From positions 1 to 34,278 of the forward strand of contig RBNJ01000280.1 in the NCBI GenBank assembly GCA_003990765.1: DNA of 34,278 bases. Direction: 5' to 3'. The notes beneath the pieces were generated by a model, which saw nothing but the letters and a program-made list of their open reading frames with translations, was not told where the DNA came from and made no database searches. Shown here piece after piece: positions 1-34,278 of this stretch (positions are counted from its first letter, which is position 1; each line of letters starts with the position of its first letter). Both the position numbers and the translations under genes were made by a program. The DNA is from Jimgerdemannia flammicorona (lineage: Eukaryota).

Positions 1-408
1 ACTCTCACAGAGTCTCTTGAAGTAGCAGGGGAGGGTGGGTGAGTTCGAAGTATATCTGCCCACAGGCTTACTAGTTCCTTTGCTATCTCTTTGCTTTTGA
101 ACTATTTCGATCTGAGGTTTATTCACTCGAAGATACTGGGTTATTTATACAAGTTTGCTAGCTATGAGAGGGTGGCTAAGTAATAAATGAGTCATTTGGA
201 CTTTGTCGAAATATTTGGACAATGTCTAAATTCTATACTAAATTGGGGTATTTGATTTGGATAATGTCTAAAATTTAGACAATGTCTAAGAATTTAGATA
301 ATATCAAAATCAAGGACTGCTAACTATAATGCTATACTACTTTGGGAATAGGTGCGATCAAGTGTCTATTCCCTATTTCCTTCTTTCAAATCTGGCTGTA
401 CCGTCACA
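1..408 (-). mobile_element. LTR of an LTR retrotransposon (copy 1, truncated by window start; 5' LTR or solo LTR)
   Basis: Close match to 27600-28006, differing mostly by transitions; ends ...GTCACA at 408. On the minus strand a TATA-like GTATAAATA (~142-150) is followed by AATAAA (~118-123). There is no polypurine tract at the 408 junction. Confidence 0.85.
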
Positions 409-420
409 ATATATATATAG

Positions 421-3400
421 ATGAAATCTTGCAAGATAACTTCAACTTTTTTGATATTAGCTTTAACTCTAGCTTTGATTTCATCTCTATCATCTCTATC
501 TCTACCTCTACCTCTATCTCCATCTCTACCTCTATCTCTATTTGTATATTCATATCATCTATCTCTATATTTATCTTCAACTATGATCTATGAAATATAT
601 CTATCTTCAACTATGGTCTATAAAATAATCAATTATACAAAACTTAAGATTTCTGAACTTAAAGCAAAATACAGAGAGTTTAGCCTACTAATTGATAGTA
701 TAAAGAAAGTGCTGATTACAAGATTGTAAGAATTTCAGAATCCTTGCTAAGCTTTATTATTATCTATATTATCTACTAGATAAGCTCTATCATCTATATC
801 ATTTACTAGAAGAGACTCAAATCTACCTTATCTCTATTGAAATATCTATACTATAGACTAGTCAGAGAGACTATATTTACTCAAAGAGACCATCAGTACC
901 TCAACTGTTTCTATCTTAGTTAAAAACAAAACTTGGTTTACTTAATTAATAATACTTCTTCCAATAGCTCAGAGAATATCTTTGTTATTAATATCAATAT
1001 TATTCACATTTAATAGTTTTAAGATAAATGACTAAAATAGTATTAGTAATAATAGTAAAAGATCTAAATATAAAAAATCATATTACTATAAGAAATAATA
1101 AGTAATCAAGATAGTGATATATATAGTTAATGAAGATCAGAGTATATCTGAATATATATTAGGACCAATAGATAAAGCAGTAGATGAGCTATACTCAATT
1201 AGTATACAATATAGTAGTTATAAACTATTAATATATATGATATTATAACTATTAGTTTTTTTTCTATCTCTTTCTCAAGTATGAGATTAGAAGTATATAT
1301 CACTGACATTTTATAGAAATAGTACTATATGAGGTTCTAGACTATGCAATTACATTAGCAATCTGAGTATAGGATGAGATTGATTGATGGAATAAAGAGC
1401 TTATAAAGATAGAACAGATACTATAATATTAGCTTTATTTTGTAACTAAAAAAATCTAATCTAAACTATCATAATCTATACTCAATACTGTTAGATACTT
1501 TTTCAATTTTACCTTTAGCTTCTACATAATGATGAGTTGGTTTCTACTGACTCTTATTACTCATACTATAAGACAAAACTACTACTTTATCACAAATATT
1601 GACAAAAGAGCCATTACTGATCAAATGATAAAGAATTTATTAAGATAGATTTGAAACTCTTATACATATAATAGATATTTTGGATAATAGTTATTTATCT
1701 GAGTATATAGTAAAGAAATCTATCACATACTCCTTTCTCTGCTACCTTACTGGTCACAATGATTTGGTAGGCAATCTTCCAAGTCTACTTTCTACAATTA
1801 TTACCCCCTCTACCTCAGGTTGGTTTGCTGTATCTGTTGCAGAGCAGTAGGAGGGAGGCAATAGTAATGAGTTACCTCTTTATCAGTGTCAGATTGGTGT
1901 CTTCTTTACTTTTTCGTGGTTTCTGGTATCTTTGGCTACATCTGGAGTATATCTGTTTTGGTGCAGCACCTTCTTCCTTTTGCCATCACTAATAAGGTAC
2001 TGTCTCGGTATATCTTGGGCTACATAGGGAGTCAGCTGACCTTGGGCATCAAGTGCTCAGTGTAGATTACTTGCAGGTCCTTGGTATCTGTAGTGGGGCC
2101 CTCTGACTTTGGCAAGCTTCCTGGCAAGTGTGGTTCTGGCGTAAGTGACTGTTTTTCAGATATTGTCAGGATGGGAGGGGAGATGGCTGTCACAGATAGG
2201 AGAAAGAGCAATAATGGTAAACCAGTAGAGTGCCAGGCTGGGGACAGTCATCAGGACTGGGGTGGGTGTTGCTTTGGTGGAGCCTTTTGATTGATATAGT
2301 ATAGTTAGGTAGTAGATATCACTCTCGGCTTCTTTTGGCAGGTTGGCGAGTCAGGCTCCAGTTATCAGGAGGGGTCAGAAGACCTGAGGCTACCTATTTT
2401 AGACATCTTGGCTACACTCAAATAGAACTGGAAGCTGATATGGCAATGTGATCAAGGCCCACAGACTTAAGTAGTGGGGTATTGGGGGTCTCCTCCTGTC
2501 TTATATATAAGTCCTTTACTCACCTCAACTAGGAGAACTAGGCCCTACCCACCATGTTATGCTTTGATGAGAGTTTTTCTTTACCTGTTATTCTCTTTAG
2601 AGTAGTAGAGACTATTCTATTTGGCTCAGGCATATGTAGCCTTATACATACATTGAGTTCTTGGGTGTATACTTTCAGTCATTAGCATATGGTTGGGTTT
2701 CCCCTGGTGGTAGGGAGAGTATGATATATAGAATGAGGTATGGGCTGCTATAGGCTCTACTGTGTCTGGTATGGTCAAGCTGCTGGACAATAGCTAGCCT
2801 AGATTAATGGGGGGGCAGTGCTTGATGAGTGGTGGGGGAGGGTTTTGGCCTATATAGTCTAGGTTCCCTTCTAATAAAAATCTACAGAACATTGAGTCTA
2901 TTAAAAAAAACAAAAAACAAAACAAAAAAACAAAAAACAAAAAAACAAAGAAATCTATAAAAACCAAATAGAGATATATCTGTACTATTAATCCTAGTAC
3001 TTAGACCTTTTTAACTTGATAAATGATTTATTTAATTTTTATTTATTTATTTTATTTTATTTATTTATTAAAAAAAAAAAAAACTTTTTAGGTATTTCTC
3101 TATATAAAAACATAGTTGTTTTTGGTGAAAATAATATTCAACATATTGTCCAGCTGCTTCTTTTTCTTAATAATCTTATTTCATATATCAGCTAGGTACT
3201 GGCTCAATGATGAGATAAGTTTCATTATATACAAATACCTATATATCAGAGAATAAAGAACCTGATCGATAAGTGTTACAAGAAAGCAGCATTGTGATTT
3301 CTAATAATATTTGATATAGTTATTATTTTATGGTTCAATTTGCATTTAATGGTTGGAAAAAAAAAAAGATAAAAAAAGAAGACTCAATAGGCACATAGTG

Positions 3401-3783
3401 TACAAGATGTTGACATAGAGTCATGGTAATTATGATAATTTTTTTTTTTTTTAATTTATTATCATTTTCTTATTCTTTTTCTTTTGTAAGACTCTCTGCA
3501 ATGACAGAACACCCATGCAGTATAAACTCAGTAATTATTTTTTATTAGGGCATTTCTCAATTGATTGCTCAACAAGGCTGAGGAGCTAGGAAAGAAGGTG
3601 GTCATTATTTCTGAGGCATATACATCAAAGACATGTAGTGTATGTGGGTGGATCAATCAGGGGTTGGGCAGTCAAAAGATCTTTCAGTGCTGGGATTGTA
3701 AATGGATAGTAGATAGAGATGTAGATGGCACCCAAGGGATCTTTCTGAGAGGACTTCTGTTTCTCAAAGGGAGATCTCAATGA
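421..3783 (+). pseudogene. Degenerate Fanzor2 (IS607-TnpB-like RNA-guided endonuclease) gene with N-terminal SAP domain, two introns and a LINE insertion
   Basis: Motifs occur in the expected order and most are restorable by C>T/G>A reversal plus a few 1-nt frameshifts. SAP-like 634-726; N-terminal PY-W..SERLYL.KET..KTWF 826-939; MKIRVY(P)..Q..KQ(W)M(G)..(R)LVYN from 1130; V(P)YEVLD ~1322; (F)(RSRKDPTQ)TI at 1441; RuvC-I CTI(D)P(G)T(R)TFLT 2981-3016; FGE..IQ.IV.LL..L..LIS 3121-3183; QRIKNLID.C.KKAAL(W) 3247-3297; RRLNR..V.KMLT(W)SH 3377-3424; intact LLNKAEELG..SEAYTSKTCSVCG..C..C..DRDV.G..GIFLR 3565-3750. Putative introns at ~3019-3091 (donor eroded GT>AT, ends TTTTTAG) and 3426-3548 (GTAATT...TTATTAG). 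Confidence 0.85.
1724..2946 (+). mobile_element. 5'-truncated, degenerate LINE inserted into the Fanzor gene
   Basis: Exact 12-bp TSD AAAGAAATCTAT at 1712-1723 and 2947-2958; AATAAA ~2874 and A-rich tail 2903-2946. ORF2 C-terminal remnants (EGG motif ~1851, NWKLIW ~2426, eroded C-x2-C zinc-knuckle-like ~2546). Higher GC than the flanking Fanzor relic. Confidence 0.8.
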
Positions 3784-3789
3784 AGGTTT

Positions 3790-4080
3790 TGCTTGATGGA
3801 GCTGCCCAGGTTGCGAAACTTGGTGTACGGGGTGAATTTCACGTGCCTGACTAGTGTTGACTAGCCATGGTTAGTGATGCTCGCTTAGACCCATCCGGGT
3901 TCCGCATTTGACATTTTCGAAATTCAAAAGAGACATAGGATGTTGACCTACAATAATTGGAGGGCTTGGGAAGGCTGTATCGGAGGTTGTGTGGCGTGTA
4001 TTTGAGTCGAGCAGCACTACAGTTAGTGTTGGGGCAGAAAAGGACGTTCGGTGCGGAATGCCATAGGTCAAATCTTTCGG
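3790..4080 (+). ncRNA. Candidate Fanzor omegaRNA scaffold / element right end
   Basis: Directly downstream of the RuvC-III/Zn-finger exon and CpG-retaining. Local hairpins at ~3824-3846, 3851-3864, 3867-3894 and ~4013-4030. Crossing long-range helices 3900-3906/4052-4058 and 3937-3950/4064-4076. Ends in TCTTTCGG. Boundaries are inferred. Confidence 0.55.
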
Positions 4081-4340
4081 TTACAGCTGTGTTGAGGGGC
4101 TGAACTTTTTGGCTCCATTCCGATTATATTTTGCAGTTTTTGTGTAGGACAAGGACAGGAATGTAAATGTAGGTACGAATATTAAGCACACAATGTTTGT
4201 GGGCGTTTTTTGCAAAAGAAAGAATCCACCAGGTACCTAATTACACTGAAGCGGACTATATACAAATTAACTAGTCTTCAGCTTTTATCGAAATATTCTA
4301 CTCTCCGAACAGGAAATTATTATACGCCCCATCGCCTCCA

Positions 4341-7300
4341 TCACGCTTGCTCTCGCCCGTCGTCATTATCCACGCGTAGTCCGCCCGTGGATGTTGGTGC
4401 ACCGTCTAACACTGCCAGTCCATCACGCGGTGGCATAGGTGTACTACGCGGCGGCACGGATGTATCACGCGACCGTTCCTGCACACCATACAGCGACTCA
4501 ACACCGCTACCCCCCTCCTTGTTCACCGCTGCCTTCGCGCCCCGCCAATCATCGTCATTATTGTACGCGCTGTGTAAAGAGCTAACGTTACTCTGGAAAC
4601 TCTGGGTGGAAGAATTGTGCCCGCCTTGATTGGAGAGAAACGTCGGTGTCAATGGCGAGAGCCGTTGCATGTTGGGATACATATTGTCGAGGTCGGTGGT
4701 GGGCACATTGGAGTCGAAGCCGAGCTCGTCGTAAGGATAGCGGCCGTCATAAGCCGCGTCGTCGTCCTCGACAAATAAGCCGTCGTCCTGATCCTGTAGG
4801 CCAAAGGATAGCCGGCTGAGCTGCGTGCTGCGCTTGTGTTGGAGCGACATCTCGCTCGGCGACGTCAGCGGTGGTTCCACCGCCCTCTCGCTCCCATCGC
4901 CGTACGAAGATCGAAAGCTGTGCGGTGGCGGGATCGACATCGACAGATCGGTCGACATCGATGCGCGCGGCGTGGGTGATGGGTTGTCCCTCCTATCATC
5001 ATCTCCGAGAACGTGGCTTTGTGCAACCTTCTGCGAGCCGCTCTCACTCTCGTCATCATCATCGCCATTCTGGGCACTATACTCAATGCCACCATCCCTG
5101 CTCAAGTTATGAACATTCATGTTAGCGTTGGCCACCACCGTGTTGAGCCCTCTAGGCCCTCTGCTCATGCTGTTTCGTGGCGTGCTCTCGGTACTGCTCG
5201 AGAGACTATCGCGCATCATGTTCTTCACCGTTAGCATGCTCTTCCGCGGGTTTCCGTCGCCGTCCATCCTGGTATCGAATCCGACCCATTGTAGCGACGC
5301 GACGGACCGGTTCCCGGCCGAGGATGCCGAATTCCGCTGCATGCGCCGAGGTGAGTCTGGGATCTCGGTAATGGGCGACGGGAGCTTGCTTGCTGTCTTG
5401 TAGGAGCGGTTGACGAAGAAGGAGCTTGAGCTGCGCTTCGAGCTCGGGCTCTTGCTAGCCCTGGCGCTGGAGGGCGAAACCATGTTGTTGGAGGGCAGCG
5501 TCGGGACGGCGGACGAGGGATTTGAGTCACCGATTGACCTGAACAGTGTGACGGGGTTCACGTTGAGTGTCAGGCGGCGCTTCGTCTTCTCGGGCGCTGC
5601 GGGCCCGGAGGACACGGAGGACAATGCAATCACTGAGCCCTGCGTGCCGTTCGATCCGGTTTCCGAAATGAAACTGGCAGGCGTCGGCGGGACCGACTGG
5701 GCCGAACTGTCGTCGCCGGGGATCTCAGGAAGTTTACCCGAGCCCGTGCTTCCTGCTTCGTTGGAGAGGACGTTGGGCAACGAGCCTTTGCGAAACGCCG
5801 GCATGGAACCCTTTCGCGGCATCGAAGCATTCCCCTCGTTGGTACCCTCGCCAAACCATCCCGATTCTGACGCCGACAAATCCGGGCCTCCACTGCTGGC
5901 GTAAGGAGCAGGATACACACTGTTGAGTTCGGTCATGTTGACGTTCGTACCGAGGCCTGCGTCCAGCCTCACTGGATCTGGGCTGCTGAACAACGAACCT
6001 CTTCCTCCAAGCCACTTCTTTGCCTTGGGTGGAGCTTGCAAGATGACAACTTGATCAACGTTCAGTTTTCCAGGTTGTCCGGTGATAGAACTCGATCTGC
6101 TTCGGAGCCGAGTATGCATCTGGGATGACGGCAGGAGTATGGGAGACTTGCGTTCACGCCTCCTTCGTCGGACTACGCCAACCAAGATCGCCAGACCGGC
6201 GATGACGGCTATGCCCACGCAGATGGCGACGATCGGGCCGAGCCCGATAGAACTGCCCGTGGGGAATGGGGTTGGAGACACTGACGAGCTCGCGGATGCG
6301 GTGATGCCACCCGTGGCGATCGTGGTGGCAGAAGGGTACTGCGCTTGCACGGCTCCTCCCGCTATCCACTTCATCGCGTTGAGATCCAGATAGTAGAACG
6401 CCGAGTCGGCGGTGGTGTTCGTCGCAGTTTGGCCACCAAAGACCATCATGATGCTGGAGTTCGGACCGACCAGAAGAGCGCTATGGCCTGATCGGGCCGA
6501 TGGTGTTAGATTAAAAAGAGGTGCGATAGTGTTCCGCTGTGACCATGACATGGTTGGGAGCTTGCTGACGTCGAGAACCCAGACATCGTTGTAGAGTTGG
6601 TTGGTCAGATCGTTAACACCACCGAAGGCAATGAGGCTCTGATTATCCGGACCAAGGATCATGGTGGCGTACGATCGAGCAGCGGGGCCTCCTGCATGGG
6701 TGTACAGAGGGTCAATGTACGTCAGATTGTTTGTATCAAAAATTGTGCAGTTCGATAGAGGTGCGCTCTTGTCATTCCGCCCAAAGCAGCTGACTAGATG
6801 GTTGCTGACCGCGACAGTTGAATGCCCAGCGAAGGGCTGTGCAGGATGGGCCTTTGGAAAGACGACCGGTGTCCATGCCAAGGTTGTCAAGTCAAGGTAA
6901 GAGATATCCGAGATGACTTTGGGCGTCTTCGGGTCGGGCACCTGACCTCCAATTACAAACACCCTGTTGCCGACAATCGTTGCCGTGTGAGCAATCCTCT
7001 GTGTCGGCGTTGTGCCGGTCGTCTGTACAGTCGTCATGTTCTCGAGCCCCACGTCCAATATTCGGACTGGGTCGGCGAGTATGCTCGCCGGTGATGTCTG
7101 GGTCTGGCCGAAAAGCGTCATCACCTTATTTCCACCAAGACCGACAACACTATGTCCGGTCACTGCGATGCTCAGGTTGAGCGGCTGAGTGAGTTGGAGA
7201 GCGATATTTGTATTCAGGACGTCCGTCGCGATGGTGTTGCTATTGATCAGCGTGCCTCCGATGGTTATCACTCTTGATGAGTCGATGCGTGTCGAGACGT

Positions 7301-7418
7301 GATGGTATCGGGGTAAGATATCGGCCGCGATGATTGAGAAGATGGACAGAAGGCAGAGAACGGTCTCGCCATAACGGAGTCGGCGGTGACGGGAAGGGGG
7401 TATGGATGAGCGAAACAT
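4341..7418 (-). CDS. Type I membrane protein with extracellular Kelch-repeat beta-propeller and long Ser-rich cytoplasmic tail
   Basis: 1025-aa intronless ORF. N-terminal hydrophobic signal (VLCLLSIFSIIAA); Kelch motifs (R.AHTATIVGNRVFVIGG, GHSTV..LVSCFG, PAARSYAT..LIAFGG..LYNDVWVLD, PSARSGHSA..MMVFGG); TM helix PIVAICVGIAVIAGLAILVGVV followed by RRRRRERK. Confidence 0.9.
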   Translation of the reverse strand: MFRSSIPPSRHRRLRYGETVLCLLSIFSIIAADILPRYHHVSTRIDSSRVITIGGTLINSNTIATDVLNTNIALQLTQPLNLSIAVTGHSVVGLGGNKVMTLFGQTQTSPASILADPVRILDVGLENMTTVQTTGTTPTQRIAHTATIVGNRVFVIGGQVPDPKTPKVISDISYLDLTTLAWTPVVFPKAHPAQPFAGHSTVAVSNHLVSCFGRNDKSAPLSNCTIFDTNNLTYIDPLYTHAGGPAARSYATMILGPDNQSLIAFGGVNDLTNQLYNDVWVLDVSKLPTMSWSQRNTIAPLFNLTPSARSGHSALLVGPNSSIMMVFGGQTATNTTADSAFYYLDLNAMKWIAGGAVQAQYPSATTIATGGITASASSSVSPTPFPTGSSIGLGPIVAICVGIAVIAGLAILVGVVRRRRRERKSPILLPSSQMHTRLRSRSSSITGQPGKLNVDQVVILQAPPKAKKWLGGRGSLFSSPDPVRLDAGLGTNVNMTELNSVYPAPYASSGGPDLSASESGWFGEGTNEGNASMPRKGSMPAFRKGSLPNVLSNEAGSTGSGKLPEIPGDDSSAQSVPPTPASFISETGSNGTQGSVIALSSVSSGPAAPEKTKRRLTLNVNPVTLFRSIGDSNPSSAVPTLPSNNMVSPSSARASKSPSSKRSSSSFFVNRSYKTASKLPSPITEIPDSPRRMQRNSASSAGNRSVASLQWVGFDTRMDGDGNPRKSMLTVKNMMRDSLSSSTESTPRNSMSRGPRGLNTVVANANMNVHNLSRDGGIEYSAQNGDDDDESESGSQKVAQSHVLGDDDRRDNPSPTPRASMSTDLSMSIPPPHSFRSSYGDGSERAVEPPLTSPSEMSLQHKRSTQLSRLSFGLQDQDDGLFVEDDDAAYDGRYPYDELGFDSNVPTTDLDNMYPNMQRLSPLTPTFLSNQGGHNSSTQSFQSNVSSLHSAYNNDDDWRGAKAAVNKEGGSGVESLYGVQERSRDTSVPPRSTPMPPRDGLAVLDGAPTSTGGLRVDNDDGREQA

Positions 7419-8392
7419 ATGACGTTATTTCGGGAGGGGGAGAAAAAGCTCACTTATGAAAAGGAATGGTGTGTGGAGAACGCCCGAAAGGTGTTTAGGG
7501 AACCAGGATAGTTTGCAGAGTTCATTAACTTTGGGTATGAAAACCCCGTTCGGGAAAGCAGACCCTGATTACGGCAGGAGTCTCTATGTTGTACGTAGTA
7601 GGTATGTTCGGAACAGGAAAGCACCACAAAGTTAGCTGTGCATGACGAAGCCTTTCGTAATATGATGTCCCGATGTCGATTGAGAACCGACACCAGCACA
7701 TCGATTGAGGTATCTTTCGCCTGTCAGGGTGTGTCAATATGTCCCGCTGGGAATTTTGCCGGTGCGAATTTCACGGTGCGACCGCGTTTTAATGAGCTCC
7801 TTCCATTAAAGGAAATCATCGAGCCACCCCCGCTCGCCATTGGCTGTCACCATCACGAGCCTGTTTCACATTCGTGTGTCGCTTTTCCATCGTTCCAAAC
7901 TGTTGGAACACACGAGCTTTGGTCACGCTCTTGCTTATGTACTTATCCGCCGCCGTCTCACAACCATCGACTAAGCCTTCGTTGTTACACAAACGTCGCT
8001 AAGTTGCTCTATCTCCGTTTGTGTGGCTGAAATAAAAATAGCAGAACTTGGAGATTCGATGTGGGTGTGGGTGTAACTAGATTGCCCCACCAAAGTGAAC
8101 ATATCCACATTTGATGAGAACTAAGCATCCGTTGTTGATATTTCGGGCACGAAAAAGATATTAGGAGAAATTACATTTGTGATGAACTTCCGATACTCCA
8201 CTAACCTATACTTTTTTAAAATGACAAAGTGATGCGAGAATGAGATGGATGGGTGCTAATGCCAAATGCGTAAACGGCCAAGAGCGGTGATACATATTAA
8301 TAAACATACAGGGTTACTTATTTACATTCAAAAATTGGTATAATACGAAACAACATATTGGACGATATTATTGGTTGCGGGCAATGCGCGCG

Positions 8393-11300
8393 TCATATTG
8401 TTCCTTTATCCTTCGCGATACCACTCAGCGTTTCAGTCAACCGATTCCGTGGCCTGTTGAAGAGATTCAACTCGAGGTCGCTCTCATCACTGAGCTCGTC
8501 CGCTCGGTTACTCGAGTCCGGGGTGGTACGAGTAGAATTTGGAAGGGGGAGGTCCCTCCTGGGGTTAGGTTGCGTGTCTTGAAACCGCTGAATCCATTTG
8601 TCGAGGCTCACGGCGTCTTTGACCTGGAAGTAGAATTCATGGTTGGCGACCCCCGTGACTTGGAAGATATAGTCGTCGTGATTGTTCGTTGTGATCGCCT
8701 TGCATGACATGAATGGATACGATACCGCCTTGTGGGTTTCGCGCTACGGTGATTAAAGCAACGGTTGTGAGCCATCGGTGAACATGACGTAACGAATTGT
8801 TTGGCTGTTTGCGATTTATGCTGCTAGCCTTGGGAATGGGTACAGCACAAGGACGGATTGGTAGAACACTTACATCAATTAACATGAAGTAGCCCATCTT
8901 GGTAATAACTACTAGCCTCTTTGTCTCCCACCGTGAGAAGTAGGGCATATTTTTCTTCTGGATCCTGACGGGTAGCACTCCTTCATGGGCATCGAGAACC
9001 ATGTCAACTCCGTCGAACTTGGGCATGATGGCGCTCAAGGCGATCTTGCTCGTATCCCACGTGGCATGCGTCGGACGCGTCGCACGCGTCGCCGTCGAAC
9101 GAGTATGCTTCTTCAGCTTATGGTGTTTAATGATGGCAATCATCTTTGGTACGAATAGTGCAATCAGGGCGAAAACTGCGGCAAAAAGTAGAGCGCTGAT
9201 GCAAAGGTAATACGACGCCAGGAATTCGGTGCTCGGGAGGAATAGTGTCGGGATGCAGATGATGCCAGCGATCATCATGTTGCTAATGGTACATAACAGG
9301 GTAAAATCGTGTTCAATTTCGGTTCACTGTGGCATATTGAACGTTCACGTATACGAGCAACTTACTAGCTGACAAACGCGATCTGCTTTGATTCTCCGTA
9401 CATATCATCCACTCCACGAGTCTGTGCATTGGAGTCGCAAGTGTGCAGGTTTTAGCCACAGCATTCGACCTTCAACCTCGGCGGTTAAGTGTAAATATAA
9501 ATGAATTACCTTGTAAGCCAAAATTGATGCGACAAGCACCAGCGATCCCAAATAAATAATTAAAAAGATCTCAAAAAGGGACGTTCCCGTACGACCCACA
9601 GTGTAGTATCTTGAATTACAAGTCCAAGCCGATGACAAAGTATTAACCGCGGTTAGCATCGGCACCGGCGGATCCAGGATTAACCACAACCCGACTATAA
9701 CTAAAGCTCCCGCCAGCAATGCGATAACGATGGTCGAAAGATATCGATTGGTGATGGTATTCGACTTCAAGGCGAACGAGTTGTCGAAGATGCGGTATAT
9801 CCTAAAAGTTTTGGCAATAATGTTGCCCAATACTAGGACAAACGACACGGCCAAACAAATGGGTCGCAGCGAGCAGATCGCCACGGTCGGAATCAAGGTG
9901 AACGACGCGATGGATCCGAACGCGAACATGAGACCCAGCAGTTCAAAACAGCAGAAAAGTGGGCTATGCAAGGTCAATCGTGTCTCAGTTAGATGGATGC
10001 CGTGTGCAATTCGAGTGCTGACGCCCATGCCACCTTTTCCAGGAACTCACCTTGAAGCTTTGACGACAGCGGCCTTTCGGTATAGAATGATAATCAACAT
10101 CACGACGAGACAACATAGAGCTCCAAAAGCACAGATTGCCAAGATGATGACAATGCCAAGGTTTATGAGAAGCGGGTTCACAACTGTAACAATATGAACA
10201 TGTAGTGGATTGCTGAGAACGGAAGCTCCGTACAAGAACAAATAACAACTGGCAGATATTTTGGTAGTGAAGATACACACTTGCAGGATTGGCACAATCC
10301 TTTGGAGTCTGTGAATAGTGGAGATGCCGGTTAGTGGAGATGCCGGTTGGACGTGATATGAGATCAAGAGACTTGATGCGGATAGTGGCGAAATTGGTTT
10401 ACATTGGAGGTTCCGTCATGAAAGTACGGTGGTAATACGAGGTTGAATGAACCGTCATAATTGGTAGCAAATCTAACTGCGGTGCCGTTCTTGACATAAA
10501 GATATTCGAAATTCCTGTACAATCCAAAAAAGACGCCAGTCAGTGCCAGTGAATCTCATTTTGAGAGAAAAACTTTCCTTCGCACTGCATCATAAACTTG
10601 ATAATAGCAATAGACACACACGCCGCAGAGAGGTCACCTAAGGAGTAATTTGGCGACAATTTGATGAGTGATGCATCTCTCATGATTCAAATTGTGGGTA
10701 TTCGATCAGATTATGAAGGTGCTTACCAGTCGCAGTAAAATTCATTAGCCCTACATACAAGGATGAAAAATAAAAGTTAGCAAAGGAGTATATTTATTCA
10801 AGTTGTTTTTAACCCGATACAAGTTTGTTTACCCACCTGCTGGACCGGTCCAATTCGTATTGAAAAGCAGAGGCGTCAACGGGCCTGCGTTCTGGTTGAA
10901 AAGCCCTTTGCTTAAATCATGAAGGCCAGCTTGTCGCCCTCCAGGGTAGTTATTAAGTATCTTTTACACAAAGTTAAATACAAAAGGGTTGGTGAGGAAC
11001 GTGCGTTACTTTCGAACTATACATTGCAGACCGCATTTCTTTCTTTCCAGGGTATTTGCTTACTTGGTTTATTCCCAATGCAAGGACGTACATGCATGAA
11101 TAGGCTATGAAAAATTGCAGTGTATAAACCAAGTTATTTCTCTTTGCCATACAAAAATGCGGTTCATATTAACAAATACAATAAAACAATAAATACCTTG
11201 TGGCTGATTATGTGGCAAAAAGTTGGGTGCCTGGCCATAGAATCTATCAATTTAATATTGGAATATAATCTTTGTCAACAGATATTTGTTGATCATATAT

Positions 11301-11675
11301 AATCGCCGCAATTCTGAGCGTGACGATACATACATGTTCGATGGCAATTGAGACCACTTGGCAAGGAATTGGTCGTATTCAGGTAATCCTGTCACTGTGT
11401 AACAAAGGTTCGGTGAGCATACGCGCCTACAAAGTAATGTCAAGAAACATTGTCAAACTGTACGTACAATTCCACACTTGGTTCAGCATAATGATCCCAT
11501 CAAACGGTTTGAGCAAATCTGTCGCATTTGTCGCAGCTGTGGCGGTGTTGTTCAGGACTGCAATCGCAATGTCTTCCGCGATGGGATTGAGAGTAATCCA
11601 GACATAGTCGTCAATCATGAATCCCTGTTTTCTAGATTTGCGAAATGCGTTGAGAAAATGTGAGCATTGTTTTAC

Positions 11676-11739
<64 letters not shown>

Positions 11740-13141
11740 GCAAGCAACACATGCACATGTAATGATATAAATCTTACTGTGCAGCTATAAAAAAATGGGC
11801 CTGATCAATTGGTCCGATTTGTATTAAGACAATCACCCTCGCCAAAGAGCTATTCATCGTTTGCCATACAGCTAGGGATTGCAATGTATGTCAATCAGTA
11901 TTCATTTACCCAGCGGAACAAGAAAACAATAAGGTAATAAGTAACTCACGTTGTAAAGCACTATTTCCTAATATAGATGTCGTTTCCTGAAAATCAACTG
12001 TTATGCCTGCGTCCCTGCACGTCGATACTAACTGGGAGGTCACTGTAACGAAGTCATTCAATGCTGAATGTTAGGATATACGATACGTCACCGACGTTGA
12101 TTTGACAACACCGCAAAACCACACTCACGGGATTTCGTATTATCGTCGGGCGAGTATACGACGCCAATGGTCTTCCAGTTTTGATTTTGGAAGAGAGCCA
12201 CCAATGGATCTCCAAACGCCGCTGTGGTGATCGTCCGAAAGAATGTTGGATATTGAGACTTGTCGCTCAATTGTTCGTTGCCTGAAATGAGTATAAATGG
12301 GCAAGCAAACCAAGGTCTTAATTAGTCGATATAAACATAATGATTTTAGCAGCAGATCGAATAACGATTGTCAAGCCATTATAGCAAAGTCAACACGGGC
12401 TCAGAAATGAACATTTACCTGCAGCGAAAGAGCATTGAGGAATATTGGTTTTCCCTGTCATAGCTGCCGACAAGAACGTCGACACGGAGTACGCATCACC
12501 TATTACGGCGCTGTAGGGCATTGGAAACGTTCATTTGTTTTCGAGAAATCATATAGTCAAAATGCGCTCCAGGAAAAATGACATACCTCACATTTGATCG
12601 AATCAGATCTGATGTGGCAAAGATTGACTTTGCTTTGTCATTAGCGCTCTAAAATAAGAATAGAATAAAAATACAAGGGATCAGTTTCAAGTATGGATTT
12701 TGGTCATAAATTTCGATGGATATCTGATCGCACCTGATATCCATATAGTCCGTAGGTGAGATTGACGTACACGCCAGGTATAAGGCTCCTATTGTTGATC
12801 TCCATAGCGGCTAATTGTATCGCTGCAATGCCACCTCCGACCAGGGCTTGCACAGCGGTATCATTGGGGATGAGTTTAGACGGGTCCGGTATTACGATAC
12901 CGACGTTCAGCTGCGCTAGGTCCGCCAAATTGGATGGTAAAATAGGAAGGTTGATCGGGAGCGAGGCATTCGCTGTTGCGGTTGGAGTTGGAGCACTGCT
13001 CGAGGAGACTCCTGGCAACGAGAATGATGTTACCGATGGGCTCGATGCGCTGGACGATGGGGCTGCTCCTCCTCTCCAGAAGGTACAGCAGACAACTGCG
13101 GCAGATAGGAGATAGCTGTATATCCGACGGGCTTTGGTCAT
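8393..13141 (-). CDS. Class C (GABA-B/glutamate-receptor-like) GPCR: signal peptide + Venus-flytrap (ANF_receptor) + 7tm_3 + C-terminal PH-like domain; about 20 exons
   Basis: Manually spliced with GT-AG introns in consistent phase. Exons include 12734-13141, 12587-12648, 12419-12510, 12129-12281, 11950-12042, 11778-11871, 11468-11631 and micro-exons 10727-10750 and 10622-10637; the last exon ends at 8393. VFT motifs: AIQLAAMEIN..LIPG, AVIGD..S, IPQCSF, LSDKSQYPTFFRT, WKTIGVVY, YVWI, AYSC. 7TM motifs: VKASSPLFC, IIAKTFRIYRIF, DPP, ESKQIAFVSYN. Confidence 0.88.
11677..11733. repeat. Poly(A/T) homopolymer in a GPCR intron
   Basis: About 57-nt A run; no flanking TSD found. Confidence 0.9.
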
Positions 13142-15948
13142 GTTACGACGGGGACGATACGATGCGATAAAGAAAACTCTTCAGAGTCAAGAGAGGCGTT
13201 GTTTTCGGGTTCTTTGAATCTGCGGATGGGCTGGTCTTGAAAAAGAGTCGATCGTTGTCACAACTCTGAACGGGTATAACCACTACCAGTATTTGTTCGA
13301 ATGGCTGCGTCTGGCGGCTTGTGTGACACAATTACATTTTGGCAGCGTAGAAAAACCGGTGATACAAGATTGTTTTCTTTGGCCTTGTGCCTTTGTTAAT
13401 TCTTCATCAGTACTAAACTAAGCGAAGATCTCCATTTAACCCTGACGTCATTATTGGTCTTGTGCCTTATTCAAAAGACGTTTTGTTAAGAATCCGCGAT
13501 TTAATGTTCATCTATGTTTTGTACGCGTTATAAACACTAGCCGTCAAACGTTTTTGGATTCATCGTGGTTGGTCCAAATATATTATCCACGATGCATAAT
13601 TTCTTCCACGCGATTCCATGAGGGGGTATTTGATACCGAGAATGGACATAATGGACATTCTCGAAGGAGTGTGCATGTGGACGACTACTGCATCTTCCAT
13701 CGATACCTGAGCCAGACTGTCGACGATGTTCAAGATAGAGAGCGTCCGTATAGCCAAGATTCAAACAGGTTTGTTAGACAATGATCGAGAAACATTCTTG
13801 GTTCATTAGAAACGTGTGTTCGAAAAACCCCATGTGAGATTGGCCACCATACCAGCTCCTTTCTTGTCCCCTTGCAGGGTTCGGATTAAGAGGATAGTTA
13901 GGGTACAAAAGATTTGATATCTGGGGCCTTGATGTGACAGGACAAAGGAAAGCCCTCGGAGATCCATTCGTTTAGTGTATGTTTCATGTCACACGCTCAC
14001 GTAATCTGCCAAACCGACAAAGGGGTGTCCGATGCCTATGTTGACATGCCCCACACATATCGGCTGGTCCCGTCGGGCCGTTGATCCGTCCCGTTATGGG
14101 TCCGACCGCCTGTTAAATTGAAACCCTTGGGTACCACAATATAATGCGAATATACGAATTGAAGATCCGTAGGGGGGGGGGGGATTTTACAGCCCTTGCC
14201 GATGGACCACGAGGATAGTTTCATTCGTACGAAAACTCTACTCAAGCTGTTCGTCACTGTGGTGGACACATTCTGAAAATGTAACTTATTCTTCTGGACA
14301 AGCATGTTATCCAGTTCTATCAGAATAGAATTTTGTCTCGACAAATTGGGGGAACAATACCGAAGTCAATCATATAGAGAACAATTGTTCATGGTGATTT
14401 TTGGTTTATGCTTTTTTGAATAAACAGCCAGCTCATGTAAGTCCATTGTCAGCTGAACCAGGCTCGAAACAGGATATCGTTTGACAAAAGTTTATGAAGT
14501 GGTTTGCCAAAGGCCTCTTTGTTGGTCCATGCTACTCCAAGTTTCTCCTTATGTGGAAATTTCACAGAGGATTCGCGATACTTTGGTATGTGTACACGGC
14601 AGCATAAAGATGAACACTCGAAAAAAGCACCTCGTCCATCAATGTGAGCAAATAGGCATTGGCCTTCAGCCAACTCATTAAAGTCCAACGAGGTCTAGAT
14701 ACTTTCCGCCCCTCGCCCCCCGCCCCTTTTTTTGAGGGTGGGAAGGGGGGAAGGATATTGTTGTATTCGTTGATTCTGTACACATTATTGCAGCGATCCA
14801 TGTAATTGGGGTTCAGAAACTGTTAATTATATTCCAGACGGCACGAACAATACCACTTCGCACGGAGGGATTCTGACGGACGAACGAGAATAACGTCGCA
14901 CGTCACATTCGCCGAGGGATCGGACAGGTTCCAAGGGCGACATTTACAGTTCATCCCATCGTCTCGCGTTTTCCCTCGATTTCGTAGCACCAGTTGGGCA
15001 GGACCCCGCTCCTAGGGGCGGAGGGCATCTCCTCTCGGCATTCTACTCCTTGGATCACCATATTCCCTCGGCCTCCCGCCATATGCAAGGACCGCAATTG
15101 TACAAAAGAAACCCCCAACCACCACTCACTCGCTCTGGGATTTCCCGAACCTCGGCCAGTCCCAAAAGCGCCTTTTTTTCGCGTGGCTCTCTATGTCGAT
15201 CACTAGGGGGAGGGGGCGGGAACTCTCACGTGCGAAATATATTAGCGGGTGGGTCCTGTGTGTGTCACGTGAGCAACATCCTTATCTCCTCGAAAGTGTG
15301 ATTTAAACCGTTTAAAATACTAGGTGACATTTTTTTTTTTTTTTTTTTTTTGTCGAAACGGCTGCGGCGCGCGCTCGTGTCCTACGGGCGGTGAGAATTG
15401 CCTAATAAGAGCATAGGACGTGGGATGATGTAAGAGGGTTATAGAGCAGCCCAGACCGCATACACACGCAATAGGCGATAGATGATGCCCGAGGCGTAAT
15501 AGGCAGATCGGATTACGAGAGACGTTGATAAATGGCGGCAGGCCAAACGTAGAAATGGGGGTGATTTTAGTAATGGGCAAGGGCCCATTTCTTACTTAGA
15601 GTTGGATTAAGCCCAGTTGATTCGTGATGCGGGTTTGTTTATATTTGGCTCTACCGTTTTATTTTTGCGAGATGAGATCTGTGCTTTTGTTGATTGCAAG
15701 GGTTTGTTTGTCGCCATGATCTGAGCTTAGCCTCGCGCCTCATCAGGAAGGCCCATGTCGTAATCGAGCATTGGGAAAAATCGTCCTTTATCTTTGAAAT
15801 GTATTTTCAAATCATTTTTCGGTTGCGTTTTGTCTAGTCCTCTTCTGCAAGCGCTTGTTGTTTGGTTATATTTAGTTGCGCTATTATAATTCGTAGAAAT
15901 CGCTTTCCCTCTTTGATACTTGTCTCATTGTCAAATGTAATTATATAC

Positions 15949-15953
<5 letters not shown>

Positions 15954-16026
<73 letters not shown>

Positions 16027-16040
16027 GTCACTTGGACTCA
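15954..16040 (-). mobile_element. Extremely 5'-truncated LINE insertion (about 17 nt of 3' end plus poly(A))
   Basis: Perfect TSD TAATTATATACACTTT at 15938-15953 and 16041-16056. The insert on the minus strand reads TGAGTCCAAGTGACTAT-(A)n, matching the terminus of the LINE at the window end (AGTCCAAGAGACTAT-(A)n) at 14/15 nt. Confidence 0.85.
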
Positions 16041-16874
16041 TAATTATATACACTTTCTTCAAATCGCTCTTTGGGATGTGGCTGGTCCTGGTAATTCCCA
16101 AAGGAGATTTTGTCTTCCCTACCTGTTGATAATAAATACAATGTATATTTTGTTTGAGCAAGTTTCGGCATTAATAAGATGGGCAACTTGCAGAAAATAC
16201 AATAGGGCATGAATTAGTTTACGACGCCACGCACTATTTGTTATTTGTTATTTTATTTTATTAATAAAAACTACTTGCCATGTCGAAAATCTCCACTGCC
16301 TCCTAACCCTCAATCTTTCTCCCCAGAACGCCACTGCGATGACCGTCCCTCGGGGTCCTAAACAAGGCACCAGGACCGCGGCCATGTGCGAATCGGTCCT
16401 AGTGCTGTCCTAAACCGGGAGCCGGACAAGGCCTTGAGCATGGTCCAGGAGATACTCGGTATGCGCGCCCACTTAAGCGCGTGATACCACCGTTGGCGAG
16501 GACTCGCTCCATTTCTGACGTGGAAGGTGAGGTGGATGACTCACGGCGGGATCGATGGTTGCTTTTTACATAATTATGTCGTTTGGCTGTGTGCAATTGC
16601 GCCTTGTTTCCGGACACGTGACCAGCAATAATCAATGTTAACCTCGATGGTGCTAATGCGCAGTGTAAAACTATAGAATAAATTTACGTTGAGGGGGAAA
16701 CGGGAGGAAGGGTGACGTCGAGGGGAGTGGGCCCCCCGCTCTTCGGATTCGAGTACGACCAAAGTTCGTAGGTGGTGTTCCGTTTCTGGCGCAGTGTGCC
16801 CAGGAGAATGTAGTCTGCATACATATTTTGATATTACATAGTGGGCAAATATACACGCACGCCGACAGCACCGT

Positions 16875-18092
16875 TTAAAATTTCTCCTCCACTCCCCTCT
16901 CCATCATCTCCATCTCCCACCACCTCACGGCTCCAAAGATCTTTGCCGCCCACTTCGCCTCCCCCGCGGCCTTCTTCCCAACAAACTCCTTGAGCACCTG
17001 CCTTCCCTTTTTCTTCCCCTCCTCCATGTCCCTCTTCCATCCCTCCATCGCCGTCTCCCCCGCCCCCGTTACGTCCGCCACCCTCCTCACTGGGAACCCG
17101 GCGCTCAGCATCGCCAGCACGAGAAGCTGCCGGCCTTTCCGCAGAAGGTGCGGGTGTTGCATGTACCGGTATGGTTTGTGCACAAACTCAAGCCGCGAGC
17201 GCGTCGTCGGCGTGACGTTCGTCAGTGTCAGACCGACGCGGGAGGAGGTGTGGAGGGGCGGGTGGGGGTTTCGTCGAGTGGTTGGAATGCCAGTCGGTTT
17301 AAGCCGTTTTACGATGAAGGAGGCGGGGTCGGTGGTGGTGGTGGTGGTGGTGGTAATGTCGGAGCGAGATCTTTTACGCGTGGACGTGGACGTGGACGCT
17401 GATGCCTTAGTCGCCGTGTTATCTGCCGCTTCATCTACCGCTTCATTTGCCGCTTGGGCCGCGCTCGATGACTTGTCCTCATCTTTCTCAGCCGCCGTAT
17501 CACCACCTTCTTCCGCACACTCACATCCGCATCCCTCCTCGCCGTCCACTTTCTCAATCCACAATCCACCCTCTCTATTCCAAACCTCCACCTTGCCTTC
17601 CCACGTCTCTTCCACCAACTCCTTCACCGTCCGCGCCCCCAACTCCTCCAAAATTCTATCACATACCAATGATGGCCCCTCAACCACCTTCCTCGCCCCG
17701 TCAACCTCCCTCATCGCCCTAATTAGTATCCCGCCTCTGACGGCCCGTGCTTCGTCCCCGATCGTCACGTCTAGCCCTTTGCGCGTCCCGCCCTTGAACC
17801 CTTCCGACATGCCGACCCGGTGAAAGTACCACGTCCCGCGGCGCAGCTGATCGGGGTGCCCGTGCGTGAAAGGGTCGAGGTGGCACGAGGACGCGTCTCG
17901 CACGTAGAATTCCACTTCGAGCAGTGTGTAGCGACGGGTGGAGAGGTGGAGATGGTGGTGGAAGAGGAGGTGGTGGGCGATGCGTTGGAAATGCGAAGAG
18001 TAATGGGAGGAGGTTGTGGTGGGGGAGGGGGGAGTCGGTGGAGGGGGGATGGTGAGGAGGGTGAGGATGTCTTGTTCAGGATTGGTGGTCAT
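16875..18092 (-). CDS. Divergent 3-methyladenine DNA glycosylase (AAG/MPG-fold)-like protein with possible C-terminal HTH
   Basis: Intronless ORF (first ATG 18092). LLEVEFY (cf. AAG IVETEAY), DPFTH, GGILIRAM, VEGPSLV and SSRVGLT...YRY match the AAG motif order. Acidic/Thr-rich insertion in the middle; C-terminal GFPVRRVADVTGAGETAMEGWKR. Confidence 0.7.
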   Translation of the reverse strand: MTTNPEQDILTLLTIPPPPTPPSPTTTSSHYSSHFQRIAHHLLFHHHLHLSTRRYTLLEVEFYVRDASSCHLDPFTHGHPDQLRRGTWYFHRVGMSEGFKGGTRKGLDVTIGDEARAVRGGILIRAMREVDGARKVVEGPSLVCDRILEELGARTVKELVEETWEGKVEVWNREGGLWIEKVDGEEGCGCECAEEGGDTAAEKDEDKSSSAAQAANEAVDEAADNTATKASASTSTSTRKRSRSDITTTTTTTTDPASFIVKRLKPTGIPTTRRNPHPPLHTSSRVGLTLTNVTPTTRSRLEFVHKPYRYMQHPHLLRKGRQLLVLAMLSAGFPVRRVADVTGAGETAMEGWKRDMEEGKKKGRQVLKEFVGKKAAGEAKWAAKIFGAVRWWEMEMMERGVEEKF

Positions 18093-18460
18093 GATGTAAG
18101 GATCAACGCGTAAACACACGTAAACACACCTCCTTACCGCGGTGGCTTGCTGTGACTGAATTTCATAGGCTTCGCGATATAATTATGCTTTTGCATTCTG
18201 TTCATGAACTTGAGCCCACCTCCCCTTTCTCTCTCTTTCTCTCTTCCTCCCTTTCTCTTCCCTTTCTCTCTCTTTCTCTCCCTTTCTCTCCCTTTTTCTC
18301 CCTTTCTCTGCACCACGGCCACGACGCTGCTCCTTTCTGGTCTCTGGCCCAACAAGAAAAGGAGAGTCATGTGACCCGGTGATGCAGGGCCGTGCCATGT
18401 GCCATGTGCCATTTCCCCCATTCCCATTGTTCAATTTGCTCCCCCATTTAAGCTTTGGAA
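18093..18460. promoter_or_regulatory. Short divergent (bidirectional) promoter region with CT-rich tract
   Basis: 368 bp between head-to-head ATGs; pyrimidine tract ~18218-18309; GAGTCATGTGAC at 18364-18375. Confidence 0.5.
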
Positions 18461-20489
18461 ATGTCATCCCCCAGCCTCTACGACCCTCCGGTCTCGCGCA
18501 AGGCACTCATCCACGCAATACGACCACACCTGCCGCCACAACACCTCGAACCCCATCCCAATAACTCCCCAGGCCCACCGAGCCCCGTTCCTTACCACCT
18601 CCAAGGTGCCTCCATTACAAACGACATCTACAAGATGCACAACGACCTCCTCACCACAACCCTCCCGCGCTCTCGGTCAGATATCTCCCTTGCATCAAGC
18701 CACCACCCCGTCTCAGCCACCGATCCTGTCCTCGACAATGTCGCCAAACCCGGCGGCTTCCGTCGCTTCTTCGTCCACTCCCTCCGCCCCCCTACCCCAA
18801 CACCAGACCCCGCGCCCACTCCCGCGATCTCGCAAACCTCGACCTACCAGTCCTTCCCGGATCAGGAGCTCTTCGAGGAGCCCCCTCCGGGCCTGCCCAA
18901 GCGCACGCGCCACTTCCTCGAGTGGCTCGCCATCAACTACATCTTTGATCGTTTCGCTGGCGAGGACCTCTCTGAGTCCGAAGGTGAAGACGGCCTGTCC
19001 GATGACGAGAACCTTCCCTACGGCCAAGACGACCTCCGTCCGCCTTCTCGCGCGCTCTCCGAGCGCGCCCCGTTACTCCGACGACGGTCTTCGTCCATGG
19101 GCGAAGGCCTGCCGCAAGCCAAGGCCACCACGCTAAAGTCCTTCTTCCTGCTACTCAAGGCGTTCATCGGCACAGGAATCCTGTTCCTGCCCAAGGCGTT
19201 TTCAAACGGCGGCGTCATTTTCTCTGCGGTGTTCTTGTGGTTCATTGCCGCCGTATCCATGTTTGCGTTCCTGCTACTTGTGCAATGCAAAGAGGTTATA
19301 ACGGGAAGCTTTGGCGATATCGGGGGGACGCTGTATGGGAAGTGGATGCGGATGGCCGTGCTGTTCTCGATTGGGTTGTCGCAGGTTAGGATTGTGTAGT
19401 TTTGTGGGCGTGTGTACAGTTGGGGTTTTCCGATGCGCGGGAGGTTGTATACCATCATTTAAGTCCCTCTTGCTTCCTTCCTACCCCTTCCTGATCTGGC
19501 TCCATCACGTCCTCCACCAGATTGGCTTCGTCTGCGGTGGCAGCATCTTCATCGCCGAGAACCTTCAGCTCGTTATCAAAACTATTACGGACGGTGCCGT
19601 CGTCATTCCTTCCAAGACCCTCCTCCTCATCCAAGCCCTTCTCCTGACCCCGTTAGTCCTCATCCGCAACATTGCACGCCTCTCCTTCACTGCCCTCCTC
19701 TCCGATGTCCTCATTACCTTTGGCCTCGCCGTCCTCGTCTACTACGACGTCCGCAAACTCCTCCTCCCTCCCTCCTCCTCCTCTAACGACCCCTACCCCA
19801 CTTCCTACCAAACCCTCACCCCAGGCCCGGACATCGTCTGGACCATCAATATGACCTACTACCCGGTCTTCATCGGCACGGCTGTCTATTCCTTTGAAGG
19901 TATTGGTCTCATCATCCCCATCCGTGACGCCATGCTCCACCCGGATCAGTTCCCTCTCGTCCTCGCCGGCGTCATGACCCTCGTCGCACTCGTCCTCTGC
20001 CTCATCGGCGGTCTCGGTTACATCGCCTATGGTTCCGCCGTTCAGACCATCGCCCTCTCAAACCTGCCCCCAGAATCGCTCGTTTCCGCCATCCGATGCC
20101 TTTACGCCTTCGCTATTATCCTCTCTGGTCCTCTTACCCTCTTCCCGGCCACCCGCATCGTTGAACAGGCCGTTTTCGGGCACCGCACCGGAAAACACGA
20201 CTGGCGCGTCAAATGGCAGAAAAACTTACTCAGAATCGCCGTCGTCGCTGCATGCATGGTCGTCGCCTACCTGGGCGCGTCGGATCTCGACAAGTTTATA
20301 AGCTTGATCGGATCCGTATGCTGTACGCCCCTCAGTTTCATCTTCCCAGCCCTTTTCCATCTCAAGGCCGTAGCTAGGACCAGGGTCGAGAGGATCGCGG
20401 ACGTGGCACTGTGTGTGTTTGGCGTCATCGTTATGATCTTCACCATGTCCGTTACGGCAGGCGAGTGGGCTGGAGCGGGCTGGTGGTGA
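18461..20489 (+). CDS. Vacuolar amino acid transporter, Aa_trans/AAAP (SLC36/Avt3-Avt4-like); 2 exons, ~630 aa
   Basis: Exons 18461-19384 and 19521-20489 (GTTAGG...CACCAG, phase 0). Motifs PGGFRR, FAGEDL, LLKAFIGTGILFLPKAFSNGG, GSFGDIGG.LYG, GTAVYSFEGIGLIIPI, KWQKN, LDKFISLIGS.CC.PL.FIFP..FH. Confidence 0.92.
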
Positions 20490-21020
20490 TAGGAAGAAGT
20501 ATAGGGTGGGTTGGATACTGCTTGGCGTGCTTGGATGGACAGGTCGCAGGTCGGCTTTTATCCGCGAGTTGCAAGGCATGGTTTGGGTTCGAGGGTGAGC
20601 GGGGGTTTGTGTATGTACGAATGGACACTTTCATTTTTTTTTTCTCTTTTTTTGACCCGGTTCCGAGCTCAGATACAGATAACAAACTCTTATGTCAGCG
20701 CATACAGAATTTGGACTGTACTTACATAAGATTATTATTTCACCGTGTACTATATATTGGCCATTTCTTAATCTTCACATAAAGGTAGCCAACTCGCATA
20801 TCCATCCGTTTCTCCAATTACCAACGCGGCCATATCATTGTACTGAAGTTTCAGACGAAAATCAACCTCGGCACAGCAAGCGAATCTGAATCGCGAGCAC
20901 ACCAAACCCGTGAAAAGAAAGCTTTGCGCTATAGGATGCAAGTTTGGTTGGTTTTATTTTATTTTTTCCGCCGTCATACACAGCCGCCGGATTTAGAAAA
21001 GAAGGAAAACATTTTAATTT

Positions 21021-22622
<1,602 letters not shown>

Positions 22623-23339
22623 GGCTGGTGCGAATAGGGGGTTGTTGGAAAATCAAAAGAGATGTGGGAATGAATGGTGGCATACGGTCAGAGTTTATCA
22701 GTGACTGCTCGGGGATTATAAAATTGGGGAACGCGACTGGGGTGGTCAAGGATCAGGACCAAAAACCATCCCTCATCACGTGTCACTTGAGCTCTTCCCT
22801 TTTTCTTTTCATCAACCTCAGTAACCTCAATTGTCATCAATGTATAGTACACGCAATCGCGAGAATTGAGTGCACCCAGTATGCACTTTTTTCTTTTTTT
22901 TACATGCTCTGCAACTCTACTCTCCGACATGGACAGCTGTCAAATTCAAATTGATGAATTTCACCCCCACCTTTCGCCGCGGATGCTATCCGCGGCAACA
23001 ATCGGGGATCCGCGGCAACAACGGGAACAACCTCGGATTGGGAACCGGCCCGCGGTGCTCGATGGCCCCCTACGTAAAACTCTCCGTCCCATCCAATCTA
23101 ACATCGCATGTAGCACAACAAGATGCGATGCCGACGGTTGGTCGAAGAGGGACGTGCACCAATAAAAAAATCAGATCGTCCACCACGATAAGCGCAAAAG
23201 AAATTCACTCTACGAGGCGAATCACGTGGGCTAAGCCATAAAATCATGAATCTGAAGTAGCGGCGCAGTAAAACATAACTACGTGCGGCAAGCTGCTGCT
23301 ATCTGTTAGGCCGCAACCGTCGCAGTACCAAGTGTAAAA

Positions 23340-23900
23340 TATCCTTCTGATATCCTTCTTTGATCTATTATATGGGGCACCATCAATCAAAACATATATT
23401 CTGGAAAAATAAATTTAATTACATATATAATATCTGATAGCTTTTACTTTGCTATAAAGTTTCTATTTATTTAAATTACTTAATCTTATAATATTATATC
23501 AGAAGAGATTGTCTAGTAGATTTATATTTAGCAGATAAAATGGTTTCGTTTAAATTATATTATGTTAGACTCTAATTTGTTTAAATTTATAATATTAAAT
23601 ATAAATATATTATAATATAATAACAAAATTATAAATATTCTAAATTAAACAATTTAATTTATAGATTAGTTTTATTAATATATTTAATATTAATAGTTTT
23701 TATTTTATTTATTTATAAGTTCAAGTTAAAAATTTAAAAAAAGAAAGCTAACTAATACTAAGTTTATCTAAATTTTTCTGTTTAAATTATTTTTATATTA
23801 GAGTATGAGCAGGATTATTATTATTATTTAAAAAAAGTTTATTGAGTAATAAAAATTTATCAAAGAATCTTTTTACATTCTCATTTTTCTTCTTCTTATT
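23340..23900. other. Very AT-rich island, probable eroded transposon relic
   Basis: Abrupt switch to AT-rich, CpG-poor sequence between GC-balanced intergenic segments; no motif recovered. Confidence 0.4.
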
Positions 23901-24458
23901 ACATTCTATTTCTTCAAAGGTTATTTTTGCTGCGATCGTAGGTTGTTTATGCTACATGAGAAATTGGGTGCACTCTGCTTCGAAACAGCGTTTGAATACC
24001 TATATATACAGAATTTCCAAGTTTACATCCTGATGAGAGGCTCTCCGCATGGTGTTGATCGGACATGGCCATTTTTATTTGGAAATGAAGGGTTGTCAAT
24101 TCATGTAAGTCTACGATTCTCAACGGAACTCTTTGTATGCCGCCAAATGATTTTGTGCTACTCCGTTTTGGTTTTGGTGGTCAACACTCGAGTAACAGGG
24201 ATATCCATGAGCTCAAAACAAAAAAAAAAACAGAGTTTCACAATGCCCCTGGGGTGAAGGTGGAATACTATTAGGTAGTGTTACCTTCTGTATAGAACGT
24301 CGGGAACGGTTTTTCTCCTGAATGTGAGGAGTTGTCGAACCATGTTTCGTTTCACGTCACGGTACTTGAGAGGTACCAAGACATGAAATGTTATGTTGAT
24401 GGATATATAGTTGCTAATTTCCCAATACCTCACCTCATTCGCTGCTTCCACTGAATCG

Positions 24459-25346
24459 ATGATAAAGAGGATGACACCTGCCACACAAAGGATCTCGAAT
24501 CTCTCTTCTCCCGTCGTCAAGCCTACCAAGTACTCACAGGAAGTATCCCCCACCCCCATGTGGACACGCGTCCTCACACATCTCGGAGAACCATCATGGT
24601 CGCTCTCGAGCCATGCACCCACATCCATTTACATACAAATTCCTTCCGCAACCTGGGCGACTGCGACCGCCTCTATCTCGCCGGTACCCGCAAACGACAC
24701 CGCGCCGGAAGTGGCCCTGCCTTTCATCCTGTCGTTTGTCGTATTGTCGATAGTCCTGATTGCCTACATCGTCGGAATATTTACGTGGCGCTGGGCGAAG
24801 AAACTGTTCAAAAAAAATGCCGTCCGGCCCTTTGCGACACACCTTGCCGGTTTTCCCGAGAACACTACCGCTCCGCGATTGACGGAACAGTGGAACCGGG
24901 ATACGTCGCAGGACTTCGTCGCGAAAGTGAGGGAGTGGAACGAAATGCATAAGGAGTGGGACAGGAAGCAGGCAATGATGGGCGAGACTTACATCAAAGC
25001 ACCAGCGCCCTTGCCGAGGCAGGACCAACCGTTATCCCACATCGTCAACAACGCCTACGTTACTATTCCTGTAGCGGATGACGTCCCCGCAGACGACCCG
25101 CGCTCGCTGCCGAGACCCTTCTCCAGAACACTTCAGACATTGTCGTCTTCGTGGCGCTCGCACGCAGCGTGGTCCCTGTCATCGAACGATAGCGCCGCGA
25201 GGGGGGCACCGGATGCTGCGCTCGTGCCAGATGCCCCCACGATGAGGGAGTGCAACGCAAAATTACCACCGGCGGTGCTCAAACGGGCTCAGCCGGTGAG
25301 ATCCATGGCGGCGACGATCGAGTCGACGGATGGGAATTACTTTTGA
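24459..25346 (+). CDS. Hypothetical single-pass membrane protein
   Basis: ~295-aa ORF from the first ATG (24459). Ser/Thr/Pro-rich N-terminus, one hydrophobic helix (VALPFILSFVVLSIVLIAYIVGIFTW) followed by basic residues, GC-rich coding-like composition. Start is uncertain. Confidence 0.6.
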   Translation: MIKRMTPATQRISNLSSPVVKPTKYSQEVSPTPMWTRVLTHLGEPSWSLSSHAPTSIYIQIPSATWATATASISPVPANDTAPEVALPFILSFVVLSIVLIAYIVGIFTWRWAKKLFKKNAVRPFATHLAGFPENTTAPRLTEQWNRDTSQDFVAKVREWNEMHKEWDRKQAMMGETYIKAPAPLPRQDQPLSHIVNNAYVTIPVADDVPADDPRSLPRPFSRTLQTLSSSWRSHAAWSLSSNDSAARGAPDAALVPDAPTMRECNAKLPPAVLKRAQPVRSMAATIESTDGNYF

Positions 25347-26366
25347 CATGCCCACCGGGGTTTTCCCCACCCCTCCCCCATTTTTTTTGGATTTTATATT
25401 TGCGACACAATGGAAGTCGCATAGCGAAACTCCCAAAAGCTCGACAATAAACCTGTTTCGATTTAATAAAAATCCATACATGAAGGCCTTAAACACATGT
25501 TGTATCCGAATCTATAAACTCTAGAGCTACAGGCAATCATTCTGATTTTGCACATGGTTTCCTTATAGTAGGATCTAGTCCCAAGCATTTGCTTAGTATG
25601 TATGCCAATGTACAAGATAAACCAAGTAATAAAATATTCAAGATCTTTTATCAAGTGTAGATTTTATTATCTCTCTACACAGTCAATATGTTTATTATTA
25701 AAGAAGAGTAGAAGCAGAACAGTGTTTCTTATCAGAATATTGTAAAATTGCAGACTTATCTCATAAAGTCTCATATATATTAGATAATTGAGAAGTGATA
25801 TGGTTATTTTAAATATATTTTTATTATTGGTTTTATTGTAAAAAATTTTATATTAAATTTAAGATAAATTATAAAAATTAGCCAATTATAGCTCTTTATT
25901 TAATATAGATTTAAAATATAATTTTTAGAAAAAAAAAAAATCCAATTATAATATAGTAAATGCTTAACTTGAAAAATATATTAAATTTCTTTATTTTGAA
26001 TTTTTAATCTTAACTTCTCAAAGTTAGTTACAAAGTAAGTTTGAAAGATATATATATCTACTTGTAAACTACTTAGTTTTTTTCTTTGAACTATTTTAAT
26101 TTAAGATTTATTTACTTATAATTCTGAGTTATTTATATAAGTTTACTAACTATAATATTTTCTATATTATATTTAAGAATTAGATTTAGATATTACAATC
26201 AAATATTTATTTTCTAATTTATTTTTAATTTAAATTATATATTATAACTTCTTTAAAATATTGATTTAAACTTTTAAGTTTTTATATTATTCAATTTATT
26301 TAATTATACTTTTTAATAATATATATATATTTCTATATTTAAATAAAGTTTTTTAAAACCACTTCT

Positions 26367-27011
26367 TTATTTTTATTTTTATTTTTATTTTTTTAATAAT
26401 CTCATAGACTTCTTTATTATCAAACTTATCTATCTCTAATATAATATAATAATTCTTTTTCTAATCAATCTTTCTCTGGAGACTACTCTTTACTTCTTTA
26501 TAATTAAAGACTATCTGACGGTTAACCATTATACATAACTCTCTCTCTACTTTACTTATAAATCTCCTCTATGAGATATTGGAAACAATTTTTCTAGAGA
26601 CTCTATTTTATCTATTAGTCAGACAAAACCTCTCTCAATAATTCTTCTCACCTTACCAAATACTCCTCCAAACTTATCTATCTTCTCTTCTTAAATACAT
26701 ATAATCAGTATCTAGCTAGTCCCACCTATATCACTAAGATCTACTTAACTATAAGCTACTTATTATTAATATAACTCATCAATCTCTCTCTCAAATCATT
26801 CTATCTATCTTTCTCATCATTCTCTCTCCTCATTACTCTTAAATACTTCTTAACTGCTACTCAGAGGTCTCTAAAAATCTTATACTCATCTAGCCAATAT
26901 TCAGATATCTATGAAGCCTCTCTCTTACTCTATATTATAATACTTCTTACAATTAAAGCACTCACCATCTATTAAGTAATCTGACTGAAAGTTTAATGTA
27001 ATATTTCTCTA
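26367..27011 (-). mobile_element. Heavily G>A-eroded, 5'-truncated copy of a LINE related to the element at the window end
   Basis: The reverse complement aligns by eye with ~33632-34260 (e.g. RNITLNFQSDYLIDG..FNCKKYY vs RNVMLNFYSGYLVEGGQFDCEEYY; the AATAAA-tail region). T-rich tail 26367-26394; TSD TAAAAC[C/T]ACTTCT at 26354-26366 and 27012-27024. Confidence 0.8.
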
Positions 27012-27530
27012 TAAAACTACTTCTCTAAGATATATATAATATAGATTATTTGTTATATTTAAATAGTTTATAAACTTATTTTACAATTATAATTTAAATA
27101 TAAAAGATCTGATAAGTAATAATTTAATCTTTTTCTATTATATTTAATATATTATTTAAGTTTGAAGTATTTCAAAAATTTGATCTAATATTAGTATATT
27201 AAAATGAGAAATTTATAATAAGTATATTTATAATATTTTAAATACTATTGAAGAATTTCTCTATAATTTTTTTTTTTAACTTAGTAATATTTTATTATCT
27301 TTCTATAACTTATTAGATAGTACTTGTAATCTTAAAGACTATATATATATATACTATTTGATATAATATTTTTAAATAAGTTTTAGTAAATAATAGTAGT
27401 AATAATTATATCTGAGAGTTTTTATAACTAAAAGATAGTCTTTTTTATATTTTATATAAGATAAGATTTTTTTTACTTAAGCTTTAGTTTTTATAATTAT
27501 ATATAAAGCTTCCACTATATTTTAATATAC

Positions 27531-28006
27531 TGTAACATAGTGGATGCTTACTCTTGAAAGTACGTTGGATTTCTATATCTTGAAAACTTGACTGTTCTGA
27601 CTCTCGCAGAGTCTCTTGAAGTTGCAGGGGAGGGTGGGTGAGTTCAAAGTGTATCTGTCTACAGGCTTACTAGTTCCTTTGCTATCTCTTTGCTTTGAAC
27701 TATTTTGATCTGAGGTTTATTCACTCGAAGATACTGGGTTATTTATACAAGTTTGCTAGCTATGAGAGGGTGGCTAAGTAATAAATGAGTCATTTGGACT
27801 TTGTCGAAACATTTAGACAATGTCTAAATGTTATACTAAATCGGGGTATCTGATTTGGATAATGTCTAAAATTTAGACAATATCTAAGAATTTAGACAAT
27901 GTTGAAATCGAGGACTGCTAACTATAATGCTATACTACTTTGGAAATGGGTGCGATCAAGTGTCTATTCTCTATTTCCTTCTTCCAAATCTGGCTGTACT
28001 GTCACA
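27531..28006 (-). mobile_element. Complete 476-bp LTR (copy 2; 3' LTR of a minus-strand element)
   Basis: Termini TGTAACA...TGTCACA (TG...CA with a short inverted repeat). Minus-strand purine tract AGGAGGAAG(T) abuts the LTR at 28007-28016. Repeat of 1-408. Confidence 0.88.
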
Positions 28007-28397
28007 ACTTCCTCCTGAATGGATGGTCTCATCCCTAAGGCATCTATTCAAACTCTCAGGCTTCAACAGTCTGTATGGTCTTGTACTGTGCAATTTGCTG
28101 CATGACTGTTTCCCAATGATGTCTTCTCACTTTCTCGAAGTCAGTGGGAGTTACTCCTCTCAGGTGGTCTATTGCTGTTTCATCTTCTCGGAAATAACTT
28201 GTGGATCCTTTTGGCAATAGTGATCTGTGAGTAGGAGAGTTGACACGTGGCAATCCAGTCCTCCTTGGTCTTTGCTGGATCCTGATTGAGCACCTGTCCA
28301 AGCTTGAAGTACTCTTGGAATTCTGCCCGATATTGATAGGCTCTAAAGTGTAAGATCTGAGAGAGATGAGTCTGCACCACCTCTCTCCACTACAATT
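28007..28397 (-). mobile_element. 3' internal region of the LTR element with a frameshifted ORF remnant of unknown type
   Basis: Lies between the PPT/LTR and the LINE 5' end. Minus-strand frames ...AEFQEYFKLGQVLNQD...ITIAKRIHKLF / EDETAIDHLRGVTPTDFEKVRRHHWETVMQQI. Confidence 0.5.
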
Positions 28398-28458
28398 CAC
28401 ATTACACACACTTTTCAACATACTTTTGAAGCATTTATTGGAGAAAGATACTAAGGCA

Positions 28459-30492
28459 ATGTCAACCAGCAAGCAAGCTGACATGTATACTAGGTCGGGT
28501 GGACCTGGAGCCTTCGACTGGCAGACTGTTGGGAGAGGATATGGATTGGGAATGGGGTCTTTCGGTGGCTCGAGTGGGCAGGGCAGCTCGGGTAGTAGAG
28601 GTGGCACTGGTGGGGGGGCTGGAGAGAAGTAGGGGAGGAGCTTTGCGGACATGCTGAAGGGTGGGGGCTGGCCGATGGGCACTCATGGTGGACCGGCGGG
28701 AGGGAAGGGGAAGCAGAAGGATGGAACCGCTGGGGGAGCTGGACCTTCGCTGGGGAGAGGTGGGGGAAGTGGAGGGACGGCTGGGGGTAGTAGTGGGACT
28801 GCTGATGGTGGTGTGACGGTGAATCTGGAAAAAAAAAGAGATGTGACGATTGATGGCCAGAGGGGGCAGGGGCTCCCAATGCGGAAGGGGGACCTGGCTG
28901 ATGGTGTAACGGGACTGGCGGTGGCCCCGTTGCTCAAGAAGTCAATCTCGGAGTTCGCGGCTACCTTGTGCTTCCGAGGCTTGGCAGTGATGATGAGGAT
29001 GGTCCTGGGGCTTATCTCGAAGCAGGTGGCTGGTGCGGCCTCGATAAAGTTCTTGAAGAGCATGGAGGGGGTTGAGGTGGGCTTTGAGGAGGCAGGCCTA
29101 CTGGACGAGGCCATGAAGACAGGAGTGGTGGTTGGGGAGGTAGTAGTCCCCATGGTTAGGTGCTTGAGGTGGGACCCCAGGGTCATGCAGCTTCTGGTGA
29201 GGGGGGTGCCCACAGTGACTAAGGAGGAGACTAGGAGGAGGGTGGAGGAGGTGATGGTTGAGTATGGTGACGTGGTGGACATTGGATTTCAATTGTGGGA
29301 GGGGATGACTATCAGGATGGGTGACATCGATGTTAGGATTCGGTTGGCAGAGAAAGAGGCCACAGGGAAGCCGAGTGACTGGCCCTCAGTGCTGATGTGG
29401 GGGGCTGTCATCTGCAAGGTGTCGAGGGTGAAGGGGAGTGAAGAGGAGGAGGAGGACTTGTTGGAGGTGCTGGAGGAGTTGGGTGGTGCTGTAGAGAGGA
29501 GGGCAAAGGCCTGGAAACTGTTTGAGGAATCGACACATCTGGAGGTTGTGGGCGGGAGGCGTATCCGTATGGATAAGAAGCAGTGGGAGTGGATCCAGGG
29601 ACGCAAGAGACAGAAGGAGCTGTTGGCGGATATGACAGGTAGGGGGAAGAAGCAGTCAGGTGAAGCTGAGGAGTCTGGGGGTGCTGAGGCCAGTGTCTGG
29701 GCTAGTAAAGGAGGAGAGGAGGTAGAAGCGAAGGAGGCAGGGGCTGGGAAGGGGCTGGTCAAGGACCCATTTGCTGATGGTACCTTTGAAGTGTGGGAGC
29801 CGGAGTTGGATGCCACCCCCCCCCCACTTATCAGGAGGGGCCCAGTGGGGATGTGAGGGAGGCAGGAGGATACACGGATGCAGGGGGCCCAGCAGGTGTG
29901 CTTTGGGGTCCCTAATGTGGCTCAAGGGGGTCAAGTGGTGGCAGTTGGTGAGGATGAGCTGGTGGATGTCCCTGAGGAGGAGTGGGATGAGGCTGCTAGT
30001 GTAGGAGCTGATACTACGATGTTGGATGCAGGGCAGCTGGGGACTCCAGGAGGGAAAGAGGTGGGGAACTTGTTGTGAGTATGCAAGGTGATGGATAACC
30101 TTGCAGCAGAAGCATTGGGGAAGGTAGATCTGCGGGCGATGCCTGAGGAGTATTGGGCAAGGATCCTGTATGGGGATGGAATGGTGGAGGCGCTGAAGGT
30201 GGAGATTCTGGTGATTTTGCTGGAGGAGGAGGGATATGAGGTGGATGAGGTGAGGAAGGCAGACCTGGGGGTGGTCGCTGCTGAGTGGGCAGCCTACTGT
30301 TGGGCAGAGCGTCGGGGTCTACAGCTCTGGCAGGAGACATGTCTGGAGTATCGCGAGGATTTTGAGGAGCGTGAGGATGGGGCAATGGTCGAACTTCTGG
30401 GGGAGTTGGAGGCACGGGAAGCTGGGGAGAGGGAACTGGCTGCTGAACTTAACTTGGACCTGGTGCAGGAGAGGCAGGATGCCGACTTATAG
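28459..30492 (+). pseudogene. LINE ORF1 (gag-like), disrupted
   Basis: ATG 28459, Gly-rich N-terminus, SFADMLK, RRM-like VRGVP...EYGDVVDI. In-frame stop at 28630-28632, frameshift at the C-run ~29816-29826, stop at 30076-30078. Confidence 0.7.
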
Positions 30493-30524
30493 AGGGTGGG
30501 CTTTGCTATATATCATTATTCTTT

Positions 30525-33500
30525 ATGAACAGTACAACCAACATTTTTTCCTTGAATGTGAATGGGCTAAGGGGATCTGGGTGGCGTCGGAACATTTTTA
30601 CTTGGCTCAAGGGATTGGAGGCTGATCTCTTTTTATTACAGGATGTTCGATGTGAGGATGAGGACAATCGGACAGAGTGGACTAAGGAGTGGGGGGGGGC
30701 TGCTGCATGGTTTGGAAAGGTAGCCATTCTGGTGAGAAAAGGCAGAGGAGACTTGGGGGGAATCAGGAGCTGGGGTGATCACTTGGTCTGGGGAGATTGG
30801 CATCGGCCGGGTTGGGAATCGGTGAAGGTGGGCTCTTACTACTGCCCTGCGGCTAGGGGTGAGCAGATTGCTTGGATTAGGGGATTGCTGGAGGAGGGTA
30901 CTCTCTTGGAGGAAGGGGTAGATGTTCTTAGTGGAACTTTAATATGGTTCGGGATCAGCATCTGGACAGAACTGATGGAGGGAGGAGTGCCGGGGGTAGG
31001 AGTGGAGGTCTGGATGCGTGGGAGGAGGTGGAGATGTTGAGCTCCTTGGGGGATATGGGCAGAACGAGGTGGGGTGATGCCAGGGTCTACATGCATTGGG
31101 TGAATGGCCTGGGCACAAGAATCGACTGGATTCTGATGGCAGAGTGCTGGGGTTCGGATGTTTGGAAGGCGTTGGAAGTGGAGTGGTGCCCATGGTCTGA
31201 TCACTGGGGACTATTGGGGCAGGGGCAGTTTGGGGGGAGTGGAGATGGACCCGGACATTGGTGCCTTAACTCCTCCCTGCTGGCTGAGAAGGGGCTGTGA
31301 GAACTTTGGGTGAAGGACATTCAGGCAAAAGTTTGTACTTGGAAGCATGAGGGTTTGCCTGTGGCTGTCTGTTGGATGTGATTGAAAGAGGCTGCAAGGG
31401 TTTATTGGGGAGAGGCCGGTAGGGAGGCTGGGAGGCTGAGAAGGAGGCGCATGAGGTGTGCTTCCAGCAGGCTGAGAAGACTACAAGTGGATTGGGCGGA
31501 CTTGCTCACTGTTGTGGAGGTGGAGGATTGGAGGATAGAGAGGGCGAAATTGGATGTAGTGGAACTACAACAGGTGCTGAGGGAAGAGGAGGAGATACAT
31601 ATGTGGGGCATGGCTGCTAGGCTGCGGTGGCAGGGGCTTGAGGAGGGTGAGCAGCCTACTAAGTACTTATCGAGACTTCTCAAAGCTAGGCAGGTGCGCC
31701 ATCGGTGGGATGGGGTCCTGGATGCTGATGGGGACATGGTTCATGGTACGCAACAAATCCTGGGGGTCTTGAAGGAGAGATGGCAGGGTTTGTGGAGTGA
31801 GGGAGAAGGGGGTGCAGATGGGGCAGAGATTGCGGATTCACTAGAGGAGTGGGAACCACCGCAGGTTGATGGACTGGGAGACTTGATCTTACCAGTCCAG
31901 GGAGAGGAGATCCAGGGTGTCCTGGCAGCAACTAAGCTTGGGACGGTGCCAGGAGAGGATGGATTGCCGTGGGACTTCTGGAAGAAGATGGTGAATGTCC
32001 CCGGAGTGTTGGGCAAGATGGCTGGTCTTTGTGACCATGTCCTTCAGAGTGGTACGTGGGTTGGTGAGCAGGATTTGGGACTGGTGGCCCTACTGTACAA
32101 AGATAAGGGAAGAAGGGAAGACTGGAAGAACTGGAGGCCGATTATGCTACTGGATATAGACAGGAAGATGGTGACTAAGGTGATTGTCACGAGGCTGCAG
32201 AAGGTTGCCCAACAGGTGCTGGGAGAAGAGCAGAGGGGCTTTGTTAGGGGTAGGCTAATCCGAGATGGAACTGCATGGGTTCATGGAGTCATTGAGGGGG
32301 CCCAGGTCTGTGGGCTGGATGGAAGGTTGGTCTTTCTGGACCAGGAGAAGGCCTATGACCGTATATGGCGGGTGTGGCTGGGAAAGGTGTTGGACTGCAT
32401 TGGTGTTCCCCCAACATTTAGGGCCTCTATGTTGAGTCTGCTGGAAAGTAGTTGGGCAGCTCTGACATGTAATGGTTATCGCAGGAGGGCTTTTTCTTTG
32501 GGAAGGGGAGTGCCTCAGGGGGACCCTCTGTCCCCGATTCTCTATGCCCTTTCACTGGAACCATTGTTGGATAGGATTTGCTGGAAGATAGTGGGGCTCT
32601 CTATATTTGGTATAGTGTGGAAGGTGGGGGCCTTTGCTGATGATATGGTGGTTGGACTTGGGTCTGTGGCGGATGTAGAGGCACTTCTGGGGACTGTGGA
32701 ATGGTATGAGGCCCATTCGGGGGCAAAACTCAACTGGTATAAGTGTGAGACAATGGTGCTAGGGAATGGGTTAGTGGGTGGGGACGTCATTGGAACAATT
32801 GTCCCTACTGGTGAGGTGGTGCGGTATCTGGGCATCTTCCTCTCTGTATATGGTTCTGTCTTACTACGAGTGTGGTGGGAGGGCAGGGTGAACAGTTGGG
32901 GGGAGGCCCTTCGAGGATGGGGAGGCCGCCATATCTCTCTAGCAGGGCAGGTGTCAATCCTGAATGTATATTGGTTCCCGAAGCTGTGGTATGTGGCATA
33001 TTACCTAGACTTCCTAGCATGGGTGGTGAAGAAGCTAATGAAGGTGGCTAGGGACTGGATTTGGGCAGGGAGGAGGTCCCAGGTCAGTTGGGATACTCTG
33101 GTGAGACCGGTAGTCAGGGGAGGTCTGGGCCTGGTGGATTTCCCTAAGAGGCTGTACTGCTTGAGGGCCTGGTGGTTGAGGAGAGCTGTGGAATTGCAGG
33201 GCGGGGGTTGGGTACCTCTGCTGCAGAAGATATGGGAGATGCGAACCTCCCCTCGATGGTCCTCCAGGGATCTGCTCTCTTTGGTGGGGCTGAATGGAGT
33301 TTGGCGACTGTGGTTCAAGGGGTTTTGGTGGGGAGTGGCTGAGGGAGCACACCAAATTGGCCTGCGCTGGCAGGGTAATGAGGGGGAGGTGGCATGGGGG
33401 CCTAATATGTGGCGTTGGGATAGTCTGCTCCTGGGGGGTACTCCCCTAGCTGCATTCGATATTGAGGAGGGGGTGGAGTGTCAGCAGGGGCTTGGCCGGG

Positions 33501-34183
33501 ACCTTTGGCCGAGTAGCTGGCAGATAGTTGGAATTGGAGAAGAGTGGAACTGGGCAGGCATCTGGTCTTGGAGTGCTGAGGTCCAGAGGTGGCTCCCTCC
33601 CAAGTACTGGGTGGTATAGTGGAGAATGTTACAGAGGAATGTCATGCTGAATTTCTACTCAGGGTATCTAGTTGAGGGTGGACAATTTGACTGCGAGGAG
33701 TATTATGATGTTGGGCAAGCTGGGGATTATGTACAGATGCCAGAACATTGGCTGGGGGAGTGTGAGGTCTTAAGGGAATTTTGGGTGGAGATAGGGAATA
33801 GATTGGGTATTGGGTGTAGGCAGGTGGGGGAGGGGGGTTGCTGGGAGGACTTCAAATCTCGGCTTGTGGGTGGGGTTGGGGACAGTTGGCTCACTGTGGG
33901 ATGGGTGTTAGCAGTATGGGTGGGACTGGCAGGACATTGACTTTTCATATTTGAGAAGGGGCAGTAGTTGGGGTTACGTGAGAAAGTGTTAAGGTGGGAA
34001 GAGCTGGTGGGGGATCTGCTGACCAGATGGTGGGTGGGTTGGGAACCTCAGAAGGGCAGACATCAAGGTTTAGTGATGAAGATATGTGAGCAGAGTGGTG
34101 GGAGGATGAGGATTGTGTTCAACAAAGTAGTCTTTCACAGAGAAGGAATAGGGGGGAGAGGCCCCCCTAGGGGGATTGGATAG
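30525..34183 (+). pseudogene. LINE ORF2: APE endonuclease + reverse transcriptase, disrupted
   Basis: Endonuclease motifs SLNVNGLR, LLQD, G.FN (frameshifted ~30935), RIDWI, SDH. RT motifs PGEDG, WRPIMLL, QRGF..GRLI, LDQEKAYD, GVPQGDPLSPILY, FADD, RYLG, GGLGL. Stops at 31298, 31379, 33617, 33938 and 33965. Confidence 0.93.
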
Positions 34184-34278
34184 GGGGTGGGATCATTATA
34201 ATTATATAGAATAGATTGGTAATAAAGGGCAGTCCAAGAGACTATAAAAAAAAAAAAAAAAAAAAAAGGAAAAAAAAA

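Follow-up and report, generated by a model that had tools for sequence, protein, structure and literature searches.

Positions ~410 to 3918 of the window, a 34,278-nucleotide stretch of Jimgerdemannia flammicorona DNA, hold an inactivated IS607-type transposon of the eukaryotic kind, which carries a Fanzor2 nuclease pseudogene. A first-pass annotation of this DNA had proposed a Fanzor2 nuclease with a SAP DNA-binding domain fused in frame to its N terminus. The nuclease assignment was borne out. The fusion was not demonstrated: none of the relatives that we examined has SAP, positions 410 to 800 lack detectable homology to the intact metagenomic relative L001, and the proposed start abuts a repeat junction. 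Taken as a whole, and with a probability slightly above even, the locus is best explained as a dead IS607-type Fanzor2 element with a SAP-like peptide that arose by chance in a lineage-specific 5' segment. The features of the locus are listed in Table 1.

Table 1. Features in and around the Fanzor2 element (coordinates are those of the window)
Feature	Position	Strand	Evidence
Unrelated repeat bounding the element on the left, outside it	1..409		94% copy at 27600-28007
AT-rich segment (GC ~0.25) without detectable L001 homology	410..800	+	13 sliding 60-nt pieces, z <= 1.1
SAP-like peptide, frame 1, below threshold	631..735 (first annotated as 634-729)	+	Pfam SAP, 16.2 bits
TnpA C-terminal-half remnant (IS607 serine recombinase), frame 3, overlapping the Fanzor2 frame	784..1010	+	
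Fanzor2 N-terminal extension (PY..W, SERLYL, KTWF, basic KRSKYKK) with RIP-type stops	805..1095	+, frame 1	tblastn with spliced L001 N terminus
Frameshift, extra bases in TA run, Fanzor2 and TnpA frames both +1	1115..1127	+	
TnpA remnant tail after the frameshift, frame 1	1126..1191	+	19.6 bits against L001 TnpA
Fanzor2 HTH (KIRVYLN...) and REC/WED part, hypermutated, frame 2	1130..1723	+	DNA alignment to L001 1549-2063, 65% identity
Retroposon-like insertion with A-rich tail and 12-bp target duplication	1724..2958		12-mer at 1712-1723 and 2947-2958
Fanzor2 RuvC-I and RuvC-II/zinc ribbon/RuvC-III	2959..3813	+	PF07282; sliding z against L001, 10-20
3' noncoding tail homologous to L001	3814..3918	+	z = 4.6 and 11.6 for 3799-3918 against L001 2802-2876

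The identity of the nuclease rests on its C-terminal half. Pfam family PF07282 (Cas12f1-like TNB; RuvC-II, zinc ribbon, RuvC-III) matched positions 3565 to 3780 at 56.5 bits (E = 3.1e-15; cut-off, 26.3 bits), and the pseudogene was 69 to 78% identical to relatives P0001 to P0011. Over the last 72 residues, L001 was 75% identical to the pseudogene and the best relatives were 77 to 78% identical, which puts L001 about as near to the pseudogene as any relative. At the RuvC-I site, the pseudogene shows CTINPST and L001 shows CAIDPGV; the DPG motif is absent as the sequence stands. CTINPST is compatible with a DPG origin because D>N and G>S are both G>A changes. The RuvC-II glutamate lies six residues ahead of the first cysteine, in SEAYTSKTC (the translation reads ...SEAYTSKTCSVCG). 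Such a shifted position of the glutamate, six residues ahead of the zinc finger, is a Fanzor/pro-Fanzor signature according to the portions of PMC13565253 and PMC10711439 available to us. AT-rich, intron-like stretches at ~3017-3090 and ~3427-3547 are absent from the coding sequence of the relatives, and z against L001 falls to ~0-1 in them. The tail downstream of the coding region probably represents the guide-RNA or right-end region; the sliding DNA comparison detected no L001 similarity past 3919.

The copy has been damaged by transition hypermutation, at least three frameshifts, and a retroposon that splits it, and the 5' half of its tnpA gene is unrecognizable. Mismatches with T or A in the pseudogene and C or G in the relative numbered 113 of 178 (in the L001 alignment of 1130-1723) and 100 of 182, with 30 and 34 in the opposite direction. 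The commonest mutated context was CpA on the other strand, which accounted for 43 of the 113 and 33 of the 100 changes. Besides the frameshift in the N-terminal region, frameshifts were found in an A run at ~3365-3375 and near 3765. The retroposon is not hypermutated (GC 0.43) and was inserted later. Joining position 1723 to position 2959 across this insert, as the annotation had done, is justified because an identical 12-mer is duplicated on both sides of the A-tailed sequence. The annotation had also stated that frame 1 contains only transition-type stops. In the standard code, a single C>T or G>A change turns CAA into TAA, CAG or TGG into TAG, and CGA or TGG into TGA. Because every stop codon lies one such change away from sense codons, the observation cannot fail and is uninformative.

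Upstream of the HTH, frame 1 carries LPYLY*NIYTID*SERLYLLKET...KTWFT. When the spliced N terminus of L001 was compared with this region by tblastn, 36 of 100 residues were identical over positions 835 to 1095 (E = 3e-11), in agreement with the earlier assignment of the PY..W/SERLYL/KTWF frame as the Fanzor2 N-terminal coding frame. The PYW-type motif of this extension is common to P0014, P0134, P0137, and P0257. Judged by these similarities, positions 805 to 1230 appear to encode the conserved Fanzor2 N-terminal extension followed by a TnpB-type HTH; the role of the extension, like the ancestral state of positions 410 to 800, is something we infer. A single frameshift had been postulated between the extension and the HTH motif, and it was located in the TA run. 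The Fanzor2 reading occupies frame 1 to position 1095 and frame 2 from position 1130, where KIRVYLN is found, and the TnpA reading moves in the same way from frame 3 to frame 1.

The parallel shift of two readings reflects a gene that the annotation had overlooked, the IS607 serine recombinase gene tnpA, which lies beneath the conserved N-terminal motif. In intact L001, a MerR domain (E = 1.4e-7) and Resolvase matches (E = 1.8e-8 and 3.3e-4) are located upstream of the HTH_OrfB frame (E = 1.3e-8) and overlap it, and a 55-nt GT..AG intron, a eukaryotic gene structure, restores both frames. The read-through of 1133-1723 in the pseudogene, which aligns to the L001 stretch with this HTH, had no Pfam match, HTH_OrfB_IS605 included. 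Of the recombinase, the pseudogene copy keeps a weak C-terminal remnant: SLLKYLYYRLVRETIFTQRD matched L001 TnpA at 20.4 bits (E = 0.024), and a frameshift-tolerant alignment likewise supports the remnant. No Pfam MerR or Resolvase match was found in any frame of 409-1133. The best candidate for the catalytic serine motif YxRVSSxxQ, KYIYLQLWSIK* at 596-628, was not significant (2 of 40 shuffles scored as high; DNA z = 0.9). Placements of TnpA made by eye on 545-745 (as a linker, with YxRVSS at "VRISES", or with the SAP-like peptide as helix A) were mutually exclusive and failed shuffle tests.

In intact relatives, a single DNA stretch specifies two proteins that are read in different frames. 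The first is the serine recombinase TnpA, with a MerR-type HTH and a Resolvase domain, which mobilizes the element, and the second is the Fanzor2 RNA-guided nuclease. The initial ~200 residues of Fanzor2, comprising a Pro-rich tract, PYW...LWLP...SWF, and a basic, nuclear-localization-like stretch, are overprinted on tnpA; a TnpB-type HTH and then a split RuvC domain with a zinc ribbon lie downstream. In the present copy, positions 805 to 1230 were inactivated through C>T/G>A hypermutation and the frameshift, and the upstream segment, rich in tandem repeats and unalignable to L001, is truncated at its left end by a repeat unrelated to it. The long N-terminal extension common to pro-Fanzor TnpBs and Fanzor2s is encoded within tnpA in another frame. 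The portions of the Fanzor and pro-Fanzor literature available to us do not mention this gene overlap.

The left boundary of the element is set by the unrelated repeat. Its copies at 1-409 and 27600-28007 part company after 409 and 28007, with transitions making up 22 of their 24 differences, and a degenerate third copy is present at 26085-26153. Because this repeat cuts the element at 409, the N terminus of the element is undefinable. No stop interrupts frame 1 between ATG 421 and TAA 727, as the annotation implied, but ATG 421 is no demonstrated start because it lies 12 nt from the junction with the repeat; a TAG at 418-420 directly precedes it. All 13 sliding 60-nt pieces across 410-829 scored z <= 1.1 against L001, and DNA homology sets in only near 800-830, with z = 7-9 from 830 onward. 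A DNA test of 628-745 against the tnpA region of L001 gave z = -0.7. Tandem repeats detected by TRF in 410-800 include an (ATCTCT)n tract at 492-576 and a 30-nt repeat at 566-627. Over the nonhomologous part (409-828), 4 of the 140 frame-1 codons are stops, compared with 12 and 10 in the two remaining frames; across 409-1131 the counts are 10 of 241 codons for frame 1 and 23 and 26 for the others. A Pro/Ser-Leu-rich tract in frame 1 at 460-545 corresponds in position to the poly-Pro tract that relatives have early in the Fanzor frame, with a nonsignificant DNA test against L001 (z ~1).

The SAP-like peptide lies in this upstream segment, and the translation given for it in the annotation is exact in frame 1. 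When frame 1 was read through, with X in place of each stop, Pfam SAP (PF02037) matched residues 75 to 109 at 16.2 bits, with an E value of 0.0081 that applies to one read-through against 24,736 families. The match is ungapped over profile positions 1 to 35 of 37, and the hydrophobic and basic positions are retained. However, the score falls below the curated gathering cut-off of 23.9 bits, and shorter raw pieces gave 12 to 14 bits (E = 0.18 and 0.034). As evidence of more than chance, the match is borderline. SAP domains have conserved glycines in the turn between their two helices. Both turn-glycine positions are serine here (AGC at 682-684 and AGT at 697-699), and both codons are preceded by T, the outcome of a G>A change in the commonest mutated context. 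The two codons are compatible with such a change from glycine.

We considered three readings of this peptide. Most likely, at roughly even odds, it resembles SAP by chance and below the threshold, within a 5' segment that is hypermutated and specific to the lineage. A true SAP-Fanzor2 fusion, in which a SAP/helix-extended-helix segment replaced the 5' half of tnpA upstream of PYW in a recombinase-less element whose nuclease thereby gained a chromatin tether and which hypermutation later killed, is possible but rather doubtful. That the peptide is a real SAP relic outside Fanzor2, with the element truncated at ~800 and 410-800 derived from another repeat or gene fragment upstream in the same strand and frame, is improbable. 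A further idea, that SAP likeness is a by-product of conserved tnpA DNA read in another frame, was rejected because the equivalent frame of L001 has no SAP match and the DNA is not alignable.

Several searches favor the fusion over chance. SAP was the sole Pfam match at E <= 0.5 in the three forward frames of 409-1133, and none of 33 AT-rich control read-throughs exceeded 12 bits (their sole match at E <= 0.5 was YqgH, 11.7 bits). In a crude 15-position motif scan, with classes chosen after the peptide was seen, the peptide ranked first of 8,970 positions as raw sequence (11/15), but once transition reversal was allowed its score of 13/15 was reached at 3 of the 8,970, which counts against the fusion. 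An ESM Atlas language-model search placed Rho_N and SAP, two families of one clan, at ranks 1 and 2 (0.81 each; scores below 0.9 are leads only). The serine codons in TpA context at both turn positions also fit a fusion, as do the strand and frame that the peptide shares with the conserved extension, the low number of stops in frame 1, the missing recognizable 5' half of tnpA, and an AT richness of 410-800 equal to that of the Fanzor body, as expected for one repeated unit. Against the fusion stand the subthreshold score, the three stops and repeat-ridden stretch that separate the motif from PYW, and the undefinable N terminus. A single-sequence AF2 model of 598-726 showed one helix (residues 4 to 42; pLDDT, 95.9) and no helix-turn-helix. 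This result also speaks against a fusion, but it is weak evidence either way because the turn is mutated and an alignment is lacking. A phmmer search of the 42-residue peptide against PDB sequences returned nothing significant (best E = 0.76); a SAP-bearing exoribonuclease appeared in the list at E = 1.4.

The same Pfam and ESM Atlas signal also counts in favor of a SAP relic unconnected with Fanzor2. The sharp loss of L001 homology upstream of ~800-830 and the patchwork neighborhood (with repeat sequence at 1-409, an inserted retroposon at 1724-2958, and the degenerate repeat copy at 26085-26153) are consistent with such an origin. However, agreement in strand and frame would arise by chance in only about 1 of 6 cases, no other Pfam family in the six frames of 409-1133 hints at a second gene, and the 460-545 tract sits where relatives have poly-Pro, for what its nonsignificant DNA comparison is worth.

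The comparison with relatives favors chance resemblance over the fusion. A profile scan at E <= 1e-3 found SAP in 0 of 57 N-extended relatives (at least 70 residues before the HTH; picked from 150 listed), and PF02037 was absent among the matches listed in three sets (14 of 14, 120 of 2,661, and 120 of 358). No SAP match at E <= 0.5 was found in three frames of L001, L003, L014, and L016, and hardly any relative is nearer to the pseudogene than L001. The fusion is unproven because none of the intact relatives examined has the SAP motif. The proposed length of ~640 residues is usual in this clade (~610 to 650 residues), but it is reached without SAP, as in P0257 (647 residues). Overall, an ancestor that was a recombinase-less Fanzor2, with a SAP/HeH-type module replacing the 5' half of tnpA in frame with the extension, seems unlikely.

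One relative does have the type of architecture that the annotation proposed, with another module. P0134, a hypothetical protein of 790 residues from Borealophlyctis nickersoniae, combines FHA and HMG-box domains with Fanzor2 in an intact reading frame and belongs to the same clade; among the matches listed (120 of 358), it was the closest full-length relative, with 61% identity to P0001. In this protein, ~30 residues separate the FHA/HMG-box region from the PYW motif downstream of it, a place equivalent to that of the SAP-like peptide, which lends some support to the fusion. An ESM Atlas search with residues 262 to 790 returned TnpB clusters only. P0134 is an automatic gene model with exons as predicted; if that model is right, chromatin-binding add-ons at this position are precedented. 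Were an ancestral SAP-Fanzor2 also true, the clade would have repeatedly captured chromatin-binding modules at one point, just upstream of PYW. A natural SAP-Fanzor2, if one existed, would offer a ready case of a compact RNA-guided nuclease of eukaryotes tethered to chromatin and would bear on target access in chromatin and on editor design. The locus described here is a dead copy and therefore cannot demonstrate such a tether; P0134, intact and with FHA and an HMG box at its N terminus, is the better test case.

SAP is paired with a nuclease of the RNase-H/RuvC fold in Ydc2/Cce1, a mitochondrial Holliday-junction resolvase that is neither RNA guided nor transposon borne. Fanzor2 nucleases occur in eukaryotic IS607-type elements (Bao & Jurka 2013, PMC3627910), named IS607EU in PMC13565253. 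As far as the accessible parts of these papers describe them, the present element resembles such elements in the zinc-ribbon TnpB C-terminal half, the glutamate six residues before the first cysteine, the DRD motif, a probable N-terminal HTH, the introns, and the serine recombinase (in intact L001). It differs from them in being hypermutated, frameshifted, and split, with an unrecognizable tnpA 5' half, and from L001 in its extra segment at 410-800. The N-terminal motif PFW...LWLPT...SWFS links it to the pro-Fanzor IS607 TnpBs of Cyanobacteriota (Yoon et al. 2023, PMC10711439, in the part available to us). P0014 and ~2,660 relatives (~525 residues; one from Calothrix; 120 of 2,661 listed) have this motif, with 49% identity in the last 72 residues. 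The pro-Fanzor TnpBs share the tnpA overlap with the Fanzor2 element, but they are bacterial and have no introns, basic NLS-like stretch, or hypermutation. In a scan of viral contigs, 41 loci were at most 59% identical over short segments and at most 48% identical over long ones, too distant to bear on SAP. Separately, a PF02037 search of three virus records returned one match.

The element at window positions ~410-3918 is a decayed Fanzor2/IS607-type element of an ordinary kind, with a SAP-like motif that is unproven but not dismissible. Its assignment to Fanzor2 was borne out by its C-terminal 72 residues (3565-3780), which matched Pfam PF07282 (E 3.1e-15) and shared 69-78% identity with eleven short metagenomic proteins, and by comparison with a nearly intact relative. 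With P0001, one of these eleven proteins, as the query, we recovered 21 loci from metagenome contigs, including this relative, L001 (3,698 nt, 85% identity). In one frame, L001 encodes an IS607-type serine recombinase, TnpA, with its MerR-type HTH and its Resolvase domain; this frame is interrupted by a 55-nt GT..AG intron (1068-1122) whose removal restores the TnpA frame as well as the Fanzor2 frame. A second frame is open over the tnpA DNA, and its spliced product contains poly-Pro followed by PYWNARAADWSRRLYLPRET... and KSWFS, then a basic segment and the TnpB HTH sequence MKVRVYPN. Frame 1 of the window aligned with this spliced N terminus over 100 residues (835-1095, E 3e-11), in support of the N-terminal coding frame proposed in the first-pass annotation, and the TnpA remnant SLLKYLYYRLVRETIFTQRD is weakly kept in frame 3 (E 0.024). 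The frameshift proposed to join the N-terminal frame to the HTH was confirmed, as a +1 shift of both the Fanzor2 and the TnpA frames occurs at a TA run that lies between 1095 and 1130. LPYLY*NIYTID*SERLYLLKET...KTWFT is present in frame 1 downstream of the SAP-like peptide, and KIRVYLN is in the next frame from 1130. Homology to L001 extends to ~3918 and then ends.

The PYW/LWLP/SWF motif of the Fanzor2 N terminus is also found in P0134 (Borealophlyctis), P0136 and P0137 (Diversispora), the full-length relatives P0257, P0331, P0253, and P0281, and a large family of cyanobacterial TnpBs of ~525 aa. This distribution is consistent with the published derivation of Fanzor2 from "pro-Fanzor" TnpBs of cyanobacterial IS607 elements (PMC10711439, its preprint, and PMC13565253).

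The overlap of tnpA with the Fanzor2 frame was overlooked in the first-pass annotation. The coding sequence for the N-terminal ~150 to 200 residues of pro-Fanzor TnpBs and Fanzor2s lies within tnpA, in its +1 frame, and an alternate-frame reading of the TnpA DRLxRF region gives the LWLPTKTD-type motif. We examined 49 intron-free loci; at 34, a TnpA motif precedes the TnpB match in a different frame, and at 33 of these 34, DRLxRF falls within the open TnpB frame (some loci are duplicates). Across 255 to 695 nt of tnpA (median, 509), the TnpB frame contains no stop at 25 distinct loci; this stretch was chosen for being open, such that the evidence is its length. When tnpA codons were shuffled synonymously, the same stretch averaged 1.2 to 7.5 stops, and it was stop-free in ≤0.4% of shuffles at 23 of the 25 loci. 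The overlap is unmentioned in the available portions of PMC10711439, its preprint, PMC3627910, PMC10530073, and PMC13565253. In L001, the sole ATGs within 601-800 are the tnpA start at 669 and two Fanzor-frame ATGs at 787 and 790, a layout that would allow both proteins to be made from one mRNA via leaky scanning and that we treat as a lead only. Two database ORFs, P0250 and P0297, carry TnpA-frame pieces (GYIYARVSS; ELCQDILAINTVFVCR) in one frame with the Fanzor HTH; they could be frameshifted decayed copies or real frame-switching products.

Coordinates of features in the window and of the tnpA/TnpB-Fanzor2 frame overlap
Feature	Position	Strand	Remarks
Separate repeat	1-409		94% copy at 27600-28007
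Retroposon-like insertion	1724-2958		A-rich tail; 12-bp target duplication 1712-1723/2947-2958; GC 0.43
Kelch-repeat protein	4341-7418	minus	
7tm_3 receptor fragment	9405-10028	minus	
Amino-acid transporter	18455-20489		
Triosephosphate isomerase	21723-22427	minus	
Third repeat piece, degenerate, AT-rich	26085-26153		79% alike over 70 nt
Reverse-transcriptase ORF	31382-33619		RVT_1, E 8.8e-26
Frame overlap, window	784-1191		
Frame overlap, L001	622-1486		
Frame overlap, L003	1-700		
Frame overlap, L014, L016, L022-L052	L014 193-690		example locus

The window copy is heavily mutated. The 421-1230 region has a GC content of 0.25 and a TpA/ApT ratio of 1.09, versus 0.64 to 0.66 in GC-normal parts of the window. 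T or A in the window is matched by C or G in L001 at 113 of 178 mismatches over 1202-1719 (the reverse at 30) and at 100 of 182 over 2960-3805 (the reverse at 34). These changes fall mainly in CpA and CpG contexts and differ from the classic CpA-only RIP pattern in that CpG was hit nearly as often as CpA (37 versus 43 in the first interval and 29 versus 33 in the second). The retroposon-like insertion came after this episode, because its GC content is not that of hypermutated DNA, and the joining of 1723 to 2959 across it was right. Further frameshifts lie in an A run at ~3365-3375 and near 3765. Hypermutation ends abruptly near 3550 within one gene (GC 0.24 for 2959-3560 versus 0.46 for 3561-4080). 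Intron positions vary between copies: the window lacks the first two L001 introns (1068-1122 and ~1487-1540; compare window 1185-1200), and an intron after RuvC-I is common to the window (~3017-3090 region) and L001 (~2140-2190). An extra AT-rich stretch after ...SHG (~3427-3547) is absent from L001 and P0001.

The peptide quoted for 634-729 translates as reported, in frame 1, which has no stop from ATG 421 to TAA 727. ATG 421 itself is not supported as a start codon, since the two repeat copies, in which transitions make up 22 of 24 differences, part at 409/410, only 12 nt upstream, and TAG precedes it at 418-420. In comparisons of sliding 60-nt pieces with L001, z was 7 to 9 from 830 on; 410-800 had no match, and the thirteen pieces from 410 to 829 all gave z ≤ 1.1. 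Similarly, 628-745 scored z = -0.7 against the L001 tnpA region (positive controls, z = 10 and 25). Thus, 410-800 is not an L001-type tnpA 5' half; it is either a 5' segment that was replaced or DNA of unrelated origin. The best candidate for the tnpA catalytic-Ser motif in the window was equaled by 2 of 40 shuffles and could not be placed confidently. The SAP-like stretch is preceded by an (ATCTCT)n tract and a 30-nt tandem repeat.

We put at about even the chance that the motif is a fortuitous resemblance in a lineage-specific, hypermutated segment. When frame 1 of 409-1131 was read through, with stops written as X, and searched with Pfam, SAP matched (16.2 bits, E 0.0081, profile positions 1-35 of 37), and nothing else in any of the three forward frames reached E ≤ 0.5; the score fell below the Pfam cutoff of 23.9 bits. 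Composition alone does not account for the match, since 33 AT-rich control read-throughs (six frames, several regions) gave only YqgH at E ≤ 0.5 (11.7 bits). A crude 15-position motif scan, post hoc in that its residue classes were chosen after the peptide was seen, placed the peptide first of 8,970 positions (11/15; next independent position, 10). With transition reversal allowed, however, 3 of 8,970 positions equaled its score, and the first-pass reversal to the SAP consensus therefore adds little. By our own reading, 7 of its 12 reversals are in the commonest mutated context. The stops are indeed all of transition type, but this holds for every stop codon. No SAP domain was found among relatives: PF02037 was absent from their precomputed domains (14 listed matches, the best 120 of 2,661, and the best 120 of 358), and no match at E ≤ 0.5 was found in three frames of L001, L003, L014, and L016. 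Of 150 proteins listed in an exhaustive HMMER search with P0135, we scanned the 57 in which at least ~70 residues precede the HTH, and SAP (E ≤ 1e-3) was found in none of these.

A true SAP-Fanzor2 fusion, formed by replacement of the tnpA 5' half, is possible but doubtful. Frame 1 has the fewest stops (4 versus 12 and 10 over 409-828; 1 versus 5 and 8 over 544-729), and the SAP turn positions read AGC and AGT, each after T, as would be expected if GGC and GGT had undergone G>A mutation in the most frequently mutated context. ESM Atlas ranked Rho_N and SAP clusters 1 and 2 for residues 66-101 (both 0.81), by the tool's calibration a lead only; AF2 modeled 598-726 as one continuous helix, weak evidence either way. 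A precedent, if the automatic gene model is correct, is P0134 of Borealophlyctis nickersoniae (790 aa), a member of the same Fanzor2 clade with an intact reading frame, in which an FHA domain (34-91, E 1.9e-12) and an HMG box (197-251, E 2.6e-8) lie ~30 residues upstream of the PYW motif. It would then be a testable natural fusion of a chromatin module. The available portions of PMC10711439, its preprint, PMC3627910, PMC10530073, and PMC13565253 mention N-terminal regions that are variable or disordered, as well as NLSs, but no SAP domain. Our literature search found no paper that names both Fanzor and a SAP domain, and the papers listed for Fanzor with the bare word SAP were plant or algal ones on other subjects. 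An SAP relic from an unrelated neighbor, to which the same subthreshold match would then belong, is improbable.

Long N-terminal additions also occur in two other relatives, P0141 (900 aa) and P0205 (1,006 aa, with helicase domains in the precomputed list). Elsewhere in the window, inverted A and T homopolymer runs (~55 to 90 nt) at 11674-11768 and 15935-16030 enclose ~4.2 kb, and the strand is strongly G-rich over 28008-34278, with a GC skew of +0.26 to +0.48 over 6 kb.

Follow-up and report, generated by a model that had tools for sequence, protein, structure and literature searches.

The forward strand of the window, the whole 34,278-nucleotide stretch of DNA that was analysed, carries between about 831 and 3897 what we take, with a probability of roughly 0.9, to be one copy, now decayed, of a eukaryotic DNA transposon in the IS607 family. 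The relic once encoded a serine recombinase (TnpA) and a Fanzor2 nuclease, predicted from sequence to be RNA-guided. The element is dead and belongs to an already catalogued family, and as one copy it is of modest interest. Once positions 1724-2946 were taken out, the region could be aligned collinearly, at the DNA level, with intact elements from metagenomes, L002 among them. A blastn comparison of the window with L002 gave three collinear blocks in all, pairing 1303-1719 with L002 1650-2063, 2960-3426 with 2078-2524, and 3565-3897 with 2541-2876 (E 5e-62). Collinear DNA blocks were also found with L003, L023 and L036.

The original prediction had placed a full-length gene of the TnpB/Fanzor2 kind in an AT-rich relic of which the ORF track showed the last 72 aa only, and the DNA and protein alignments to L002 bore this out. 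The sole long ORF at the relic, 3565-3783 (72 aa), matched Pfam PF07282 (Cas12f1-like TNB domain, E 3.1e-15). With the relative P0001 as query, tblastn covered 3121-3777 (E 4e-54). The conceptual L002 Fanzor (423 aa) aligned in order through aa 9-187 and 239-411: aa 9-116 fell at 1130-1453 with 12 stops, aa 112-187 at 1438-1665 with 6 stops, and aa 239-411 at 3121-3771 with 14 stops. Over these three aligned stretches there are 32 stop codons, 7 of them inside the block at 3426-3548, and 25 lie in exon-equivalent sequence. Together with several frameshifts, an Asp to Asn change in RuvC-I (GAT>AAT), a mutation in an intron donor and a retroposon of 1.2 kb lodged in the gene, they agree with the earlier view that this copy is dead.

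The right end of the element is at 3897, and its left extent is about 831. A local alignment tolerating transitions, between window 1-900 and L002 1-1115, scored 137, against 142 ± 15 for shuffles; because the alignment upstream of 831 did not rise above shuffles, the left end was counted as not found. A weak collinear pyrimidine tract (window 443-602 with L003 222-377, 78%) was discounted as low-complexity sequence. The neighbours of the element are eukaryotic genes, namely Kelch, 7tm_3 and Aa_trans genes and a LINE.

The segment at 1724-2946 (forward strand, 1223 nt) is an insertion relative to L002, since the blastn blocks are collinear around it, and it is missing at this point in L003, L023 and L036 as well. 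Its non-LTR retroposon type is indicated by a 12-bp target duplication, AAAGAAATCTAT, at 1712-1723 and 2947-2958, and by an A-rich tail with repeats. The insertion proposed at these coordinates was thus correctly delimited. The retroposon is not hypermutated (GC 0.44), and it entered the Fanzor gene later.

We found a TnpA remnant at about 831-1195 on the forward strand, where the original prediction had seen none. It comprises the final ~40 nt of exon 1 and the whole of exon 2, and is visible only when transitions are masked. In R/Y-recoded blastn, window 831-882 aligned with L002 1029-1080 (94% over 52 nt) and window 843-1199 with L002 1116-1487 (82% over 378 columns), the latter at 306 bits against a noise ceiling of about 120 bits. 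The remnant is contiguous in the window, lacking the 55-nt intron of L002, and its 3' end overlaps the N-terminal extension of the Fanzor in another frame. The TnpA frame reads SLLKYLYYRLVRETIFTQRD in the window and SLLERSRRGLVKE/IVLTQRD in L002. A protein-level TnpA search of the window gave nothing significant with a joined query that was approximate, exon 2 being off by one base. In L002 the TnpA segments matched Pfam Resolvase (positions 2-66 and 67-143) and MerR, and MerR and Resolvase lie directly upstream of the nuclease. A TnpA-like match upstream of the nuclease was found in 51 of 84 loci, these matches resting on exon 1 of the query.

All parts of the nuclease gene lie on the forward strand. 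The N-terminal half (HTH/WED/REC equivalent, 1130-1723), located by tblastn with the L002 Fanzor, was collinear at the DNA level with the spliced L002 sequence. It holds many stops and one frameshift near 1440-1450, and has no intron where L002 and L003 have intron a. Beyond the retroposon, the exon piece with RuvC-I (2959-3018) was aligned to L002 and L036, and the exon piece with the RuvC-II region (3092-3425) was aligned to L002 and is frameshifted in a T-run near 3118 and in an A-run at 3358-3382. The last exon (3549-3796), which bears the PF07282 match and contains the alternative Glu, the zinc ribbon and RuvC-III, is barely mutated. Its substitutions against L002 are symmetric, its identity to P0001 and P0002 is 77-78%, and its damage amounts to one stop (TGA 3562-3564) and one frameshift near 3765. 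The gene end placed earlier at 3783 needs revision: the true stop is the TGA at 3794-3796, reached after a 1-nt shift with the tail DLNEGFA, and the element runs on to 3897.

The Fanzor motifs were read from the sequence at the coordinates that had been claimed for them. RuvC-I appears at 2990-3010 as N-P-S-T-stop-T-F, because G>A and C>T changes have altered an ancestral D-P-G-V-R-T-F (relatives read DPGVRTF); D213, P214 and G215 were invariant in a 35-sequence alignment. A Fanzor active site is one in which the canonical RuvC-II Glu is replaced by Pro or Gly and an alternative Glu lies ~45-50 residues downstream. At the canonical place the window has FDIVIILWFN against FDVIIIPRFN in relatives, a Pro to Leu change (DIVIIL), so the predicted ancestral Pro is upheld. 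The alternative Glu (GAG, 3613-3615) lies within SEAYTSKTC and aligns opposite the Glu of ApmFz2 NEYLTTKTC. It is followed by the CxxC..CxxC zinc ribbon at 3634-3699 (Cys codons at 3634, 3643, 3688 and 3697) and the RuvC-III DRD at 3712-3720.

Two AT-rich introns had been proposed in this gene, and they differ in their standing. Intron b (3019-3091, 73 nt, phase 2) splits a Trp codon (TG/G); its donor has undergone a G>A change (ATAAAT..) and its acceptor AG is intact. It lies at the same codon as GT..AG introns in L002 (2139-2200, 62 nt), L003, L022 and L023. In L002, removal of all three GT..AG interruptions (55 nt in TnpA, 59 and 62 nt in the Fanzor) restored an open frame, giving the 423-aa protein, and in L036 both GT..AG introns (92 and 77 nt) did likewise, while the full-length copy L006 has an uninterrupted Fanzor ORF. 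Six intron positions were seen among copies 60-94% identical in protein, one in TnpA and five in the Fanzor (a, b, b', c and d), b' being 16 nt from b. The window copy has intron b in common with L002, is missing two L002 introns and carries one private candidate. Pairwise local alignments among seven introns gave |z| < 2 against shuffles in every case, and thus no hint of a mobile intron common to them. The sequence comparisons thus support the view that spliceosomal introns, at positions varying by copy, occur in members of the family to which the relic belongs. Contigs of one sequencing run (its kind guessed; 0.16 of sampled words) spanned 3585-3885, the flank at 3938-4326 and some parts of the retroposon; they did not reach the AT-rich part of the relic and gave no usable joints at the introns. 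The claim that this copy marks a spliced family in its lineage is supported by these predicted introns, and the presence of the family in the source lineage is suggested by metagenomic relatives together with these partial contigs.

The private block at 3426-3548 (123 nt), candidate intron d, was found in 0 of 80 related loci, and L036, the closest relative with an intron near this place, carries that intron 9 codons upstream. We therefore treat the block as a candidate intron. It might instead be a later insertion or filler that arose around or after the death of the copy, the living gene having had only the intron at 3019-3091, and we give this alternative somewhat less than even odds. When 3425 is joined to 3549 the frame is one base short, removal of 122 nt (3428-3549) restores collinearity too, and the boundary between hypermutated and unmutated sequence falls inside the block; it also had no similarity to the other introns of the family. 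Against filler, the block begins GTAATT and ends TTATTAG, and its exact GT..AG excision recreates CATGG/G as in L036, with the base deficit falling in the Arg codon that follows. Its length and AT-richness resemble those of the family's other introns (GC 0.04-0.25), and intron positions vary between family copies.

The 5' 2.6 kb of the relic showed C>T/G>A hypermutation resembling repeat-induced point mutation (RIP), ceasing near 3485, and the last exon and 3' block escaped it. Relative to L002, the changes at 831-1723 were 123 C>T and 97 G>A against 26 T>C and 27 A>G; at 2947-3430 they were 44 and 45 against 9 and 13. At 3545-3905 the corresponding counts were 11 C>T, 17 G>A, 13 T>C and 17 A>G. 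No duplicated partner of the hypermutated tract was seen in the window. Ordinary age decay, such as 5mC deamination under AT-biased mutation, could also have made 831-3485 AT-rich. CpG was the most affected context (0.68-0.71 of C sites changed upstream), and the CpG observed/expected ratio is low in the unmutated retroposon (0.09) and in the last exon (0.29), implying that repeats here do undergo CpG methylation decay. A host outside the ascomycetes is also possible, since the nearest Atlas clusters of the neighbouring Kelch protein are from Zoopagomycota and Mucoromycota (a lead only; the taxa matched by the Aa_trans ORF were uninformative), and a kingdom-wide screen, according to the part of PMC12543289 available, found RIP-like signatures enriched in ascomycetes only. 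Nonetheless, we regard age decay as improbable. The two halves of one insertion, equal in age, differ in the share of C sites changed (0.38-0.68 against 0.14-0.25), with a switch within about 60 nt. The non-CpG contexts are also heavily affected (CpA 0.59, CpC 0.40, CpT 0.38), and TpA/ApT reaches 1.13 in the tract versus 0.5-0.66 in genes and intact copies. These features favour a RIP-type process limited to the tract.

The motif set had been taken to point to Fanzor2. The IS607/Fanzor2 kind holds; the rearranged active site is common to Fanzor1 and Fanzor2, so the assignment rests on the PDB and fold matches, the HTH and the linkage to TnpA. In phmmer searches of the PDB, P0008 and P0014 had mimivirus L79/ApmFz2 (9b0l) as best match (E 2.9e-27 and 8e-28), and ISDra2 TnpB scored 2.5e-6 and 3.7e-9, respectively; SpuFz1 was not among the matches listed. 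An AlphaFold model of the intact relative P0016 (pLDDT 83.8, pTM 0.77) retrieved 9b0l first in Foldseek (E 9e-21) and TnpB 8h1j second, with SpuFz entries at ranks 37-47 (TM ~0.33-0.34; 8gkh at rank 39). The intact relatives are thus nearest to Fanzor2 by both sequence and fold, with the Fanzor1 SpuFz far behind. Both L002 exon 1 (E 1.5e-8) and P0014 (E 1.6e-12) matched the PF12323 HTH. The N-terminal read-through of the window, P0015, matched 0 Pfam families, and matched P0016 with 38% identity (E 3e-18). L002 exon 2, the middle exon, had 0 matches among PDB sequences and met P0014 around the DPG region only, so the N-terminal half appears tied to Fanzor2 through the modelled P0016 fold, not through sequence. 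Family proteins are compact (423 aa for conceptual L002, ~409 aa for L006). The closest entries of the 2023 census, Fanzor50_0638 and Fanzor50_3031, are labelled 'unclassified', not family 5, in the accessible portion of its data S1 (PMC10530073).

That the relic was a Fanzor1 or another non-IS607 TnpB-like gene is very improbable: the shared RuvC rearrangement, the 'unclassified' census label and a first report, as far as the excerpt of PMC3627910 goes, of zygomycete fungi with Fanzor1 only would accord with it, and against it stand ApmFz2 at the head of both the phmmer and fold rankings, the PF12323 HTH, a size of about 410-425 aa and a serine recombinase immediately upstream of the gene in L002, L003, L023 and many other loci, with its remnant in the window.

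The Fanzor2 gene is followed by a conserved non-coding block (3797-3897, forward strand), identified by alignment and by the right-end heptamer CCATCCG at 3891-3897, beyond which independent copies diverge. The window has the heptamer, as do 16 of 17 loci. Because the block is conserved, it is likely to represent the end of an omega-RNA (reRNA) scaffold. In the consensus fold, GAUGG at the stop codon pairs with CCAUC at the end, and an inner hairpin has four compensatory pairs among four sequences. RNAalifold on 11 sequences recovered the invariant terminal helix only, from a MAFFT alignment in which the inner hairpins of subfamilies are out of register; being invariant, this helix gives no covariation. 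The single-sequence fold of window 3700-3897 was no better than shuffles (z -1.6), and Rfam gave 0 matches in the window at gathering thresholds.

The intact element, as represented by L002, consists of a MerR-HTH/serine-recombinase TnpA gene, an overlapping compact Fanzor2 gene and the conserved 3' block of ~100 nt ending in CCATCCG. Its Fanzor2 of about 410-425 aa comprises a basic N-terminal stretch, the HTH, WED/REC, a split RuvC, the zinc ribbon and RD, the split RuvC having D-P-G, Pro at the canonical Glu position and the alternative Glu in SEAYTSKTC. By analogy with TnpB and Fanzor2 biology, TnpA may move the element with neither inverted repeats nor target duplications. Processing of the transcript's 3' end might then yield an omega-RNA that takes its guide from the DNA immediately past the right end, and Fanzor2 with this RNA would cut matching DNA, which would help the element to be retained and to spread.

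Tentatively, and with the odds clearly against its being right in full, these observations could be joined as follows. A prokaryote-derived IS607/Fanzor2 family would be in the midst of gaining or shuffling spliceosomal introns, 3426-3548 being a recent private gain. This copy would have been killed by C>T hypermutation of the RIP type, limited to a tract, in a host placed outside ascomycetes by the Kelch protein, the sole lineage lead; such a defence is unexpected there. The omega-RNA module, precisely the part that was spared, could still supply guide RNA in trans to intact copies. If the host is an early-diverging fungus, this one-directional hypermutation confined to a tract would be a case of RIP-like defence outside ascomycetes. 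The presence or absence of introns between close copies offers a tractable case of intron turnover in a mobile element. The relic also points to intact, compact Fanzor2 genes of about 410-425 aa with TnpA and a sharp right end (L002, L006), which are candidate small eukaryote-adapted editors.

Fanzor2, its IS607 context, the rearranged active site and the gain of introns by Fanzors, the last as the original prediction had noted, have all been published already, and near relatives of the relic are in the 2023 census, to judge from the portion of PMC10530073 available. Among the literature matches listed, Fanzor together with zygomycete taxon names was not found. The hypermutation resembles ascomycete RIP in its two-strand, tract-confined C>T/G>A changes, its AT-rich, stop-filled block, its raised TpA/ApT and its preference for CpA. 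In contrast to ascomycete RIP, CpG was affected at least as strongly as CpA, and the lineage lead for the host is to zygomycete-grade fungi.

Fanzor1, represented by SpuFz1 of Spizellomyces punctatus (8gkh), is likewise a eukaryotic TnpB descendant with a rearranged catalytic site and intron gain. However, it had no sequence match and a poor fold match (TM 0.34), is larger (600-800 aa) and resides in eukaryotic transposon superfamilies instead of IS607. TnpBs of the IS607/ISDra2 type resemble the relic's family in size, domain order and fold (TM 0.71/0.79 against 8h1j), and prokaryotic IS607 elements have the same TnpA-TnpB gene order and a 3' RNA scaffold abutting the right end. The DPG and alternative-Glu signature is common to the family and pro-Fanzor TnpBs, whereas ISDra2 TnpB has kept the canonical Glu. 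Unlike prokaryotic TnpBs, the family has introns and a basic, NLS-like N-terminus, and the relic sits among eukaryotic genes and carries a poly-A retroposon.

By sequence and by fold, the family is matched best by ApmFz2/L79 of the IS607 element in Acanthamoeba polyphaga mimivirus (9b0l). ApmFz2 differs in its viral host, that of the relic family being a cellular eukaryote, in its identity of about 21% over the fold alignment, and in a long structured N-terminal extension that the relic family lacks (520 aa versus about 410-425 aa). ApmFNuc is stated to be intronless, while several copies of the relic family have introns in both genes, and its conserved 3' block is about 200 nt, compared with about 100 nt here. 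Nonetheless, ApmFz2 has the DPG of RuvC-I, a residue that is not acidic at the canonical RuvC-II position (Gly, where the relic family has Pro) and an alternative Glu preceding T-S/T-K-T-C, with the zinc ribbon and RD after it, and it also has in common with the relic family an N-terminal HTH, an upstream IS607 TnpA and a conserved 3' non-coding block.

The original prediction of a hidden Fanzor2 gene is real, and it was for the most part read correctly. The gene belongs to a decayed IS607-type element at window ~831-3897 on the forward strand. This relic is AT-rich, with a GC content of 0.24 at 831-1723 and 0.22 at 2959-3485, compared with 0.58 in the adjoining gene. Its sole sizeable ORF (3565-3783, 72 aa) matched the Pfam profile PF07282 with an E value of 3.1e-15 and, judged by its sequence, is a genuine TnpB/Cas12f-type zinc-ribbon domain. 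A database search returned 14 relatives of the ORF with identities of at most 78%; most were incomplete, as would result from gene callers halting at introns. One related Fanzor protein, P0001, covered 3121-3777 in a tblastn search of the window (E 4e-54), and a metagenome scan yielded 80 related loci. All the predicted motifs were found in the window sequence on the forward strand, namely RuvC-I, now N-P-S, at 2990-2998, the Glu at 3613-3615, four Cys codons from 3634 to 3699, and DRD at 3712-3720.

The reconstructed segments were collinear with L002, a metagenome locus carrying an apparently intact element. Plain blastn gave collinear blocks at 1303-1719, 2960-3426 and 3565-3897. Because most differences between the relic and its relatives were transitions, the window and the loci were recoded as purine/pyrimidine and blastn was repeated. 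The collinear blocks then extended over 831-882 (94%), 843-1199 (82%, 306 bits), 1202-1720 (92%), 2928-3426 (88%) and 3553-3898 (90%), while unrelated matches reached only about 100-120 bits. At the protein level, residues 9-116, 112-187 and 239-411 of the L002 Fanzor aligned in order with 1130-1453, 1438-1665 and 3121-3771, and the stretches between them were spanned by the DNA alignments, across a retroposon and the first intron. The full-length Fanzor protein P0016 also aligned with the degraded N-terminus of the relic (E 3e-18). The three aligned protein stretches contain 32 stops, 7 of which lie within 3426-3548, and frameshifts occur around positions 1440-1450 and 3118, within the A-run 3358-3382, and around 3765. 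Past the last frameshift, the frame closes with ..DLNEGFA* at 3794-3796, like the relatives.

The L002 TnpA consists of MerR and Resolvase (serine recombinase) domains and is split by a 55-nt GT..AG intron, across which the Pfam Resolvase profile resumes from position 66 to 67. The L002 Fanzor frame is open over 423 aa once two GT..AG introns (59 and 62 nt) are excised. The TnpA frame and the N-terminal extension of the Fanzor overlap in different frames for ~90 nt (L002 1394-1485), starting with the Fanzor ATG and ending with the stop of TnpA; the 5' part of the Fanzor frame (KKPERKKSHRRKKRR, NLS-like) is contained entirely in TnpA exon 2. The earlier statement that the window holds no serine-recombinase TnpA remnant was wrong. 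Window 831-1195 corresponds collinearly to the last part of TnpA exon 1 and to exon 2 of L002, the frame reading ..SLLKYLYYRLVRETIFTQRD.. in the window versus ..SLLERSRRGLVKE/IVLTQRD.. in L002. No significant homology to the element was detected 5' of window 831.

Two introns had been proposed within the gene. The one at 3019-3091 interrupts a Trp codon (TG/G), and its donor G has become A in the window. It occupies the same codon as GT..AG introns in L002 (62 nt), L003, L022 and L023, the 4 of 80 loci flagged in a scripted comparison, in which L003 showed 73 nt of extra DNA at this site; L016-L019 have a break at the identical position. The second block, 3426-3548, has GT..AG ends (GTAATT..TTATTAG), and its exact excision gives a CATGG/G junction like that of L036, one base short in the next codon; the block was found in none of the 80 related loci. 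We regard it as a candidate intron, a reading that is somewhat more probable than not. The TnpA intron and the other Fanzor intron of L002 are absent from the window, which is collinear with spliced L002 at both sites. L036 has two other GT..AG introns, one 16 nt 3' of the Trp-codon site and one between RRT and VRKML. No intron was present in the last 243 aa of L001 or in the entire Fanzor ORF of L006. The seven introns of the family showed no sequence similarity to one another beyond composition.

The gap between the first two L002 blocks measures 14 nt in L002 versus 1240 nt in the window, and 1724-2946 is therefore an insertion. Its tail is A-rich, and it is flanked by a perfect target duplication of 12 bp, AAAGAAATCTAT. 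The GC content of this retroposon is 0.44 and it is free of hypermutation; therefore, it arrived later. Its CpG observed/expected ratio is only 0.09 though it is otherwise unmutated, and that of the last Fanzor exon (3549-3900) is 0.29, compared with about 1.1 in the host genes. This depletion suggests CpG methylation of repeats in the genome. Elsewhere in the window, a T75 homopolymer followed by 18 nt (15938-16057) is flanked by a 12-nt direct repeat, AATTATATACAC, and resembles a minus-strand poly-A retroposition with extreme 5' truncation; 11678-11733 is an A56 run. Both runs are in keeping with the retroposon's 12-bp duplication and with active LINE machinery. The reverse transcriptase domain RVT_1 was recognised (E 9e-26) in a 745-aa ORF at 31382-33619, within a 6-kb tract (28000-34278) of unusually strong GC skew (+0.37 to +0.48) that is probably a non-LTR retrotransposon. 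This element and the insertion at 1724-2946 have only the A-rich tail in common.

With L002 as a proxy for the ancestor, substitutions were strongly one-directional at 831-1723 (C>T 123, G>A 97, T>C 26, A>G 27) and 2947-3430 (C>T 44, G>A 45, T>C 9, A>G 13), and symmetric at 3545-3905 (C>T 11, G>A 17, T>C 13, A>G 17). The changed share of C sites upstream was 0.68 at CpG, 0.59 at CpA, 0.40 at CpC and 0.38 at CpT, compared with 0.14-0.25 downstream. The switch is sharp and lies near 3485, within the block at 3426-3548. Generic decay as the source of the upstream AT-richness fits these data poorly, because the mutated and unmutated halves belong to one insertion. The pattern resembles that of RIP. 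Further AT-rich islands (GC 0.22-0.31) lie amid GC-rich genes at ~23000-24000 and 26000-28000. In a 2025 screen across the kingdom, RIP-like signatures are reported as enriched in ascomycetes only (PMC12543289), and the pattern would be unexpected if the host is confirmed as a non-ascomycete. Genes of the Kelch, 7tm_3, Aa_trans and TIM types in the window, together with its LINE RT, indicate that the host is eukaryotic. The one lead on its lineage, from the nearest clusters of the Kelch protein (Zoopagomycota and Mucoromycota), is towards zygomycete-grade fungi; the taxa matched by the Aa_trans ORF were uninformative. An ORF fragment at 9405-10028 on the minus strand matches 7tm_3, the domain of class C GPCRs (E 1e-23). 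Among fungi, class C GPCRs occur mainly in early-diverging lineages, a weak hint to the host.

The 100 nt past the Fanzor stop are conserved as strongly as coding sequence, and conservation ends sharply at CCATCCG (3891-3897). This motif closes the 3' block in more distant subfamilies too, being present in the window and 16 of 17 loci. L001, L004 and L005 are near-identical, internally deleted derivatives at different insertion sites, in which a fusion links the 3' end of TnpA exon 1 with the C-terminal half of the Fanzor. They share 99.5-99.9% identity over their common DNA and each diverges past CCATCCG, where L002 and the window likewise continue differently. One segment of ~155 nt is replaced between L001 and L004, and in L005 the right end is repeated in inverted orientation 150 nt further downstream. 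In RNAalifold predictions, GAUGG at the stop codon pairs with the terminal CCAUC, invariant in 11 of 11 sequences, and the four closest sequences contain 4 compensatory pairs in a long inner hairpin. The omega-RNA scaffold of TnpB/Fanzor2 is described as abutting the right end, and we infer that the 3' block may be such a scaffold.

The rearranged catalytic site is described as common to Fanzor1, Fanzor2 and 'pro-Fanzor' TnpBs, and thus cannot decide the Fanzor type. Among solved structures, the top sequence match of the related proteins P0008 (E 2.9e-27) and P0014 (E 8e-28) was 9b0l, the Fanzor2 of mimivirus (L79/ApmFz2), with TnpB and Cas12f far behind and the Fanzor1 SpuFz1 not listed. The AlphaFold model of P0016, the uninterrupted full-length protein encoded by L006, had a pLDDT of 83.8 and a pTM of 0.77 (35-sequence alignment). 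Its fold search placed 9b0l first (E 9e-21, TM 0.67) and ISDra2 TnpB second (TM 0.71/0.79), with SpuFz only at ranks 37-47 (TM ~0.33). The family carries an HTH_OrfB_IS605 domain at the N-terminus. A serine recombinase lies immediately 5' of the nuclease in L002, L003 and L023, and TnpA-like matches lie 5' of it in 51 of 84 loci. The proposed grouping with IS607-derived Fanzor2 is thus supported on every testable criterion; the nearest 2023-census entries, Fanzor50_0638 and Fanzor50_3031, are labelled 'unclassified' (data S1). The relic is a dead copy of an already known kind whose relatives were catalogued before; it adds the TnpA remnant, an exact right end with its RNA block, hypermutation limited to a tract, and introns that differ in presence between copies.

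Follow-up and report, generated by a model that had tools for sequence, protein, structure and literature searches.

A dead IS607-type Fanzor2 transposon copy in Jimgerdemannia flammicorona with a candidate omegaRNA scaffold at its right end

Fanzor2 nucleases in eukaryotic IS607-type elements, those of fungi among them, together with intron gain in such elements and ghost omegaRNAs, have already been published (PMC3627910, PMC10530073, PMC10432273), and the pseudoknot of TnpB and Fanzor2 joins a 5′ segment of the RNA to the bases that immediately precede the guide (10.1101/2023.08.09.552727, PMC11832414), as far as the available portions of these sources go. The window, by which we mean the whole analysed stretch of 34,278 nucleotides (assembly GCA_003990765.1, contig RBNJ01000280.1), carries a dead copy of a transposon of this kind, with a serine recombinase, TnpA, and a Fanzor2. 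The family resembles ApmFz2 of Acanthamoeba polyphaga mimivirus (IS607EU, PDB 9B0L) in the combination of a TnpA serine recombinase with Fanzor2, in ends that are not of the TIR type, in the DPG and shifted-E signature and, going by the accessible part of the ApmFz2 description, in a right-end scaffold whose 5′ segment would form a pseudoknot with the last bases before the guide. It differs in its scaffold (205 nt in ApmFz2, about 115 nt here), in its TAM (GGG in ApmFz2, predicted RCCG here) and in its residence on a fungal chromosome with introns of spliceosomal type, the window copy being moreover dead. The IS607 TnpB of ISXfa1 is similar in that, in the portion of its report at hand, both junctions carry the core as a direct repeat, the target and the element's own right end have different bases outside it (GGG/CGG there, RCCG/TCCG in the window family), and a scaffold hairpin contains the recombinase repeats (10.1101/2023.08.09.552727); that system is bacterial, has a GG core and was experimentally tested, whereas the features of the window family are predicted from sequence alone. 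NlovFz2 of Naegleria lovaniensis is also a Fanzor2, and its measured 5′-CCG TAM is the motif found at the insertion sites of the window family; the likeness drawn here is one of TAM motif, and the available part of the source gives no transposase association as detected for NlovFz2 (PMC10432273). The ghost Spu-1 omegaRNAs of Spizellomyces punctatus, which are loci of omegaRNAs lacking a functional nuclease gene, provide a further parallel, but they belong to Fanzor1, share their genome with intact genes and have scaffolds of proven function in the part of the report consulted (PMC10432273), and the window family is known only as sequence. Among the papers listed by the literature searches none dealt with the window's Fanzor2 family, and the supplementary Fanzor tables of three reports (PMC10432273, PMC10530073, 10.1101/2023.08.09.552727) may list it.

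The body of the window copy is made up of the following parts.

1 to 408, strand unassigned: LTR end of a high-copy retroelement, ending in TCACA, which removes the left end of the element and the recombinase gene (at least 30 matches over 1-409/422, 95-96%).
409 to 1723, forward strand: 5′ remainder of the IS607-Fanzor2 copy, with heavy C>T/G>A decay and many stops (tblastn pieces at 1310-1665).
1724 to 2946, forward strand: nested 1.2-kb poly(A)-tailed high-copy retroelement (12-bp target duplication at 1712-1723 and 2947-2958).
2959 to 3783, forward strand: 3′ part of the Fanzor2 gene, with in-frame stops and TGA at 3781-3783 (from the sequence).
2978 to 3016, forward strand: RuvC-I, its DPG decayed to NPS (from the sequence).
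3426 to 3548, forward strand: putative intron in the Fanzor2 gene (GT-AG stretch).

The ORF remnant upstream ends in a zinc-ribbon domain of TnpB/Fanzor type (PF07282, E 3e-15), in line with the original prediction that a dead Fanzor lies upstream; the gene is destroyed. A close homologue has 9b0l as its best PDB match (E 1e-25), and the published Fanzor2 pattern, DPG-x(120,160)-E-x6-CxxC-x(12,18)-CxxC-x(4,8)-D, is present in four of seven close homologues (P0002, P0011, P0014, and P0017); of the other three, P0001 and P0003 begin after RuvC-I and P0005 is without DPG. The window Fanzor2 itself keeps the RuvC-II E six residues before a C4 zinc finger and the RuvC-III DRD, its RuvC-I DPG now reading NPS. 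In the whole genome 70 PF07282 matches and 57 IS607 TnpA matches were found, many of them on shared contigs, and an IS607 serine recombinase lies upstream of the Fanzor gene in other copies and in L185, an unmutated relative on a metagenome contig. The recombinase gene is absent from the window because the LTR cuts the copy at 408. CCG stands at both junctions, and neither TIR nor TSD is seen, as in IS607EU. A full copy of the window's subfamily, C3353, measures 4089 bp, which makes this subfamily about 1.2 kb longer than subfamily B (2840 bp). The window copy is dead, given its stops, decayed RuvC-I, 1.2-kb insertion and truncation by the LTR. Taken as one account, a dead TnpA and Fanzor2 copy that ends at 3897, a homing cycle at RCCG drawn by inference and a right end surviving mainly as a passive edge together form the best explanation, and we hold it to be highly probable.

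Several smaller features of the family can be recorded here. An extra proline-rich stretch follows an apparent duplicated Fanzor start at 409-780 of the window and in L138 (G000:C3353), and it presumably contains a SAP-like motif. The GT-AG stretch at 3426-3548 is confined to the window's subfamily; among the window, L021, L024, L019, L020, and L185, an intron after RuvC-I occurs in the window's subfamily, L021 and L185 and is absent from L019/L020, differences that suggest recent gain or loss inside one transposon family. The poly(A) retroelement of 1724-2946 is also found in or beside L013, L014, L017, L028, L029, and L108 at differing positions, an association with Fanzor copies that may be chance, given 6267 first-look candidates. 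Locus L114 (G000:C10868) shows the left part of the window's subfamily and then, within a TA run, the beginning of the LTR whose end occupies 1-408 of the window, and it could be the other junction of the LTR insertion that cuts the window copy at 408.

The right boundary was determined with positions 3500-4200 as the query. Among the 38 other matches in the own genome, 28 stop at 3893-3903, 10 stop before it and none extends beyond. A terminal CCATCCG, or a variant with one to three changes, is present in 25 of the 28 inspected loci, after which the flanks are unrelated, with local scores of 14-25 as against 460 for the self comparison. Contigs from two outside runs depart from the reference at 3893-3897, and the only own-genome match of 3898-4340 is itself. 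Since copy homology stops at 3893-3903, the flanks are unrelated and 3898-4340 is single-copy, the right end of the element is 3897 (…CCATCCG), and the DNA beyond it belongs to the host.

3898 to 4340, strand unassigned: host DNA present once, on the 3′ side of a kelch gene (own-genome search).
4341 to 7424, reverse strand: kelch-repeat gene of the host, convergent with the element (domain and homology search).

Over the searched region the product of the kelch gene shares 99% identity with a protein of Jimgerdemannia flammicorona and 56% with one from Endogone, which places the host among the Endogonales fungi. The original prediction had placed an omegaRNA of about 290 nt at 3790-4100, ending at 4080 or alternatively at TATCGG (3983), with two long crossing helices and a guide at 4081-4100, and we give this version next to no chance. 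The quoted strings are all found where they had been placed, and a long scaffold is possible in principle, that of ApmFz2 being 205 nt in the available part of its description (PMC11832414). No copy extends past 3903, so that the true end lies about 180 nt before 4080; position 3983 falls in single-copy host DNA and has no copy support, and the proposed guide is host DNA as well. Both helices lie in the host DNA 3′ of the kelch gene, and they are at chance level: of 2000 versions of 3790-4100 produced by dinucleotide shuffling, 159 contain crossing perfect helices of 7 and 8 bp, as do 11 of 67 natural host segments of 311 nt, figures that leave out a 5-pair G-U/bulge extension of the second helix, which would lower them. 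The folding z is −0.22 for 3784-4100 and +0.17 for 3898-4100, neither fold holds the two helices, and a cross-family structure model described below has no match there. Aligning the right ends of the copies, as had been proposed, did reveal a conserved end, but conservation stops at 3897, 114 nt past the stop codon, and 3898-4100 is unique kelch 3′ flank, an outcome that had been named beforehand as refuting the prediction. A right end that resembles an omegaRNA and is capable of a pseudoknot does exist, at 3781-3897 instead of 3790-4100.

3781 to 3897, forward strand: candidate omegaRNA scaffold, coinciding with the right end of the element, its 5′ start being putative (copy boundary, fold, covariation, and cross-family model).
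3791 to 3802, forward strand: 5′ hairpin GCU/AGC with loop UGAUGG (comparative structure).
3795 to 3799 with 3891 to 3895, forward strand: predicted pseudoknot of GAUGG with CCAUC (comparative structure).
3803 to 3827, forward strand: hairpin with a GCGA tetraloop, its stem length shifting between subfamilies through structure-keeping indels (comparison).
3830 to 3886, forward strand: long hairpin carrying TAGT-containing direct repeats, which are also at the left end (comparison).
3895 to 3897, forward strand: terminal CCG with T before it, directly repeated at the left junction of full copies with A/G before it (junction comparison).
3898 to 3917, forward strand: predicted guide, the first 15-20 nt of the flank, its length taken from the literature (matches just its own empty site).

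Across the copies, conservation of the segment 3781-3897 runs as far as the right end, past which the flank varies, and the folding z of the segment is −1.98 (8/200 shuffles). Divergent families from the genome and from metagenomes have in common a 5′ GGC..GCU(U/G)G(A/G)UGG and the terminal CCAUCCG, with little that can be aligned in between. For 19 sequences from divergent families, the 5′ hairpin, the loop-to-end pseudoknot and the bases of two hairpins were modelled; 91.6% of 359 cells are paired, compared with 33-46% in slid controls, and two-sided changes occur in 12 of the 19 pairs, a structure having been drawn here from the very sequences it is tested on, and related sequences being able to beat shuffles. 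The pseudoknot is paired in 96.8% of its cells in the 19 sequences and has no two-sided changes; two of its pairs are invariant, one has a one-sided change and two are only broken. RNAalifold, run on the 19 sequences, failed to recover the modelled structure and gave just a weak alternative 5′ helix. A cross-family model built from 11 sequences, with the window's subfamily excluded, has one significant match in the 34 kb, namely 3781-3897 (E 2e-7; next 0.58), a test that is not fully independent because its sequences were first gathered with a pattern from the window's family. A search of Rfam returned nothing of note (two matches, E 2.1 and 4.8). A motif-anchored pair table was dropped, as it was circular via its own pattern and 6 of its 41 rows halted at a wrong internal site. 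Collectively, comparison of the sequences shows that the last ~115 nt are both conserved and structured across Fanzor2 families. In L089, L104, and L090 the scaffold is located 110-230 nt downstream of the zinc-finger exon, from which an intron-like stretch separates it, and these families likewise end in CCATCCG.

The right end could also have been kept among families merely as DNA, i.e. as recombinase repeats and coding sequence with an incidental fold. The TAGT repeats, which are likely candidate binding sites of the recombinase, are present at both ends, the 5′ hairpin overlaps the ORF in some families, the pseudoknot pairs do not covary and alifold recovered little, all of which would fit such an explanation. 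It nevertheless appears highly improbable to us, since GGC..GCT(T/G)G(A/G)TGG is retained whether it is read as ALLDGA, as GFA-stop or lies outside the ORF, the stems carry two-sided changes and structure-keeping indels, and both position and pairing agree with the TnpB/Fanzor2 pseudoknot.

With 3781-3897 taken as a candidate scaffold, the junctions provide a prediction for the TAM. Left ends read (A/G)CCG and, after the junction, CTCAAAAAATCG. Among 30 loci, 8 of which are truncated or duplicates, a purine precedes CCG at all 22 anchored left ends (18 A and 4 G), as against 321 of 609 host CCG. The transposon would thus insert at RCCG, and RCCG is therefore predicted as the TAM. No empty site was found among the loci examined, and because of this we infer how CCG is split between element and target. 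An inverted-repeat left end at GATCGG upstream of a window-like segment was rejected, the true left end being about 2 kb further up. The predicted guide of the window copy starts at 3898 with GGTTCCGC; in the own genome, guide plus RCCG has 6 other matches at 2 mismatches and a control has 5, which is background. By analogy with ISXfa1 and with a homing model, in the part of its source that was available (PMC13565253), TnpA in live relatives would insert or move the element at RCCG through the CCG core, and the right end with 15-20 nt of flank would form the omegaRNA. Fanzor2 could then cut the emptied donor site (TAM RCCG plus flank) and spare the element's own end, TCCG, and repair of the cut donor site would restore the element.

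The unmutated relative L185 encodes MerR, Resolvase and Fanzor2 and has the same ends; its Fanzor2 consists of three exon-like open stretches (exons read by eye and unjoined), its right end lies at 2771-2876, and it looks like a complete intron-bearing TnpA and Fanzor2 element. L190 and L193 are further unmutated close relatives in metagenomes. The window locus itself is a fossil, and what can be used from it are the ends as corrected here, a compact scaffold whose pseudoknot can be put to the test, and the TAM prediction. This prediction (RCCG, own TCCG spared) covers a fungal Fanzor2 family with an intact-looking member; since L185 is natural and looks intact, a TAM assay needs no rebuilt protein. 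Functional confirmation would give a class that is already known one further compact RNA-guided nuclease.

The preservation of the scaffold has to be considered together with the decay of the rest of the copy. The decay is C>T and strongest at CpG (136 of 270 cells, compared with 95/429 at CpC, 72/376 at CpA, and 48/443 at CpT), a pattern that fits what would be expected from cytosine methylation of repeats. Among the papers listed by the literature searches none dealt with methylation in this fungal order; the repeat load of the genus is reported in the accessible part of one source (PMC10386755). The contrast in CpG that had first drawn attention to the region is real, with 14 CpGs in 3790-4080 and none in the ORF tail (3553-3783); 5 of them are in 3790-3897 and 9 in the single-copy host DNA of 3898-4080. 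In 11 copies with CpG-rich flanks, 6 of 653 cells carry C>T/G>A changes over the final 120 nt, and the count climbs to 109 of 443 at 251-340 nt; the figure for the final 120 nt of 5 copies with CpG-poor flanks is 46 of 303. Flank CpG and end CpG are correlated over 17 copies (Spearman 0.54). In C3353, retained CpGs reach 79 nt inwards on the left side and 83 nt on the right side, and the interior has none. Flank-dependent decay and the symmetry of C3353 therefore favour a passive edge, and the retention of CpG at the right end is probably for the most part such an edge effect rather than selection on the RNA. CpG-biased C>T decay would fade within ~80-130 nt of unmutated host DNA, and the scaffold would survive mainly because the decay fades close to this DNA; mutation fading near the host gene, which had been offered as an alternative at the outset, is thus the better reading. 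A purely passive edge does not predict, and leaves unexplained, that pooled CpG survival at 51-90 nt is deeper at right ends (36/48) than at left ends (3/20, or alternatively 5/20 at one site), the two pooled sets being different copies of mixed age. Two further data sets were set aside: LTR ends as a control for the edge effect, which consisted of copies picked by best score with flat retention of 0.35-0.9 and CpG-poor flanks, and an all-context left-end decay profile, inflated by mixed subfamilies and chimeric tails.

The same observations can be turned towards transcription or selection, by which 3781-3897 would be kept since omegaRNAs of dead copies load a live Fanzor2 in trans and guard their own insertions. 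The near-zero decay across the last 120 nt coincides with the scaffold, pooled CpGs survive to a greater depth at right ends than at left ends, a G-U pair is preserved by the change that the window carries at 3809, and ghost omegaRNAs function with SpuFz1 in the available portion of that report (PMC10432273). A weak hint comes from two runs whose RNA nature is a guess. Their deep contigs match two dead copies, other than the window's, at the 3′ end: the contig of run X1 agrees with L003 (G000:C13596) at all 12 diagnostic sites, and the contig of run X2 carries the two deletions of L017 (G000:C81). These contigs cover the last ~280-310 nt of the two copies and their matches are unstranded; because L017 and a NAD kinase gene are convergent, read-through is as likely a source as an omegaRNA. 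The absence of cover over 3898-4340 in two guessed-RNA runs carries no evidential weight. We judge loading in trans to be unlikely, because protection follows the flank and is symmetric in C3353, guide targets do not exceed background, and no intact Fanzor2 is seen among the 70 own-genome matches, whose longest open frame is 240 aa, introns and a fragmented assembly limiting this count. For the window copy itself, the trans-loading first suggested is without support. If it were true, guide RNAs would outlive their own genes under genome defence.

A bolder version, to which we attach only a slim chance, is that dead copies express intact ~115-nt omegaRNAs for a rare live Fanzor2 and that the CpG-containing RCCG steers the family to unmethylated DNA beside genes, where right ends would escape decay; a standing guide repertoire would then exist within a methylation-silenced genome. 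Survival mainly as a passive edge remains our preferred explanation. Elsewhere in the window, an amino acid transporter gene is located at 19302-20489 (PF01490), and 28000-34278 holds a LINE-like element that is G-skewed and less CpG-depleted than the Fanzor copy, its reverse transcriptase frame lying at 31382-33619 (PF00078).
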